From positions 1,280,001 to 1,344,000 of the forward strand of contig CAXXTF010000002.1 of assembly GCA_963665775.2 (NCBI GenBank): 64,000 bases of DNA, given 5' to 3'. The notes under the pieces were generated by a model. That model was not told the origin of the DNA. It made no database searches and saw nothing but the letters and a program-made list of their open reading frames with translations. Position 1 is the stretch's first letter. Every line of letters begins with the position of its first letter. Source of the DNA: Dehalococcoidia bacterium. Its GTDB lineage: Bacteria > Chloroflexota > Dehalococcoidia > SM23-28-2 > RBG-16-64-32. A program made the position numbers and the translations under genes. Positions 1 to 64,000 of the stretch are shown piece after piece.

Positions 1-1
1 A

Positions 2-2338
2 GGGCGGATCGTCGCCGGTTTCGGGCTGCTGGTCATCATCCTCGCCGCCGGCGCGGCCGGCTCCGCTTGGCAGGCGCGGGCGCACCAGTCTGACCTGGCG
101 GACATGGAGGAGCACGCCGCCTCGGCAACGGCGCTCCGCGACGGGAAGTCGAGTGGACTGGTGGCGCTGCTAACGCTTCAGTATTACGCCATCTCTGGCG
201 ACGATACGGTAATTCCACTGATCCAGGAGAACCTGGCTACGATCGAAGAGAGCCTGACAGAGGCCCACGTTAATGAGGAGATCGCAAGCCTCGACGAGAT
301 CACGGCTAGGGCCGCATCCCTATCCAAGATCGCCGAACTGGTGATCGCCCTGCGGCAGAGCGGCGATGCGGAGGGCGCGACGGCGGTCCTGGGCGCGGCG
401 GTGCCTTCGCTTGAAGAGACTAGGCTTGAGATTAACCGCGCCATCGAATTCGAGCGCCAGGAGGTGGCGGCCCTGCGCGGCCGGGCCGATCGGGCGGGCG
501 ACATAGCCTTCTGGTTTGCGGTCATCGGAGGCTCAGCGGGCGCTGTCCTGGCGCTGGCCGTAGCGGCCCTCATCGCCCGCTCCATCCTGCGGCCGCTATC
601 CTCGCTGGAGTCGGCCGCCATGGCTGTGGCTGGGGGTGAGCTGGAGATGCGGGCACCTATTCAGGGGCCGCGGGAGCTAGCCTCCCTGGGCGCCTCCCTC
701 AACCAGATGACGGAATCGCTGCTGGACGCCTCAAAGCGGCGGGAGCTGGAAGAGGGGCGCGAGCAGGCGGAGGAGATGTTCAAGACGCTAGCCAACAGCT
801 CACCGATTGGCATCTTTGTCGCGCAGGACGGCAAATTTCAGTTCGTTAACCCCCAGTTCCAGACTCATACGGGCTACAGCGAAGATGAATTGCTGGATAC
901 GGAATGTTTGAAGCTTGTCCTTCCCGAGGATCGACGTACTGTCAGGGAAAACGCGATAAAGATGTTGAAGGGCGAAGGCTCCTCCCCGTACGAATATAGG
1001 GTGAGCACCAAAGGCGAGGAGACCATATGGATTATGGAGAAGGTAGCTTCCATCCATTACCAAGGGAGAATAGCGACGCTCGGATACTATATGGACATTA
1101 GCGAGCGCAAGCGGACGGATGAGGAGTTGCGGCGGCTGAATCAGGAGCTGGAGGAGGATCAGCAAGACATCGAGAAGCTCAACCGCTCCCTGGCGCGGAG
1201 GGTGCGGCAGCGGACGGAGGAGCTACGGCTGGCCAACAAGGAGCTGCGTGACCGCAACCGCCAGCTCCTGGACGCCCGCGCCCAGGCTGCCACGGACTCC
1301 CTGACCGGCCTGCCTAACCATCGCGCCTTCCAACAGCAGCTCAGGGATGAGGTCTCCCAGGCGGAGAAGAACGGCGCCACGGTGGGCCTCATCATGCTTG
1401 ACATCGACGGCTTCAAAGGAATCAACGACTCAAAGGGCCACCGGGCCGGCGATGAGATTCTCCGCGAACTCGCGTCTACCATCGCCGACGGAGTGAACCC
1501 GGGGAAGGCGTACCGGTATGGGGGAGACGAGTTCGCCGTGTTGCTGCCCCGGGCGGACCGCAGGAAGGCCGCCGCGATCGCGGAGCGGCTGCGCAGGGCT
1601 GTGCTGAAACGGACGAATGGCGACGGCGACAAGATCACGATCAGCCTGGGCGTGGCCTCGTTCCCGGACTTAGCGGGATCGGCGGAGCAGCTTATTTACG
1701 GGGCAGACGCGGCGATGTACTGGGCGAAATCCCGCGGCAAGAACCGGGTCTGCGACTGGGCTGAGCTGCTCACGCGGAACACAGAAGGAACCGCCCCCTG
1801 GTACGTATCGAAGCGCAATTTCAAGACCATCGACGCCGCTAGCGCCCTGGTTGCCGCCCTGGCAGCCAAAGACCCAACAACCGGCGCGCATGTGGAACGC
1901 TGCTCCTGGTACGCCCTCATGCTGGCAGGGGAACTCGGACTGACGGAAAAAGAGACGTCGATTGCGCGTCTCGCCTCGCTCCTCCATGACGTCGGCAAGA
2001 TCGCTGTGCCTGACGAGGTGCTAGGCAAGCCCGGCCCTCTCAACGAAGAGGAGTGGGACCAGATGAAGCAACATCCCACCGCTGCCCTGCACGTGCTGAG
2101 CCAGATACACGCGATCACCGATGCCACCCCAGCGATCCTCCATCATCACGAGCGCTTCGACGGGTCAGGGTACCCGGATGGCCTGGCCGGAGAAGAGATC
2201 CCCGTGGTCTCCCGCATCCTGCTGGTCACGGACGCCTTCGATGCCATGACCATGGACCGCCCCTACCGGAAGGCGCTGTCCATCGAAGCCGCCATCGAGG
2301 AGCTGGAGGCCAACAGCAGCAGCCAGTTCGACCGGTGA
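2..2338 (+). CDS. Membrane HAMP-PAS-GGDEF-HD-GYP c-di-GMP signalling protein (5' end outside window; apparent 1-bp frameshift near C-terminus)
   Basis: Frame is open from position 2 (GRIVAGFGLLVIILAAG = TM1). Second TM plus HAMP (ILRPLSSLE...GPRELASL), PAS (SPIGIFVAQDGKFQFVNP), TDSLTGLPNHR...RYGGDEF, and HD-GYP (LHDVGK, HHERFDGSGYPDGL). Ends SQFDR* where SQFDPVIVAAFLKAL continues in another frame. Confidence 0.9.
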   Translation, partial: GRIVAGFGLLVIILAAGAAGSAWQARAHQSDLADMEEHAASATALRDGKSSGLVALLTLQYYAISGDDTVIPLIQENLATIEESLTEAHVNEEIASLDEITARAASLSKIAELVIALRQSGDAEGATAVLGAAVPSLEETRLEINRAIEFERQEVAALRGRADRAGDIAFWFAVIGGSAGAVLALAVAALIARSILRPLSSLESAAMAVAGGELEMRAPIQGPRELASLGASLNQMTESLLDASKRRELEEGREQAEEMFKTLANSSPIGIFVAQDGKFQFVNPQFQTHTGYSEDELLDTECLKLVLPEDRRTVRENAIKMLKGEGSSPYEYRVSTKGEETIWIMEKVASIHYQGRIATLGYYMDISERKRTDEELRRLNQELEEDQQDIEKLNRSLARRVRQRTEELRLANKELRDRNRQLLDARAQAATDSLTGLPNHRAFQQQLRDEVSQAEKNGATVGLIMLDIDGFKGINDSKGHRAGDEILRELASTIADGVNPGKAYRYGGDEFAVLLPRADRRKAAAIAERLRRAVLKRTNGDGDKITISLGVASFPDLAGSAEQLIYGADAAMYWAKSRGKNRVCDWAELLTRNTEGTAPWYVSKRNFKTIDAASALVAALAAKDPTTGAHVERCSWYALMLAGELGLTEKETSIARLASLLHDVGKIAVPDEVLGKPGPLNEEEWDQMKQHPTAALHVLSQIHAITDATPAILHHHERFDGSGYPDGLAGEEIPVVSRILLVTDAFDAMTMDRPYRKALSIEAAIEELEANSSSQFDR

Positions 2339-2422
2339 TCGTGGCGGCGTTCCTGAAGGCGCTATCGCGCCACGGGGCCCAGCCCCTTGGTCGCACGGCG
2401 GCATCCCTACGAGACCTGCAGG

Positions 2423-2632
2423 CGGCAGGGCCGCGTAGCGGCGGCTCTGGTCAGGTTAGCCAAACAACCGCGACCAAGACGGTCGGTTAAGCTCAGCGGC
2501 GCCGTCTATCGTTTGAGAGCGGGCCCCTACCGTATTATCTAGGCCGTCTTCGACGGCGATGAACTCGTCCTCGTGGGGGAGATCGCCCGCTGGGGGAAGG
2601 ACACCTACGAACGGCTGGAGGAGCTATTCTAA
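2423..2632 (+). pseudogene. RelE/ParE-family toxin remnant (no start codon, internal TAG at 2540-2542)
   Basis: Manual translation: RQGRVAAALVRLAKQPRPRRSVKLSGAVYRLRAGPYRII*AVFDGDELVLVGEIARWGKDTYERLEELF*. Matches the RelE pattern LaxnPRPxgxxKLxGxxYRLRvGdYRIIY. Confidence 0.75.
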
Positions 2633-2641
2633 TGCCCCGCC

Positions 2642-2650
2642 TGCTATACT
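2642..2650 (+). promoter_or_regulatory. Extended -10 promoter element for the ABM gene
   Basis: TGcTATACT upstream of the AAGGAGG SD and the ATG at 2684. Confidence 0.5.
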
Positions 2651-2683
2651 CTTCCCGAGATCGTACCGGCTCAAGGAGGTCCC

Positions 2684-2998
2684 ATGATCACCGTTCTGGC
2701 CCACCTCAGGCTATACCCCGGCAGGGAGGGCGAAGCCGACCAAGCATTCCTAGAGATGGCCGCCGCCGTGGAGGCCAATGAGCCCGGCGCCTGGATATAC
2801 ACCATGCACCGTTCGCACGATGACCCCTTAGATGTCTACGTCTACGAAGTCTACGAGGACGAAGAGGCGTTCGAGCTTCACATCAACACCTCCCACATTG
2901 AGAAGCTGCGGACCACGCTGGCCGACGTCGCCGATCCCACCTTCTCCAGCATCAGGGTGCTGGAGCCGGTCGCCGGATTCGCGCGGCCGGCCCCCTAA
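2684..2998 (+). CDS. Antibiotic biosynthesis monooxygenase (ABM)/putative quinol monooxygenase family protein
   Basis: 104 aa with EPGAWIYTMHRS...YEVYEDEEAFELHINTSH pattern; strong SD. Confidence 0.85.
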   Translation: MITVLAHLRLYPGREGEADQAFLEMAAAVEANEPGAWIYTMHRSHDDPLDVYVYEVYEDEEAFELHINTSHIEKLRTTLADVADPTFSSIRVLEPVAGFARPAP

Positions 2999-3006
2999 CG
3001 TTCCGC

Positions 3007-3708
3007 CTACTGCACCTCCACACCAAGCGTCTGTCCCAGCCCCTCAGCAAACTCCCGCCACTCCTCAGAATCGGCCCAGCCCTCGTACCCCTCGTAGCCA
3101 GCCACCGCCAGCCGCTCCTCCTCCGGCCCGACGATCGCCCACACGGTGAACCGCTCCAGCGGGCCCTCCACCTCATAGCCCAGCTCCAACCGTCGCACCT
3201 CGACCAGCGATATCTGGCGACGCGACTTGCCGAAGAAGCGCTTCGACCTCGTCTCCACGATCTCGCCCGTGGCCTTATCCAGCACCACCTCCGTTCGGCC
3301 GGATCGATGCGCCAGCCGACCCATCTCGTCGCGCCCGGGGACGTTTCCCGACCGCCGCCCACCGGGTGCCCCCTCCTCCACCACCTCCAGGCCATACGTC
3401 TCGGCCACGGCCGCCGCCAGATCCTGAGCGCATTGCCGCTCGTTCTCGTTGATCGTGAGGTCGCCGCCACCCTCGTAGGCGAAGACGACCCGAGACAGCC
3501 GGCTGGACATCGCCTGGCCGGTGGCCGACTGCATGGGCGCCTGCGACCAGCGATGCCAGGTGACGGAGCGCACCGGTCGCAACCGCTCGGCGGCGTCCGG
3601 CTCTTCCTCCCAGCCCTTGCGGCGCCGTTGGTAGTGGCGCAACTCCCTGATAGCCGGGTCCCAGACCCAGCCGCCACACAGAAAATCGCTATCGTTAGGG
3701 GCTGCCAT
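3007..3708 (-). CDS. Hypothetical protein, probably leaderless
   Basis: 233-aa ORF with coding-like composition; TGcTATACT lies 7 nt upstream of the ATG. Confidence 0.7.
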   Translation of the reverse strand: MAAPNDSDFLCGGWVWDPAIRELRHYQRRRKGWEEEPDAAERLRPVRSVTWHRWSQAPMQSATGQAMSSRLSRVVFAYEGGGDLTINENERQCAQDLAAAVAETYGLEVVEEGAPGGRRSGNVPGRDEMGRLAHRSGRTEVVLDKATGEIVETRSKRFFGKSRRQISLVEVRRLELGYEVEGPLERFTVWAIVGPEEERLAVAGYEGYEGWADSEEWREFAEGLGQTLGVEVQ

Positions 3709-3808
3709 GAGGCGCAGTATAGCAGACGAGGGCCCTGTCAGGGACAGCCCCCCGGACGGCCGCTATCACGGCCAGCCCGCTTGGGCTACACTAGCTCTGG
3801 AGCAGCCG

Positions 3809-4051
3809 ATGTTTCATGAGCCTGAGAAGCCACCGCCCTGGTGGCTGGAAACGTTCGTCCTGACGCGGGCGGTGTTTGGCGTGCTGATGTGGCCGCTGCT
3901 GGCCATCGTAGGCATCATCATCATCATCGCAGGGTTATTCATCGCCTTCAACGTTCATTGGGGATTGGGACTGCTGGGCTTGGCCCTCATCACCGCCGCC
4001 ATCTTCGCCTTCGCCCGCTGGGAGAAGAGCCGCAACCCACCGCTAGAGTAA
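3809..4051 (+). CDS. Small membrane protein with two TM helices
   Basis: GGAG SD then ATG at 3809; two hydrophobic segments. Confidence 0.7.
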   Translation: MFHEPEKPPPWWLETFVLTRAVFGVLMWPLLAIVGIIIIIAGLFIAFNVHWGLGLLGLALITAAIFAFARWEKSRNPPLE

Positions 4052-4127
4052 CGTTACGATTCTTCGCCGGCATCGGCTGAGACCCGTCCGCCAGATTATA
4101 CCAGCGGGCCGCGCTATACTGGGCCCG

Positions 4128-4817
4128 ATGAGAGGCGACAGCATCGGGGAGCGGCTGCAGGAGGTGCGCTGCCGCGTAGACGGAGCCTGCCGGCGCAGCG
4201 GCCGTGCGCCGGAGGAGGTCACGCTCGTGGCCGTGACCAAGGGGTTCCCGCTGGAGACGATCCGCGAGGCGGCCGCGGCCGGCCTTCGGCACCTGGGCGA
4301 GAACCGGGTGCAGGAGGCGGAAGCGAAGCGCATTGCCCTCGCCGACTTGCCGCCGGACGTCATCTGGCACATGGTGGGCCACCTCCAAACTAACAAGGTC
4401 AAGACCGCCCTGGACCTGTTTGATATAATCCAATCCGTGGACTCCATCCGCCTGGCTAAAGCCCTCTCCAGACGAGCGTCCGGACCGGTGCCCGTCTTCC
4501 TGGAAGTGAACGTCGCCGGAGAATCCACGAAGTACGGCTTCTCCCCGGAAGCGCTCCCCCGGGCCGGCCAGGCCATCGCCTGCCTGCCCAACCTGGACCT
4601 GAGGGGGCTCATGACGGTGGCCCCACCAGTAGCGAACCCGGAGGCGGACCCGGAGGAAACGCGACCCGTGTTCCGTCGGCTGCGGGAGATGGCCCACTCG
4701 CTGGGCCTGCCGGAGCTGTCCATGGGCATGACAGGCGACTTCGAGGTGGCCATCGAGGAGGGAGCCACCCACGTGCGCATCGGCCGCGCCATCTTCGGGA
4801 AGCGGGAGCAAGCATGA
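4128..4817 (+). CDS. yggS: PLP homeostasis protein YggS
   Basis: LVAVTK, GENRVQE, WHMVGHLQTNKVK, LSMGMTGDFEVAIEEGATHVRIGRAIFG. Confidence 0.95.
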   Translation: MRGDSIGERLQEVRCRVDGACRRSGRAPEEVTLVAVTKGFPLETIREAAAAGLRHLGENRVQEAEAKRIALADLPPDVIWHMVGHLQTNKVKTALDLFDIIQSVDSIRLAKALSRRASGPVPVFLEVNVAGESTKYGFSPEALPRAGQAIACLPNLDLRGLMTVAPPVANPEADPEETRPVFRRLREMAHSLGLPELSMGMTGDFEVAIEEGATHVRIGRAIFGKREQA

Positions 4818-5629
4818 AACTCGGCTTCATCGGCGGCGGCGTTATGGGCGAGGCGATCCTCGCCGGCGCCCTCGACAAAGGGGTGACTCGCCCTGAAGAG
4901 ATCGCGGTATGCGACATCGTGCCTGCCCGCCGCGACCACCTGCGCGACACCTACGGCATCCGCGTCACCGACAGCATCGCCGAGGCCACCGCCGGGGCAG
5001 ACGTTGCCGTGCTGGCTGTGAAGCCTCAAGAGTTCGTCGCCGCCGCCCAGGCGCTGGCGGGCAAGATCGAGACCGGCCAGACGGTTATGTCAATCATGGC
5101 CGGCATCCCCATCGCCACTATCCGAGACGCCCTGCAACACCAGGCTCTGGTGCGGGCCATTCCGAACACCCCGGCCCAGATCGGCGAGGGGGTAACCGTC
5201 TGGACCGCCACCGAGGCCGTCCCCGAGGCCTCCCGCCAGGCGGTACGTAACGTGCTGGCCGTCCTGGGCCTGGAACTCTACGTGACGGACGAGAAGTACG
5301 TGGACATGGCGACGGCGGTCAGCTCCAGTGGACCGGCCTACGTCTTCCTGGTCATGGAGGCTCTCACGGACGCCGCCGTGCACATCGGCCTGCGACGGGA
5401 GATGGCCGAGGCGATGGTGATCCAGACAATCCTGGGCTCCGCCCGGTACGCACAGGCCAGCGGACGGCATCCGGCGGAGCTCCGCAACCAGGTCACGTCA
5501 CCCGGCGGCACCACTACAGAGGGGCTGCTGGCCCTGGAGAACGCCGGCCTGCGGGCCGCCTTCAGCCAGGCCGTGAAGGCGGCCTACGATAAGGCGAAGC
5601 GCCTGGGAAGGTCGCCATCGAAATCATAG
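4814..5629 (+). CDS. proC: Pyrroline-5-carboxylate reductase
   Basis: GFIGGGVMG, LAVKPQ, PNTPA, SSSGPAY, VTSPGGTT; yggS-proC-yggT synteny. Confidence 0.95.
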   Translation: MKLGFIGGGVMGEAILAGALDKGVTRPEEIAVCDIVPARRDHLRDTYGIRVTDSIAEATAGADVAVLAVKPQEFVAAAQALAGKIETGQTVMSIMAGIPIATIRDALQHQALVRAIPNTPAQIGEGVTVWTATEAVPEASRQAVRNVLAVLGLELYVTDEKYVDMATAVSSSGPAYVFLVMEALTDAAVHIGLRREMAEAMVIQTILGSARYAQASGRHPAELRNQVTSPGGTTTEGLLALENAGLRAAFSQAVKAAYDKAKRLGRSPSKS

Positions 5630-5658
5630 CTCAGTTCGTCCAAGTCCTGGCCTACATC

Positions 5659-5865
5659 ATGCTCGCGGCCATCTTCCTACGGGTCATCTTCTCGTGGATC
5701 AATTTCGACCCCAGGAACTCGATCTACCAGATCATCTACGAGATCACGGAGCCGCTCCTCGGACCCATCCGCCGGATCATGCCCCGCCTGGGCATGATAG
5801 ACCTCGCCCCCATGGTGGCCATTTTCGTCCTCTTCATCATCATACGGCTGGTACAGAGCGCCTGA
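5659..5865 (+). CDS. yggT: YggT family membrane protein (frame may begin at ATC 5617)
   Basis: RVIFSW...ITEPLLGPIRRIMPRLGMIDLAPMVA. Confidence 0.9.
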   Translation: MLAAIFLRVIFSWINFDPRNSIYQIIYEITEPLLGPIRRIMPRLGMIDLAPMVAIFVLFIIIRLVQSA

Positions 5866-5912
5866 TATGACGACCAGCCAAGCCAGGACGGTACTGTAGC
5901 GCCACTTGCCCG

Positions 5913-5941
5913 TTGTGACGGTATGCGGCCCGTGCTATGAT
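5913..5941 (+). promoter_or_regulatory. Sigma70/A-type promoter of recA
   Basis: TTGTGA-N17-TATGAT with a TGn extension. Confidence 0.55.
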
Positions 5942-5978
5942 GCCGTCGGCTTGAGGGCATCGGGCTGAAGAGGAAGCG

Positions 5979-7043
5979 ATGAGCAAACCCAGCGACGGCA
6001 TGGAGGAGCGGCTACAAGCCCTCGATTTGGCCATCAGCCAGATCGAGAAGCAGTTCGGCCGCGGCTCCATAATGCGCCTGGGCGAAGCGTCCGCCCGCTT
6101 GGCCGTGGAGGCGATACCCACCGGCTCCCTGGCCCTGGACCTGGCCCTGGGCATCGGCGGCGTCCCCCGCGCTCGGATCACGGAGATCTTCGGGCCGGAG
6201 ATGGCCGGCAAGTCGACCCTGGCGATGCATGTCATCGCTCAGGCCCAGAAGCAGACAGGGCTGGCCGCCTACGTGGACGTGGAGCACGCCCTGGACCCCT
6301 CCTTCGCCAGCGCCATCGGCATAAACGTGGCCGACCTGCTGATCTCCCAGCCGGACACCGGTGAGCAGGCCCTGGAGATCTGCGAGGCGCTGGTCCGCTC
6401 CAACGCCGTCGACGTCATCGCCGTAGACTCGGTGGCGGCCCTGGTCCCCCGCGCCGAGCTCGAGGGCGACATGGGAGATTCCCTGCCTGGCCTGCAAGCC
6501 CGCCTCATGTCCCAGGCCCTGCGCAAGCTGACCGGCTGCATCTCCCGCTCCCGCACAGCCGTCATCTTCATCAACCAGTTGCGGGAGAAGATCGGCATCG
6601 TCTTCGGCAACCCGGAGACCACCCCCGGCGGGCGGGCGCTCAAGTTCTACAGCTCCGTGCGTATCGACCTTCGCCGTGCCGAGACTCTCAAACAGGGCAG
6701 CACCGTCATCGGCAGCCGCGTTCGGGCCAAGGTGGTAAAGAACAAGGTAGCGCCCCCCTTCCGCACCGCCGAGTTCGAGATCATCTTCAGCGGGCCCCAG
6801 GTAGGCATTAGCCGCGAGAGCGATATCCTAGACCTGGCCGTAGAAGCCGAAATCATCAAGAAGCAGGGTTCCTTCTTCTCCTACGGCGAGCAGCGGCTGG
6901 GGCAGGGCCGCGAGCAAGCGAAGCAGTTCCTGCGCCAGGATCCGCAGCTTGCTCAGAAGCTAGAGGGGATCATCCGGGCCCGCGCCCAGGCGGCGTCAGC
7001 AGTGACCGCTCCCACGCCGGAGGAGACACCGGGCCCAGAGTAG
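5979..7043 (+). CDS. recA: Recombinase A
   Basis: [11 protein letters not shown], Walker [42 protein letters not shown]. Confidence 0.99.
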
Positions 7044-7067
7044 TATTACCCGTTCCGGCCTCCGCCT

Positions 7068-8081
7068 ATGCTACGAGCGGTGCTAGTCAGCTGTACGGCC
7101 CTTCTTCTCCTGGCCGCCTGCACTACGCAAGAGACCGGTCCGACGCATGAGGCCAGCTCCACGCAGCAGACCAGTCCCTCCCCTACTACAGCGCCAACAG
7201 CTGACCCCTGCGCAGACCTGCCTGAGGCTGCTGCGCGCGAGGCGTGCCGGAGGGCAGCCCTGGGAGGCCCTGGCGAGGTGGTGCCCGGGTTCAGCGGACT
7301 CTTCCTCGACCCTAACGACAACGCCATCGTCTACGTCTACATGGCGGACTCCTCCCAGCAAGAGGCGGCGGAGGAGGCAGCCAGGATCATCCTGGGCCGC
7401 GAGCGTTTCGAGCAGGAGATTCGGGAGGTTCGGGTGCTCCAGGCCCAATACAGCATGAGGCAACTCAGCACATGGTATAACCTCATGCGGGACGCCGTGT
7501 GGTCGGTGGCAGAAGTCTCCTGGACTGACCTCAACGAAGGGAACAACCGGATAGAGATCCGCATGCTGCCAAGGCCTGGCGCACGGCAGGAGATGGAGGC
7601 GGCCCTCGCCCCGCTAAATATCCCGGAGAACGCCGTAGTCATCGAGGTCGGGTGCCCGGACGTCGGGCAGCAGTACGAGCCCCCTCCCTTCCAGCCCGAA
7701 GACCCCACCCTCCGCTCCATCCGTCTATGGGTTGAGGTTCCGGCCCAAGTCAAGGCTGGCCAGTCGGTGCCGCTTGTCCTAAGAGTAAAGAACGTGGGCG
7801 ACCGCCCCGTGACACTGCGATATGGCGAGGGGCACGACTTCGTGGTGACGCGACCCGACGGAGGGAAGGTCTGGCAGTGGGGATGTCAAAGAGGGGTCAT
7901 CACGCAATCGAAGCGTACAATGGAACTGGAGCCGGGCCAGGAATTCGCTTATGAGACAGTATGGATACAATGGGACAACGAAGGAGAACCGGTGCCGCCG
8001 GGTGAGTACCTTGTCTATGGCGTCTTCGATGTCTACCCAAACGTTCCCACGCCACCGCAGACCTTTACGATAGTCCAGTGA
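7068..8081 (+). CDS. Lipoprotein with C-terminal BsuPI (intracellular proteinase inhibitor)-like Ig domain
   Basis: Lipobox LLLAAC; Pro/Thr linker; C-terminus VKNVGDRPVTLRY..HDFVV..GGKVWQW..LEPGQ..W.QWDNEGEPVPPGEY. Confidence 0.7.
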   Translation: MLRAVLVSCTALLLLAACTTQETGPTHEASSTQQTSPSPTTAPTADPCADLPEAAAREACRRAALGGPGEVVPGFSGLFLDPNDNAIVYVYMADSSQQEAAEEAARIILGRERFEQEIREVRVLQAQYSMRQLSTWYNLMRDAVWSVAEVSWTDLNEGNNRIEIRMLPRPGARQEMEAALAPLNIPENAVVIEVGCPDVGQQYEPPPFQPEDPTLRSIRLWVEVPAQVKAGQSVPLVLRVKNVGDRPVTLRYGEGHDFVVTRPDGGKVWQWGCQRGVITQSKRTMELEPGQEFAYETVWIQWDNEGEPVPPGEYLVYGVFDVYPNVPTPPQTFTIVQ

Positions 8082-8740
8082 CAGACATGCGCATAACCGC
8101 CATCGAGCGGCAGCCCCACCGACGCCGGCTCAACATCCATCTGGACGGCCGCTTCGCCCTGGCCCTCAGCCCAGAGGTTCTGACCGACGCCGGACTCCAC
8201 CTCGGCGACTCCCTCACCGCGGCCGACCTGGATCGCCTGCGTGAGTCGGAAGCCCGCCACAGCGCCCTGGCATCAGCCCTGCGCCTCCTCTCCTACCGGC
8301 CCCGCAGCGAGGCAGAACTGCGACAGAGACTGGCCCGCCGGGGCGTACCGCCTCCCGTCATCGACGACACGATCGGCCACCTGCGCGAGCTGGGCCTGGC
8401 AGACGACGAGGCCTTCGCCCGCTCCTGGGTCGACAGTCGCCAACGGACCAGCCCCCGCAGTCGCCGGCTCCTCGCCATGGAGCTGGGCAGCAAGGGGGTG
8501 GCCCGCCAGATCGGGCTGGACTCCCTGAGCGCTGTGGACGAGGGCGACGCCGCCTACCGCGCTGCCGCTCGCCGCGCCGGCCCTCTGGCTTCCCTCCCCT
8601 ACACCGACTTTCGCCGCCGCCTGGGCGCCTTTCTCCTGCGTCGCGGCTTCGATTACGAGACGGTCCGTACCACGGTCGCACGTCTCTGGGAAGAGGCGGC
8701 CCAACCCCGGGCTGAGAGCCACGATGAGCGGAAATCCTGA
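8078..8740 (+). CDS. recX: Regulatory protein RecX
   Basis: ALRLLSYRPRSEAELRQRL, DDEAFARSW, FLLRRGFDY. Confidence 0.92.
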   Translation: MTDMRITAIERQPHRRRLNIHLDGRFALALSPEVLTDAGLHLGDSLTAADLDRLRESEARHSALASALRLLSYRPRSEAELRQRLARRGVPPPVIDDTIGHLRELGLADDEAFARSWVDSRQRTSPRSRRLLAMELGSKGVARQIGLDSLSAVDEGDAAYRAAARRAGPLASLPYTDFRRRLGAFLLRRGFDYETVRTTVARLWEEAAQPRAESHDERKS

Positions 8741-8830
8741 GATTCTGCTCAGCGTTCCCTCCCGTCAGAGGCGAGTATCTTGTGGCGTTGGCATAGACGC
8801 TATCTAATGGAAAGGACTCCTTCTTATTCC

Positions 8831-8860
8831 TTGACACCACAATTTGGTGCGCCGTATCAT
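8831..8860 (+). promoter_or_regulatory. Sigma70/A-type promoter of rny operon
   Basis: TTGACA-N18-TATCAT in an AT-rich intergenic region. Confidence 0.6.
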
Positions 8861-8936
8861 GGCAGTAGCTGTTCAGTGGTCAGATTACTGAAAAGATGTC
8901 TTTCACCCTATCTACAATCGCAGGAAGTGAGGCAAA

Positions 8937-10466
8937 ATGCCGGAAGGCATTGCTCTCGTTGTCGGGCTTGTCGGCGTCTTCATCGGTGTTACAGGCGGAA
9001 TATTCATTCAGCAACGCATCACCCAGCAGCGCCTCGCCGCCGCTGAGCGAAGCGCCGCTCGCATCCTTAATGAAGCCGACACTCGGCAAAAGGAGATACA
9101 ACTCGAAGCCAAGGAAGAGGCTATCCACATCCGGACCCAGGCGGAATCCGAACTGCGTGAACGTCGCCGCGAGACCCAGCGTCTCGAGCACCGCGTCACC
9201 CAGAAGGAAGAGAGCCTCGATCGTAAACTAGACGGCCTGGATCAGCGCCAGCGCAACCTGTCTGATAAGGAAGAGGAGCTGGACAAGGCAAGGAAGGGCC
9301 TGCTTACGCTTCAAGAGGAGCGCAGGCAGGAGCTAGAGAGGTTATCCAACCTCACCACCTCTGAGGCCAAGGAGGTGCTCCTGGCCCAGGTCGAGCGCGA
9401 GATCCGCGACGAGGCCAACCGCCGCCTGCGCGAGATTGAGCAGGAGGTGAAGGAAGAGGCCGACGAGCGAGCCCGCAAGGTCATCACCGTGGCCATGCAA
9501 CGACTCACCGGCGAGGCCGTGTCCGAGGCCTCGATTTCCGTGGTTCCCCTGCCCTCAGAGGATCTGAAGGGGCGCATCATTGGGCGCGAGGGCCGCAACA
9601 TCCGCGCCCTGGAGCACAACACGGGAGTAGACGTCATCATCGACGATACCCCGGACGCCGTAACCCTCTCCGGTTTCGACCCCGTGCGCCGCGAGGTGGC
9701 CCGGATAGCCCTGACCAAGCTCATCGCCGACGGCCGCATCCATCCGGCCCGCATCGAGGAGATGGTGGAGAAGTCCCGAAAGGAAGTGGAGACGTCCATC
9801 AAGGAGGCCGGCGAAGAGGCCGCTCTGGAAGCCAGCTCCCCTGGGCTCCACCCGGAGATCATCCGGACGCTGGGTCGCCTAAAGTATCGCTACAGCTACG
9901 GCCAAAATCAACTAAGACACGCCGTGGAGACATCCAGCCTGGCCGCCATGATCGCCCACGAGATGGGCGCTAACGTGGACACCGCACGGCGCGGCGGCCT
10001 TCTGCATGACCTGGGGAAAGCCATTGACCACAATGTGGAGGGGACCCACGCCCTGCTCGGCGCCGAGCTGGGCCGCCGCCACGGTCTCCACGCCGGCGTG
10101 ATTCACTGTATTGAAGCCCACCACGAGGAAGTGGAGCCCACCTCCGTCGAGGCGATCATCACAATCGTCGCGGACGCCATCAGCGGCAGCCGTCCCGGCG
10201 CCCGCCGCGAATCGACGGAGAACTACCTTAAGCGGCTGGAAGCCCTGGAGGAAGTGGCCAATTGCTTCCCGGGTGTGGATAAGTCCTTCGCCATCCAGGC
10301 CGGTCGCGAGATTCGTATCATCGTCAAGCCGGAGGAGATCGACGACTTGGGAGCCGCCCGGATGGCCAAAGAGATCAGCAAACGGATCCAGGAGAGCCTG
10401 GACTACCCGGGCCAGATCAAGATCACCGTCATTCGCGAGCGCCGCTCGGTGGAGTACGCCAAGTAG
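8937..10466 (+). CDS. rny: Ribonuclease Y
   Basis: N-terminal TM, coiled coil, KH domain (KGRIIGREGRNIR), HD domain (LLHDLGKA), AIQAGREIR. Confidence 0.98.
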   Translation: MPEGIALVVGLVGVFIGVTGGIFIQQRITQQRLAAAERSAARILNEADTRQKEIQLEAKEEAIHIRTQAESELRERRRETQRLEHRVTQKEESLDRKLDGLDQRQRNLSDKEEELDKARKGLLTLQEERRQELERLSNLTTSEAKEVLLAQVEREIRDEANRRLREIEQEVKEEADERARKVITVAMQRLTGEAVSEASISVVPLPSEDLKGRIIGREGRNIRALEHNTGVDVIIDDTPDAVTLSGFDPVRREVARIALTKLIADGRIHPARIEEMVEKSRKEVETSIKEAGEEAALEASSPGLHPEIIRTLGRLKYRYSYGQNQLRHAVETSSLAAMIAHEMGANVDTARRGGLLHDLGKAIDHNVEGTHALLGAELGRRHGLHAGVIHCIEAHHEEVEPTSVEAIITIVADAISGSRPGARRESTENYLKRLEALEEVANCFPGVDKSFAIQAGREIRIIVKPEEIDDLGAARMAKEISKRIQESLDYPGQIKITVIRERRSVEYAK

Positions 10467-10605
10467 GTCGGAAGGCGAGAATGTACCCTAGCGTCATATC
10501 CGCCTGCCGGCTCGGAGAAAGCACGTCCAACCACAACCGACCAGCCCGGCCAGTCGTACTGGGGCGAGGTCGGGACGAGAGGATAGAGCGTAGTTCGAGA
10601 GTGGG

Positions 10606-11382
10606 ATGCCTATGAACATCCTGATGATCGGCGACATAGTAGGCAAGCTGGGCCGCCGCACGGTGGCCAACGTCCTGCCGGAGATTCGCCGATCCCACAG
10701 CGTGGACCTGGTTATCGCCAACGGCGAGAACGCCGCCGGCGGCCATGGTCTTACACCCGATACAACCGAGGATCTGTACCAAGCAGGTATCGACGTCATC
10801 ACCTCCGGCAACCACATCTGGTCCTACCCGGAGATATACCCCCTACTGGAGAGCGCGGGCCCCATACTGCGGCCGTTGAACTACCCTGACGGCTCCCCCG
10901 GCAGCGGCGTGCACTGCCATGACGGTATCGCCGTCATCAACTTGATGGGCCGAACCTTTATGACCGATCAAGTGGACTGCCCCTTCCGTGCCGCCGATGA
11001 GGCGCTGGCTTCCCTCCACGACTGCCGCATCGTCATCGTCGACATGCACGCCGAGGCCACCAGCGAGAAGATCGGCATGGGGTACTACCTGGATGGCCGC
11101 GTTAGCGCCGTCCTTGGCACCCACACTCACATCCCCACGTCAGACACCCGCATCCTGCCCAGGGGGACCGCTTATGTGACAGACGTGGGCATGGTTGGGG
11201 CGCTCCATTCCATCCTCGGCATGGAGATCCAGCCGATAGTTCAGCGCTTCCTCACCCAGCTCCCTACGCGCTTCAATCCGGTGGTTAACGGAGCTGCCGT
11301 CTTCAACGCCACCCTGATGCAGATAGACCCGGACACTGGCCACGCCATCTCTATTGAGAGGCTGGACCGGGACGTAGCTTGA
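10606..11382 (+). CDS. ymdB: YmdB/TIGR00282 metallophosphoesterase
   Basis: IGDIVG, NGENAAGG, TSGNH, DMHAEATSEK, GTHTH; lies downstream of rny. Confidence 0.93.
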   Translation: MPMNILMIGDIVGKLGRRTVANVLPEIRRSHSVDLVIANGENAAGGHGLTPDTTEDLYQAGIDVITSGNHIWSYPEIYPLLESAGPILRPLNYPDGSPGSGVHCHDGIAVINLMGRTFMTDQVDCPFRAADEALASLHDCRIVIVDMHAEATSEKIGMGYYLDGRVSAVLGTHTHIPTSDTRILPRGTAYVTDVGMVGALHSILGMEIQPIVQRFLTQLPTRFNPVVNGAAVFNATLMQIDPDTGHAISIERLDRDVA

Positions 11383-12251
11383 TGGCCAGCAACGCCGACC
11401 TGCACACCCACAGCACGTTCTCTGACGGCCTACTCACCCCCGCTCAGCTCATCGACCTAGCATACCGCAACGGTGTCCGCGTCCTGGCCCTGACCGACCA
11501 CGACATCACCGACGGCCTGCCCCAGGCCTTTCAGGCCGCCTCCCGCTATCCTGACCTCACCCTCATCCCCGGCATCGAGATGAGCACCGATGTTCCGGGC
11601 AGCGAGGTACACATCGTGGGTCTGTTCATCGATTGGGAAGACGCTACCTTTCAGACGGAGCTCAGCCACCTGCGCGAGTCCCGCCTCAACCGGGCCCGCA
11701 AGATGGTGGACAGGCTCACTCAGATGGGCAAGCCCGTGGCCTGGGAGCGGGTTCAGGGGATAGCCGGCGAGGGTACCGTGGGACGGCCTCACATTGCGCG
11801 CGCCCTGGTCGAGGCCGGGCATGTCGCCTCTGTGAACGAGGCCTTCGACCTCTACCTTAGCCGTACCGCTCCGGCCTACGTGGAGCGGGAGCGGCTGAGC
11901 CCCGGTGAGGTGCTGCAGTTCATGCTCCGGGTGGGCGGCCTCTGTACCCTGGCCCACCCCCGTGAGCTGGAACGAATAGACGATCTCCTGGCTGACCTGA
12001 AAGAAGCTGGCCTCGTCGGTATGGAGGTCTACTACCAGGACTACAAACCGGACGAGATTGAACGGCTGCGCGCCCTGGCCGAAAAGTTCGACCTTCTGCC
12101 CCTGGGTGGAAGCGACTACCACGGCATGGGCGGAGCTAAGCAACGCGAGCCCGGTAATATCCCCCTACCGGTGGAGCCCGTGGAGCGGCTGCTCGCCCTG
12201 GCCGAGGAGCGCGGCACCTTGGAGCGAGCCCAGCTAGCCCAACCGCGGTAG
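11382..12251 (+). CDS. PHP-domain phosphoesterase (YciV/TrpH-like)
   Basis: DLHTHSTFSDG, ALTDHD, GRPHIARAL, LAHP, GGSDYHG; TGATG overlap with ymdB. Confidence 0.92.
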   Translation: MASNADLHTHSTFSDGLLTPAQLIDLAYRNGVRVLALTDHDITDGLPQAFQAASRYPDLTLIPGIEMSTDVPGSEVHIVGLFIDWEDATFQTELSHLRESRLNRARKMVDRLTQMGKPVAWERVQGIAGEGTVGRPHIARALVEAGHVASVNEAFDLYLSRTAPAYVERERLSPGEVLQFMLRVGGLCTLAHPRELERIDDLLADLKEAGLVGMEVYYQDYKPDEIERLRALAEKFDLLPLGGSDYHGMGGAKQREPGNIPLPVEPVERLLALAEERGTLERAQLAQPR

Positions 12252-12271
12252 AGAGATACAAGCCGCAGTCG

Positions 12272-12751
12272 ATGCAGTGCGCGCGCCACCCGAATATCGA
12301 GACCGAGCTGGCCTGCGGCCGCTGCGAGACGGCGATCTGCCCCAAGTGCGTTGTCACGACCGATGTGGGCGCCCGCTGCCCGACCTGCGCCCCGGCTCGC
12401 AAGCTCCCCCAGTTTGAAGTTGGCCCCCTCTGGGTGCTACGGGGCGCTGTCGCGGCTCTCCTGGCAGGCGCTGCCCTGGGTGCCGCGTGGTGGACACTTT
12501 TCGGCGGCCTCCGCTTCTTCACCGTTATCATCGGCCTCTTGGTGGGATACGCTGTAGGCGAGGCGGTGAGCTGGGCCACCAACCGAAAGGCGGGCCCCCC
12601 GCTCCAGATCGTGGCTGCTATTGGGGTAGCGCTAGCCTACGTGACCCGCAACCTGCTGCTGGACGTCCCGGCCGTGCCGGGGGATGACCTGTTCGGTTAC
12701 GTGGCGGTCATCGCGGGGATCATGGCCGCCTCCAAACGCCTGCGCGCCTGA
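12272..12751 (+). CDS. Membrane protein with N-terminal B-box-like zinc finger
   Basis: CARHP..CGRC..ICPKC..CPTC followed by about four TM segments. Confidence 0.8.
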   Translation: MQCARHPNIETELACGRCETAICPKCVVTTDVGARCPTCAPARKLPQFEVGPLWVLRGAVAALLAGAALGAAWWTLFGGLRFFTVIIGLLVGYAVGEAVSWATNRKAGPPLQIVAAIGVALAYVTRNLLLDVPAVPGDDLFGYVAVIAGIMAASKRLRA

Positions 12752-12775
12752 CGGCCGCCGTCCGCCATCGAGCCG

Positions 12776-13048
12776 CTAGCGCAGGAATATCGCTGTCAGG
12801 ATCAGGCTGACGAAGAGGAAGCCGCTCAGAGCGACGACCCGCCATATCTCCCGGCGCACGTAGGAGAAGTCCCGCGTGATATGCCGGCCCTCGTCACGGG
12901 GAACGGGCTGCGCAGCCGGGCTGGACACCGCCGGCGCAGCCACGGCAGCCCCGACTTCCTGGGGCTCTGGCGGCTGAGCCAGCATCTCCGGTGCTGACCG
13001 CTTCTTCGTCTTGCTCCGCCTAACGGGCGGCCGGTATCGTCTGGGCAA
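12776..13048 (-). CDS. Small basic protein with C-terminal TM helix (start uncertain; TTG at 13048 favoured)
   Basis: PRRYRPPVRRSKTKKR...RDFSYVRREIWRV plus TM; TATAAT lies upstream on the minus strand. Confidence 0.6.
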   Translation of the reverse strand: MPRRYRPPVRRSKTKKRSAPEMLAQPPEPQEVGAAVAAPAVSSPAAQPVPRDEGRHITRDFSYVRREIWRVVALSGFLFVSLILTAIFLR

Positions 13049-13203
13049 ATTCGGCCCCGATTCGTATGAGATCTTCGCCTGCATTATACCGAGGCGAACC
13101 TGTCCGAACCAGCGTGAAGTCGCGAGCAGGCGTCCTCGATAGCCGCCGCCGGCCACATCATCTAGAATAGAAGCAGAGTTACCACTAGAAAGGGGCGCAA
13201 GCG

Positions 13204-13503
13204 ATGGTCAGCGAACAGCTGGTTAGAGAAGCCCTCAAGGAAGTATACGACCCGGAACTCCAGTACAACATCGTGGACCTAGGCCTAGTCTACGATGTGG
13301 CGGTGCTCGACGGGAAGGTCCATGTCCTCATGACGCTCACCTCCCCCGGCTGCCCCGTCGCCCCCATGATCATTGAGCAGATTCAGGAGAACGTGGGGAC
13401 GATTCCGGGCACGAAGGACGTGGACGTGGAGATCACCTTCGACCCCCCATGGAGCGTGGAATCGATGAGCGAGGATGCCAGGGATGACCTGGGCCTAGAC
13501 TAA
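13204..13503 (+). CDS. DUF59/SufT-like metal-sulfur cluster assembly factor
   Basis: VYDPELQYNIVDLGLVY, MTLTSPGCP, FDPPWS. Confidence 0.93.
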   Translation: MVSEQLVREALKEVYDPELQYNIVDLGLVYDVAVLDGKVHVLMTLTSPGCPVAPMIIEQIQENVGTIPGTKDVDVEITFDPPWSVESMSEDARDDLGLD

Positions 13504-13546
13504 GGTCGGCCCGGCCCCCACACAGAGACCCACCGTCCGACCCGCG

Positions 13547-15499
13547 CTAGGGGCACCGCTCTGCAGTCAGGGCACTACGGTACCGCCCCAAAGCGGCCAA
13601 CGGCCAGTAGTTGCGGTACAGGTGGTACTTGATATAGAAGTGCCCCGGAAAGCCCGTGGCCGTGAAGTACGGCTCCTCCCACTGACCGTCCTCCTCCTGG
13701 GTCTCCACCAGATAGCCCACCCCTCGCTCGACAGCCGTCTCGACCAGGCCGTCGTCCTGGCTTGGCCCCGCCGTCAGGAGGCCCAGCAGCGCCCATGCCG
13801 TCTGCGAGGCAGTGCTGGGACCGCGCCCAGCCAATCGGGAATCGGTATAGCTGTCGCAGCTCTCTCCCCAGCCGCCATCCTCATTCTGACGCTCCACCAG
13901 CCAGCGCACGGCCCGGCGCACGCAGGTGCTGGACATCTCCTCGCCCGCCGCCTTGAGGGCAGGCAACACGGCTCCCGTGCCGTAGATGTAGTTCACACCC
14001 CAGCGGCCCCACCAGCTGCCGTCCGGGCGCTGCTCGTCTCGTAAATACTGGACGGCCCGCTGCACCTCCGGCGAATCGCCATCGCCCAGCAGCGAAAGGG
14101 CCTCCACTACATGGGCCGTCACATCCTCCGTAGGGTAATCGAGAACCTCGCCGAAATCGCAGAAGGGTATCTTGGTCACCAGCCGCTGCGTGTTGTCCTT
14201 ATCGAACGAGCCCCAGCCGCCGTTCCGGGACTGCATCCCCAGAAGCCAGCGCCGGCCCCGCTCCAAGGCCCGCTCCTTGCGCCGGCCGTCCGGCAGCCCG
14301 GCCCGGGCCAGGCCGATGATCACCTCAGCCGCGTCGTCCGTATCCGGATAGAGATCGTTCTCGAACTCGAAGGCCCAGCCTCCCGGTTCGACGCCCTTGA
14401 CCTTGACCTGCCAATCTCCCCCGGTCAGCACCTGCTCCCGCAGCAGCCAGCGGCCGGCCTGCGCCACAGCCGGGTGGTCCGGCGCCAAGCCAGAATCTAG
14501 GAGGCCGATCATGGCCAGGGCCGTATCCCACACCGGCGAAAGACAGGCCTGCGGGCTGAAGATCTCCTCGTCCTCTACCGCGAAGTCCCCCTGGAGCCCC
14601 TCCAACCCCCGGCGCATCACCGGGCGGTCCAGCGGATAGCCCAGAACCTTCAGGGCGAGCAGGGAGTACACCCAGGGCGGCTGAATGCCTCCCCAGGAAC
14701 CGTCCGCCTCCTGGTGGGCCACGATCCAGTCCTCGGCCGCCTTGTAGGCGGCCCGCCTGAGGGGAAGAAAGGCCATCCGCTCGTAGCGACGCAGGAGGCC
14801 GTCTGCTGTGTGGAAGAACCGCTTCCACGAGAGGACCTCTCTGGGTCGAGACAGGGAGTAGTCAGTGCGGTCCCGCGACACCGGGTACAGCTCGTCGATC
14901 CGGGCCGACTCGGCGATGGGACAGACGGGCCGCTCGGTGAGAAGGACGAGCATCGGCACTATGGTGGGCCGGGCCCAGGAGGCGAAGTCGTAGATGTTCA
15001 GCGGGAACCAATGGGGCAGAAGGATCAACTCCGGGGGCAGGACCGGCACCCCTCGCCAGTCCCATTGGCCGAACAGGGCCAGCCATACCTTGGTGAAGTT
15101 GCGCACCTTGGGGACGCCCCCGGCGGAGAGGACGAACTGGCGGGCCTTACGCATGGCGGGCTCCTGCGCGGAGACGCCGGCCATCTTGAGGGCGAAGTAA
15201 GCCTCTACGGTGGCGTTCAGGTCCGGCGGACCGTCGTGGTAGATGGCCCACGCACCGTCCGGCCGCTGCTGGCGCCGCAGGTAAGTCGCGATTTTGCGCC
15301 AGCGCCGTTCATCGCCCGCTCCCAGGAAGTGCGTCAGCAACAGGTACTCCGCCGCCATGCAGACGTTGGACTCCAGCTCGCCCCACCAGTAGCCATCGGC
15401 GTGCTGAGTCCGCAGGAAATAATCCTGCGAACGCTGAATCGCCTCGTCCACGGCTGCCGCCGGGCGGCCGTCTCTGGTCAGCTCATCCACGTGGTACAT
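13547..15499 (-). CDS. shc: Squalene-hopene cyclase
   Basis: Catalytic DTDD motif (YPDTDDAA), SPVWDT, QW repeats (QEADGSWGG, QRPDGSWWGRWG), GFPGHFYIKYHLY. Confidence 0.97.
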   Translation of the reverse strand: MYHVDELTRDGRPAAAVDEAIQRSQDYFLRTQHADGYWWGELESNVCMAAEYLLLTHFLGAGDERRWRKIATYLRRQQRPDGAWAIYHDGPPDLNATVEAYFALKMAGVSAQEPAMRKARQFVLSAGGVPKVRNFTKVWLALFGQWDWRGVPVLPPELILLPHWFPLNIYDFASWARPTIVPMLVLLTERPVCPIAESARIDELYPVSRDRTDYSLSRPREVLSWKRFFHTADGLLRRYERMAFLPLRRAAYKAAEDWIVAHQEADGSWGGIQPPWVYSLLALKVLGYPLDRPVMRRGLEGLQGDFAVEDEEIFSPQACLSPVWDTALAMIGLLDSGLAPDHPAVAQAGRWLLREQVLTGGDWQVKVKGVEPGGWAFEFENDLYPDTDDAAEVIIGLARAGLPDGRRKERALERGRRWLLGMQSRNGGWGSFDKDNTQRLVTKIPFCDFGEVLDYPTEDVTAHVVEALSLLGDGDSPEVQRAVQYLRDEQRPDGSWWGRWGVNYIYGTGAVLPALKAAGEEMSSTCVRRAVRWLVERQNEDGGWGESCDSYTDSRLAGRGPSTASQTAWALLGLLTAGPSQDDGLVETAVERGVGYLVETQEEDGQWEEPYFTATGFPGHFYIKYHLYRNYWPLAALGRYRSALTAERCP

Positions 15500-15509
15500 T
15501 CGCTGACCC

Positions 15510-16493
15510 TTATTCTTCGGCCCTTTCTCCCCGCTTGAAGATAGTTGTCCCGCCTGGCATCTCTGGCTTCTCTCCCAACTTCATGGCCAACTGTTTTACC
15601 CCCTCTACCAGCGACATCTGAGGAACATAGCCAAGGGAACCGAGTTTGGAAATGTCGGCCACAAGACGATAGGAGTCGCTCGAAATGTGAGTGATCTCGC
15701 TGACAGCCGCCACGCAGCCGGTAACAGAACCGATCACCTCTACAAGCTGACGCATGGGTATCTCATCACCGGACCCGATGTTGAAAACCTCACCCGCTTC
15801 GGCCTTGTCCGCGATTAAGAGTATGCCTTGTATGAGGTCACTGACATGAACGAAGTCTCTCGTTTTCTTGTCCCTGTCGCCGACGACTTGAATCGGTCTG
15901 TGATTTAGATGCCAACGAAGATATCGGGAAACCTCAACTAGCGCTAGTTTCGGGTTCTCTCCAGGACCGTAGACGCAGAACGGCCTCGCTATCACCACTG
16001 GTAAATTGCATGCCTGAAAGAACGAGAGGCAACACAACTCCCCCGCCAGCTTGGACGCTCCATAGGGCACGAAGGGCTTTGTCGGGTGCCCCTCATCCAT
16101 GGGAAATCGGGATGGTGCGCCATAAACCGATGCCGACGAAACGTAGACAACCCGCTTTGCCCCGGCGAGAAGGGCAGCCTCCAGAACATTGAAAGTTCCC
16201 ATAGCGTTCGTCTCGAAATCGAATCGAGGGTCGTTGACGGAAACGGTTCCATTAGCATTGGCCGCGGTATGAAAGATCAATTCAGCGCCCTTAGCCGCCT
16301 CGATAACCTGAGCCTGATCCCGCACATCCACTCGTACTAGTGTGGTGCCCGCGGACAATCCCTCCTTTGACCCAGCGTATAGGTTATCTAATACGACAAC
16401 CTCCCTATGTGAAGATAGGAGGGCGTTGACAAGGTGGCTGCCTATGAAGCCCAAACCGCCCGTCACGAGTATCTTGTCATACTGTTCGAGCAT
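15510..16493 (-). CDS. NAD-dependent epimerase/dehydratase (extended SDR)
   Basis: TGGLGFIG, SSASVYG, YGASK, TRDFVHV; visibly lower GC than its neighbours. Confidence 0.9.
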   Translation of the reverse strand: MLEQYDKILVTGGLGFIGSHLVNALLSSHREVVVLDNLYAGSKEGLSAGTTLVRVDVRDQAQVIEAAKGAELIFHTAANANGTVSVNDPRFDFETNAMGTFNVLEAALLAGAKRVVYVSSASVYGAPSRFPMDEGHPTKPFVPYGASKLAGELCCLSFFQACNLPVVIARPFCVYGPGENPKLALVEVSRYLRWHLNHRPIQVVGDRDKKTRDFVHVSDLIQGILLIADKAEAGEVFNIGSGDEIPMRQLVEVIGSVTGCVAAVSEITHISSDSYRLVADISKLGSLGYVPQMSLVEGVKQLAMKLGEKPEMPGGTTIFKRGERAEE

Positions 16494-16532
16494 CGCTCCC
16501 TCTCGACCTCAGTTCCCCTCAACCCCTCGCCC

Positions 16533-17309
16533 TCAGGCAGGCTTACCCACCGGCGATCTCTCGAACGCAGCCACGAACGCCTCCAGGAACCCGGTCAGGT
16601 TAGCGACCGCTTTCATCTCGGCCCTGGCCGTCCTCACCAAGAGCGGGATACGCCCCGGATGCCGCAGTACATACGGGAGCGCCCGGTGCGTCCGCTGCTC
16701 TCCCGCCGGCGCCATGACCCCGGGGATGATCGGGAAGGTATCCTGGGCCCCGTCGGAGACGGCGCGCACGGCCAGGAAGGGCAGGCCCTGCTCCTTGGCC
16801 GCTTGGCCCACCCAATAGCTCTCCATCTCCACCACGTCCAATCCAGTGGCCTGTCTCAAGGCGGCCTTCTGGCGCGGCCCGGGAACTACCTCGCTGCTGG
16901 TCAGGGAGCACCCGGACCAGCTGCACAGGCCAACGCTCTCGGCGGCCCGCCTCGCGGTTTCCAGCAGCGACACATCGGAGAGAACGGCCTCAGGAGCCCT
17001 GCCGTCCTCTCTCTCCGAATCGGCCTTATGCACCGTCTCGGCGAAAACGAGGTCTCCCACGACGTACTCCGGCGACAGCGCCCCCGCCAGCCCTACCGAG
17101 AGAACGGCGTCGGGCCGGTAATGGCCCAGCACCGCGTCGGCGGCCTCGCCCGCGCGCCGGCCCATGCCCGTACGGCAGACCAGGAGCCGTTGGCCGTCAT
17201 ACTCACCCACCGTCAGCGCGTAGCCGCCCAGCGGAGCGCGGTCTCGGACATCCAGACGGCGGAGGAAAGGCCGAACCTCTAGCTCCAACGCCGCGAAGAG
17301 GGCGATCAT
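16533..17309 (-). CDS. hpnG: Hopanoid-associated nucleoside phosphorylase/nucleosidase (HpnG-like)
   Basis: PNP/MTAN fold motifs (TGMG, GLAGAL, VEMES, VRAVSD); overlaps hpnH. Confidence 0.8.
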   Translation of the reverse strand: MIALFAALELEVRPFLRRLDVRDRAPLGGYALTVGEYDGQRLLVCRTGMGRRAGEAADAVLGHYRPDAVLSVGLAGALSPEYVVGDLVFAETVHKADSEREDGRAPEAVLSDVSLLETARRAAESVGLCSWSGCSLTSSEVVPGPRQKAALRQATGLDVVEMESYWVGQAAKEQGLPFLAVRAVSDGAQDTFPIIPGVMAPAGEQRTHRALPYVLRHPGRIPLLVRTARAEMKAVANLTGFLEAFVAAFERSPVGKPA

Positions 17310-18394
17310 TTGGCCGCGGCCTGTTCCTCCTTGGCGGGGGTCTCCTGCGGCTCAGCTCCCCGGCCGTTGCCACTTCGCCCGGCACCGGGAAAGATGGAGC
17401 GGCGGGCTAGCTCCAGGAAGGCGGTCGGCTTCTCCATAGCCTCCGCGATGGCCGACCCCTCGTAGCCGCAATGCATCATGCAGCTGTCGCAGCGAGGGTC
17501 TCGGCCGAACCCATAGGCGCCCCAGTCGGTGGTCTCCATCAGCTCAGTGTAGGTGGCCGCGTGCTCATCGGCGATGAGGTAGCAGGGTTTACGCCAGCCG
17601 GCTGGAGTGTAGGTGGGCGTCGTCCACTGGCTGCACTCGTATTCGCGCTTTCCCATCAGGAAGTCCAGGTAGAGAGGGTTATTGTAGAAGCGGATACCGG
17701 CCTTGCACCCCTCGAAGATACGACGGAAGAAGGCCCGGGCCTCATCCCTCTCCATGAAGATATCGTGGTGGGCCACCTCCTTATACTGGAAGCCGGGCAC
17801 CACCATCATCCCTTCCACCCCCATATCGTTTAGCATCGAGAACAGCTTGTGATACTCCTCCGGCTGATTGCCGCTGAACAGGGTCGTATTGGTGCAGACC
17901 CGATAGCCCGCCTGGCGGAGTTCCCGAATCGCCTTCACGGCCACGTCGTAAACGCCCTTGCGCTCCACGGCGATATCGTGCGTCTCCCGCAGCCCGTCCA
18001 GATGGACAACGAAGGCGAAGTAGGGCGATGGCTTGATGTCCTTAATCGCCTTCTTGTACAGGAGGGCGTTGGTGCAAAGGTAGACGAACCGCTTCTGCTT
18101 CACTACGCCCGCGACGATCTCCCCGATCTTGGGATGCATGAGCGGCTCACCCCCGGCGATAGAGACCACGGGTGAGTCGCACTCCTCGACCGCCCGCATG
18201 CACTCCTCCACGCTCAGGTGGTGGCTCAAAATGGACTCGTACTCCCGGATGCGGCCGCAGCCGGTGCAGGTCAGATTACAGTCCTCCAGAGGCTCCAGGA
18301 TCATCGTAAGGGGGAACCGCTTTCGCCCCTTGACCTTCTGTTTGAACAGATACCAACCCAATTTCAGCGATAGTGCCATCGGTCGACCAGCCAC
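17306..18394 (-). CDS. hpnH: Adenosylhopane synthase, radical SAM protein
   Basis: KRFPLTMILEPLEDCNLTCTGCGRI, SIAGGEPL, YLCTNALL, PCYL, DPRCDSCMMHCGYE. Confidence 0.92.
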   Translation of the reverse strand: MAGRPMALSLKLGWYLFKQKVKGRKRFPLTMILEPLEDCNLTCTGCGRIREYESILSHHLSVEECMRAVEECDSPVVSIAGGEPLMHPKIGEIVAGVVKQKRFVYLCTNALLYKKAIKDIKPSPYFAFVVHLDGLRETHDIAVERKGVYDVAVKAIRELRQAGYRVCTNTTLFSGNQPEEYHKLFSMLNDMGVEGMMVVPGFQYKEVAHHDIFMERDEARAFFRRIFEGCKAGIRFYNNPLYLDFLMGKREYECSQWTTPTYTPAGWRKPCYLIADEHAATYTELMETTDWGAYGFGRDPRCDSCMMHCGYEGSAIAEAMEKPTAFLELARRSIFPGAGRSGNGRGAEPQETPAKEEQAAAK

Positions 18395-18418
18395 GCCATT
18401 CCCCTTCCTATGGTGTGA

Positions 18419-19447
18419 TTAGAAATCACGTTCCAAGAGGAAGGCCGCCGTCTCTCTCAACTCCTCGGCAGCCTCAGACCTCAAGTTGAGGCGGTCCAGC
18501 TCCGCCAGCGCCGCCTCCTCGCCACCCTTGGCCAAGTGTTGGCAGTAGGCACTGGCCTCCAAGGCGTCCAGGCAGCTCAACACCATGGACACGTCCTCAT
18601 CGCCAACCTCCTGCCTGCTGTAGATCCGCCGCAGATCGTCCAGCACAGCGCCCTCCGCACGCGACAGGGCGTACACCACCGGCAACGACTTCTTCCGGCG
18701 GCGGATGTCCGCTGCCATTGGCTTACCGGTCTGGTTCTCGGCACCCCAGACGCCCAGCATATCGTCCCGAATCTGAAAGGCCACCCCCAGCAGCCGACCG
18801 CAGCGGCCGAGGGCCTCCGCCTGCGAGCGATCCGCACCGCCCACGAGCGCCCCCAGGCGCAGCGAGCAATCAAACAGGGCGCCTGTCTTCTTCCCGATCA
18901 TCTCCAGATACGAAGCCAGATCCACGTCCAGCCGCGGCTCGAAGCTCAGGTCCATCACCTGGCCCTCCACCATCTCCAGCGTCCGCTCGTTCAGGATACG
19001 AGCCGCCTCCACCACCGACGCCGGTGGCAGTCCCTCCTGGGCCAGCCCCAGGACCGCTATCTGAGCCAGCGAGAGCAAGGCATCCCCAGCGTTGATCGCC
19101 TGACCTTCGCCCCAGAGGGCCCAGACGGTGGGCTGATGCCGCCGCTCCCGGTCCCCGTCCTGGATATCATCATGAACCAGGGAGAAGTTGTGCACCAGCT
19201 CCAGGGCAGCCGCGGCCGGAAGCGCCCGCCGCCAATCACCGGCCACCGCCTCACAAGCGAGCAAGCAGAGGGTAGACCGTAGCGCTTTCCCCCCGGCTGA
19301 CTCCGTGGGCTGCCCTTCCACGTCCTCCCAGCCCAGGTGGTAGCGGGCCATTCGGTACAGGACAGGGGCCCCCTCGCGAGCTAGAAACGCGCGCAGGGTC
19401 CTGTCCACCTCTCGCCTGTAGCGATCCAGAGCGGCGGGCGGCTCCAA
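18419..19447 (-). CDS. Polyprenyl (FPP/GGPP) synthase
   Basis: GGKALR, HNFSLVHDDIQD..RR, GQ..D, KTG, FQIRDDMLG. Confidence 0.93.
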   Translation of the reverse strand: MEPPAALDRYRREVDRTLRAFLAREGAPVLYRMARYHLGWEDVEGQPTESAGGKALRSTLCLLACEAVAGDWRRALPAAAALELVHNFSLVHDDIQDGDRERRHQPTVWALWGEGQAINAGDALLSLAQIAVLGLAQEGLPPASVVEAARILNERTLEMVEGQVMDLSFEPRLDVDLASYLEMIGKKTGALFDCSLRLGALVGGADRSQAEALGRCGRLLGVAFQIRDDMLGVWGAENQTGKPMAADIRRRKKSLPVVYALSRAEGAVLDDLRRIYSRQEVGDEDVSMVLSCLDALEASAYCQHLAKGGEEAALAELDRLNLRSEAAEELRETAAFLLERDF

Positions 19448-19449
19448 GG

Positions 19450-19887
19450 TTACTCTCCCACCAGCTGAACTACGACCTCCCGATTACGTCCGTGATCCAG
19501 CTCCACCAGGAAGATGCGCTGCCACTGACCGAAGACGAGCTGACCGCCGGTGATCGGCACCGACTCGCTGGCCCCGAGGAGCAGTTGCTGACAGTGGGAG
19601 TGACCGTTGGGACGCTCGCCGTTAGTGGAGAAGGCGTGCGCGTAACGGTTGTGGTCGTAATCATTTTGGGCAGGTACCATCTCCTGCAGCATCTTCTCCA
19701 TATCGTCGATGAGGTGCGGCTCGTTCTCGTTGATACGGATAGCCGCCGTGGTGTGCTTACAGAAGACGACGGCGAAACCATTCTGAAGACCAGACGCCTC
19801 CGTTACCTTCTGCACCCGATCGGTAATATCGATAAACTGAGGGCCCTTCTCCGTCTGGATAGCGAACGTCTGTGACAGAAACTTCAT
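19450..19887 (-). CDS. yjbQ: YjbQ (UPF0047) family protein
   Basis: FIDIT, HTTAAIRINENEP, NGHSH, FGQWQRIFLVELD. Confidence 0.92.
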   Translation of the reverse strand: MKFLSQTFAIQTEKGPQFIDITDRVQKVTEASGLQNGFAVVFCKHTTAAIRINENEPHLIDDMEKMLQEMVPAQNDYDHNRYAHAFSTNGERPNGHSHCQQLLLGASESVPITGGQLVFGQWQRIFLVELDHGRNREVVVQLVGE

Positions 19888-19903
19888 ACAGTCATCCTCC
19901 TTG

Positions 19904-20053
19904 CTATGTTGACGCCCGACCGGCCTGAACAGAGCGAAGAGATAACTGCCGCGCCGCCCGGAGCCCTACATCCATTCCTGTTAACCGCGCCGCCACCTCC
20001 ACCCGAAACTGCTGACGGTGGAATTCCCGCGTCTTCGCTTTACTAATGCCCAT
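19904..20053 (-). CDS. Possible 49-aa small ORF between hpnE and yjbQ
   Basis: AGGGAG SD upstream; MGISKAKTREFHRQQFRVEVAARLTGMDVGLRAARQLSLRSVQAGRAST*; its stop abuts the yjbQ SD. No homology recognised. Confidence 0.3.
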   Translation of the reverse strand: MGISKAKTREFHRQQFRVEVAARLTGMDVGLRAARQLSLRSVQAGRAST

Positions 20054-20103
20054 CCATTACTCCCTGAATGATCGAATAATAATTGCTTCCGTGCCCCTCG
20101 TCT

Positions 20104-21492
20104 CTAGTTGACTCCAACCACCTCCCCTCCTGCAACCCGTCGGCCGGCGCTCTCCCGTATTTCCCGAGCCGCCAGCAGGCCGCTGCGAACGGCGCTCTCC
20201 ATGGTGGCCGGCCAACCGGTGTCCGTCCAATCGCCGGCCAGGAACAGATTCTCTACCGGCGTCCGCTGCGAGGGACGCAGGCCAGCTATGCCCGGCCTGG
20301 GCGCGAAGGTGGCATCCTGCTGCTTCACTGCGATCGCCCGCTTCACCGTCGCTCCGCGAGCGGCCGGGAACAGCGACCACACCTCCTTGGTGAACAGATC
20401 GATGATCTCCCTGGCAGGCAACCCAGCGAACTCGTAAGCGCCGCTGAGGGAGATATCGAGGTACTGGCCGCCGCCGTCCTGCCCGCCCCACAGCTTCGAC
20501 TTGTTGAATACCCACTGAAGCGGCGTATTCAGGAAGGCGGCGAAGTCACCGTCCCATACGGGCCGATCGTACCACAGATGGACGTTAACGATGGGCGACG
20601 TCTTGATGCGCTTGATCCTACGGAAGAACCGATCTGTCCGCACGGCCGCCGGCAACAGCGAGAGCAGGCGCTCGGCGGGCACCGCCAACACGTAGCTGGC
20701 GGCGGTGATCTCGGCCTCTTCGACGATGGCGCGGGAGACGCTGCCGTTCCGCATCTCGATCGCTTTCAGCCCCAGCCCTACCCGCACTTCGCCGCCCCGC
20801 TCCTCGATATACCGCTTGGCGGCATCCGCCAGGAGGTACGACAGTCCCACCTTCGCCCAACCCACGTTAGCCCCATCCCGCCCGCGCAGGAACCCCTCCT
20901 GCAGCACCATCAGCGCCAGGTCCGCGCTCACTTGGGAAACGTCACCGTTCAGGGTAGGCTGGATTATCAGGTTCCATAGACTCCTAATGGCGTTGGGGGT
21001 CTGACGCTGCCGGCGCAGCCATTGGTCGAAGGTCAGACCGTCCAGTTCCGGATGTTTGGCCCGGTTCAGCGAGCGCATCTGGACGAAGGCGTAGATCGCG
21101 CCCGCCCTCTCGACCGGCGACAGGGAGCGAAAGCGCAGCAGCGATGGCAGCAGGTGCAGCGGCGGCCGCAGCCCGCCATCCCTCAGGACACTCTCCCCCC
21201 ATACCTTGTCGATGATGCGTACCCGCAGGCGTTTCTGGAGATGCACCTTGTCGTAGACCCCCAGCCGTTTCAAGAACCCTATGTACTCTGTGCAGCAGCC
21301 CAGAAAGACGTGCTGACCGTTATCGATCTCTAGCCCCGACCGCTTGTCTATATGCGAGTAGGTGCGGCCGCCGAGGAAAGGACGCTTCTCCACGAGGGTG
21401 ACGCGCCGGCCGGCCTCGGCCAACTCGCAGGCGGCGGCCAGCCCTGCCAGACCGCCACCCACCACCAGCACAGACTGCTTCCCGTTCATCAT
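20104..21492 (-). CDS. hpnE: Hydroxysqualene dehydroxylase
   Basis: GGGLAGL, LGGRTYS, IDNGQHVFLGC, AGDWTDTGWPATMESAVRSG. Confidence 0.93.
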   Translation of the reverse strand: MMNGKQSVLVVGGGLAGLAAACELAEAGRRVTLVEKRPFLGGRTYSHIDKRSGLEIDNGQHVFLGCCTEYIGFLKRLGVYDKVHLQKRLRVRIIDKVWGESVLRDGGLRPPLHLLPSLLRFRSLSPVERAGAIYAFVQMRSLNRAKHPELDGLTFDQWLRRQRQTPNAIRSLWNLIIQPTLNGDVSQVSADLALMVLQEGFLRGRDGANVGWAKVGLSYLLADAAKRYIEERGGEVRVGLGLKAIEMRNGSVSRAIVEEAEITAASYVLAVPAERLLSLLPAAVRTDRFFRRIKRIKTSPIVNVHLWYDRPVWDGDFAAFLNTPLQWVFNKSKLWGGQDGGGQYLDISLSGAYEFAGLPAREIIDLFTKEVWSLFPAARGATVKRAIAVKQQDATFAPRPGIAGLRPSQRTPVENLFLAGDWTDTGWPATMESAVRSGLLAAREIRESAGRRVAGGEVVGVN

Positions 21493-22349
21493 CGCGCCAG
21501 GCTCCGCACCAGCTCGCGACTCGCCAGGGCCAGCTTCTGGCCCGTATTCAGGCTTACCCGCCGCTGGAACACTCCCTCCGGCCGACGCTCGATGTCCTTC
21601 AGGATAGAGCTATATATCCCGACCATCACCCTCACACAGGCCCGTGCCCGCTGCGGCAAGTACGGCAGCAGCAGCAGCCCCTCCGCGTAGTACTGTCGAG
21701 CCCGCTCGATCTGGAAGGCCAGCAGACGGCGAAATCCGGACGTGGCGTTCCCGCGGAACAGCTCCTCCTCATCGTAACCGAAGGCCACCAGCTCCTCCTG
21801 TGGCAGGTAGACACGGTCTCGGGCCACGTCCTCCCGCAGATCGCGCAGGATGTTGGTCAACTGCAGAGCGATGCCCAGATCGGCGGCGTGGCTCCGCGCC
21901 ACTTCGCTACCGTCGTAGCCGAATATCTCGATGGAGATGAGCCCCACCGTGGAGGCCACCAGATGGCAGTATCGCCGCAACTCGTCGAACGTCTGAAAGC
22001 GCTGCCCTGTCAGGTCGATCGCCACCCCCTCGATGAGCCCGTAGAGGTGCTCCTGAGGTATAGCGAAGGTGTCCACCGAGTGCTTCAGGGCGGTGAACAC
22101 GGGCCCCTCCGGCCTGCCCTCCAGACAGCGGTCCAACGACTCCCGGTAGGCGGCTAGCCGCAAGACGGCCTCCTCCGGGGGCAACCCCGCGTCCACGATA
22201 TCGTCGCACTGGCGGGCGTAGGCGTAGGCGGCATAGATGGCCCGGCGCTGGTCGCCGGGCAGAAGCATGAAGCCATAGTAGAAGTTCCTGGCCTCCCTCT
22301 TCGCCAGCGCCCGGCAATGACCGTAGGCGGCATCCAGGTCATCCCTCAT
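21489..22349 (-). CDS. hpnD: Presqualene diphosphate synthase
   Basis: ARNFYYGF, YARQCDDIVD, ALQLTNILRDLRED..RDRVYLP; start moved to the ATG at 22349. Confidence 0.9.
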   Translation of the reverse strand: MRDDLDAAYGHCRALAKREARNFYYGFMLLPGDQRRAIYAAYAYARQCDDIVDAGLPPEEAVLRLAAYRESLDRCLEGRPEGPVFTALKHSVDTFAIPQEHLYGLIEGVAIDLTGQRFQTFDELRRYCHLVASTVGLISIEIFGYDGSEVARSHAADLGIALQLTNILRDLREDVARDRVYLPQEELVAFGYDEEELFRGNATSGFRRLLAFQIERARQYYAEGLLLLPYLPQRARACVRVMVGIYSSILKDIERRPEGVFQRRVSLNTGQKLALASRELVRSLAR

Positions 22350-23232
22350 AACGACCTCGCGATACGGCCGGCTCCGGCAACAGCGCCCGCGCCACCAACC
22401 AGCCCTTCCGCAGCCTAGAGATGCTCGGCCGCCGGTGCAGCACGTCGTAACCGATACGCTCGATGGCATCCAGGACGGCCAGCCCACCCAGGGAGAAGAG
22501 CCGCAGGTCCGCCCGTAGGCGACCCCGGACCAGCATGGGCAGCCTCCGCCCCTGACGGAACAACTCTCGCGTCCTCTCGACCTGAAAAGCCATCAGACTC
22601 CGGAACAGCTTGTTGTAGCGGCGTTCCTGCAGATCGTCTTCACTGTAGCCAAAGCGCTCCATGTCCTCTAAGGGGATGTATATGCGCCCCATATTCAGGT
22701 CCACCGCCACATCCTGCCAGAAGTTGGTCAGTTGCAGGGCCGTCGTGATGGCGTCAGCCATCGCTTTCCGTTCAGCGTCGGCGCAACCGAACAGGTGCAG
22801 GACCAAATGGCCAACGGGATTCGCCGAGTAAGTGCAGTAATCCTCCAGCTCCGCGAAAGTGCCATACCGGTTGATGCGCTGCTCGCGTCGGTTCGCCTCG
22901 ATGAGCCGCAGGAACGGTTCTCGCGGCAGGCAGAACCGGTCGATCGTCTCCCGCAGGGCCACGAAGCGGATGTCCCGCGGCCTGCCCTCATAGCAGCGCT
23001 CCAGCTCCGCCTCCCACTCGTCCAGCAGCGCCAGGCGGTCGCCCTCTGCCTCGTCCCCCAGGTCGTCGACACCTCGACTGTAAGCGTAGATCGCGCACAT
23101 GTGCCGACGCAGGGCAGGCGGCAACATCCACGAGGCAACCGTAAAGTTCTCGTAGTGGCCACGAGCCACTTTCTGGCAGTAGTCGAAGGCCTCATCAAGC
23201 GTGGGTGACCTACCCTGCCCTTCAACTAGCAT
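22339..23232 (-). CDS. hpnC: Hydroxysqualene synthase
   Basis: HYENFTVAS, DDLGDE, YSANPVG, LQLTNFWQDV; GGGAGG SD before the ATG at 23232. Confidence 0.92.
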   Translation of the reverse strand: MLVEGQGRSPTLDEAFDYCQKVARGHYENFTVASWMLPPALRRHMCAIYAYSRGVDDLGDEAEGDRLALLDEWEAELERCYEGRPRDIRFVALRETIDRFCLPREPFLRLIEANRREQRINRYGTFAELEDYCTYSANPVGHLVLHLFGCADAERKAMADAITTALQLTNFWQDVAVDLNMGRIYIPLEDMERFGYSEDDLQERRYNKLFRSLMAFQVERTRELFRQGRRLPMLVRGRLRADLRLFSLGGLAVLDAIERIGYDVLHRRPSISRLRKGWLVARALLPEPAVSRGRYEG

Positions 23233-23468
23233 CAGCCTCCCTCTAACGCCGGATGCATGCAGCACCCCATCCGGGCTCGCTCCCGGCCTGGAGCAAGCGC
23301 AATGAGGCGGCTCGGGGGATGTGGCTCGGATAGCTAGCGAGAGATGATTAACAAAAATAGATCAGAACACTGATGTTCTCGCCGCATCCTAACCCACCTC
23401 CTCCGCGACCCCAGCGTCATCGTTACGTTAATCTATCGTATAGACACCTCCAGAGCCTATTGGCTCAC

Positions 23469-23506
23469 ATTTTAGGCCGCAGCGCAACGATGTCAATAGT
23501 ATGACA
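23469..23506 (-). promoter_or_regulatory. Hopanoid operon promoter with overlapping palindromic operator
   Basis: Minus-strand TTGACA(23496-23491)-N16-TAAAAT(23474-23469); palindrome TGTCA-N6-TGACA at 23491-23506. Confidence 0.6.
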
Positions 23507-23652
23507 ACGCCAAAACGCTTGACCGCCCAACCAGGACACGAAGCTCCACATCCACTCCGTAAGGAGGCTGAGGGACCGAGCTCCCATCAGGGAGCTGCGG
23601 CCGTTCATGTAGAGCCAGCGTCGGTGCCAGCGAGGCATCATACGCCTGGCGA

Positions 23653-23681
23653 TTGTGGATACGCACCGTTAACGCTATACT
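23653..23681 (+). promoter_or_regulatory. Sigma70/A-type promoter of npdG-cofE
   Basis: TTGTGG-N17-TATACT. Confidence 0.55.
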
Positions 23682-23802
23682 AGCGAAACCGCGGAAGGAG
23701 ACCCTCCTCACGATGAGTGATGACCGCTCACGCGGTATGGCTGCGGCACTCGTTTCATGAGCTGTACTCGTTCAGGTTCAGAGTGCCTAGTTAGGGAGTG
23801 AG

Positions 23803-24453
23803 ATGGCGAAGATAGCGTTCATTGGAGGGACGGGACCCGAGGGGCTGGGGCTGGCAATGCGGTTCGCCAAGAGTGGCAACGAGATAATCATCGGCTCGCG
23901 GATGCCGGAACGGGCGGAGGAGGCGGCGGCCAAGGTCAAGGAGAAGGTGCCGCAGGCGCGGGTGCAGGGGCTCGCGAACGCCGAGGCGGTGGAGAAAGCC
24001 ACGATAGTCTTCGTGACGGTGCCCTACGACGCTCACAAGGACACCCTGGAGGCGCTGGCGGAGGCGATAGGGGACAAGTTGCTGGTAGACGTGGCGGCGC
24101 CCATGGTGTTCGACCGGGACGGCCCCCGGGCGATCGCGGTAGAGGAAGGCTCAGCGGCGCAGCAGGCGCGCGCGGTGGCTCAGAGCGCCAAGGTGGTCAG
24201 CGCCTTCCATCACCTGGACGGAACCGATCTGCAAAACGTAGCGAGGCCGATGCAGGGCGACGTCATCGTCTGCGGAGACCATAAGGGGGCCAAGAAGCGG
24301 ATCCTTGAGCTGGTCGAGGAGATCGAGTACGTGCGGCCCCTGGATGGCGGCGGACTAGCCAACGCGCGCTACCTGGAGCAGTGGACGGTGATGCTCCTGC
24401 AACTGAATCGCATCTACAAGCGACACAGCGGCGTTCGCATCGTGGGTGTCTAG
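23803..24453 (+). CDS. npdG: NADPH-dependent F420 reductase
   Basis: IGGTGPEGLGLA, IIIGSR, EEGSAA, VSAFH, DGGGLANA; adjacent to cofE. Confidence 0.9.
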   Translation: MAKIAFIGGTGPEGLGLAMRFAKSGNEIIIGSRMPERAEEAAAKVKEKVPQARVQGLANAEAVEKATIVFVTVPYDAHKDTLEALAEAIGDKLLVDVAAPMVFDRDGPRAIAVEEGSAAQQARAVAQSAKVVSAFHHLDGTDLQNVARPMQGDVIVCGDHKGAKKRILELVEEIEYVRPLDGGGLANARYLEQWTVMLLQLNRIYKRHSGVRIVGV

Positions 24454-24456
24454 GCG

Positions 24457-25212
24457 ATGGCAGCCCCCGAGGTGCGGGTCATAGGAGTTGCCGGATTGCC
24501 GGAGGTGGGGCAGGGAGACGACCTCCCCAGCCTGATCGTGAAGGCGGCCGCCGGGCAAGGGGCGGCACTGGAACCAGGCGACGTAGTGGTCGTCACGCAG
24601 AAGATCGTCTCCAAGGCCGAGGGACGCGTCGTGAGCCTGGCGGCGGTCAAGCCTTCGCCGGCAGCGAAGCGGCTGGCCCGCGCCACGGAGAAGGACCCAC
24701 AGCTGGTCGAGCTGATCCTGCAGGAGAGCGTGCGCATCGTGCGGCAGCGGGAAGGGGTGCTCATCACGGAGACCCGACACGGGTTCGTGTGCGCCAACGC
24801 CGGAATCGACGCCTCGAACGTGGGTGAAGGGGTAGTCTCCCTGCTGCCGGCGGACCCCGACCGCTCGGCGGCGGCGATCCGAGCCGCGATCGCGGAGCGC
24901 ACCGGCCTCGCGGTGGCGGTGATCATCAGCGACACCTTCGGACGGCCCTGGCGAGAGGGTCATATGAATGTGGCGATAGGCCTGGCCGGGATGGCTCCCT
25001 TCGCGGACTACGTGGGACAGCGAGACTCCCACGGCTACGAGCTTCGGGTGAGCAGCCTGGCCGTGGCGGACGAGCTGGCGGCGGCGGCGGAGCTGGTGAT
25101 GGGGAAGCTGTCCGCGGTACCTGTGGCCATCGTGCGGGGGTACGATTACCCGCAGGGTTGCGGCACGGCCCGCGATATGGTGCGGCCGGCAGAGCGGGAC
25201 CTGTTCCGCTAA
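24457..25212 (+). CDS. cofE: Coenzyme F420-0:L-glutamate ligase
   Basis: VVTQKIVSKAEGR, ANAGIDASN, SDTFGRPWREG, ADELAAAAELVMGK. Confidence 0.95.
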   Translation: MAAPEVRVIGVAGLPEVGQGDDLPSLIVKAAAGQGAALEPGDVVVVTQKIVSKAEGRVVSLAAVKPSPAAKRLARATEKDPQLVELILQESVRIVRQREGVLITETRHGFVCANAGIDASNVGEGVVSLLPADPDRSAAAIRAAIAERTGLAVAVIISDTFGRPWREGHMNVAIGLAGMAPFADYVGQRDSHGYELRVSSLAVADELAAAAELVMGKLSAVPVAIVRGYDYPQGCGTARDMVRPAERDLFR

Positions 25213-25272
25213 AAGGCCTACGAATCGCCTGTTCCGTTACAGGATGGAGAGCAGGGAACAGGGAGCGGCAGC

Positions 25273-26022
25273 CTAGCGGCTGAAGTACCAGTCCCAGATC
25301 TCTTCCCCCCAGAAGAGGGCGATCACGGCACCTAAAGCTAGGAAGGGCCCGTGGGGAATAAAGTCCCGGCGGCTCATGCGCTTGGAGAGCAGTAGAACCG
25401 CCGCCGCAACCCCGCCTGCCGCAGTACCGATGAACACGCCGACGACCACCGACGGTAAGCCCACGACCATGCCGATAAGGACGATCATCTTGACATCGCC
25501 CATGCCGAAGGCGTTCGCCCCGAACGGGAGGGAAAGAGCGAGGACAGCGGCGGCGATGCCGATTGCCACCAGGCCGCCGGCGAGCACCTGGAATGCGGAG
25601 GCCTCAGGCCAGGCCCAGGAAAATGCGGCGGCAAGCAAGATGGCAGGGTATACCACCCGGTTAGGGATAAGCCGCCTGTCCAAGTCCGTAAGCGTGAGGA
25701 GCAGGAAGATGGTGGCGAAGAATCCGGCCAGCAGGGCCGGGCCGAAGTCATCAAACAGCAGGGCAGCGACGAGAAACAGGGCCGCGCTCCCAAACGGCAG
25801 GACGAGCGCTCGCCAGGGAAGGCCGGTGCCGCAGGCGGGGCAACGACCCCAGCTGATGAGGAAGCCGAGGCCGGGGAGCAGGAAAGCTAGCGGTAGGGGC
25901 TGACGGCAGGAGGCGCAGCGGTGAACGGGCGCGGCCCAGGACTCACCCCTGTACAGTCGGTCGAAGACGAGATGAAGGGCCTGCCCCAAGGCGAGCCCGA
26001 TCGGAGCGGCGATCGCTTCCAT
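25273..26022 (-). CDS. A24 prepilin peptidase
   Basis: Two CxxC pairs, TDLDRRLIPN, GMGDVK, IPHGPFLALG. Confidence 0.92.
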   Translation of the reverse strand: MEAIAAPIGLALGQALHLVFDRLYRGESWAAPVHRCASCRQPLPLAFLLPGLGFLISWGRCPACGTGLPWRALVLPFGSAALFLVAALLFDDFGPALLAGFFATIFLLLTLTDLDRRLIPNRVVYPAILLAAAFSWAWPEASAFQVLAGGLVAIGIAAAVLALSLPFGANAFGMGDVKMIVLIGMVVGLPSVVVGVFIGTAAGGVAAAVLLLSKRMSRRDFIPHGPFLALGAVIALFWGEEIWDWYFSR

Positions 26023-26089
26023 TGGCTGAGCTTCCCGCTTACGAGACTAACCCACGCCTCAGCCGTGGACACCGACATCCCCCCGCTAT

Positions 26090-26111
26090 TAACCAACCTG
26101 TAACCAACCTG
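26090..26111. repeat. 11-bp tandem direct repeat TAACCAACCTG x2
   Basis: Exact adjacent copies in the divergent peptidase/pilin intergenic region. Confidence 0.7.
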
Positions 26112-26255
26112 GCCTCCCTGTTCACTGCATGTTTACCCCAGCCCGTGCGAGCCTAAGTTTGGCAAGACTGATGATCGCACTCTACTAGGTGGAACGCAGA
26201 TGAGCAGGAAGGATTAGCCTCGGGGTGAAAATTCGTTCACAGACCGGTCGCGACC

Positions 26256-26282
26256 GTAACAGGGGCGCAGAAACATCCATCT
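26256..26282 (+). promoter_or_regulatory. Putative ECF promoter of flp pilins
   Basis: GTAAC-N17-CATCT; same motif recurs at 28854 and 37950. Confidence 0.6.
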
Positions 26283-26431
26283 AACTTATCGGAAATCAAC
26301 ATAACGCACCTGCGCCTTGGCAGACAGCCGGAAGGAGGTGGAGAACCGCACCACACAAACGATATCGAGGGACGAGAACCGTTCGTCCAAGAAGCAAGCT
26401 AACGAACAAGGTAGAGAGAAAGGAGGAGACT

Positions 26432-26614
26432 ATGTTCTCCAAGATTAACGAAGTGCTGCTGAGCCTGGTGGCCCGCTTTGAGCAGGAAGAGGGACAGGGG
26501 CTGGCCGAGTACGGCCTTATCCTGGCGCTCGTCTCCATCGCCGCCATCACCGCTCTAGGTGTCTTGGCAGTCGCGATCACCGGCGTCTTTGGCGACGTCA
26601 CCGCCGCGCTGTAA
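26432..26614 (+). CDS. flp: Flp type IVb pilin 1
   Basis: EEGQGLAEYGLILALVS; strong AGGAGG SD. Confidence 0.93.
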   Translation: MFSKINEVLLSLVARFEQEEGQGLAEYGLILALVSIAAITALGVLAVAITGVFGDVTAAL

Positions 26615-26645
26615 GGTGATCTAGGAGGTTGAGGTAGAGACCCCC

Positions 26646-26831
26646 ATGCTTTCCAAGATTAGTGAGGCGCTGCTGCAGTTGCAGGCCCGCTTTGAGCGGG
26701 AAGAGGGACAGGGGCTAGCCGAGTACGGCCTTATCCTGGCGCTTGTCTCGATCGCGGCCATCACTGCTCTAGGTCTTATAGCAGTCGCGATCACCGGCAT
26801 GCTCGGGGATGTCACCGCCGCGTTCGGCTAG
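26646..26831 (+). CDS. flp: Flp type IVb pilin 2 (near-identical tandem paralogue)
   Basis: EEGQGLAEYGLILALVS. Confidence 0.93.
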   Translation: MLSKISEALLQLQARFEREEGQGLAEYGLILALVSIAAITALGLIAVAITGMLGDVTAAFG

Positions 26832-26847
26832 ACCTAACCGAAGCCGA

Positions 26848-27004
26848 CTGCAGCCCCTGTCCCGCCTCGAGTTCGAGGAGGGACAGGGGCTGGCTGAGTA
26901 CGGCCTGCTTGCTAGCTCTCATCGCCGTGGTGTCCGTCGCCGCCCTGATCGCCCGGGGCCCCACCATCGCCGGGAAACTGGGCAAGATCGCAGCGGCATT
27001 CTAG
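26848..27004 (+). pseudogene. Third Flp pilin, frameshifted
   Basis: EFEEGQGLAEYGLL, then one extra base near 26911, then LALIAVVSVAALIARGPTIAGKLGKIAAAF*; no clear ATG. Confidence 0.8.
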
Positions 27005-27211
27005 TAGAGCTACCCAGGCAGCGTTAGGGACCGACACCTGGAGGGACAACGACCAAATGCCGATGATGCAGGGGAACGGGGTCACGAGCTCACGGGCCGG
27101 AACCCGGAATTCATGTCCTCTTTCCCTTCGCTCCCTCGCCCGCTACCCATCGGCCTTCCGGCGAGAGCTTGGCGAGAGGGCTCCGGGAAACTGGACAAAG
27201 GAAGAGAATAT

Positions 27212-27655
27212 ATGAATCCCAACTTTAGCGATAACGATGCTGCCTCTGCTGCTGGCAACGGTGGCCGGCCGCTGAAGCGCGCCACGAAGAGAAGAGGAGA
27301 CAGAGAGAGAGGACAGAGCCTGGCGGAGTTCGCCATCGTGGACTTTGGCATGGGCTTCCACTCCTACATCACGGTGACGAATTCGGTCCGGGAAGGCGCC
27401 CGCGTCGGGGCCATCGGCGCGGATGCCGCCACGATTGAGACGCGAGTCCGGGACACCGCAGGCACCCTGGACCAGGCAAACTTGACGGTCACCGTCACCA
27501 ACGCCCAGGGTGCCCCGGGAGAGTCCGTGCTGGTGGACACGTCATATCAGTACGAGTTCATTAGTCCGCTCGCCGGCATCGTCCAGTTCGTTTCCGGTGG
27601 CACGATAGGGCCCACGCTAACGCTCTCTTCTACCGCCGATATGCGACTAGAGTAG
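27212..27655 (+). CDS. TadE-like pseudopilin lacking most of its hydrophobic helix (possible pseudogene)
   Basis: ERGQSLAEFAIVDFG...VTNSVREGARVG; the segment between EFA and IVDFG is missing. Confidence 0.75.
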   Translation: MNPNFSDNDAASAAGNGGRPLKRATKRRGDRERGQSLAEFAIVDFGMGFHSYITVTNSVREGARVGAIGADAATIETRVRDTAGTLDQANLTVTVTNAQGAPGESVLVDTSYQYEFISPLAGIVQFVSGGTIGPTLTLSSTADMRLE

Positions 27656-27671
27656 TGAGGAGATAGCACTG

Positions 27672-28799
27672 ATGTTGTGGCAGAAGCTCCGCAAGATATC
27701 CGGCGAGCGCGGCCAGGGTCTGATCCTGGCCGCATTAGGTATGACGGTCTTTCTCGGCTTCGTTGCGCTAGCCGTGGACGGCGGCCTCTATCTCCACGAG
27801 CGTCGCCAGCTTCAGAACGCCGCCGACGCCGCCACCCTGGCCGGCGTAGTCTTCCTCCCCGGCGATACGGCCGCTGCGGAAAAGGCGGCGCGGGATTGGG
27901 CGGCTAATAACGGCATGGAGCCGGACGAGATAGCGGCGGTAGAGTTCCAGCACAGTAACACACTCATCCGGATGAGAGTGCAGCGGGACGTTCCCGCCGT
28001 GTTCGCGCGCGTGCTAGGCTTCATCAACTTTAAGGTGCACGCCAGCGCGGCCGCCCAGATAGGATCCATAAGTGGCGTCACCGGCCTGGCACCCTTCGGC
28101 GTCCTGGAGGGAGCTGTCAACTACTGCGACACTCCGCCGCCTCTGGACTGCCTGGTGACCCTTAAATACGATGTGAAGAATTCCGGCGCTACTATCGGTG
28201 ACCTGAACTTTGATGGCAAGGGCGGCGGCGGCCAGGAACTGTTCACCCTGATAAAGGGCGGAAATAGAATCCCGGTCTGTTCCGTAAACGAACCATCCCC
28301 CCCTCCAGGATGCCAGACCATAGAGCCCCAAAAAACGGGCAATACGACCGGCAAGATCCGGGAGGGCGTCATCTGGCGCCTTGACGAGACCACAGCCCAG
28401 TGCGACACGATAGCCGAAGTGGTCGGGCCAGACGTGGATGACGACGGTAAGCTTGAAATAGTCACAGAGCGCAACCCTTGGAGCAAGGCGGCATCGGACA
28501 CCGACGACGACGGCGGCACCTGCGACAACTTGCCCGGAGGCATAGGCAGCTGTCGTCTTCTCGCCATTCCGGTGATACAAGGTGTTGACGATATTTCGTT
28601 TCCGCCTCCGAACGAGGCCGTGACAAACGTTAGATTTGCCCTCTTCTGGCTGCTTCCCTTTGAGAATAACGGGGCTTGCTCGGGTAATTCCTGTGAGATA
28701 CAGGGCTACTTCATCGACGCCGAGGTCAGCGTTAACGGCCTGCTGGGCGCTTTCAACCCAGAGAATAACCCGTTCGTGGTCTCCAAGTTGGTGGAGTAG
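27672..28799 (+). CDS. TadG-related pseudopilin/tip adhesin
   Basis: GERGQGLIL..ALAVDGG..RQLQNAADAATLAG; Cys-rich, Asp-rich C-terminal domain. Confidence 0.85.
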   Translation: MLWQKLRKISGERGQGLILAALGMTVFLGFVALAVDGGLYLHERRQLQNAADAATLAGVVFLPGDTAAAEKAARDWAANNGMEPDEIAAVEFQHSNTLIRMRVQRDVPAVFARVLGFINFKVHASAAAQIGSISGVTGLAPFGVLEGAVNYCDTPPPLDCLVTLKYDVKNSGATIGDLNFDGKGGGGQELFTLIKGGNRIPVCSVNEPSPPPGCQTIEPQKTGNTTGKIREGVIWRLDETTAQCDTIAEVVGPDVDDDGKLEIVTERNPWSKAASDTDDDGGTCDNLPGGIGSCRLLAIPVIQGVDDISFPPPNEAVTNVRFALFWLLPFENNGACSGNSCEIQGYFIDAEVSVNGLLGAFNPENNPFVVSKLVE

Positions 28800-28853
28800 A
28801 TCCGACATCCATTAACGAGGTGCTGTTTATTCCGTCAGCAATGGGGAGACTTC

Positions 28854-28880
28854 GTAACAGTAGTCGCCCTCCCGCCATCT
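28854..28880 (+). promoter_or_regulatory. Putative ECF promoter of cpaB operon
   Basis: CGTAACAG-N14-CCATCT, with ends identical to the flp promoter. Confidence 0.6.
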
Positions 28881-28918
28881 GTATGATTGTAACGTCCCGC
28901 AAGTAAGAGGAGAGAGCC

Positions 28919-29827
28919 ATGTTAAAGGTGCTGACCCTGCGCAATCAGAGGAACAAGCTGCCCCTGATATTGGCCTTGTTGTTGGGCCTCCTGGCGGCAA
29001 TGCTGACGGCAGTCTACCTCAGCAGCGCCGGCGACGATGGCGGGCAGAGCGCCGGCGCTCCGGTTATCGAGACCGCGTCGGCGGTAGTAGCAGCGGAGGA
29101 GATCCCAGCCGGAACCCAAATCACGGCCGACATGGTGACCGTCAAATCAATCCCTACGGATCCGGTGATCGCCAACGTTTTCCAGGTTAGCGGGGATGTG
29201 GTAGGGAAGGTTGCCCTCGTGCCCATTGTTCCCGGCGAGCAGATCATGGCCAGCCGCGTGGTGGCGATATCTGAAGCGGGACAAGTCTTAAATGCAGAGA
29301 ACCTGGCGGACACAGTGCCAATCGAGAAGGAAACCAACCCCTGTGAGATTACCGATTGCGGTTTGCGAGCAGTCTCCGTGCGGGTGGCACCGGCCACAGC
29401 CGCCGCGGGCTTGATCCGGCCCGGCGACCAGGTGGACGTTATAGCTGCCTTCAACGATGGCTCCGCTCTGACCGTGGTAACCGATGTGGAGGTCCTGGCC
29501 CTGGACACAGACTTTGAGCGCGTGATCAACTCGGGAGCCGCCGACACATCCGAGCTAGCAGTACTGGAGGGCGGCGAGGGGAATCCGGAGGCTGCCACAG
29601 CCACCCTGGCCCTGTGGCCGTCCGAGGCCCAGAAGGTGGCGGCTGCGGAGGAGATGACGGACAAGAATACCGACTGTCAGGGCAGCCTGCGCCTCTCCCT
29701 GCGCCATACAGGGCAGCCGGGGACGTTCGAGGTACCTGTGGGCCAGGGATACTGTGCCTACCTATTCGCGCTAGCTTGGGGCCTGGAAGTAGGTCCTGTA
29801 CCTGAGCAACTGGTTCCTCAGGATTAG
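28919..29827 (+). CDS. cpaB: Flp pilus assembly protein CpaB/RcpC
   Basis: N-terminal TM, SAF domain (VVAAEEIPAG), GLRAVSVRV, GLIRPGDQVDV. Confidence 0.9.
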   Translation: MLKVLTLRNQRNKLPLILALLLGLLAAMLTAVYLSSAGDDGGQSAGAPVIETASAVVAAEEIPAGTQITADMVTVKSIPTDPVIANVFQVSGDVVGKVALVPIVPGEQIMASRVVAISEAGQVLNAENLADTVPIEKETNPCEITDCGLRAVSVRVAPATAAAGLIRPGDQVDVIAAFNDGSALTVVTDVEVLALDTDFERVINSGAADTSELAVLEGGEGNPEAATATLALWPSEAQKVAAAEEMTDKNTDCQGSLRLSLRHTGQPGTFEVPVGQGYCAYLFALAWGLEVGPVPEQLVPQD

Positions 29828-29840
29828 GGTGGATAGATAG

Positions 29841-31094
29841 ATGAAACGCAACCCCCGGGTAATCATCGTCGATCAGAACACGACGGGTAGGGATGACGTC
29901 CAGAAGATGCTCGCTCTCGCCGGCTTCGCCGTAACGGGGGAGGCTGGCTACGGGATGGAGGCGATCGCTCTAGCCAAAGAGACGGGGCCCGACGTGGTCG
30001 TCATCTCCCTGGAGGAGCCCATCGTAAGGGCCCTGCAAACGGTGCAGGCTATGGCAGACCTCTTGCCGCAATCGCCCATTATCGCCTACTCCGCCTCTCG
30101 AGACCCGAACAGCCTACGCAAAGCGATGCTGGCCGGGGTCAACGATTACCTAATAACACCCCTCAACGAGGAGGAGCTCATCCAGTCAGTGCACACCGTG
30201 CTGAGCCAGGAGGAGCGGCGAAGGGCCCGCATAGCCGGGGAGATGGATGAGCCAGTGACCAGCCGCATCGTGATCACGGTATTCGGCGCCAAGGGTGGCA
30301 TCGGCAAGAGCACGATCTCCACGAACCTCGCCGCAGCGCTGGTTCAGAAGACTAACCAGTCAGTAGTGCTGGTCGATCTGGATACACGATTTGGGGATGT
30401 CGCAATTCTTATGGATGTCCCGGTCGAGCGAAGCATCGCCGACTTGGCGGTTCCGGAGGAGGAGATCAGTCGAGAGCTCGTTCAGGAATGCATCTATCAG
30501 CACAAGACGGGTGTGGCGATCCTCCCAGCACCGATGAGGCCGACGGACTGGCGCAACGTCCACGCCGGCCACATCGAGCGGTCTGTGAAGTTGCTGGCAC
30601 AGAGCTATGACTACGTGATTCTGGACACCCCCGGCACCTTTAACGACGTAGTGGCCCGATCCCTGGAGATGGCCACCCTGGTGTTGCTGGTGGCAACGAT
30701 GGACTTGGCCAGCCTGAAGGATACCTTGTTGGCGATCGACATGCTGCAATCCTGGAACTTCCCGCAGGAGAAGCTGAAGCTGGTGATCAACGCCACTAAC
30801 GAGGCGCACAAGGCGGATCCCCAAGAGGTGAAACGAATGTTGGGCCGCGATCTGTTTTGGTCAGTCCCCTACGACCGAAACATCAGCACGGCCACGCAGT
30901 TGGGGATACCGGTTGTGATGGCGAAGCCGGACTCCAGGGCTTCCGAAAGCCTGGTGGCAATGGCCTACGCCCTGAGCGGGGTGCGCCGCCAGCAGCAGCA
31001 AGATCAGAACGGCAAGAACCCTTCCAAAAGCAACCTAATAAGCCGAATCCTTGGGCAGAGACCGGAAGAAAAGCCGGAAGTAGCGGTGGAGTAG
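29841..31094 (+). CDS. cpaE: CpaE/TadZ pseudo-receiver plus MinD-like ATPase
   Basis: Receiver-like N-terminus, GAKGGIGKST, VDLDTRFGD, ILDTP. Confidence 0.88.
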   Translation: MKRNPRVIIVDQNTTGRDDVQKMLALAGFAVTGEAGYGMEAIALAKETGPDVVVISLEEPIVRALQTVQAMADLLPQSPIIAYSASRDPNSLRKAMLAGVNDYLITPLNEEELIQSVHTVLSQEERRRARIAGEMDEPVTSRIVITVFGAKGGIGKSTISTNLAAALVQKTNQSVVLVDLDTRFGDVAILMDVPVERSIADLAVPEEEISRELVQECIYQHKTGVAILPAPMRPTDWRNVHAGHIERSVKLLAQSYDYVILDTPGTFNDVVARSLEMATLVLLVATMDLASLKDTLLAIDMLQSWNFPQEKLKLVINATNEAHKADPQEVKRMLGRDLFWSVPYDRNISTATQLGIPVVMAKPDSRASESLVAMAYALSGVRRQQQQDQNGKNPSKSNLISRILGQRPEEKPEVAVE

Positions 31095-31098
31095 AAAG

Positions 31099-32451
31099 AT
31101 GACCAGATGGCAATCTACGGAGCTAGATACAGCCCCAGCACGCCCCGCTTCTGGTACTCCCAGGAGTGTTCCCGGCCGCTACAACGAGGATATGGAGCAA
31201 TTGGTCTTCCGCATGCACCAGACCCTGATTGAGGAGCTGGACGCGGACCAGATTAGCGCCATGCCGGCGGACGAGCGCCGGAAACTGGTGGAGCAGGCGG
31301 CTCAGACGGTGCTCCGGCGTGAGTTACCCACTGTGGGCGGCATCACGCGTGACCAGGTCGTCTCCCGGGTGGTGGACGAAGTAGTAGGACTGGGCCCTAT
31401 TGACATCCTGATCAGAGACGCCTCAATTTCGGAGGTGATGGTTAACGCCCCGGGGGAGATATTCTTCGAGCGGGAGGGCATCCTCTACCTGAGCGATGTG
31501 TCCTTCCGAGATGAGGACCACGTCCAGCGGATCATCGAGCGGATCATCGCCCCGCTGGGTCGCCGCGTGGATGAGTCATCGCCAATGGTGGATGCCCGCC
31601 TACCAGACGGCTCACGAGTGAACGTAATCATTCCGCCCGTGGCCCCTAAGGGCCCCACCATCACCATCCGTAAGTTCCGGGCTGACAAACTGACCATGGA
31701 GGACCTGATCAGCGCATCAACCCTCTCCAAAGAGCTAGCGGAGTTCCTCGAGGCCTGCGTGAAGATGAAGCTGAACATCCTGATCTCCGGCGGTACAGGC
31801 ACCGGCAAGACGACGTTCCTCAACGCCCTTTCGGCATACATCCCAGAGAGCGAGCGCATCCTGACCATCGAAGACCCGGTGGAGATAAAGATGCAACAGC
31901 CGCATGTCGTAAGCCTGGAGGCCCGACCGGCCAACATCGACGGCAAGGGCGAGATCACGCAGCGGGAGCTCTTGCGTAACACCCTCCGCATGCGGCCGGA
32001 TCGAATCATCATCGGCGAGGTGCGGGGCCCAGAGGCGTTCGATATGTTGAACGCCATGAACACCGGCCACGAAGGCTCTCTCTCCACGGTTCACGCCAAC
32101 TCGCCCCGGGACGCCTTAGCCCGCATCGAGAACATGGTGCTTATGGCCAACCTGGAGCTGCCCGACCGGGCGATCCGAGAGCAGACCGCCTCTGCTCTAC
32201 ATCTGATAATCCAGCTGGCCCGCTCCACGGACGGCGTGCGCCGGGTGACTCACGTTACGGAGGTCACCGGCATGGAGGGGCAAATAGTTACGATGCAGGA
32301 CCTGTTTCTCTTCCGGCAGACAGGTGTGGATCAGGAAGGGAAAGTCCTGGGAAGTATGGGTGCTACCGGCATTCGGCCCGGTTTCGCTGAGCGATTTCAG
32401 GCGGCCGGGATCAAGCTGCCGGAGCGGCTGTTCCTAGGCGCGATCAGGTGA
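31099..32451 (+). CDS. cpaF: Tad assembly ATPase CpaF/TadA
   Basis: RRVDESSPMVDARLPDGSRVN, GGTGTGKTT, LRMRPDRIIIGEVRG, MNTGHEG. Confidence 0.95.
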   Translation: MTRWQSTELDTAPARPASGTPRSVPGRYNEDMEQLVFRMHQTLIEELDADQISAMPADERRKLVEQAAQTVLRRELPTVGGITRDQVVSRVVDEVVGLGPIDILIRDASISEVMVNAPGEIFFEREGILYLSDVSFRDEDHVQRIIERIIAPLGRRVDESSPMVDARLPDGSRVNVIIPPVAPKGPTITIRKFRADKLTMEDLISASTLSKELAEFLEACVKMKLNILISGGTGTGKTTFLNALSAYIPESERILTIEDPVEIKMQQPHVVSLEARPANIDGKGEITQRELLRNTLRMRPDRIIIGEVRGPEAFDMLNAMNTGHEGSLSTVHANSPRDALARIENMVLMANLELPDRAIREQTASALHLIIQLARSTDGVRRVTHVTEVTGMEGQIVTMQDLFLFRQTGVDQEGKVLGSMGATGIRPGFAERFQAAGIKLPERLFLGAIR

Positions 32452-32455
32452 TCAC

Positions 32456-33433
32456 ATGGACCCCATAGTCATTCTGATCGCAGCGATGGTGCTCCTGGCC
32501 GTCTTCTCATTGGTGATTGGTCTCGGCGGCTCCCACAACAAGGAAGGGCTGGGGGATCGACTGGAGACATTCCGGTCGGACCAGCAGGCTCAGGCAGACC
32601 CAGAAGCGAATAGCCTTAGCCTTCGGAAGCGATCCTATAGCGACTTCCCCATCCTGAACACCTTCCTTTCGCACCTTAAGGGCTCGGAGAAAGTGGCTTT
32701 GCAGCTGGATCGAGCCGGAGTCCCGTTACGAGTGGGCGAGTATTACTTGATCCGCTACACTGTGGCGGCGCTCTTCTTCGTGGTACCTTTCGCTTTTAGC
32801 CAGACGCTCTTAACGCTGATCCTGAGCGTGCTCCTTGCCACAGTTGGCTATGCGCTGCCCGCAATGTATATAGGGCGGAGGAAAGCATCCCGTATGTCCC
32901 GGATGAACGCCCAGTTGGCGGAGCTGCTAGATCTAGTAGCCAATTCCCTCAAGTCCGGTTACGGCCTAATGCAGAGCCTTGATTTCGCGGCGCGGCAGAT
33001 AAGCGACCCGCTTTCCGCAGAAGTGCGCAGGACGTTGCGCGACGCCAACCTGGGCATGAGCACTGAAGAGGCGCTGGACGCCCTGGGGGAACGTGTTTCC
33101 AGTCCGGACCTGGACATGGTTCTGACGGCCATCAATATCCAGCGGTCAGTAGGCGGCAACCTGGCCGAGATTCTGGAGTCTGTTACCTTCACCATGCGAG
33201 AGCGGAAACGTATCCGGGGAGAGATCTCAACCCTGACCTCACAGGGGATAATGACCGGCATCCTCATCGGGGGACTACCCGTAGGCGTAGGCCTGCGCTT
33301 CATGGTCATCAATCCAAGTTACATGAGCTTACTGTTCACGGAGACAGCGGGCCGCATTATCCTCCTCGCAGCCGTGGGGCTGGAGGGCCTGGGCATCCTA
33401 TCGATAAAGCGGGTCCTGGCCATCGAGGTATAG
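32456..33433 (+). CDS. tadB: TadB (T2SS F family)
   Basis: ANSLKSGYGL, AINIQRSVGGNLAEIL. Confidence 0.9.
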   Translation: MDPIVILIAAMVLLAVFSLVIGLGGSHNKEGLGDRLETFRSDQQAQADPEANSLSLRKRSYSDFPILNTFLSHLKGSEKVALQLDRAGVPLRVGEYYLIRYTVAALFFVVPFAFSQTLLTLILSVLLATVGYALPAMYIGRRKASRMSRMNAQLAELLDLVANSLKSGYGLMQSLDFAARQISDPLSAEVRRTLRDANLGMSTEEALDALGERVSSPDLDMVLTAINIQRSVGGNLAEILESVTFTMRERKRIRGEISTLTSQGIMTGILIGGLPVGVGLRFMVINPSYMSLLFTETAGRIILLAAVGLEGLGILSIKRVLAIEV

Positions 33434-33445
33434 ATAGTAGGAGTC

Positions 33446-34360
33446 ATGCTGATAGCGCTCATCGCTTGCGCCGTGTTCGGGTCGGTAGCACTTCTGGTCA
33501 TCGGCCTGGGCCGCCGCACGTCCTCAGTTATGGAGTCTCGACTGGACGAGTTCCGCGACCAAACAACGATGTTTGACGGGGAAGAGGCTGACCTAAACAT
33601 ATCCTTCGCCGCCCGCATCCTGAAACCGGGGATGGAAGGTATGGCGGGGGCGTTCGGATCGGTGCTGCCGGCCTCACTACTGACCAAACTAGAACGACAG
33701 CTGGTCATGGCTGGCAACCCAATGACGTTGAACACCTTCGTGGGTATCTGGGCCGCCTGCGTCCTCTTCATGACAGGATTTATCCTGTTTGCTGTGATAA
33801 CGGTAGGCATGACGGTAGGACCTCTGCAGGCATTCATGGTGCTGGTCTTCGGCATAGTGGGGTGGATGTTGCCGCGCATATGGCTAAGCGGAAGGGTGAA
33901 GGCTAGGCAGAAGGAGGTCGTAAAGTCGTTACCGGACGCCCTGGACCTGGTGACGGTGTGTGTGGAGGCAGGGCTGGGCCTGGACGCCGCTCTGGCCCGC
34001 GTGGCCAGTTGGAGCGATGGGCCCCTGGCGGATGAGATCACCCGGATGCTGCGAGACATCACGATGGGAAAGCTGCGCCGGGAGGCCCTCATAGAGCTGA
34101 CTGAGCGCCTGGAGGTGGAGGAGCTAACCAGCTTCGTCAACTCCGTGATACAAGCTGAACAGTTGGGCGTGGGTATAGCCCAGGTGCTCCGTGTGCAGTC
34201 AGAGCAGATCAGGACCCGTCGCCGCCAGAAGGCGGAGAAAGCCGCTCATGAGGCAGCGATCAAGATGCTCTTCCCATTGGTGCTGTTCATATTCCCGGCG
34301 TTCATCCTGGTGATATTGGGCCCAGCCGGGATCCGCATCACGCAGTCACTCGCCAAATAG
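33446..34360 (+). CDS. tadC: TadC (T2SS F family)
   Basis: LPDALDLVTVCVEAGLGLDAAL, QAEQLG, KMLFPLVLFIFP. Confidence 0.92.
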   Translation: MLIALIACAVFGSVALLVIGLGRRTSSVMESRLDEFRDQTTMFDGEEADLNISFAARILKPGMEGMAGAFGSVLPASLLTKLERQLVMAGNPMTLNTFVGIWAACVLFMTGFILFAVITVGMTVGPLQAFMVLVFGIVGWMLPRIWLSGRVKARQKEVVKSLPDALDLVTVCVEAGLGLDAALARVASWSDGPLADEITRMLRDITMGKLRREALIELTERLEVEELTSFVNSVIQAEQLGVGIAQVLRVQSEQIRTRRRQKAEKAAHEAAIKMLFPLVLFIFPAFILVILGPAGIRITQSLAK

Positions 34361-34376
34361 GTAAGGAGCGATAGAT

Positions 34377-34754
34377 ATGGCTCTGGGGCAGAAGATCCGC
34401 GCATTACGCGGAGAGCTGGGCATGAGCCAGGCGCAGCTGGCCTCCTCCGCCAAGCTGAGCCAGGGCTATCTGTCACAGCTTGAGAACGACGAGGTGCAGA
34501 ACCCCAGCGCCGCCGTGATCTTCCGGCTGTCCAAGGCTATTAACGCGGATCCGGGCCGGCTGTTCCAGGCGGCCGGCTACTCCGAGATAGAAGCAAGCAA
34601 GAGCAACGGAAGCGACAGCTTCGACGCCACCGTGGACCCAGAACTATTGCGCTTCATGGCCCACCTCCCTCGGGAGCAGCAAACGCATCTCCTCCGCCTA
34701 CTGCGTACATTGGAGCGCAGGACGACCGCGGAGGCGGAGGCCAGCCGCCCCTAA
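34377..34754 (+). CDS. XRE-family HTH regulator 1 (SinR-like)
   Basis: LGQKIRALR..MSQAQLA..LSQGYLSQLE..NPSA; short C-terminal helical domain. Confidence 0.9.
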   Translation: MALGQKIRALRGELGMSQAQLASSAKLSQGYLSQLENDEVQNPSAAVIFRLSKAINADPGRLFQAAGYSEIEASKSNGSDSFDATVDPELLRFMAHLPREQQTHLLRLLRTLERRTTAEAEASRP

Positions 34755-34812
34755 TCGAGGCACTCAGGCAAGACAATTCCGCCCTGCGCCAGCCGGCGGT
34801 GCGAGCCTCCAG

Positions 34813-35181
34813 ATGAATGAGATGATCCAGGTAAGAAACGAAACAAAGGGAACGGTAGTGGCAGACGAGACGCAGGTAGCCGACAGTGTCCGCACCCGGT
34901 TCTGGGGCCTCCTCGGTCGGCCTTCCCTGCCGGAGGGACACGGCCTCCTACTGCGACCCAGTTCCAGCATCCATACCGCCTTCATGCGGTTCGCCATCGA
35001 CGTGGTGTTTCTGGACAGGGAGAACCGGGTGGTAAAGGTCGTGCCGGAGATGAAGCCGTTCCGGATGGCGGTAACCTGGCCCTGCGCCCACAGCGCCCTG
35101 GAGCTACCGGCCGGAGCAGCGGCGCAGGCCCGGATAGAGCGCGGCGACCAGTTGGTAATAGCTGGGCAGGTAGCACGATAG
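34813..35181 (+). CDS. DUF192 family protein
   Basis: RFWGLLGR..GLLL..SIHTAFMRFAIDVVFLD..LELPAG. Confidence 0.88.
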   Translation: MNEMIQVRNETKGTVVADETQVADSVRTRFWGLLGRPSLPEGHGLLLRPSSSIHTAFMRFAIDVVFLDRENRVVKVVPEMKPFRMAVTWPCAHSALELPAGAAAQARIERGDQLVIAGQVAR

Positions 35182-35199
35182 GCGGATGAAAGTGTGCAT

Positions 35200-35269
35200 A
35201 TTGGCATACCAATCAGATACAGACGACCCATATCTTATATTGACAGGCAGAGGGGAACCGACGGACAAT
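35200..35269 (+). promoter_or_regulatory. Promoter and palindrome upstream of XRE 2
   Basis: ATTGG-cata-CCAAT at 35200-35213; TTGACA(35240)-N18-GACAAT. Confidence 0.45.
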
Positions 35270-35300
35270 CTGGAGAGCCCCGTGCTGAGAGTAGGAGCAG

Positions 35301-35768
35301 ATGAACCTAGGAGATAGGATACGCGGGCTGCGCGACACGCTTGGCCTGACTCAGGGTCGACTGGCCAACAGTGCCTCGCTGAGCCAAGGCTATCTGTCAC
35401 AGCTGGAAAAAGGGGACGTCAAGAACCCTTCCGCAGCTGTCCTCCTGCGGATAGCGCGGGCCACGGATGTGGACCCTGACGAACTGTTCGAGGCGGCCGG
35501 TTACCCCACAGTACGAACCCTGCGCCAGATCTATCGGAGCTATGAGTCGACCATAGAGCCAGACCTGCTGAGTTATCTCGGTCGCCTTCCCCGGGACCGC
35601 CAGAGACGCCTCTTCCACCTCCTGGAAGGGCTGCAGAGCCTGCTGCAAGGCACGGACCGAGATGGAGACATAGACGGATTCCGGAGGGGAGGCGATGAGC
35701 CGATGGCCGGCCCCCGTAGCGAGGAGCGCCACCCTCATCTCGAGCCCCTTCCCGTCTCAAAGAAATAA
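35301..35768 (+). CDS. XRE-family HTH regulator 2 (paralogue of regulator 1)
   Basis: LGDRIRGLR..LSQGYLSQLE..NPSAAV; LSQGYLSQLE is identical in XRE 1. Confidence 0.9.
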   Translation: MNLGDRIRGLRDTLGLTQGRLANSASLSQGYLSQLEKGDVKNPSAAVLLRIARATDVDPDELFEAAGYPTVRTLRQIYRSYESTIEPDLLSYLGRLPRDRQRRLFHLLEGLQSLLQGTDRDGDIDGFRRGGDEPMAGPRSEERHPHLEPLPVSKK

Positions 35769-35771
35769 AGC

Positions 35772-35951
35772 ATGGCAGACTCGTCGGAGAATCGATCGTC
35801 GCTTGCGGATAAGATCGACCCTGACCTGCTCCAGATGCTGGCCAGAATGCCCAGGCGCCAGCAGCGACAGGTGCTCCTCCTGCTCATGGTGGTGGAGAAC
35901 CTGCTACATGAGATGATGCGGGAGCGGCGCTCAAGGGAAGAGCTGGAGTAG
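35772..35951 (+). CDS. 59-aa HTH-less homologue of the XRE C-terminal domain (SinI-like antirepressor candidate)
   Basis: Not in the ORF track. MADSSENRSSLADKIDPDLLQMLARMPRRQQRQVLLLLMVVENLLHEMMRERRSREELE* aligns with the C-termini of both XREs. Confidence 0.75.
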   Translation: MADSSENRSSLADKIDPDLLQMLARMPRRQQRQVLLLLMVVENLLHEMMRERRSREELE

Positions 35952-35981
35952 CGCCTAAGAGGGGGATCGAGGACGGTGATG

Positions 35982-36009
35982 GCCCGCCAATCAGGCGGGC
36001 TTATTTTAT
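35982..36009 (+). terminator. Rho-independent terminator
   Basis: GCCCGCC-aatca-GGCGGGC followed by TTATTTTAT. Confidence 0.7.
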
Positions 36010-36035
36010 GTGGGCGCAGTCGTCCCCCGTAGCAG

Positions 36036-37220
36036 CTAGGGAATGACCACCGCTCGCATACTTTCGGCGATGGTCTGCAGGTCACCAGGACCCATCACGG
36101 GTCCATCGATGAAGTGGATGATCGTGCGCAGGCCGGCCCGGTCGAACACCAGGCTCTGAGCGCCGCCTTCACCCCAGACTATCTGGCTACCGGACGTCTG
36201 CCAGGACCCCTGGACGTAGGTGGCAGGGGTCCCATCAGACAGGATGCGGTCCAGAGCGAAGCCCTGCAGAACCGCGATGTCGTCGCCGGAGGCGCGCTCC
36301 TGATAGATAAGGATTGTGGGCGGGCTGATCGACTCCAGGCCGACATCCCCTGCGTAGGCGAGGAGGAATACACCGCCTTCGCCCGCTGTCAGGGGCTGCG
36401 GGTAGTAGGTGGAGGAGACCTGCCGAAAGCCGGGAGGGATACTCGTTGGCTCCCACACCGGCTGCCCCAGCAGCGCTGAGGCCTCACTGAGAGTGACATC
36501 GGCACCCTCCACGACATCGGCGTAGGAAGGGACGATGGGTGGAGCGCCGGTCTCAGATACGCCCATATAGTCGCCCACGATCCGGACCACTTGAGCCACC
36601 GGATGGTTGGCGAGGCCGGTGGCCGGGATAGGCCCCAGGGCAGCTACCAGGAGGGCGGCGGCGGCACCGGAGGCCGCGAGCCTGGGCCAAAGACGGCCCC
36701 CGAGGTCCCCGAAGAGCCGGCCACGCGGATGGGCTGGTCGGAGCGGAGCCTGCGGCTTCAGTCCCGCACCCTCCCGGGTGGGCTCGGCCAGGGCCAGCTC
36801 CCCCTCGCGAGCGCGGATGCGGGCCTGTACCTGCTGCCAGACGGCACCCCGCTGTTCTTCGGCAAGGATCGCGCCCTGCTCAGCCACGCGGCGACGGAGA
36901 GCGCTGATATCCTGCAACCCCTGGTTATCGAACTCCAGCCCGCTGTCGGTGACAGCCGACTCGACAGGGCCCTCAATCGAATCCGTGAACCTATTGGGCT
37001 CTTCCGTCTTCGTGTGCCGGAGGCGGCTGAGCACCTCCCGCCAGACTACCGCCTCATGCTGGGCAGCCGCGTGGGCCGAGGAGCGAGCGGCCTCCAGGCG
37101 AATCCTGGCAATACCCAGCAGTTCCTGCAACTCGTAGTCATCTAGGGGGTCGGGCTGACGCCCCTGAACGAGAGCTTCGACAGCGCGGGCCAGCTGACCA
37201 GCCCGCTCATACTCTCTCAC
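36036..37220 (-). CDS. Putative membrane anti-sigma factor with extracytoplasmic DUF4367-like domain
   Basis: Overlaps the sigma stop codon; cytoplasmic N-terminus, one hydrophobic segment, then PTSIPPGF...ILIYQE...GSW...LVFDRAGL. Confidence 0.7.
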   Translation of the reverse strand: MREYERAGQLARAVEALVQGRQPDPLDDYELQELLGIARIRLEAARSSAHAAAQHEAVVWREVLSRLRHTKTEEPNRFTDSIEGPVESAVTDSGLEFDNQGLQDISALRRRVAEQGAILAEEQRGAVWQQVQARIRAREGELALAEPTREGAGLKPQAPLRPAHPRGRLFGDLGGRLWPRLAASGAAAALLVAALGPIPATGLANHPVAQVVRIVGDYMGVSETGAPPIVPSYADVVEGADVTLSEASALLGQPVWEPTSIPPGFRQVSSTYYPQPLTAGEGGVFLLAYAGDVGLESISPPTILIYQERASGDDIAVLQGFALDRILSDGTPATYVQGSWQTSGSQIVWGEGGAQSLVFDRAGLRTIIHFIDGPVMGPGDLQTIAESMRAVVIP

Positions 37221-37866
37221 CGGCCGACACCCCCTGCGACTTGTATGCGGTCCCGCAGTTTGCGAAGGGCACGGAAGACGGTAACCCGCACGTTGACTTC
37301 GCTGGTCTTGAGGACCTCCGCTATCTCCCTATTTGTGAGTTCGGCGTCAAACTTCAGGGAGATAATCTCCTGCTCGCGCCGAGGCAACGTTCGAAGGACG
37401 GCACTGAGATCCCTGATACGCTCCTTGCGAAGGAGCGTATCCTCCGGATCACGAGATTGCTGTATGAACTCGTTCTGCCGGACCGCCTCCTGGACGGCCT
37501 TGGCGGCGGGCTTCTCTTTGCGCCAGTGAGAGGACACCTCATTACGGGCTATGAGGACACCTCATTACGGACTATAGTGAATAGCCAAGGGCCGAAGGCA
37601 TCTGGCGACCGCAGGGCATGTACCTTGATGAAGGCCTTCTCGAAGATATCGGATACGATGTCCAGGGACAGCTCCTTATCTTGAACCCGCCCGTACACGT
37701 AGGCGAACACCTTCGAGAAGTGCCGGCTGTAGAGCTCAGCGAATTCGCCGGCCGGGCCGCTCTGCAGGCTGGGCTCAGGGGCCGGGCCGGCCTTCGATTT
37801 AAGCCTGGTGCGAGCGGCGGTTCTATCAGTAGTGCGCTGGGGCAGGGCTGCGCGAGCTGTTGTCAT
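37217..37866 (-). pseudogene. ECF sigma factor frameshifted by a 23-bp tandem duplication
   Basis: Region 2 (FAELYSRH..AYVYGR..FEKAF..FGPWLFTI.RN) in 37549-37866 and region 4 (LPRREQEIISLKF..LTNREIAEVL..VRVTVFRALRKLR) in 37217-37537. Confidence 0.88.
37530..37575. repeat. 23-bp imperfect tandem duplication
   Basis: GAGGACACCTCATTACGGGCTAT / GAGGACACCTCATTACGGACTAT (one mismatch). Confidence 0.9.
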
Positions 37867-37949
37867 CCTTCGCTCCTCGTCATCCGCCGGACCGATCGGT
37901 CGGGGGCGGTGGGGAGGCCGCTTGGCCTTCTGGAATCTGGATGAACAAT

Positions 37950-37975
37950 AGACGCGGCATGGCCAAGCCCGTTAC
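37950..37975 (-). promoter_or_regulatory. Putative autoregulatory ECF promoter
   Basis: Minus-strand GTAAC-N16-CGTCT, 84 bp upstream of the sigma ATG. Confidence 0.55.
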
Positions 37976-38237
37976 ACATTGGAACAAAGAGATTGGTAGG
38001 TCTTTTGGGGCTTGATAGGCTGGATTCTCCCGTAGCTATGGTTCTCACCGGCTGTTCTGTCAAGTGTAGTATCTCACGGGGACGGTTGATTGACAGTTAA
38101 CGGGGCGGGCTGGCCGGTTAACAAGAGGTAAATATCGGTGCCGGCGGTTCGGAGAGGGACCAGGGACCGAGCACCATCGCGACCTCGCGTCGCCTTGAGC
38201 AACCCCGGACGAACGGCGGTCGCCAGCCGGGCCGGAA

Positions 38238-39521
38238 CTAGGCTCCGTCCACCGAGAGCGCGTACGCCTCGTCCAACAGCTCCACCACGTGGACGACCCG
38301 ACCCGACAGGCGATGTCGACGCAGACCGGCCTGAAGCTGGGCCATACAACCGGGATTAGCGGTAGCGATGACCTGGGCCCCTGTCCGCGCCACCTCCCGC
38401 ATCTTGTCATCCAGAAGGCGCAGGGCCATCTCGCGCTGGCTCAGGGAGTAGACGCCGGCGCTGCCGCAGCAGCGGTCGCCCCGCTCCATCTCGATGAGGC
38501 GAAGGCCGGGGATAGCCGAGAGAATCTGGCGGGGGGCGCGGGAGATGCCCTGGGCGTGGGCCAGATGGCAGGGGTCCTGGTAGGTGACAGGGACGTCCAC
38601 CCTACCGGTCGGCGCCTGGAACGGCAACTCGACCAGGAATTCGTGGATGTCCTTGACCATCGACGAGAAGCGGCGGGCCTTGTCGGCATAGGCCGGATCG
38701 GCGCCCAGGAGGTCGCCGTACTCCTTCATCGCTGATCCGCAGCCGGCGGAGTTGACAACGACGGCATCGACATCGGCGGCTAGAAAGGTGTCAATGCTGC
38801 GGCGGGCCAGGGCCACGGCGGTCGGGCGGTCGCCGTTGTGGTGATGGAGGGCGCCACAGCACCCCTGTCCGGGAGGAGCGATGACCTGGCAGCCGTTACG
38901 GGCCAGAACACGGATCGTCGCCTCGTGCACGCGACCGAAGGCCAGGGGCATGATGCAGCCGGTGAGAAGGGCGACCCGCATTCTGACTGGCCCATCGGGA
39001 GTGGCGAGGACGCCCCTACGGCGGAAAGGACGTCCTTCGATGGTCGGCGCCAGTAGAACGCGATCCCGCAATACGGGAACTCGCTCCGCCAACGAGCGGA
39101 GGCCGGAGGCGCGGTAGAGGCGGAGGAGAGCGGCCAGAAAGGCGAGCCGGCCGGGCCTGGCGATGACCTGCCGCAGAAAGAGGGCGCGCAGACGCCAGGC
39201 GAGGGGGGCTTTCCCGCCCGCCAGGATGCTGGCGCGGGCGTCCCCCATGATGCGACCGAAGGGAACGCCGGAGGGGCAAACCGCCTCGCAGTTGCGGCAC
39301 TGGAGACAGAGGTCGAGATGGCCGGTAGTGACTGAGGTGGGCTCGATACGGCCCTCGGACAGCGCCTTAATGAGGTAAAGTCGGCCACGGGGCGATTCGG
39401 TCTCCAAGCCCAGCTCCGTGTAGGTCGGACAGTGTTGGAGACACAGGCCGCACCGGACGCAGCGCGAGAGGTCAGCATCGGCTGGGGCGAAGGGCCCAGC
39501 GAAGACCGATGGCTCGGCCAT
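38238..39521 (-). CDS. glcF: Glycolate oxidase Fe-S subunit
   Basis: CVRCGLCLQHCPTY, SPRGR, CLQCRNCEAVCPSGV, two CCG domains. Confidence 0.9.
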   Translation of the reverse strand: MAEPSVFAGPFAPADADLSRCVRCGLCLQHCPTYTELGLETESPRGRLYLIKALSEGRIEPTSVTTGHLDLCLQCRNCEAVCPSGVPFGRIMGDARASILAGGKAPLAWRLRALFLRQVIARPGRLAFLAALLRLYRASGLRSLAERVPVLRDRVLLAPTIEGRPFRRRGVLATPDGPVRMRVALLTGCIMPLAFGRVHEATIRVLARNGCQVIAPPGQGCCGALHHHNGDRPTAVALARRSIDTFLAADVDAVVVNSAGCGSAMKEYGDLLGADPAYADKARRFSSMVKDIHEFLVELPFQAPTGRVDVPVTYQDPCHLAHAQGISRAPRQILSAIPGLRLIEMERGDRCCGSAGVYSLSQREMALRLLDDKMREVARTGAQVIATANPGCMAQLQAGLRRHRLSGRVVHVVELLDEAYALSVDGA

Positions 39522-40813
39522 CAGAGCCTGCCCACGAAGCGGCCAGGACTGAGAACGCCCTGGGGGTCGAACTGCTGCTTGACGCTGCGCATGAGCCCGA
39601 AGGAAGGGGGCGAATCGCCGAAGACGTCGATACGTCGCTTCATCTCAGGATGGCAGTGCTCGACGACGAGGGTGCCGTCCAGCTCCGAGGCCACAGCCCA
39701 GAGGCGTCGCACCGTTCCCTCGTCGTCGGCCAGCGCCGGCCAGGACGCGTATACAACGCCCAGGGTGGGCCAGGCGAGGATATGGAGCGCCCCATCTATG
39801 GCCTCAAGGGCCTCCATGAGAGCTGGCAGTTTGGTGGGAAGGGCGCTGGCTCTGCATGTGAGGATGGGCTCGGACGGCGACACCAGGCGGGGCCTGCTCT
39901 CCCAAGCAGTGGCGGGATCGATCTCGGCGAAGTCGGCAAGGAGCTCTCGCGCCAGCCCCGCGATCTCCCGATAGGAGCGCTCTACGGCCTGGGCGTTGCC
40001 TGCCAGATCGATGACGAGCGCACAGAGGCCCTCCGGCGCCAGGCGAGCGGCAGCGGTAGCGGTGGGATTGAGGAGCTGGAAGGCCCGGAGGCTGAAGCCG
40101 CGGCGGTGCAGCTCGGCGGCGAAGGAGCAGGCCTGAGCGGGCGTCTCGAAGGCGGCAACCGCCGTTCGCTCTGCCTTGGGCAGAGGCCAGAGCTTGAAGG
40201 TGGCCTCGACGATGACGGCCAACGTGCCCAGGGAGCCGATATAGAGCTTGCACAGATCATATCCGGCCACGTTCTTGACCACGCGGCCGCCGGCCCTGGT
40301 GATGCGGCCGTCGGCGGTAACCACGCGGAGGCCGATGGTGAAGTCGCGGGGGCCGCCGTAAGCGTGGCGAGAGGCCGAAGAGGCGTTAGCGGCCAGGACG
40401 CCACCGATCGTCGCCTCTTCTCCCCAGGGCGGGCCGAGGGGGACGAACTGATCGTGCTGCGCTAGGTGCCACCGGAGCGCCGCCAGGGGGATGCCGGCCT
40501 GGCAGGTGACGGTGAGGTCGGCCGGCTCGTGCTCCCCTACCTTGTCTAGCCGCGACAGGCTGAGGGCGATGTCGTATCGCCGGGGGACGTTGCCGATGTG
40601 CATATGGGAGCCACCACCCCAGGGGATGACGGCCAAACCATCGCCATGGGCGTAACGCATCACCTGGGCGACCTGCTCGACGGTGCCCGGCGTAACGACT
40701 GCCTGCGGCACCTGGCCGTCAACGGCGAAGGCGACGGACCGCTCGCACGGCAGAACGGCATCAGAGCCGAGGAGAGACTCCAGATCAGCGGCCAGGCTCT
40801 GCTGCTTAACCAT
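39521..40813 (-). CDS. glcE: FAD-binding glycolate oxidase subunit
   Basis: HEPADLTVTCQAG, GGRVVKNVAGYDLCKL..GSLGTL, FDPQGVLSPGR. Confidence 0.88.
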   Translation of the reverse strand: MVKQQSLAADLESLLGSDAVLPCERSVAFAVDGQVPQAVVTPGTVEQVAQVMRYAHGDGLAVIPWGGGSHMHIGNVPRRYDIALSLSRLDKVGEHEPADLTVTCQAGIPLAALRWHLAQHDQFVPLGPPWGEEATIGGVLAANASSASRHAYGGPRDFTIGLRVVTADGRITRAGGRVVKNVAGYDLCKLYIGSLGTLAVIVEATFKLWPLPKAERTAVAAFETPAQACSFAAELHRRGFSLRAFQLLNPTATAAARLAPEGLCALVIDLAGNAQAVERSYREIAGLARELLADFAEIDPATAWESRPRLVSPSEPILTCRASALPTKLPALMEALEAIDGALHILAWPTLGVVYASWPALADDEGTVRRLWAVASELDGTLVVEHCHPEMKRRIDVFGDSPPSFGLMRSVKQQFDPQGVLSPGRFVGRL

Positions 40814-40824
40814 CCGGTATCCCT

Positions 40825-42270
40825 CTAGACATAGGCGTCGGGACCAACCCGCTCAATGGCCGAACGCCCCTGGAAAGAGAACTTGCGGCCGTCGCCGTCG
40901 GGGAAGATCTTGCCCGGGTTGAGGCTCTCGCCGGCGCCGAAAGCGATCTTGAGACCGGCCATCACGGCCAGATCGTCCGGGGAGAATATCCAGGTCATGA
41001 ACTCGCGCTTCTCGTATCCCACACCGTGCTCGCCGGTTATGGTCCCGCCGGCGTCGACGCAGAGGCGCATGATCTCCTTCCCCAGCTCCAGGACACGTTC
41101 GGTAGCGCCGGGGACGGCCTCGTCGAACATGATGTTCGGGTGGAGGTTGCCGTCGCCCGCGTGAAAGACGTTGGCAACACGGAAGCCGAAGCGGTCGCAG
41201 GCCTCGTAAACGCCGCGGAGCACGGCGGGCAACCTGGTGCGGGGCACCACCCCATCCAGGATGTAGTAGGCGGGGGCGAGGCGGCCCAGGGCGCCCAGGG
41301 CCCCCTTGCGGCCAGCCCACAGCCGCTCCCGCTCCTCGGCGGCGAAGCCGATACTCAGCTCGCGAGCGCCCAGCTCCCGGCAAACGCCACGGACAGCCTC
41401 CGCCTGCTGGCGGGCCTCCTCTTCCAGCCCCTCAACCTCAATCAGGAGGACGGCGCCCGCGTCGGGCGGGTAGCCGGCATGGATGGCCGCCTCCACCGCC
41501 TCCATCGTAGCCTTGTCCATCATCTCCAGGGCGGCGGGAACGATGCCCTGACCAATGATGGCGGAGACAACCTCGGAGGCCTGGTCAACCTCGTCGAAGA
41601 TGGCCAGGAGAGTGATGGTGGACTCGGGCCGGTGAAGGAGACGGACGACGACCTTGGTGACGACGGCGAGTGTGCCCTCCGAGCCGACCACGACGCCGGT
41701 GAGGTCGTAGCCAGGCGGGTCGGCCGTCCTGCCGCCCAGCCAGTGGAGAACGCCGTCGGCTGTGACGACCTCCAGGCCGAGCACGTGGTTGGTGGTGACG
41801 CCGTAGCAGAGACAGTGTGGGCCGCCGGCGTTCTCGGCCACGTTGCCGCCGATGGTACAGGCCTTCTGGCTGGAGGGATCGGGGGCGTAATAGAGGCCAT
41901 GGGGGGCGGCGGCCTTAGAGATGTCCAGGTTGATTACGCCGGGCTCCACAACAGCGATGCGGTTCTCCGGGTCCACCTCCAGAATGCGGTTCATGCGGGC
42001 GGTGGCGATAACCACACCGCCGGCGCTGGGGACGGCGCCGCCCGAGACGCCGGTACCGGCACCCCTAGCGGTTACCGGTGCCCCGTGCCGGCGGGCGATG
42101 CGGACCACTGAGGCCACCTGCTGAGCGCTATTAGGCAGAACGACCGCCGCGGGCAGACCTCGCTCGATCGTCGCGTCATATTCGTAGACGATCAGGTCCT
42201 CGGGCGCGTGAACGACCCAGCGGCGGCCGACAGCGGCCTGGAGATCACGGACGAGCTTGCCTTGAGCCAC
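40825..42270 (-). CDS. glcD: Glycolate oxidase subunit GlcD (start moved to GTG 42270)
   Basis: RGAGTGVSGG, APDPSSQKACTIGGNVAENAGGPHC, HAGDGNLHP, GEHGVG. Confidence 0.9.
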   Translation of the reverse strand: MAQGKLVRDLQAAVGRRWVVHAPEDLIVYEYDATIERGLPAAVVLPNSAQQVASVVRIARRHGAPVTARGAGTGVSGGAVPSAGGVVIATARMNRILEVDPENRIAVVEPGVINLDISKAAAPHGLYYAPDPSSQKACTIGGNVAENAGGPHCLCYGVTTNHVLGLEVVTADGVLHWLGGRTADPPGYDLTGVVVGSEGTLAVVTKVVVRLLHRPESTITLLAIFDEVDQASEVVSAIIGQGIVPAALEMMDKATMEAVEAAIHAGYPPDAGAVLLIEVEGLEEEARQQAEAVRGVCRELGARELSIGFAAEERERLWAGRKGALGALGRLAPAYYILDGVVPRTRLPAVLRGVYEACDRFGFRVANVFHAGDGNLHPNIMFDEAVPGATERVLELGKEIMRLCVDAGGTITGEHGVGYEKREFMTWIFSPDDLAVMAGLKIAFGAGESLNPGKIFPDGDGRKFSFQGRSAIERVGPDAYV

Positions 42271-42438
42271 TAAGGATAAGTCTACCACCCACCCTATGAG
42301 CCGTACACTTGATCGCCCCACCCGGGGTTCAGACCAGCAGAAGGCCGGACGGCCGGGTGAACAACGATGCCGGGATCATCCCTTTCACCGGCTAGGGCGG
42401 CCAGCAGAACACGTACGCCAGCTGCTAACATAGACGCG

Positions 42439-42744
42439 ATGGCGCTGCGATTCCTGGAGGTCCGTCTACGACGAGAGCTGGCCAAGCTTGGCCATGAAGA
42501 GTTGATGGACGCCGCGGTGGGGAGCATCGGCCTGACCGACGACGGCAGCACCATCTACGTGCACCTGTTCCCGCATCCGGGCTGGCCGCACAAGGTGCGG
42601 GGCCAGGCCTACGTCTTGGCCTGGCAGGACTACGCCCAGGATCCGTCGCAGCGGCTGGACTGCTACCGCTGGCTTATCGGCGAGGCGAAGTTAAGCCTGC
42701 TGGACAACGCGGACGGCGTCGCGCGTTGGCTGGAGAGACGCTGA
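42439..42744 (+). CDS. Hypothetical protein, probably leaderless
   Basis: TGcTAACAT lies 7 nt before the ATG at 42439; coding-like composition. Confidence 0.65.
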   Translation: MALRFLEVRLRRELAKLGHEELMDAAVGSIGLTDDGSTIYVHLFPHPGWPHKVRGQAYVLAWQDYAQDPSQRLDCYRWLIGEAKLSLLDNADGVARWLERR

Positions 42745-42871
42745 GCTTCTCGAAAGCGGAATGTCTACGGGTAAGCCGCCGCTGGGATATAATGGTGGCA
42801 TGCCCCGGCTAACGCCCGTGCCACAAGAGCCTCATTCGCCGCGCCAGGACCAAGCTAGAAGCGGATAAATA

Positions 42872-44074
42872 GTGCCGATAGGGAACGAGCTGCGACCCGA
42901 GACCGAGGAGCTTCTGGCCCAGGCCCTGGCCGAAGAAGAAGTGACCAGGCACGAGGCCCACCGCCTCATGCGCCTCCATGATAGCGAGCTGCCCGCCCTC
43001 ATGCGGACTGCCAGCCTCCTGCGTGACAGGCACAAACCTAACGTCGTCACCTACTCCCGCAAGATATTCGTTCCCCTCACCAACCTCTGCCGCGACATCT
43101 GCGGCTACTGCACCTTCGTTCGGCAACCGGGGGACCCCCTGGCCCACACCATGACCCCCGAGGAGGTCCTAGCCCTCGCCCGGGCCGGCCAGCAAGCCGG
43201 CTGCAAGGAGGCCTTGTTCAGCCTGGGAGACAAGCCCGAGCTCAAGTACCCGAGCCACCGTCGTTGGCTGCGGGACCGGGGCTACGACACCACCCTCGAC
43301 TACCTCCGGGATATGTGCGAGATGGTATTCCGGGAGACCGGCCTCCTTCCTCACGCCAATCCCGGCATCATGACCGCTGACGACATCGCCGCCCTCAAGG
43401 AGGTCAACGTCAGTATCGGCATCATGCTGGAGAGCGTCAGCGACCGTCTGCTCCGCCCGGGCGAAGCCCATCACCGCTGTCCGGACAAGCTCCCGAAGCA
43501 GCGGCTGGCCACCATCGAGGCTGCCGGCCGCCTCAAGGTCCCCTTCACCACGGGCATCCTGATCGGCATCGGTGAAACCCCGGAGGAGCGCGTGGACTCC
43601 CTGTTCGCCATCAGGGAGCTCCACCAGCGCTACGGCCACATCCAGGAGATCATCATCCAGAACTTCCGGGCCAAACCGGACATCTCCATGCGAGATCACC
43701 CCGAGCCAACCCTTCTGGAGATGCTACGGACTATCGCCACCGCCCGCCTCATCCTGGGCGGCAGCATAAACATCCAGGCGCCGCCCAACCTGGCACCGGA
43801 TTCCTATCCGCTCTACCTTCAGGCCGGCATCAACGACTGGGGCGGCGTCTCTCCCGTCACCCGCGACTGCATAAACCCCGAGGCGCCCTGGCCGCAGCTC
43901 CTCACCCTCCGCGAGATCACCGAAGGGGCGGGCTTCGAGCTAAGGGAGCGGTTGGCCCTATACCCGGAGTACGTGATACGGCGAAACGGCTTCATCCCTC
44001 AGGCGTTCAGCGAGCGCATCTTCGCGCTTACCGACGGCGAGGGGCTAGTAAAAAGGAAGGCCGAACAGTGGTGA
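42872..44074 (+). CDS. cofG: FO synthase subunit CofG
   Basis: VTYSRKIFVPLTNLCRDICGYC, LLPHANPG, FTTGILIGIGE, QNFRAKP, GINDWGGVSP. Confidence 0.93.
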   Translation: MPIGNELRPETEELLAQALAEEEVTRHEAHRLMRLHDSELPALMRTASLLRDRHKPNVVTYSRKIFVPLTNLCRDICGYCTFVRQPGDPLAHTMTPEEVLALARAGQQAGCKEALFSLGDKPELKYPSHRRWLRDRGYDTTLDYLRDMCEMVFRETGLLPHANPGIMTADDIAALKEVNVSIGIMLESVSDRLLRPGEAHHRCPDKLPKQRLATIEAAGRLKVPFTTGILIGIGETPEERVDSLFAIRELHQRYGHIQEIIIQNFRAKPDISMRDHPEPTLLEMLRTIATARLILGGSINIQAPPNLAPDSYPLYLQAGINDWGGVSPVTRDCINPEAPWPQLLTLREITEGAGFELRERLALYPEYVIRRNGFIPQAFSERIFALTDGEGLVKRKAEQW

Positions 44075-45387
44075 AGGACTTCAACCCAGAGCTGCCGGCC
44101 CTCAGAGGGGCCCTGGACCAGCTTCTCGCCAACGTCGACGTTCAGGTCGCCCGCATCCTAGACCGCTCCCTCTCCGGTCAGGATATCAGCGCCGAGGAAG
44201 GGGCCCACCTGTTCGAGGCGCAGGGCGCCGACATCAACGCTATCGTCCTCGCCGCCGATGAGCTCCGTCGGCGCAGCGTGGGCGACCGCGTCACCTATAT
44301 CATCAACCGCAACATCAACTTCACCAACGTCTGCATCAAACGATGCGGCTTCTGCGCCTTCAGCCGCGGCCACCGCGAGGAGGAGGGCTACTATCTGCCG
44401 ATGTCGGAGGTCGTCCGCCGAGCCAGCGAGGCCTGGGAGCTGGGGGCCACCGAGGTGTGCATCCAGGCCGGCCTGCCGCCCAAGATGGAGGGCGACTACT
44501 ACATCGAACTCACCCGCGCCATCAAACGGGAGCTGCCGGAGATCCATGTCCACGGCTTTTCGCCGGAGGAGGTGCTCTACGGCGCCATCCGCTCCCGCTG
44601 CTCCATCGAGGAGTACCTCAAGGGGCTGAAAGAGGCGGGGGTAGGCAGCCTGCCCGGCACCTCCGCCGAGATCCTGGACGACGAGGTACGAGAGCAGATC
44701 TCCCCCGGCCGCATCAGCACGGCCCAGTGGGTGGAGGTCGTCACTACGGCCCACAGCCTGGGCATTCCCACGACCGCCACCATCATGTACGGCGCTGTCG
44801 AAAGCTCCCGCCATAAAGCGGCGCACATCGCCCTTCTCCGCGATATTCAGCGTCAGACCGGCGGCTTCACGGAGTTCGTGCCGCTGGGCTTCATCCACAC
44901 CGAGGCGCCCATGTATAACAAGGGACTCGTGGCCGACGTCCGCCCCGGTGCCACCGGCGCCGAGGTCGTGAAGATGTACGCCGTCTCCCGCATCATGCTC
45001 AACAGCTCGATCAAGAACCTGCAGGTATCCTGGGTCAAGGAAGGGCCGAAGCTGGCCCAGCTCTGCCTCAACGCTGGGGCCAACGACTTCATGGGCACGC
45101 TCATCAACGAGAGCATCTCCACCTCCGCCGGCGCCATCTACGGACAGTGCCTGAAGCCGAGGGAGATGAGACGCCTCATCCGCGACATGGGTCGCCTTCC
45201 CGCTGAGAGGACGACTACGTATGAGATACGCCGCTCCTTCCCCGCCGAGGCTGACGACCACGTCGATCCTCTGGACCTCATCGAGGAGAGCGCCGAGGAA
45301 AGGTTCGGCTCCTACGCCCAGCTCTCCCAGTCCCAGGACTTCCGCTTCCGTGACCACTATCCCCACCCTCTCACCGTGCGCCCGTAA
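44068..45387 (+). CDS. cofH: FO synthase subunit CofH
   Basis: NRNINFTNVCIKRCGFCAF, LPGTSAEILDD, QVSWVKEG, GTLINESIS; adjacent to cofG. Confidence 0.92.
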   Translation: MVKDFNPELPALRGALDQLLANVDVQVARILDRSLSGQDISAEEGAHLFEAQGADINAIVLAADELRRRSVGDRVTYIINRNINFTNVCIKRCGFCAFSRGHREEEGYYLPMSEVVRRASEAWELGATEVCIQAGLPPKMEGDYYIELTRAIKRELPEIHVHGFSPEEVLYGAIRSRCSIEEYLKGLKEAGVGSLPGTSAEILDDEVREQISPGRISTAQWVEVVTTAHSLGIPTTATIMYGAVESSRHKAAHIALLRDIQRQTGGFTEFVPLGFIHTEAPMYNKGLVADVRPGATGAEVVKMYAVSRIMLNSSIKNLQVSWVKEGPKLAQLCLNAGANDFMGTLINESISTSAGAIYGQCLKPREMRRLIRDMGRLPAERTTTYEIRRSFPAEADDHVDPLDLIEESAEERFGSYAQLSQSQDFRFRDHYPHPLTVRP

Positions 45388-45503
45388 CCGTCCCATAAAT
45401 TGTAGCCGGGCCGTAGCCGGGCCTTCGCCTCACCCCCGCCCGCTCACGACCAGAGCCCAATCCTCTCTGGTATTCGTACCTTATAGGGGACACTAGTATA
45501 GCT

Positions 45504-46715
45504 ATGCGTCGTTTTCTCATCTCCTACCTCGCCCTTCTCGCCATCCTCGTCGCCGTCGCCGTGGGCGGCGGCCTGTACGTACTCCGCCAGACCGGCCCTT
45601 CCGGCTCTATCGAAGCGGCCGCCGATGCCCACGCCTACAACCTCCTCGGCTGGGAGATCCGCCACTTGCCCGGCAAGTGGCTCTACAAGCTGAGCCACCC
45701 GTTTGATGGCCGCGACCAGGCTCAGGAAGAGGAGACCCTCCGCCGCTACTTCGCCCTCACTCAAGAGATCGAGGAGCTGGAGCGCGATTCAGACGCCAAC
45801 GCTCCCAGGCTCCAGGAGGCCCGTGACGGGCGCGCCGACCTGGAGAACGAGGTGGAAGATATCCTGGAAGGCCGTATCACCGCCCTCCTGGAGGACCAGG
45901 GTCTGGTCATCAATCCTCCCCTCTTCTCCGAGCTGGACCTCGTCTTCCCGCCCGTGGACTTCGAGTTCGACTCTCCGCCCCGCGTGCTGGTTATCTCCCC
46001 CCGCGACAGAATAGACCTCGATCGCAGCTATCTCCTCACCCCCGGCCTCGATCTGAACACCATTATCGGCATCGAGATCGACTCTGAAGGCGCTAAGCTG
46101 GACGATGGTTCAGGGGTCTCGTCGGTGATACTCCAGACCGGCGGCGTCGCCACCTATCCCAGCGTCGTCAACGAGCTAGCCTCCTACCACTCCCTGATCC
46201 GGACCGTCATCCACGAATGGATACACCAGTACCTGGCCTTCTTCCCCTTGGGCCGCAGCTACTTCTCCTCCAACGAACTGCGCACCCTGAACGAGACGGC
46301 GGCCAACCTGGCCAGCCAGGAACTAGCCCGCTTGTTCGTCGACCGCTACGGCTCGCCCGCGCCGCCGCCGTCCACAACGGCCGCGCCCTCAAGCGACTTC
46401 AACTTCTTCTCCGAGATGCAGACCCTGCGGCTGCAAGTAGAGGCGTTGCTGGCCGAGGATCACGTCGAACAGGCGGAGGCGCTCATGGAGCAAAAGCGCC
46501 AGGAGTTCGAGGATCAGGGCGTGTACATCCGTCGCATCAACCAGGCCTATTTCGCCTTCCGAGGCTTCTATGCCGACTCCTCAGCCTCCATCGATCCTAT
46601 AGGCCCCAAGATGCGACAGCTACTCGAGACGGCCGGCTCCCCCGGCGAGTTCGTCCGCCTCGCCTCCGGTCTCACCAGCGAGGCCGACCTGGACCGCCTA
46701 CTCGCGGCTGGCTAA
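45504..46715 (+). CDS. Membrane-anchored putative zinc metallopeptidase (gluzincin-like)
   Basis: N-terminal TM; HEWIH followed by NETAA with a Glu about 19 residues later. Confidence 0.7.
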   Translation: MRRFLISYLALLAILVAVAVGGGLYVLRQTGPSGSIEAAADAHAYNLLGWEIRHLPGKWLYKLSHPFDGRDQAQEEETLRRYFALTQEIEELERDSDANAPRLQEARDGRADLENEVEDILEGRITALLEDQGLVINPPLFSELDLVFPPVDFEFDSPPRVLVISPRDRIDLDRSYLLTPGLDLNTIIGIEIDSEGAKLDDGSGVSSVILQTGGVATYPSVVNELASYHSLIRTVIHEWIHQYLAFFPLGRSYFSSNELRTLNETAANLASQELARLFVDRYGSPAPPPSTTAAPSSDFNFFSEMQTLRLQVEALLAEDHVEQAEALMEQKRQEFEDQGVYIRRINQAYFAFRGFYADSSASIDPIGPKMRQLLETAGSPGEFVRLASGLTSEADLDRLLAAG

Positions 46716-46781
46716 CCCACGTACTGCCCAACGCTGGACGGTTGCGGGGATGTCCCTACGTTATCTAGATCTCGACGGCGG

Positions 46782-47423
46782 TCACTCACCCGCCGGCGAG
46801 TGACCCCCCGTATGAGCGTGGCTGTGGCGACTCTCCAGCTCCGCCCGATCCTTGGCCGTCCGGAGAAGCCCCTGGGTGATATCTTCCAGGTCCTCTAGCT
46901 CCTCCACCGACAGTTCGTCGATGCGCTGCAGATAGTAGTTGACCGTGTCGACGAGCTGGCGCTTGGGCCGGCGCCAGGTCAGCAGGAAGTAGGAGCTGAA
47001 GGCGGCGATCACGCTTCCGAAGAATAGGCCAACGCTGACCACGGTGTAGATAGACCCAACTATTCGCCCACCCACGGTCAGCAGCTCAACGTTGCTGTGT
47101 CCAACCGTGCTGAATGCTGACACCGCCCACCAAAGCCCTACCCAGTAGGACGTTACCTGCGAATCGTCGGCCGCCCGCTCAAGGAAGAAAATGGGGATGG
47201 GCGCCAGCGCAACCAGAAGCGCAAGGACAGCCATGACCGGCAGCACCGGCGTCTGAGTTAGGAGATCGGTGAAGAAGTCGAACGCCGCTACGAAGGGTCC
47301 GCCCACCCTCCGTTCGATGATCGGAAGGCGATGCCTGTGGCTCCGCATGCGCAGAACCCGGTCGCCCGGTTTGACCGTGCGGATCTCGCGCGGGTCAGCC
47401 CCCTGTCGTAGATCATCAGCCAT
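46782..47423 (-). CDS. Two-TM ion-channel (KcsA/Ion_trans_2-like) protein with atypical filter
   Basis: TM, pore helix (GLWWAVSAFSTVGHSN), then TVGGRIVG and TM. Confidence 0.8.
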   Translation of the reverse strand: MADDLRQGADPREIRTVKPGDRVLRMRSHRHRLPIIERRVGGPFVAAFDFFTDLLTQTPVLPVMAVLALLVALAPIPIFFLERAADDSQVTSYWVGLWWAVSAFSTVGHSNVELLTVGGRIVGSIYTVVSVGLFFGSVIAAFSSYFLLTWRRPKRQLVDTVNYYLQRIDELSVEELEDLEDITQGLLRTAKDRAELESRHSHAHTGGHSPAGE

Positions 47424-47574
47424 AGCAGCAGTCAGCCTTCCGCCTCATCTTACCCCCTGGGAGAACGTCAGGCACGGGGCCAACAGGCGTCGTACAACGA
47501 TTAACGACCGGATCCACCACAGCCGCAAACGGCGGCCCGGCCAGAGAGCGTCTGCTTCGCCTGACTGCCGGTGG

Positions 47575-50277
47575 TCATTCAGCCAAACCCCGACCGCTGC
47601 CTCGGCTAACGCCCTGTTCAGCTTCACGGTCACCGGCTTCGCCGGCGCCCTGCTCCGCCGATTCCTCACCTGGCTGCTCTTGCCCGCCCACCGGTATGAA
47701 CAGGATATCACCCGCCCCGACCTCGCTATCCTCGGTCAGACCGTTGGCCAAGAGCAACGCTGTCAGATCGACTCCAAACTGCTCGGCGATGCTGACCAGC
47801 GTGTCGCCGTCCTTAACCACATATAACGCTCGGGCCGGTTCCTCACCCGGCTGCTCTTGCCCGCCCACCGGTATGAACAGGATATCACCCGCCCCGACCT
47901 CGCTATCCTCGGTTAGACCGTTGGCCAAGAGCAACTCTGCCAGACCGACCCCAAACTGCGCGGCGATGCTGGCCAGCGTGTCGCCGTCCTTAAACACATA
48001 TATCGCTTGGGCCGGTGGCGTGGCCGTAGGATCGGGGGTCGGCGTTGGCGTCGCTCGGGGTGGGAATACGGGCACGCTGCCTTCGTACGGCGACCGGCAG
48101 GCACCGGGCTTCGTCGGGCCCACATTCAGGACGAAGAACTCCGTGCTCCCATCACTAGCGCTGCAGGTGCTGGTAACCACGCTGGCGGGAACGACAAATG
48201 ACCGCGGCGGCAGTTCCAGGTAGGCGTGGGCCTCCAACATGAAACTGTTCCACATGGGCCCCGCTCCATCACCGCTGAACGTCTTCTCAGCCATGGCCAC
48301 ATCGTCCGCGTTGCCCATCCACACCCCCACCGCCAGATCCCGCGTGTACCCCAATAGCAGGCTGTCCCGGAACTCCTGGCTGGTCCCCGTCTTGGTGGCC
48401 GCTGGCCGATCGATGGTCAACCGGCTCCAACGGATGGCGTCTTTGGACAGGATATCGGTGATCAGGTAGGCGTATGCCGGCTCCACGACCTGCCGCTCTT
48501 CCGGCGTCGTGTATTCGTAGATCAGGCTGCCGTTGGCATCCTCGATCCTCAGCACCGCCACGGGATCGAGATCCCGTAAGCCGTCCGGTAGATCCAGCAA
48601 GGTGGGCTGACCCTTCATCACGCCGGTATTGGCGAAGACGCTATAGGCGTAGGCCATATCCAGCAGCTTCACCTCGCAGGAGCCCAGGGTGATCGACCAG
48701 CTACAGTCGTCAAGCCGCCGGTCTGTGATCCCCATGCTGTACGCCGTCTTCCGCGCCTCATCGACCCCCACCTCGACCACCGTCGTCACCGCCGACACGT
48801 TGATCGACTGTGAAAGCGCCGTGCGGACGGTTATTTCCGGTGGGTCGTGATGGCTCAAATTCCAGTTCTCGACCTCGTGCGCTCGTCCCAGATCATCATC
48901 CAGCTCCAGCGGCTCGTCCAGGACGATGGTTGATGGCAGCCACCCCTGCTTAAACGCGGCCAGGTAGGTGAACACCTTCATCGTTGAGCCCTGAGACTGC
49001 AGAGAGGTGATAATGTCCACCTGGCCGTCGATATCCTCCCGGAAGAAGTCGCGGCTGCCTACGTAGGTCAGGATCTCGCCGGTCTCCGGCCGTATCGCCA
49101 CCAGGGCCCCGTTGTGGCCGCCGGTGGCCTCCTCGTTGGCGCTGATGACATCCTCCACGATCCGCTCGCCGATGCCCTGCAACTCCAGGTCTAGGCTGGT
49201 GACGATACGGAGCCCGCCTCGGATTACAACGTTGTCACAGGTGATTCCGTCCGAGGGCTCGAATATCCTCTGCTCGCACATAGTGGTGACCTGTTCCTCC
49301 ACGTATAGCACGAAGTGCGGAGCCCTAATCGTCAGGTTCGGATCAACGAACTCCAACTCTTCCCGCCTGGCAGCCTCAATCTCCGCCACCGTGATGGGCT
49401 GGCCCATATCGACTACCCAGGAGATCCTGTTGATCGTATCCAGGTGTTTAAGCATCAGGTCCAGGACATCGGATTGGCGAGCCTTGGCCCGCTCCAGATT
49501 CTCGGGCAGCGCCGGCGTGAACAGGCCGGGGGCCTGCGGGATACCCGCCAACATCGCCGCTTCGGCCAGGGTCAGGTTCGCGACGTTCTTGCCGAAGTAA
49601 CGCTGGGCCGCCGCTTCGGCGCCGATGGCGAAGTTGCCGTACGGTATCTGGTTCAGATACCACTCCAGGATCTGGTCGTTGTCGTAGGCGCGCTTGAGCT
49701 CCAGAGCGACTACCGCCTCCTTAATCTTCCGCTCGATCTTCCGGTTGATATCCTGATCGAACCGCTCCTCCGGAGTGAAATAGACGTTCTTCACCAGCTG
49801 CTGGGTGATGGAGCTGCCCCCGCTCCCCTCGCCGAACCCCTCTCCCCCCAGGGACTCCGGCAGGTTCGTGCGGAAGGCCCGCAGGAGTCCGTTCACGTTT
49901 AGCCCTGGGTTCTCGTAGAAGCTGGCGTCCTCCGTGGCTACCGTCGCCGCGATCAGATAGGGCGAGATATCAGCTATGGGTACCGGGTCCCGTAGCTCGC
50001 CCACCGGGTCGATGAACTCGAACAGGAACTCCCCATTACGGTCGTAGACCAGGCTAGTCCTGATGCTGGCCTCGCTGATCAGCTCCTGCGGCGACTTCAG
50101 GTCACTGGCGTACGACTGATACACCAGGAACCCAACTACAGCCGCAGCGATAACGCCAGAGAAAGCGAACAGGAAGATTAGGCCCAGCAGCATGCTCCAG
50201 CGCGACCGCGCAGTGCGGCCCCGCTGGATCTGAACCCGCCGGGCACGATTCCGCCTAAACCGGTATAAGCTGGACAC
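47575..50277 (-). CDS. Class A penicillin-binding protein with two C-terminal LysM domains
   Basis: GT51 motifs (ATEDASF, GSSITQQLVKN); transpeptidase STMK, SIN, KTG; two LysM domains (Y..KDGDTL.SIA.QFGV). Confidence 0.92.
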   Translation of the reverse strand: MSSLYRFRRNRARRVQIQRGRTARSRWSMLLGLIFLFAFSGVIAAAVVGFLVYQSYASDLKSPQELISEASIRTSLVYDRNGEFLFEFIDPVGELRDPVPIADISPYLIAATVATEDASFYENPGLNVNGLLRAFRTNLPESLGGEGFGEGSGGSSITQQLVKNVYFTPEERFDQDINRKIERKIKEAVVALELKRAYDNDQILEWYLNQIPYGNFAIGAEAAAQRYFGKNVANLTLAEAAMLAGIPQAPGLFTPALPENLERAKARQSDVLDLMLKHLDTINRISWVVDMGQPITVAEIEAARREELEFVDPNLTIRAPHFVLYVEEQVTTMCEQRIFEPSDGITCDNVVIRGGLRIVTSLDLELQGIGERIVEDVISANEEATGGHNGALVAIRPETGEILTYVGSRDFFREDIDGQVDIITSLQSQGSTMKVFTYLAAFKQGWLPSTIVLDEPLELDDDLGRAHEVENWNLSHHDPPEITVRTALSQSINVSAVTTVVEVGVDEARKTAYSMGITDRRLDDCSWSITLGSCEVKLLDMAYAYSVFANTGVMKGQPTLLDLPDGLRDLDPVAVLRIEDANGSLIYEYTTPEERQVVEPAYAYLITDILSKDAIRWSRLTIDRPAATKTGTSQEFRDSLLLGYTRDLAVGVWMGNADDVAMAEKTFSGDGAGPMWNSFMLEAHAYLELPPRSFVVPASVVTSTCSASDGSTEFFVLNVGPTKPGACRSPYEGSVPVFPPRATPTPTPDPTATPPAQAIYVFKDGDTLASIAAQFGVGLAELLLANGLTEDSEVGAGDILFIPVGGQEQPGEEPARALYVVKDGDTLVSIAEQFGVDLTALLLANGLTEDSEVGAGDILFIPVGGQEQPGEESAEQGAGEAGDREAEQGVSRGSGRGLAE
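47662..48001. repeat. 177-bp tandem duplication encoding the two LysM domains
   Basis: Near-identical blocks start at 47662 and 47839. Confidence 0.85.
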
Positions 50278-50284
50278 AGATCGA

Positions 50285-51028
50285 TTAAACCTTCTCTAAT
50301 ACAACGAAGTGCGAGAGTCCGAAGATTCGCAACGGCGTTGTCTCCAGGGGATAGAGCAGCGCCCGCAGCGCCCGGCCCACCAACTTCCGTCGCGCCGCCA
50401 CATGGTCAAAGCCCGGAAAGACGTAGCTGTGCACCAGCGGCCGCAACCCGGCCCACCGGTACAGACGACGCAGCCTCCCCCTGGTGTAGGCCCGGGCGTG
50501 AGGCACCAGCCGCCCTCTGAGAATGTCCGGCAGGTAGTTCACCAGGGGCACGTTACCGAAAACATACCGCTTGCCGAGGAAGACCCCGTGCGTCTCAAAG
50601 GGATACAGACGGTTAGGGCAGAAGACCACAACCCGCCCTCCCGGCGCCAGCACCCGCCCCGCCTCGCGCAGCGTCCTCCGGTCGTCCGTCACGTGCTCCA
50701 GCACCTCGTGCAGCAGCACCACGTCGAACGACCGATCGGCGAAAGGTAGGTTCTCGCCGACGGCCAGCGCCAGGTTCGGCACCTCCTGGCCCCCCTGGGC
50801 CACCCACTCGGCGTCCACGTCCACGCCACACACCCGGGGCGAGAACTCACGCAGGCGCCTCACGAAGGCCCCCACCCCACAGCCGATGTCCAGGATGCGC
50901 CTATCCTCAAGGCTAACGTGGCTGCGCATCATCTCCAGCCGCCGCTCCAGCCCCCGCGTCCATATCTGGCTAGGATGCCCCAACCTTGCTCGTTTGTCTG
51001 CGGTTTGAACCGCCACCCTTCCGCTCAC
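50285..51028 (-). CDS. Class I SAM-dependent methyltransferase
   Basis: ILDIGCGVG, LPFADRSFDVV, EVLEHV, LAPGG. Confidence 0.9.
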   Translation of the reverse strand: MSGRVAVQTADKRARLGHPSQIWTRGLERRLEMMRSHVSLEDRRILDIGCGVGAFVRRLREFSPRVCGVDVDAEWVAQGGQEVPNLALAVGENLPFADRSFDVVLLHEVLEHVTDDRRTLREAGRVLAPGGRVVVFCPNRLYPFETHGVFLGKRYVFGNVPLVNYLPDILRGRLVPHARAYTRGRLRRLYRWAGLRPLVHSYVFPGFDHVAARRKLVGRALRALLYPLETTPLRIFGLSHFVVLEKV

Positions 51029-51114
51029 GGTACTCCCATGCTATCAACTGCAGCGTCTCTCGTTCCATCCCCTGCCCGGCCTCATCACCCCACTCTTCCT
51101 GTTAAACGTGCCGC

Positions 51115-51123
51115 TGATATAAT
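51115..51123 (+). promoter_or_regulatory. Extended -10 promoter of gatCA
   Basis: TGaTATAAT upstream of the GAGGAGGT SD. Confidence 0.6.
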
Positions 51124-51150
51124 GGTTTCCGTTCAGACAGAGGAGGTGCT

Positions 51151-51441
51151 TTGCCCTTATCCCGCGAAGAGGTCCAGCATATCGCCCAACTCGCCCGCGT
51201 CGGCCTTGACGAGGACGAGACCGCCCGCTTCCGCGACCACCTTTCCCAGATCCTGGACTACTTCGAGCGCCTGCACCAGGTAGACACCGAAGGCGTCCCC
51301 CCCACCGCCCACACACTGCCCCTCCAGAACGTCGTGCGGGCCGACGAGCCACAACCATCGCACGACAAGGAGGAGGTGCTGGCCAACGCCCCCCGCCGCG
51401 AGGAGGACCTCTTCCGCGTGGAGGCGATCCTGGAAGAATAG
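51151..51441 (+). CDS. gatC: Asp/Glu-tRNA amidotransferase subunit C
   Basis: REEVQHIAQLAR, VDTEGVPPT, LANAP; TTG start with strong SD. Confidence 0.95.
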   Translation: MPLSREEVQHIAQLARVGLDEDETARFRDHLSQILDYFERLHQVDTEGVPPTAHTLPLQNVVRADEPQPSHDKEEVLANAPRREEDLFRVEAILEE

Positions 51442-51462
51442 GATTGACCACATCCATCTGTC

Positions 51463-52941
51463 ATGCCTGACCCCCTCTACAGCCTGACCCTCCAGGAGGC
51501 CGCCAACCTCCTGCGCCGCCGCGAACTCTCCTCCCTCGAACTGACCCAGGACGCCTTTCAGCGCATCCGCCAGACGGACGAACGCATCCACGCCTTCCTC
51601 ACCGTTACCGAGGAGCTGGCTACGGAGCAGGCCCGCCAGGCCGACGAGCGCATCGCCCGCGGGGAAGGCGGCCCGCTCACCGGCATCCCCGCCGCTATCA
51701 AGGACCTGATCTGCACCAGGGGCGTCCGCACCACCTGCGGCTCCCGCATCCTGGAGAACTTCGTTCCCCCTTACGATGCCACCGTCGTCCGGCAGCTCCA
51801 AGAGGCCGGCCTCGTCATGGTGGGCAAGACCAACATGGACGAGTTCGCCATGGGCTCCTCCGGCGAGAACTCCGCCTTCGGACCTACCCATAACCCCTGG
51901 GCCCTGGACCGGGCCCCCGGCGGCTCCTCCTCCGGCTCGGCCGCTGCCGTCGCCGCCGGCATGGCCTTCTACGCCCTCGGCTCCGATACCGGGGGCAGCG
52001 TGCGTCTGCCCGCCAGCTTTTGCGGGGTCGTAGGCCTCAAGCCCACCTACGGCCGCGTCTCCCGTTACGGCCTGGTTGCCTTCGCCTCCTCCCTGGACCA
52101 GATCGGCCCCTTCACTCGCTCCGTCCGCGACGCCGCCCTCGTCTTCCAGGGGATCGCCGGCCACGATCCCCACGACTCCAACTCCGCCCCCCTGGACGCC
52201 CCGGACCTGACCGAGGCCCTCGTGCCCGACCTGCGGGGCACCCGCGTCGGCGTCCCACGGGAGTACTTCGTGGAGGGGATGGACCCCGCCGTCCGTGAGG
52301 CCGTGGAGGCCGCCGTCAACCAGATGGGAGCCCTGGGCGCCGAGATTGACTGGGAGGTCTCCCTGCCCTCCACTCCTCACGCCCTGGCCGTCTACTACAT
52401 CATCGCTCCCTCCGAAGCCTCCGCCAACCTGGCCCGCTACGACGGCGTCAAGTACGGCTACTCCTATATCGAGGGCGATAGCATGTGGGAGAACATGGAG
52501 AAGACCCGCCAGCTGGGCTTCGGCGACGAGGTGAAGCGCCGGATCATGCTGGGCACCTACGCCCTCTCCGCCGGCTACTACGACGCCTACTACCTGAAGG
52601 CCCAGAAAGTGCGCACCCTCATCCGGCGCGAGTTCGACGCCGCCTTTCAGACCCACGATGTCCTGGTCACCCCCGTCTCGCCCACGCCCGCCTTCAAGCT
52701 CGGTGAGAACATCGACGACCCCCTCCAGATGTATCTAGGCGATGTGTGCACCATACCCGTCAACATCGCCGGTCTGCCCGGCATCTCGGTCCCCTGCGGC
52801 TTCAGTGAGGCCGCCGACGGCGCCCGTCTCCCCATCGGCGTCCAGATCCTGGCCAAGCCGTTCGACGAAGCCGCCCTCTTCCGCGTCGCTCACGCCTACG
52901 AGCAGGCGACGGACTGGCACACGGCGCGGCCGCCGCTCTAG
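51463..52941 (+). CDS. gatA: Asp/Glu-tRNA amidotransferase subunit A
   Basis: [47 protein letters not shown]. Confidence 0.97.
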
Positions 52942-53040
52942 GCGCCCTCCGGCACCGGTAATCGCTACGCCCTACGAACCTGGTGACATTAAATTAGGCC
53001 TCTGTTACCATTCCCCTATCCCCCCAGCAGACGGACGCAC

Positions 53041-54237
53041 TTGGAAGGAACCAGGTTGACCGAAGGCCCCCGTACCAGCCAAAGAGATCGGTACTCCCGG
53101 AAGGTCCAGGCTATCCCCTCTTCCGGCATCCGCCGCTTCTTCGAGCTCACGGCCAACATGGACGACGTCATCTCCCTGGGCGTGGGCGAGCCCGACTTCG
53201 TGACGCCGGAGCGCTTCTCGGCCGCCGCCTTCGACGCCGTCCGCCGGGGCGACACCCACTACACCTCCAACTACGGCCTCCCGGAGCTGCGCGAGGCGAT
53301 CGCTGACCATCTGGAACGGCTCTACGGCGTCCGCTACGACCCTGCCAGGGAGATCGTCGTCACCGTCGGCGTCTCCGAGGGCCTCCTGCTGGCCACACAC
53401 GCCCTCCTGGACCCCGGCGACGAGCTCCTCTCCCCTGACCCCTACTACGTCGCCTATCTGCCCGCCTGCATCCTCGCCGGCGGCACCTTCGTCCCCGTTC
53501 CCACCTCCATGGAGCACGGCTTTCGCGTCTCCGCCCAGGAGCTGGAGGCGAAGATCACGGATCGCACGAGAGCGATCCTCCTGGGCTACCCCGCCAACCC
53601 CACCGGCGCCCAGATGACCCGCGAAGAGCTGGCCGAGATAGCCGACCTCGCCGCCCGGCGCGACCTCGTCGTCATCTCCGACGAGATCTACGACCGCCTC
53701 TCCTACGGAATCGATCACACCTGCTTCGCCTCCCTGCCCGGCATGCGCGAGCGCACCGTCCTCCTGGGCGGCCTCTCCAAGGCCTACGCGATGACCGGCT
53801 GGCGGGTGGGCTGGGTGTGCGCCCCCACCGACATCCTGGAAGCGATGATGAAGATCCACCAGTACATCATCATGTCGGCGCCCACCCCCTCCCAGTTCGC
53901 CGCCCTGGAGGCGCTCCGCCACGGCGAGGAGGACGCCCAGCGCTTCCTGGCCGAATTCGACGCCCGCCGCCGGCTCATCGTCCCCGGCCTCAACGATATC
54001 GGCCTCACTACGTCCGAGCCCAAGGGGGCTTTCTACGCCTTCCCGTCCATCCGCTCAACCGGCCTCAACGAAATTGAGTTCGCCGAGCGGCTCCTTAAGG
54101 AGGCGAGGGTGGCGGTCATCCCCGGCTCCGCCTTCGGCGAATGCGGTCGCGGCCACGTCCGCGTCTGCTATACCGCCCCCCGGCCGCTGCTGGAAGAGGC
54201 GCTGGAGCGCATCCGCCGGTTCGTGGCCGGACTCTAG
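53041..54237 (+). CDS. Class I/II PLP aminotransferase
   Basis: SLGVGEPDF, NPTG, SDEIY, SKAYAMTGWRVG. Confidence 0.93.
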   Translation: MEGTRLTEGPRTSQRDRYSRKVQAIPSSGIRRFFELTANMDDVISLGVGEPDFVTPERFSAAAFDAVRRGDTHYTSNYGLPELREAIADHLERLYGVRYDPAREIVVTVGVSEGLLLATHALLDPGDELLSPDPYYVAYLPACILAGGTFVPVPTSMEHGFRVSAQELEAKITDRTRAILLGYPANPTGAQMTREELAEIADLAARRDLVVISDEIYDRLSYGIDHTCFASLPGMRERTVLLGGLSKAYAMTGWRVGWVCAPTDILEAMMKIHQYIIMSAPTPSQFAALEALRHGEEDAQRFLAEFDARRRLIVPGLNDIGLTTSEPKGAFYAFPSIRSTGLNEIEFAERLLKEARVAVIPGSAFGECGRGHVRVCYTAPRPLLEEALERIRRFVAGL

Positions 54238-54244
54238 CCCTTAG

Positions 54245-55948
54245 CCCGAATCCACCGAAGGACACGGATGGACGGCGTGAGGACAGCGGAAGGGGGTGGG
54301 TGAGGGAGCTACAGGGGAGATGGCCTGGGGTCTTGGGGTAGATGGGAGGCCGGCGGACGGTCTTCAGTCGCCGCACAGGGCCCCTAAGGCCCTATGCGGG
54401 AGTTGCGATGCGCGGGATGACGAGAGGATACGCAGCAGGGGACTCTCGCGACCGGGGTGGCGCGAGATTGCGGGGACGTTGGGTCAGTTGCAGGCTGGCC
54501 GTCAGGCCGGGAATGGAATGGCTTGCAGCCGGGCCAAGGCGCGACTGAACTGGGTTTCCCAAGGCCAGCGCCGGGGGAGATGCAAAGTGAGGCGGCGCGC
54601 CGAGCGGGTGATCCGTCCCACCAGAGCGAAGACCCGCCGCCTGAGGGTCTTGGTGGTCACGATCTGCTGACCCAGGCCGATGCGGGCTGTCCAGCGGGCC
54701 AGGTTATGCGCCATCACCTGGACCGCCAGCCAGGCGCCGTTGGCGGCGAAGCGCCCCGACGGCATGTGGTTCAGCCCGACGCCGTACTTGAGGTCGCGTA
54801 TGGCGTTCTCGACCTCGGCGTGGCGGCGATGATCGGCCTCCAGTTCCAGCGTCTCCCCATCGCGGTCGGTGATGAAGGCGTGATAGCTGTATCTGGCGAA
54901 GAGGGCGAGCTGGGAACCGGGCGTCGGCTTCACCCGCCGGACAATGAGCCGCACCGGCGCGGCGTCCGGCTTGGTCTGGAACGGGGTGTAAGTCGTCTCG
55001 GCGACATCGGCGGCGCCGTCCATCCAGTAGGGAATGGGAGTCCAGTCCTCCTCTGGTATCGCCTCGATCAGGTCCCGCAGGCTGGCGCGCTGGCGGATGG
55101 TGATAGAGAAGCGGACATCCATTTCCCGGCAGGCGGCAACGACAGTGTGGGCGTAGAAGCCGCTGTCGGCCCGCACCGTGAGTTGTCCCCTGGCCCCGCC
55201 GTAGCGCACCCGCCCCACCGTCTCACGCAGGAAGTGGGCGGCGCCACGGGCGGTGTTGGCCCGGCCCTCGCGCAGCCGGGACATCAGCACCTCGCCGGTG
55301 CCGGCGGCAATGGCCAGCAGCGGGTGATAGCCGCGGGCGCCGGTATAGCCGTGGTGGCGCGCTCCCTCCTTGGCCAGTCCATAGGTCTCGCAGATGGTCG
55401 AGTCCAGGTCGATGGTCAGGGGCGAGTCGCCGGGTCCGGCCCCAGCGGCCCAGGCCCGGGCCAACAACTGGCGGCTCACGCGGTCGAGTTGACGGACATG
55501 CCCCCACCGGAAGCTGCGCAGGAAGGTCCCCAGGGTGGATGGCGCCTTGACCACGCAGCCTAGAACACCGACCGTCCCACCAGCGCGCAGCGCATCGGCG
55601 TCGTCGATGCAGTCGCCGCCTGCCAGCGCGGAAGCGACCAGCGTCAGCATCTTGTCCCCAGTGTTCGCCCGTCCCGGCGCTCCGCCGAGGTCAAGGTGAT
55701 GGTCGACGAGTTCCCGCAGGCCCAGGTGCCGGGCTAGGGTGGCTGGCAGGAGCAGGCCGGCATTGGCCACCAGGCGATGGTCGTCAAAGAGGATGCGGAT
55801 ACGGTCGGGTTTGTTCTGTGGCAGCATCTATTGGGTGCTCCTTATTTCCGGGCTGGTTTCTGTTCCAAAACCATTATCCCAGATTCAGAGGAGCACCCGA
55901 TGGCTTCTTCAAGGACTGTCCCCAAGGCCGTCCTTCGGTGGATTCGGG
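54245..55948 (-). mobile_element. IS1380-family insertion sequence, 1704 bp
   Basis: Perfect 19-bp terminal IRs CCCGAATCCACCGAAGGAC (54245-54263 and 55930-55948); 5-bp TSD CTTAG at 54240-54244 and 55949-55953. Confidence 0.93.
54502..55827 (-). CDS. IS1380 DDE transposase
   Basis: APSTLGTF, IDLDST, GYHPL, RADSGF, ENAIRDLK; ORF intact. Confidence 0.93.
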   Translation of the reverse strand: MLPQNKPDRIRILFDDHRLVANAGLLLPATLARHLGLRELVDHHLDLGGAPGRANTGDKMLTLVASALAGGDCIDDADALRAGGTVGVLGCVVKAPSTLGTFLRSFRWGHVRQLDRVSRQLLARAWAAGAGPGDSPLTIDLDSTICETYGLAKEGARHHGYTGARGYHPLLAIAAGTGEVLMSRLREGRANTARGAAHFLRETVGRVRYGGARGQLTVRADSGFYAHTVVAACREMDVRFSITIRQRASLRDLIEAIPEEDWTPIPYWMDGAADVAETTYTPFQTKPDAAPVRLIVRRVKPTPGSQLALFARYSYHAFITDRDGETLELEADHRRHAEVENAIRDLKYGVGLNHMPSGRFAANGAWLAVQVMAHNLARWTARIGLGQQIVTTKTLRRRVFALVGRITRSARRLTLHLPRRWPWETQFSRALARLQAIPFPA

Positions 55949-56020
55949 CTTAGGGAACCCGCGGACTCCTAACGTTTCACCTGCGCCGGGTCACAGCCTC
56001 GCCTAGCGCCGGGGCATCTC

Positions 56021-56818
56021 CTACCTCCGTCCGAGGTATTCCCTCACGGCAGCGGGTGCCCCCGACACCACCCCCCGGCTGCGGAGGCTCGGCGGGCCGC
56101 CATCCTCATCGACCACGAGGCCACCGCCCTCGCCGGCCAGAACGATCCCCGCAGCCACGTCCCAAGGGTACAGGAAACGGTGCACGAACAGGTCGTAGCG
56201 GCCGCAGGCGGCGTAGGCCAGCCCCAGGGCGGCGCTCCCCATTATCCGCACGCTCTGCACCCCGGGCCAGAGCCCGCCCAGCACCGCGATGAGCCGCGCC
56301 GCCCGCTCGTCATCGTAGCCCAGGTCCATCCCCAGAACCGACTGCTTGAGGGAAGGGCTGCTCGATGCCTGCGCCGGCTCTCCGTTCACGGTGAGACCGC
56401 TGCCCGTCTGGGCGAAGAAGACGTCGCCTGTGGCCGGCGCGTAGGTCAGCCCCAGCACCGGCTCCCCGTCACGACAGAGGGCGATGTTGAAGGCGAAGTA
56501 GGGGATCCCCTGCGTGAAATTGTGGGTCCCGTCCAGGGGGTCCACCACCCACAGCCATCCTTCCTCCGTAGAACCATCGTTCGCGGCCTCCTCGGAGAGG
56601 ATGGCGTGCTGCGGGTACTCATCGCGCAGCAGCCCCAGGACGGCACGCTCGGCGGCCAGGTCGGCGTCGGTGACGAAGTTGCCGCGGCCCTTGGCCACAG
56701 CCACCATCCGCTCGTGCCGTCCGAAGTGGGCCATGATAATCCGACCCGCCTCCTGGGCGCACAGCCGGGCCACTTCCTCGGCGCTCTTGCCGCTGGCCGA
56801 GGCGGGGAGTTCAACCAT
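56021..56818 (-). CDS. Inositol monophosphatase family protein
   Basis: FVTDADLAAE, SEE, WVVDPLDGTHNF, GSAAL, PWDVAAG; start moved to the ATG at 56818. Confidence 0.92.
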   Translation of the reverse strand: MVELPASASGKSAEEVARLCAQEAGRIIMAHFGRHERMVAVAKGRGNFVTDADLAAERAVLGLLRDEYPQHAILSEEAANDGSTEEGWLWVVDPLDGTHNFTQGIPYFAFNIALCRDGEPVLGLTYAPATGDVFFAQTGSGLTVNGEPAQASSSPSLKQSVLGMDLGYDDERAARLIAVLGGLWPGVQSVRIMGSAALGLAYAACGRYDLFVHRFLYPWDVAAGIVLAGEGGGLVVDEDGGPPSLRSRGVVSGAPAAVREYLGRR

Positions 56819-56826
56819 CGGCTCGC

Positions 56827-58488
56827 CTACATCCGCTCCGGGGCGGTCATCCCCATCAGCCCCAGGGCGCGGGCCAGCACCTGCTTGGCCGCCGCCACCA
56901 GCTTCAGCCGTGCCTTGGACAGCGGCAACGGCACCTCGTCGGACACCACGCGGCACCTCTCGTAGAAGTCGTGGAAGGCCGTAGCCAGCTCCACGGCGTA
57001 GTACGGCAGCTGGTGTGGCTCCAGGCTGACGGCGATGGATTCCACCAGCTCCGGCAAGAAGAGCATCTTGCGGACCAGCGCCAGCTCCGCCTCGTGGGTC
57101 AGCAGCGACACGTCGCCATCCGCGTAGTCGCCGATCCGCTCGGCGTGGGAGAGGATGCCGGCGATGCGGGCGTGGGCGTACTGCACGTAGTAGACGGGAT
57201 TCTCGGCGCCCTGACGCTTGGCCAGCTCCAGATCGAACTCGATGTGGGAGGCCGCGGCCCGCCCCACGAAGTTGAAGCGAGCGGCATCGGCCCCCACCTC
57301 CTCGATGACATCCCTGAGGGTAATGATCTCGCCTGCCCGCTTGGAGAGGCGAACCACCTCGGCGCCGCGCTTCAAGGTTACTAGCTGGTAGATGATGATC
57401 GTCAGCCGCTCCGAGTCGACGCCCAGGGCCGACGCCGCCGCCTTCATCCGCGGCACGTGCCCCTGATGGTCGGCGCCCCAGACGTTAATGACCCGATCGA
57501 AGCCCCGCCGCAGGAACTTGTCGTAGTGATAGGCGAGATCCGAGGCGAAGTAGGTCGGCGCGCCCGAGGAGCGGACCAGGACGTTGTCCTTCTCGTCCCC
57601 CAGGGCGGAGGAGACGAACCAAACGGCGCCTTCCCGCTCCACCACGTAACCGCGCTCCCTGACAAGGGCCAGCGCCTCCTCATACGTGCCGGACGTGTAC
57701 AGGGCCTGCTCGGAGAACCAGTTGTCGTAGTGGACGCCGACGGCCGCCAGATCCTCCTTGATAACGCCCAGCATCTTCGCCACACCCAGGTCGTGCAGCT
57801 CCTGCGGGTAGGGCTCTCCCGGCGGCCGCAACAGGGAATCGCCGTGCTCCGCCAGCAGCTCCTGGGCCAGCTTGAGCATGTACTCTCCGGGGTAGCCACC
57901 CTCCGGCAGCTCCACCTCTCGCCCCAGCAGCTGCTGGTAGTGGGCGTACAGGGTGGCCGCGAAGATCTGTGTTTGAGTCCCAGCATCGTTCACCAGGTAC
58001 TCCCGTTGGACATCGTAGCCGGCGGCGGCCAGCACCCTGGCCAGAGTGTCGCCCAGGGCCAGGCCACGGCCGTTGCCCACGTGCAGCGGCCCCACCGGGT
58101 TCGCCGACACGTACTCTACCTGCACCCGACGACCCTGACCCAGCGGCACATCGCCGAAGGCCGGGCCCTGCTGGAGAATAGCGTTCACCTGCGCCACCAG
58201 CCAGGCCTCCGAGAGGTGGAAGTTTATGAACCCTGGCGCAACAACCTCAACCAACGACAGCTCATCCCCGCCCTTTATATGCCGACCAATTGCACTGGCA
58301 ATATCCATAGGGTTCATGCGGGCAGAGCGGGCTATGCGCAGCGCAAGGCTGCAAGCGTAGTCGCCGTGCAGCGGCGACTGCGGCCGCTCAACAGCCACCG
58401 CCGGCACCGGAACGGCCGGCACCTCCCCAGCCTCTTGCGCCCGCCGGACGGCCCCCGCTATGAGGTTCTCGATGTCGTCTCTGATCAC
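56827..58488 (-). CDS. argS: Arginine--tRNA ligase
   Basis: EYVSANPVGPLHVGNGRG, WGADHQGH, NPVYYVQYAHAR, APERM; GTG start at 58488 likely. Confidence 0.96.
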   Translation of the reverse strand: MIRDDIENLIAGAVRRAQEAGEVPAVPVPAVAVERPQSPLHGDYACSLALRIARSARMNPMDIASAIGRHIKGGDELSLVEVVAPGFINFHLSEAWLVAQVNAILQQGPAFGDVPLGQGRRVQVEYVSANPVGPLHVGNGRGLALGDTLARVLAAAGYDVQREYLVNDAGTQTQIFAATLYAHYQQLLGREVELPEGGYPGEYMLKLAQELLAEHGDSLLRPPGEPYPQELHDLGVAKMLGVIKEDLAAVGVHYDNWFSEQALYTSGTYEEALALVRERGYVVEREGAVWFVSSALGDEKDNVLVRSSGAPTYFASDLAYHYDKFLRRGFDRVINVWGADHQGHVPRMKAAASALGVDSERLTIIIYQLVTLKRGAEVVRLSKRAGEIITLRDVIEEVGADAARFNFVGRAAASHIEFDLELAKRQGAENPVYYVQYAHARIAGILSHAERIGDYADGDVSLLTHEAELALVRKMLFLPELVESIAVSLEPHQLPYYAVELATAFHDFYERCRVVSDEVPLPLSKARLKLVAAAKQVLARALGLMGMTAPERM

Positions 58489-58568
58489 AGCCTGTCCAAA
58501 GCTTCCCCCGCCCCACCTACCGGAGCGGCACATAACAGTCCGATTCTAGCCCAGATGCAGAACAAGCG

Positions 58569-61127
58569 CTATGACGCCTCCGCCGATACGCGGCCCCACA
58601 GCTCGTCCACCCGCGACCGCAGCCCTGCATGCTCCGGCCTTCGCAGCTCCGGGTCAGCCGCCAGCAAGCCGGTCGCCTCGTCCCGCGCCTGCTCGATCAA
58701 TGCCACATCCGTTAGCCTGGCCACCTTCAGGTCGGGCAGGCCGGACTGCCTCGTCCCGAAGTATTCCCCTGGCCCACGGATACGCAGATCCTCCTCGGCC
58801 AGCGTAAACCCATCGTCCACCGTCTCCATGATTCGTAGTCGCTCCCGCACCTCCGGCGACTGCCCCTCTGAGAGCAGCAGGCAGAAAGCCTGCTCCCTGC
58901 TGCGCCGCACCCGCCCCCGGAACTGGTGCAGCTGGGCCAGGCCGAAGCGGTCCGCCCCCTCCACCAGCATCACGGTGGCGTTCGGCACGTCAATCCCCAC
59001 CTCCACCACCGCTGTGGCGACGAGGATATCCAGATCCCCATCCCGGAACGCCCGCATCGCGGCGTCCTTCTCGGCCGGTGTAACCCGTCCGTGTACCAGA
59101 CCCAGGCGCAGCTCCGGAAACACCTCCCGGGACAGCCGCTCGTACTCCTGGACAGCGGCCCTGGCCGCCACCGCATCCGACTCCTCCACCAGGGGGCAGA
59201 TGACGTACGCCTGCCGGCCCTCCTTCACCTTCCGGCGCACGAAGTCGTAGGCCTGTACCCTCTCCTCGGAGCGCAGACGATGGGTCTTCACCGGCGGCCG
59301 CCCCGGGGGCATCTCGTCGAGGACAGTGATATCCAGGTCTCCATACACAGTGAGGGCCAGCGTCCGCGGTATGGGCGTGGCCGTCATCACCAGCATATGG
59401 GGACTTAGCCCCTTCTCGCGCAGGGCCGCCCTCTGCGCCACGCCAAAACGATGCTGCTCGTCCACCACGATCAGCCCCAGCCGGGGGAACTCCACCCCTT
59501 CCTGGATCAGAGCGTGCGTGCCGATGGCTATGTCCACCTCGCCGCCGGCGATGGCGTCCTGAGCGGCAGTCCTCTCGGCGGCCTTGAGGCTGCCCGTCAG
59601 AAGCGCCATCCGCAGCGGCCGTTCCATATAGGGCACGTTAAGGGCGACAAACCCGGGGCCTGCGGCCTCAAACCACAACCCACTGCCCCCTCCCCTCGTG
59701 GTATCCGGCTCCAGCAGGAGGTTGAACGTCCTGAAGTGCTGTTCAGCGAGAATCTCCGTGGGGGCCATGATCGCCCCCTGGTAGCCGCTGGCCACGGCCG
59801 CCAGTAGAGCCGCCACCGCCACCACCGTCTTGCCGCTGCCCACGTCCCCCTCCAGCAGGCGGCCCATGGGCACATCGCGCCCCATGTCCGACAGGACACC
59901 GCCGATCGCCCGCTTCTGGGCGCCCGTCAGCTGAAAGGGAAGCGCCCGCGAAAAGCCATCGTGGGCCGCCGCCGGCAGGGCCAACGTGGGCGCCCCGCCT
60001 GCGGCCTGCCACTCTCGGCGCCGGCGCACGACCCCCAGCTGTATGTACAGCAGCTCCTCCAGGGCGAAGCGCCGCCGGGCCGCCTCTGCCTCCTCCGTGG
60101 AGCTAGGGAAGTGCATCTGTCTCAGGGCGGCAGCCACTGGCGGCAGACGCAACCGACGCCGGAATGGCTCCGGCAGCGGCTCCGCCACCTCCCCAGCCAA
60201 GGCGTCGATCGCTTCCCGCGCCAGCCGCCGGACCAGCCGTTGCGGCAACCCCTCCGTGCCCGGGTATACGGGCACCAGACGCCGCGTATGCAACGACTCA
60301 TCGTCCAGCGGCTCGAACTCCGGGTTCTCCATCTGCGGCCGGCCGCGAAAGACGGTCACCCGCCCGCTAAAGGCCACCTGTTCACCCTCCCGCAGGCGTC
60401 GGGCCACGTGCGTCTGTCCCCACCAGATCACCCTCAGCGTCCCCGTGTCGTCGCCCACGATCGCCTCCGTAGCCTTACGCCGCCCGATCACGGTCGCGCC
60501 CGCGGACCAGACGTTCCCCAGGACAGTCTGCTCACCGCCCACCGCCAGCTCGGCGATGGGCCGCACCTGCGAGTAGTCGTGGTAGCGGGAAGGGAACAGG
60601 AATAGGAGATCATTGAGCGTCTCCACGCCGAGCTTCCTGAACTTCGCGTCGTAACTGCGGCTTACCCCCTTGAGCGCGCTCAACGGCGAGTCCAGAGTGG
60701 CGATGATCCGACCCGCTGGAGGTTTCGCGGCGCGCCCAGCCGAGGGGGCCGGGGAAGGCGTCCTGGCCGCCGCCGCCGGTTTGGGGCGCGGGGGCTCCGG
60801 CCCGCCTTCCGCCACCACCGTGGGGCGCGGGGGCTCCGGCCCGCCTTCCGCCACCGCCGTGGGGCGCGGGGGCTCCGGCCCGCCTTCCGCCACCGCTTTC
60901 AGTAGCTCCTCCAATACCCGTCGCCGCTGCACTGGGTGAAGCACCCGATAGCCTCCGGGCGGCAAGGACCGTAGCACCTGAGAGAAGCGGTGAGTAGGAG
61001 GGAATCCCATCTCCTGAAGGGAGCGCAGCAGGTAGGCGTCCAGGCCGCCGATGACAGCCGTGTCGGCGAACCGCCGCCCCTTCTCCAGGGCCAGAACCTT
61101 GCGCAGCCGATCTACTGCCCCGGCCAA
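58569..61127 (-). CDS. recG: ATP-dependent DNA helicase RecG
   Basis: GDVGSGKT, APTEILAEQH, DEQHRFG, TATPIPR, RFGLAQLHQFRGRV. Confidence 0.97.
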   Translation of the reverse strand: MAGAVDRLRKVLALEKGRRFADTAVIGGLDAYLLRSLQEMGFPPTHRFSQVLRSLPPGGYRVLHPVQRRRVLEELLKAVAEGGPEPPRPTAVAEGGPEPPRPTVVAEGGPEPPRPKPAAAARTPSPAPSAGRAAKPPAGRIIATLDSPLSALKGVSRSYDAKFRKLGVETLNDLLFLFPSRYHDYSQVRPIAELAVGGEQTVLGNVWSAGATVIGRRKATEAIVGDDTGTLRVIWWGQTHVARRLREGEQVAFSGRVTVFRGRPQMENPEFEPLDDESLHTRRLVPVYPGTEGLPQRLVRRLAREAIDALAGEVAEPLPEPFRRRLRLPPVAAALRQMHFPSSTEEAEAARRRFALEELLYIQLGVVRRRREWQAAGGAPTLALPAAAHDGFSRALPFQLTGAQKRAIGGVLSDMGRDVPMGRLLEGDVGSGKTVVAVAALLAAVASGYQGAIMAPTEILAEQHFRTFNLLLEPDTTRGGGSGLWFEAAGPGFVALNVPYMERPLRMALLTGSLKAAERTAAQDAIAGGEVDIAIGTHALIQEGVEFPRLGLIVVDEQHRFGVAQRAALREKGLSPHMLVMTATPIPRTLALTVYGDLDITVLDEMPPGRPPVKTHRLRSEERVQAYDFVRRKVKEGRQAYVICPLVEESDAVAARAAVQEYERLSREVFPELRLGLVHGRVTPAEKDAAMRAFRDGDLDILVATAVVEVGIDVPNATVMLVEGADRFGLAQLHQFRGRVRRSREQAFCLLLSEGQSPEVRERLRIMETVDDGFTLAEEDLRIRGPGEYFGTRQSGLPDLKVARLTDVALIEQARDEATGLLAADPELRRPEHAGLRSRVDELWGRVSAEAS
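60782..60896. repeat. In-frame 39-bp tandem repeat x3 in the RecG N-terminal linker
   Basis: Copies start at 60782, 60821 and 60860, each encoding VAEGGPEPPRP. Confidence 0.9.
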
Positions 61128-61131
61128 GTGG

Positions 61132-61977
61132 CTATTCTTCCCCCTCTAGCAGGACGATCCCCAGCACTCCCGGCCCGCAATGGGCGCCGATGACTGGTCC
61201 TACACGCGTCGTCTGGATGTCGGCGGCGGGGAACGCCTCGGCCAGCCTACGCCGCATCTCCCCCGCTTCCTCCGGGTTGGTGGAGTAGCCGACGGCCAGC
61301 TCCTGGAGCCCGGTGTAAGACGAGGCGATCTGAAGGACCTTGTCCAGGGCGCGGGCCCGCGTACGTAGCCGCTCCTCCGGGTGCACCTCCCCGTCGCGAA
61401 CAGAGAGGATCGGTTTCACCCCCAACACCGTCCCCAGGAAGGCTCCGGCCCGCCCTATCCTGCCCCCTCGGCGCACGTACTCCAGGGTGTCCAGAACGAC
61501 GAAGATGTGTACCCGCGGGATGAGCCGCTCCACCACCTGCCCGACCTCCTCCAGGCTGGCCCCTCCCTTGGCCGCTCGCGCTGCCGCGGCGGCCACGTAA
61601 GTCATACCGAAAGTGACCAACCGGGAGTCGATCACCTCGACACGGGCGCCGCGCTCCGCCAGGATCTGGGCCGCCTGGCAGGCGTTGCTGTATGTGGCCG
61701 ACAGCTTGGACGAGAGGTGGATGGAAACGATCTCCTCGGCCTCGGCCAGCAGTGGCTCATACACCGCCAAGAAGTCGCCCACAGAAGGGGCGGAGGTTGT
61801 GGGCAGCTCTTTGCTGCGAACCAGCTTTTCGTAGAACTGGTCGTGACTGATATCAACCCCTTCCCGGTACCCCTCGTCACCGAATATCACACTCAGGGGG
61901 ACGACGGAGATGTTCAGCTCCTCGGCTAGGGGAAGAGGCAGATCAGCGGTGCTGTCGGTGACAATACGAACGGCCAA
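61132..61977 (-). CDS. degV: DegV/FakB fatty-acid-binding protein
   Basis: IVTDSTADL, PTTSAPS, LSSKLSAT, GGRIG, VIGAHCGPG. Confidence 0.93.
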   Translation of the reverse strand: MAVRIVTDSTADLPLPLAEELNISVVPLSVIFGDEGYREGVDISHDQFYEKLVRSKELPTTSAPSVGDFLAVYEPLLAEAEEIVSIHLSSKLSATYSNACQAAQILAERGARVEVIDSRLVTFGMTYVAAAAARAAKGGASLEEVGQVVERLIPRVHIFVVLDTLEYVRRGGRIGRAGAFLGTVLGVKPILSVRDGEVHPEERLRTRARALDKVLQIASSYTGLQELAVGYSTNPEEAGEMRRRLAEAFPAADIQTTRVGPVIGAHCGPGVLGIVLLEGEE

Positions 61978-62068
61978 GGCAGCCTCCTATGGACGTAGTA
62001 TAGCAGCCGGGAGGCAGACCAGGGAGCATATAGTGCCTGGAAGCCAGCCTACCTACAAACCGATGCCA

Positions 62069-62155
62069 GACCCTTCGCTGAGTTTATCCTGAGCGTAGCC
62101 GAAGGGCTCAGGGCGACATCTACGACAGCATCATTCTGAGCGAACCGAAGAATCC
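62069..62155. repeat. REP-like palindromic element cluster (CTGAGC...CGAAG type)
   Basis: CCCTTCGCT...ATCCTGAGCGTAGCCGAAGGGCTCAGGGCGAC followed by TCATTCTGAGCGAACCGAAGAATC; related units in both orientations. Confidence 0.6.
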
Positions 62156-62227
62156 CCACGGAGCGATCACCCGATCAGCCCCTACCCGGGCACGAGCGAT
62201 GCCGGGCCGGCATCCACCCCAGCACCC

Positions 62228-63877
62228 CTATTCGACGGAGACGATGTACTGATAGTGCGGCTGCCCGCCGAACACCACCTCCACCTCGTGGGCAGGGTAG
62301 CGCTCTCGCAGCTCCTCGGCCAGGGCCTCAGCCCCGGCCTGAACGATCTCGGCGCCATAGTAGAGGGTTACCAGGCTATTTCCTTCGCCGACCAGCCCCT
62401 CCAGGGCTCGACCTACAGCCTCCTCGGCCGACTCCGCCACCAGCCTCAGCTCATCGTCCACGATGGCAATGATCTCACCCTCCGTCACCATTACCTCGCG
62501 AAGGCTGGTAGAACGAGCAGCGCGACACACCTCTACCGTCCGCACGCCTTCCCGTGCCGCCCCCATCGCCCGCACGTTCGCCTCCAGATCGGCGTCCTGA
62601 CTCAGCGCCAGCAAGGCAGCGACGCCCTGGGGGATAGACCGCGAATGCACAACCCGCATCCGCTTCTTGGTCAGCGCCGCGCCCTGCTCCGCGGCCATGA
62701 TGATGTTCTTATCGTTGGGCAGCACGATAACGTCGTCCCTGGGGCAATCCTCCACCGCCGCCAGAATGTCCCCAGTGCTGGGATTCATCGTCGGCCCGCC
62801 GGACAGCACCCGGTCACAACCCAGGCTGCGGAACACCTCCGCCATCCCCTCCCCCGCAACCACCGCCACCGAGGAGATCGGCCCGGCTTCCGGCTCGGCC
62901 TCCCGCCGCGACTCGTGCCCCTCCAGGAAACGGTCCGCCTGCCGCCGGATGTTGTCCACCTTCACCTGAATCAGGCCCCCGATGTCCGTCCCGTAGCTCA
63001 GCACGGCCCCGGGGTCATCCGTGTGCAGATGCACCCGCACGACGCGATCCTCTCCCACCACCAGCACGGAGTCGCCCAGCTCAAGCATCCGATCCCGGAT
63101 GGAATCGGGCTCCAGCGCCTCACCGCCGATAAGGATCTCCGTGCAGTAGCCGTACAGCGACTCCTCGACATCGTGGATCTGCTCGGTGACAGCCAACCAA
63201 TCGCTGCCCACACGCTCCCCGACAGCGGCGACCGCCACGTCCAGCGGTTCGCCCTTCAAGCCGCGAAGCATCCCTTCCAACAGCACGCATAGCCCCTGGC
63301 CGCCGGCGTCCACCACACCCGCATCGGCCAGCACGGGCAGGAGCGTGGGCGTCCTAGCCACGCTATCCCTGGCCGCGGCTACCGCCACCTCCAGCAACTC
63401 AACGATATCCCGCTGGCCGCCGCTCAGGCTCTCCCGCGCGGCCTGGGCCACCTCCCGCATCACGGTCAGGATCGTGCCCTCCACCGGCTTGGTCACCGCC
63501 CTGTAGGCCACCGACGATCCTTCCTCCAGGCCCAGCACGAGCGCCTCGGCGTCGAGCGTCTCGGCCCCATCCGCTGCCTGCGCCATACCCCGAACGATCT
63601 GGGAGAGGATAACGCCGGAGTTCCCGCGGGCCCCCATGAGCGCCCCGTAGGAGAGGGCCGCCAGTATCGCCCCCACGCCCTCCTCCCCACAGCGCTCCGC
63701 CTCCTCCAGGGTAGAACGCATGGTAAGGTGCATGTTCGTGCCGGTATCCCCGTCCGGCACGGGGAACACGTTGATCGCGTTCACCTGCTCCACGTGTCGC
63801 TCCAGCCAGGCGGCGGCGGCGGCGAACGATTCTCGCAGTTGGGAACCGGACAGGGTTTCCAGAGTAGGGGTGGTCAT
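62228..63877 (-). CDS. DAK2/FakA fatty acid kinase family protein
   Basis: INVFPVPDGDTGTNM, GARGNSGVILSQ, VVDAGG, YGYCTE, GGQPHY; upstream of degV. Confidence 0.93.
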   Translation of the reverse strand: MTTPTLETLSGSQLRESFAAAAAWLERHVEQVNAINVFPVPDGDTGTNMHLTMRSTLEEAERCGEEGVGAILAALSYGALMGARGNSGVILSQIVRGMAQAADGAETLDAEALVLGLEEGSSVAYRAVTKPVEGTILTVMREVAQAARESLSGGQRDIVELLEVAVAAARDSVARTPTLLPVLADAGVVDAGGQGLCVLLEGMLRGLKGEPLDVAVAAVGERVGSDWLAVTEQIHDVEESLYGYCTEILIGGEALEPDSIRDRMLELGDSVLVVGEDRVVRVHLHTDDPGAVLSYGTDIGGLIQVKVDNIRRQADRFLEGHESRREAEPEAGPISSVAVVAGEGMAEVFRSLGCDRVLSGGPTMNPSTGDILAAVEDCPRDDVIVLPNDKNIIMAAEQGAALTKKRMRVVHSRSIPQGVAALLALSQDADLEANVRAMGAAREGVRTVEVCRAARSTSLREVMVTEGEIIAIVDDELRLVAESAEEAVGRALEGLVGEGNSLVTLYYGAEIVQAGAEALAEELRERYPAHEVEVVFGGQPHYQYIVSVE

Positions 63878-64000
63878 AGCTAGCCTAACCCCGGCGATGT
63901 AGAAACAGGGGACTCACCTTGCTCCTACGGAAGCGGGATGATACCATGCGTGCTGCTGCATTCTAGCAAGCCCTATTTCAGGGGTAAAGGGGACTATCGG

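Follow-up and report, generated by a model that had tools for sequence, protein, structure and literature searches.

Do two XRE-type regulators and a 59-residue protein, encoded at the end of a Tad pilus operon in a Dehalococcoidia genome, form one regulatory unit, and does the small protein, which lacks a DNA-binding head, act on the other two? A headless paralogue that titrates a DNA-binding dimer offers one of few simple routes to sharp thresholds and bistable choices, with SinR/SinI as the textbook bacterial case. A preliminary description of the locus, which lies in the analyzed stretch of 64,000 nucleotides (the window), had proposed a triad resembling SinR, SlrR and SinI of Bacillus subtilis. 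The three open reading frames were found where they had been placed, all on the forward strand: XRE1 (34377-34754, 125 aa), XRE2 (35301-35768, 155 aa) and the small ORF (35772-35951).

The setting at the end of a Tad operon was borne out. Two Flp pilin genes (26432-26614 and 26646-26831, forward strand), which carry the Flp-type EGQGLAEYGLILALV motif and are kept in related loci, precede the Tad machinery at 27113-34360 on the same strand, where Pfam recognizes TadE, a TadG-like protein, CpaB, CpaE (REC plus ParA-like), CpaF, TadB and TadC. Together with a prepilin peptidase, the Pfam matches to CpaB, CpaE/TadZ, CpaF/TadA, TadB, TadC and TadE/G make up a Tad/Flp (type IVc) gene set; no secretin was seen among the ORFs scanned around the locus. 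The order of the machinery genes is constant across loci L021-L040. XRE1 starts 16 nt past the tadC stop and therefore probably ends the conserved part of the tad transcript. TadC adjoins XRE1 in 103 loci, the contig ends in 14 more, and 6 have room but lack TadC, i.e., the tad transcript ends in XRE1 in 103 of the 109 loci open to judgement. A DUF192 gene (34813-35181, forward strand; PF02643, E 9.7e-20) separates the two XRE genes here. It had been taken as part of a fixed XRE-DUF192-XRE-small block, a view that we rejected, as it lies between the XRE genes in just 43 of 120 loci and is an optional insert. Downstream, XRE2 and the small gene form a unit bounded by one promoter ahead of XRE2 and one terminator behind the small gene, the latter being the hairpin expected there, intrinsic-terminator-like and followed by a T-run (35981-36010, forward strand; also delimited as 35981-36001). 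On the reverse strand follow a convergent gene for a 394-aa protein (36036-37220), which overlaps the stop of the next gene, and an ECF sigma factor gene (37217-37866). Rfam returned no family at gathering score for the window and five loci.

Both XRE proteins carry an HTH_3 domain (Pfam, E 2.6e-12 for XRE1 and 8e-12 for XRE2) and a C-terminal helical domain with a putative pairing role. They align with 48% identity over 113 residues (E 1e-37), and the stretch LSQGYLSQLE...NPSAAV is indeed identical in the two, as had been noticed at the outset. In the AlphaFold2 model of XRE2 (pLDDT 80), the HTH comprises five helices (residues 3-14, 18-24, 29-37, 45-55 and 59-65). Beyond it, three further helices (71-84, 87-95 and 98-116) make up the C-terminal domain (residues 71-116), which is followed by a disordered tail. 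The claim that the 59-aa ORF consists of this shared domain alone agrees with BLASTP, which aligns the small protein with the C-terminus of XRE2 (17/42 identical, E 3e-8) and with that of XRE1 (12/30 identical, E 1e-6). Profile-profile comparison with hhalign against the two XRE tails likewise gives probabilities of 96.3% (E 1.6e-9) and 95.9% (E 5.3e-9). A joint alignment brings out a core common to all three classes, D-x-x-L-L-x-x-L...P-R-x-x-Q...L-x-x-L. The model of the small protein (pLDDT 87) has three helices matching those of the XRE2 tail, and the structure models agree with one domain common to both. In addition, the small protein carries a C-terminal helix extension, residues 43-59, that is without counterpart in the XREs yet nearly invariant. 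These conserved residues would be superfluous for a pure decoy, which suggests another partner or role.

The ATG of the small gene lies 3 nt past the XRE2 stop, as had been reported, and no Shine-Dalgarno sequence precedes it in the window. In 20 of 20 loci the gene follows XRE2 immediately (gap -1 to +14 nt), and so it does in all 115 additional loci that have an unfused XRE2 and a long enough contig. It is translationally coupled to XRE2 and shares the promoter of XRE2. A total of 352 homologues were collected, nearly all of them 59 aa long. The matches contain no internal stops, dN/dS is ~0.10, and third codon positions vary at 53 of 59 codons. Mean column identity reaches 84% for the small protein versus 66% and 62% for the XREs. 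Judged by this conservation, the small ORF is a real, selected gene. The statement that it is unannotated holds in so far as the first ORF track missed it, but homologues in public MAG records are listed as 'hypothetical protein'. With its homologues, grouped under just 42 cluster representatives out of 1.84 billion proteins, the small protein makes up a new family of small proteins. A protein atlas search returned solely its own unnamed cluster (score 0.85), and Foldseek found no match to its model in the PDB at E <=0.001. A wide structure search brought up only unspecific helical proteins, led by NblA at Z 5.2, and did not list SinI.

The search for the block beside tad genes that had been advocated for Chloroflexota genomes gave the following distribution. 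The small gene occurs as a single intact copy in 54 of the 65 genomes of one order, and the block Flp/Tad operon-XRE1-(DUF192)-XRE2-small-convergent anti-sigma-like-ECF sigma is kept in 54 of these 65; the block was found in none of 400 other genomes of the phylum. Among 41 related genomes, XRE2 is present in 33 and the small gene in exactly the same 33. TadC reaches at least 51% identity in 30 genomes, all of them trio holders, and at most 46% in the 8 trio-less genomes; within this set, the trio occurs only alongside the orthologous type of Tad locus. One 93%-complete genome, G026, has XRE2, the small gene and the sigma gene together but neither a Tad operon nor an adjacent XRE1, having lost both. 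As the preliminary description had surmised, we found no description in the literature of such a trio beside a Tad locus.

Natural fusions bear on how the proteins may interact. Single polypeptides with an XRE1-like half followed by an XRE2-like half are found among cluster representatives at 50% identity (five) and at four loci. These genes do not lie beside tad genes, and all four loci lack the small gene despite room for it downstream. By a Rosetta-stone argument, the fusions and the missing small gene suggest that XRE1 and XRE2 pair through the shared domain and that their pairing is the point of action of the small protein. On balance, we lean towards a lineage-specific module of three proteins built on one shared helical pairing domain, with SinI-like titration by the small protein. 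The homology of the three domains, the conserved small gene, the synteny, the promoter motifs and the fusions are established; that the proteins bind, that the small one antagonizes, where the operators lie and how Tad may be affected is inferred, along the following lines. XRE1 and XRE2, Cro/C1-type DNA binders with near-identical recognition helices, would pair via their C-terminal domains. The small protein, a pairing domain without a DNA-binding head and with its own conserved helix extension, is co-made with XRE2 through the coupling and most likely binds the C-terminal domain of XRE1, XRE2 or both. The resulting one-headed complexes would be unable to hold a palindromic operator and would thereby set a threshold for the two-headed DNA-binding forms, whether XRE1-XRE2 or homodimeric.

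The same observations could be read in the opposite sense, with the small protein not as an antagonist but as an obligate subunit of XRE2 in fixed stoichiometry; acting as co-regulator or assembly factor, it would build the hetero-oligomer required for DNA binding or higher-order assembly. Translational coupling in 20 of 20 loci at gaps of -1 to +14 nt, perfect co-occurrence with XRE2, conservation above that of the XREs and an invariant extra C-terminal helix are all in line with such a subunit, and the loss of the small gene exactly where XRE1 and XRE2 are fused would fit a bridging role made redundant. However, a headless protein would give a single-headed complex with one XRE unless larger assemblies form. 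Moreover, where headless paralogues of XRE pairing domains are known (SinI), they act as antagonists. We regard an obligate subunit as fairly unlikely and continue with titration as the preferred reading.

Which promoters supply the three proteins? Upstream of the flp/tad operon lies an ECF-sigma-type promoter, GTAAC-N17-CATCTA (26256-26283, forward strand), with the general -35/-10 form of ECF promoters. The motif is found upstream of flp in 17 of 18 loci and at 6 sites in the 2.35-Mb genome, including those at flp and at the sigma gene. The latter, GTAAC-N16-CGTCTA (37949-37975, reverse strand), is the same motif as at flp, and in related loci it precedes 57 of 60 sigma genes, as against hits in 10 of 670 control windows. 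A sequence GTAAC-N16/17-CRTCT common to the flp and sigma-gene upstream regions is the pattern of an autoregulated ECF regulon, and we infer that the flp promoter depends on the neighbouring ECF sigma itself. Since the tad/flp promoter is of ECF type and the same as that of the sigma gene, the trio is unlikely to be the only or main Tad switch; it probably adds a second layer of control. A candidate regulator site, the palindrome GTGAA-N6-TTCAC (26225-26240, forward strand), lies 15 nt upstream of the flp promoter -35. Of 18 flp upstream regions, 4 have it in exact form and 3 others in degenerate form, as compared with a maximum of 2 loci in 50 shuffles, and it has four sites genome-wide.

XRE2 and the small gene are preceded by a sigma-70-type promoter, TTGACA-N18-GACAAT (35240-35269, forward strand), whose arrangement TTGAC-N17-20-NANAAT is kept in 22 of 27 loci. 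A 14-bp palindrome, ATTGGCATACCAAT (35200-35213, no strand assigned), lies 26 nt upstream of its -35 and is a candidate operator. Of 114 unique XRE2 upstream regions, 18 hold this box with at most one mismatch, invariably at 24-28 nt from the TTGAC downstream of it, versus 0 of 545 control windows; it is found in 17 of the 41 related genomes and in none of the 8 trio-less ones. The window holds one exact site and none at the flp promoter. Allowing one mismatch, the genome itself has 2 sites, versus 1+1 matches of the reversed control pattern, and the second site (contig 1, around 269611) overlaps the -10 of an unrelated operon for a 29-aa peptide and a DUF5317 protein. In relatives, the DUF5317 orthologues and the extra boxes lie on different contigs, and ten extra box sites have no obvious neighbour gene in common, so that no conserved regulon could be defined from them. 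Words of 8-10 nt common to the flp, XRE2 and sigma upstream regions were short matches only and were not trusted.

In the titration module, XRE1 would accordingly come from the ECF-sigma-driven tad transcript, and XRE2 with the small protein from their own sigma-70-type promoter. Because the two supplies have different promoters, the module would couple Tad operon activity to a second transcriptional output, for example as feedback on the locus or at other targets. An alternative is that the three proteins regulate more generally and accompany the Tad locus as mere passengers, with their targets elsewhere and Tad left to the ECF sigma alone. The flp promoter, of the same ECF type as that of the sigma gene, can be read in this way, as can the missing 14-bp box at flp, the second genomic box at an unrelated small-peptide/DUF5317 operon, the retention of XRE2 and the small gene in Tad-less G026, and the fused genes away from tad. 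Such independence is hard to match with a tad transcript that ends in XRE1 in 103 of 109 loci open to judgement, with a trio confined to the orthologous Tad locus type among 41 genomes, and with a conserved candidate palindrome just upstream of the flp -35. A mere passenger set is, in our estimation, unlikely.

The genes beyond the terminator raise the question of a partner outside the XRE pair. No family, Pfam included, was found for the 394-aa protein, a putative membrane anti-sigma factor whose gene is kept at the same position in most related loci. Conceivably, the small protein mainly binds this sigma/anti-sigma pair or a Tad component through its unique helix, with the XRE likeness reflecting its origin. 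Residues 43-59, near-invariant and without XRE counterpart, would suit such a role, as would the conserved position of the sigma and anti-sigma genes right beside the small gene and the persistence of XRE2, small gene and sigma gene in G026. The shared LPRxxQ core can even be aligned with the start of region 4 of the neighbouring sigma (17 columns, 41% identity), but the probability of this alignment, 1.7%, is non-significant, and we set the alignment aside as evidence. Furthermore, Pfam gives no sigma or anti-sigma match, the best structural matches are generic helical ones (Z <=5.2), conservation is strong in the interface core that the small protein has in common with the XREs, and the XRE1-XRE2 fusions are precisely the loci that have lost the small gene, all of which makes a main partner outside the XREs rather improbable. 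The weakest reading, which takes the small ORF for the decayed remnant of a duplicated XRE gene, without function, might appeal to its shortness, its resemblance to XRE tails and the lack of a Shine-Dalgarno sequence in the window, but it is refuted, and practically nil in probability, given length and sequence conserved in 352 homologues, dN/dS ~0.10, a single intact copy in 54 of 65 genomes of the order and no stops within any match.

How far, then, does the favoured titration module resemble the B. subtilis system? There, SlrA has a role in the SinR/SlrR system and SlrR is a second HTH paralogue with the same tail, and a second HTH paralogue with the same tail is found in the trio too. According to PMC3163267, SinR is an XRE-type repressor with an N-terminal Cro/C1 HTH and a short helical C-terminal oligomerization domain, and SinI is a headless protein of ~57 aa homologous to that oligomerization domain only, with interface residues conserved between both. 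The trio, too, has a headless paralogue of the repressor's own pairing domain, and in this respect the proposed likeness stands. The domain itself, however, has no detectable homology to SinR or SinI. Pfam offered no family for the tails or the small protein at E <=1, nor for 36 tail and small-protein sequences at E <=10, the SinI/SinR multimerization domain family (Pfam SinI) included. Searches of PDB sequences gave no SinI match and matched SinR over HTH residues 1-64 only, and the NCBIfam SlrR model matched HTH residues 3-66 only, at 31-34 bits versus a cut-off of 250. The XRE2 HTH superposes on that of SinR (Z 12.0-12.4, rmsd 0.9-2.6 Å, 29-30% identity), tied with other Cro/C1 HTHs; the SinR structure 1b0n_A aligns with the XRE2 model over residues 2-69 only, and the structural comparison found no match beyond the HTH. 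With no Pfam family and no detectable SinI homology, the trio is, as far as these comparisons reach, an analogue of SinR/SinI that arose separately, not a member of the family.

Several differences go along with this. The tail domain of the trio is predicted to have three helices, as opposed to the two-helix hook of SinR/SinI, and the small protein has an extra conserved helix extension, unlike SinI. The context also differs from that of SinR/SinI: the genes belong to a Chloroflexota order and have a Tad pilus operon and an ECF sigma pair as neighbours. Whereas the small gene lies downstream of, and is translationally coupled to, an XRE gene, sinI has its own signal-controlled transcription under a phosphorelay (PMC3163267). 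Being made in a fixed ratio with XRE2, the small protein cannot be a separately triggered switch like sinI, and this is where the original comparison gives way.

Other pairs offer partial parallels. In Clostridioides difficile, PMC5864091 describes SinR and SinR' as adjacent XRE paralogues, one antagonizing the other by protein-protein interaction. This is comparable to a possible interplay of XRE1 and XRE2, but without a third, headless protein; the XRE1-XRE2 fusions suggest cooperation as a pair, not necessarily antagonism of that kind. In Rhizobium leguminosarum, the small protein CinS is reported to inactivate PraR, an XRE-type repressor of attachment and biofilm genes; organism and input (quorum sensing) differ, and the parallel is one of reported function.

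The best full-length structural neighbours of the XRE2 model are DdrO/CapH-type repressors and B. subtilis RghR, which are of similar size and likewise combine an HTH with a small helical C-terminal dimerization domain. Foldseek matched 9a7f, 6jq1 and 6rnx (E 2e-5 to 1e-4; 9a7f also at Z 13.7). Beyond the HTH, the fit to the DdrO, CapH and RghR structures is poor (rmsd 10-15 Å), and sequence matches cover residues 1-70 only. DdrO/CapH-type repressors are controlled by a partner metalloprotease. Unlike DdrO/IrrE, CapH/CapP and ImmR/ImmA, the trio has no protease gene among the scanned neighbours: Pfam detected no ImmA/IrrE-type metalloprotease in 16 neighbouring ORFs (23803-37537), and none appears in the conserved gene order.

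A more far-reaching version of the module would be an exchange circuit in the manner of SinR/SlrR/SinI that evolved independently of them, with a pairing domain unrelated to theirs, and that decides between the piliated and the non-piliated state. Here, XRE2 and its co-translated headless decoy would come from an autoregulated promoter, the three proteins would compete for one interface to yield a threshold or memory element, and this element would feed Tad operon activity back onto transcription, with the extra invariant helix of the decoy as a second input or output. Such a decision circuit is possible, with the chances on the whole against it. It seems that the titration logic evolved a second time here, with another, unclassified domain, in a lineage represented by metagenomes only. 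A very conserved 59-aa protein, two HTH partners and single-chain fusions lacking the small protein make up a natural test bed, and the ECF sigma factor with the XRE trio is the first specific proposal of how Tad pili may be regulated in this group. As all parts are small and soluble-looking, the key claims could be tested in E. coli without culturing the organism.

The ECF sigma gene is split in this genome, with region 2 in 37549-37866 and region 4 in 37217-37537 and a 23-bp tandem duplication between the two parts. For run X12, no listed contig crosses 37517-37594; contigs of three runs span the split site gap-free.

The trio at the downstream end of the Tad pilus region consists of XRE1 (34377-34754, forward strand, 125 aa), XRE2 (35301-35768, forward strand, 155 aa), and a small ORF (35772-35951, forward strand, 59 aa) whose ATG lies 3 nt past the XRE2 stop codon. 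All three ORFs were found where the preliminary description had placed them. Both XREs are HTH_3 proteins (E 2.6e-12 and 8e-12) sharing 48% identity over 113 residues (E 1e-37), and the LSQGYLSQLE...NPSAAV stretch is identical in the two, as had been reported. The terminator proposed behind the small ORF corresponds to a terminator-like hairpin at 35981-36001 (forward strand). The Tad/Flp locus upstream of XRE1 is complete, with a divergent prepilin peptidase, two Flp pilins, TadE, a TadG-like protein, CpaB, CpaE bearing a receiver domain at its N-terminus, CpaF, TadB, and TadC, which confirms the position of the trio at the end of a Tad pilus operon. Behind the two intact pilin genes, a third Flp-like copy (26809-27027) is apparently frameshifted, its Flp motif and hydrophobic segment lying in different frames.

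The small ORF is conserved well beyond the window. A search of 5.8 billion proteins returned 352 homologues at E ≤0.01, several of them annotated as hypothetical proteins of Chloroflexi or Dehalococcoidia MAGs; among the 120 matches listed, 115 are 59 aa long, three 60 aa, and two 58 aa, with 76-98% identity to the query. All 20 loci examined in related genomes have an ORF of 54-59 aa beginning between -1 and +14 nt past the XRE2 stop. Across 18 copies of exactly 59 codons, the variable columns at the three codon positions number 39, 18, and 53 of 59, and the median dN of 0.17 and median dS of 1.46 (136 pairs) give a ratio of about 0.10. The homologues and the substitution pattern indicate that this ORF is a genuine gene, as the preliminary description took it to be, and not a decayed XRE fragment. 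No Shine-Dalgarno sequence was found in the window copy, and the start codon closely follows the XRE2 stop at every locus, which suggests that its translation is coupled to that of XRE2.

The small protein was proposed to be an XRE C-terminal domain, or tail, without the HTH, and sequence comparison bears this out. It shares 17 of 42 residues with the XRE2 tail (E 3e-8) and 12 of 30 with the XRE1 tail (E 1e-6), and profile-profile comparison, using alignments of 20, 20, and 15 orthologues (A2, A3, and A4), gave probabilities of 96.3% (E 1.6e-9) and 95.9% (E 5.3e-9). In the AlphaFold2 model of XRE2 (pLDDT 80), a five-helix HTH is followed by helices 71-84, 87-95, and 98-116 and then a disordered tail; the small-protein model (pLDDT 87) has matching helices at 3-14, 17-25, and 28-58. 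A joint alignment of 36 tails revealed a single core conserved in all three classes, preceded by a structured helix in XRE2 and by a Gly/Glu-rich linker in XRE1. Behind the Leu run, the E-G positions of the XREs are a hydrophobic M-V in the small protein, whose last helix is 17 residues longer, with a nearly invariant extension.

Neither Pfam nor NCBIfam holds a family for the tail domain, and sequence searches of the PDB gave no match to it, the XRE2 matches being confined to residues 1-70. The closest structural match of the XRE2 HTH is the SinR HTH (Z 12.0-12.4), about level with other Cro/C1 domains. The full-length structural neighbours of XRE2 (the RghR model, DdrO, and SinR-SinI) superpose poorly beyond the HTH, and the small-protein model retrieved generic helical matches only. 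With just 42 cluster representatives retrieved by its sequence profile at E ≤0.001 among 1.84 billion proteins, the domain is a small, lineage-restricted family. Two 99-aa proteins, P0157 and P0160, carry the same pairing-domain core without an HTH behind a low-complexity N-terminus, and could have arisen independently as headless derivatives.

Of 41 related genomes, the same 33 contain both XRE2 and the small gene. A single copy of the small gene is present in 54 of the 65 genomes of the order at hand, covering five of its six families; it was found in none of the six genomes of the sixth family (91-99% complete), nor in any of 400 other sampled genomes of the phylum (E ≤1e-5). Gene order is kept in 20 further loci: divergent prepilin peptidase, Flp, TadE, (TadG), CpaB, CpaE, CpaF, TadB, TadC, XRE1, an optional DUF192 gene, XRE2, and the small gene, with two genes convergent to these, one for a 394-aa protein that belongs to no known family and one for an ECF sigma factor. 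The XRE-DUF192-XRE-small block suggested beside tad genes is thus conserved except for its DUF192 member, which lies between the XREs in 43 of 120 loci of the wider survey described next. Orthologue-grade TadC (at least 51% identity) was found in 30 genomes, all with the trio, and adjoins XRE1, whereas the eight genomes without the trio have only paralogous TadC (at most 46% identity).

We also surveyed another 156 loci drawn from collections of genomes and metagenomes, which partly overlap the genomes already counted and are not all independent. Unfused XRE2 is followed by the small gene in 115 of them; in 13 XRE2 is too close to a contig end to judge, 24 have no clear XRE2 orthologue, and in four the small gene is absent despite space downstream. 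TadC adjoins XRE1 in 103, XRE1 lies at a contig end in 14, and TadC is absent despite available space in six. At one of the 20 loci with conserved gene order (L040, contig 1 of genome G013), the matches to CpaE, CpaF, TadB, and TadC are each broken into two or three parts and XRE1 contains a TGA, whereas XRE2 and the small gene seem intact; either the Tad locus is decaying or the assembly is rich in frameshifts.

Five of the 42 representatives (P0144, P0145, P0152, P0155, and P0158) are single-chain fusions of 262-285 aa with 44-46% mutual identity, each joining an XRE1-like half (HTH and tail) through a linker to an XRE2-like half. Four fusion loci, from one record titled Candidatus Curtissbacteria and three metagenome contigs, are single open frames (L107:5947-6753, L138:5224-6075, L150:1778-2602, and L154:1478-2296); all four have space downstream yet no small gene, and none has tad genes as neighbours. 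A Rosetta-stone argument from these natural fusions suggests that XRE1 and XRE2 work as a pair via the tail domain. The small protein would then be dispensable or inoperable once the pair is covalently joined, which fits an action on the pairing equilibrium.

By analogy, we lean towards the small protein being a SinI-like titrator of the XREs. The headless paralogue would bind the XRE tails and thereby limit two-headed DNA-binding dimers, with the supply of XRE1 coupled to tad transcription. The main rival, which we consider rather unlikely, is that the small protein is an obligate subunit of XRE2; its production by co-translation with XRE2, its stronger conservation than that of the XREs, and its invariant extra helix fit this as well or better. 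The titrator reading matches the SinR/SinI and SlrR logic, as set out in PMC3163267, and likewise that of Clostridioides difficile SinR/SinR' in PMC5864091. The SinR/SlrR/SinI-like triad of the preliminary description stands as an analogy in proposed logic and headless paralogue, but the tail is not detectably homologous to that of SinR/SinI and the gene of the putative antagonist is not separately regulated here. Full-text searches of the literature outside subscription journals turned up no such module beside tad genes or in Chloroflexota, in line with the novelty first suggested.

XRE2 and the small gene have their own sigma-70-type promoter (35240-35269, forward strand), kept in 22 of 27 loci. 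The 14-bp palindrome 35200-35213, which precedes its -35 by 26 nt, is a candidate operator. With at most one mismatch allowed, 18 of 114 unique XRE2 upstream regions carry this box, always 24-28 nt ahead of TTGAC, versus 0 of 545 control windows; the box is absent from most XRE2 loci examined and from the flp promoter. Across whole genomes it is rare (17 of 41, all trio holders; a reversed control pattern gave one match), and its extra copies point to no common target. A GTCAA...TTGAC inverted repeat, seen by eye and uncounted, overlaps the -35 in many loci and is likewise a candidate operator. The sole other box in the window's own genome (L041:4012-4025, contig 1, around 269611) overlaps the -10 of a TTGACA-N17-TATACT promoter ahead of genes for a hydrophobic peptide of 29 aa and a membrane protein with DUF5317, an association not kept in relatives.

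The tad operon itself has an ECF-type promoter, GTAAC-N17-CATCTA, upstream of flp (26256-26283, forward strand; 17 of 18 loci). The same motif precedes the sigma gene (37949-37975, reverse strand), in 57 of 60 related loci versus 10 of 670 control windows, and the genome contains just six sites of the combined form GTAAC-N16/17-CRTCTA. The pattern suggests an autoregulated ECF sigma regulon with Tad as a member, and the tad operon, XRE1 along with it, is most likely transcribed by the neighbouring sigma factor. On that view the XRE trio would add a layer of control instead of being the primary switch, which modifies the initial reading of a circuit controlling Tad adhesion. Genome G026 (93% complete) argues against an exclusive Tad role: it has no TadC match, the tad operon and XRE1 are gone (L209, contig 52, 3819-6696), and the F420 genes that flank tad in the window run straight into XRE2, the small gene, and an ECF sigma gene that is intact. 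That genome has a solitary XRE2-like paralogue at another place.

In the window genome, a 23-bp tandem duplication (around 37540-37575) splits the sigma gene, placing region 2 (37549-37866) and region 4 (37217-37537, both reverse strand) in separate frames. Gap-free contigs cross the duplication in three runs from three studies, one of which may be the window's own source. Since the gene is split, the likely cognate sigma factor of the genome's only Tad locus may be inactive. A palindrome, GTGAA-N6-TTCAC (26225-26240, forward strand), precedes the flp -35 by 15 nt; 4 of 18 related loci have it in exact form and three more in a degenerate form. In five loci of one family of the order (L028, L030, L031, L034, and L036), flp is preceded by the ECF-type promoter at a distance of about 270-290 nt. 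The leader in between contains a lengthy G+C-rich region (about 60-280 nt upstream of flp) that is conserved, matches no Rfam family, and may be a cis-regulatory RNA.
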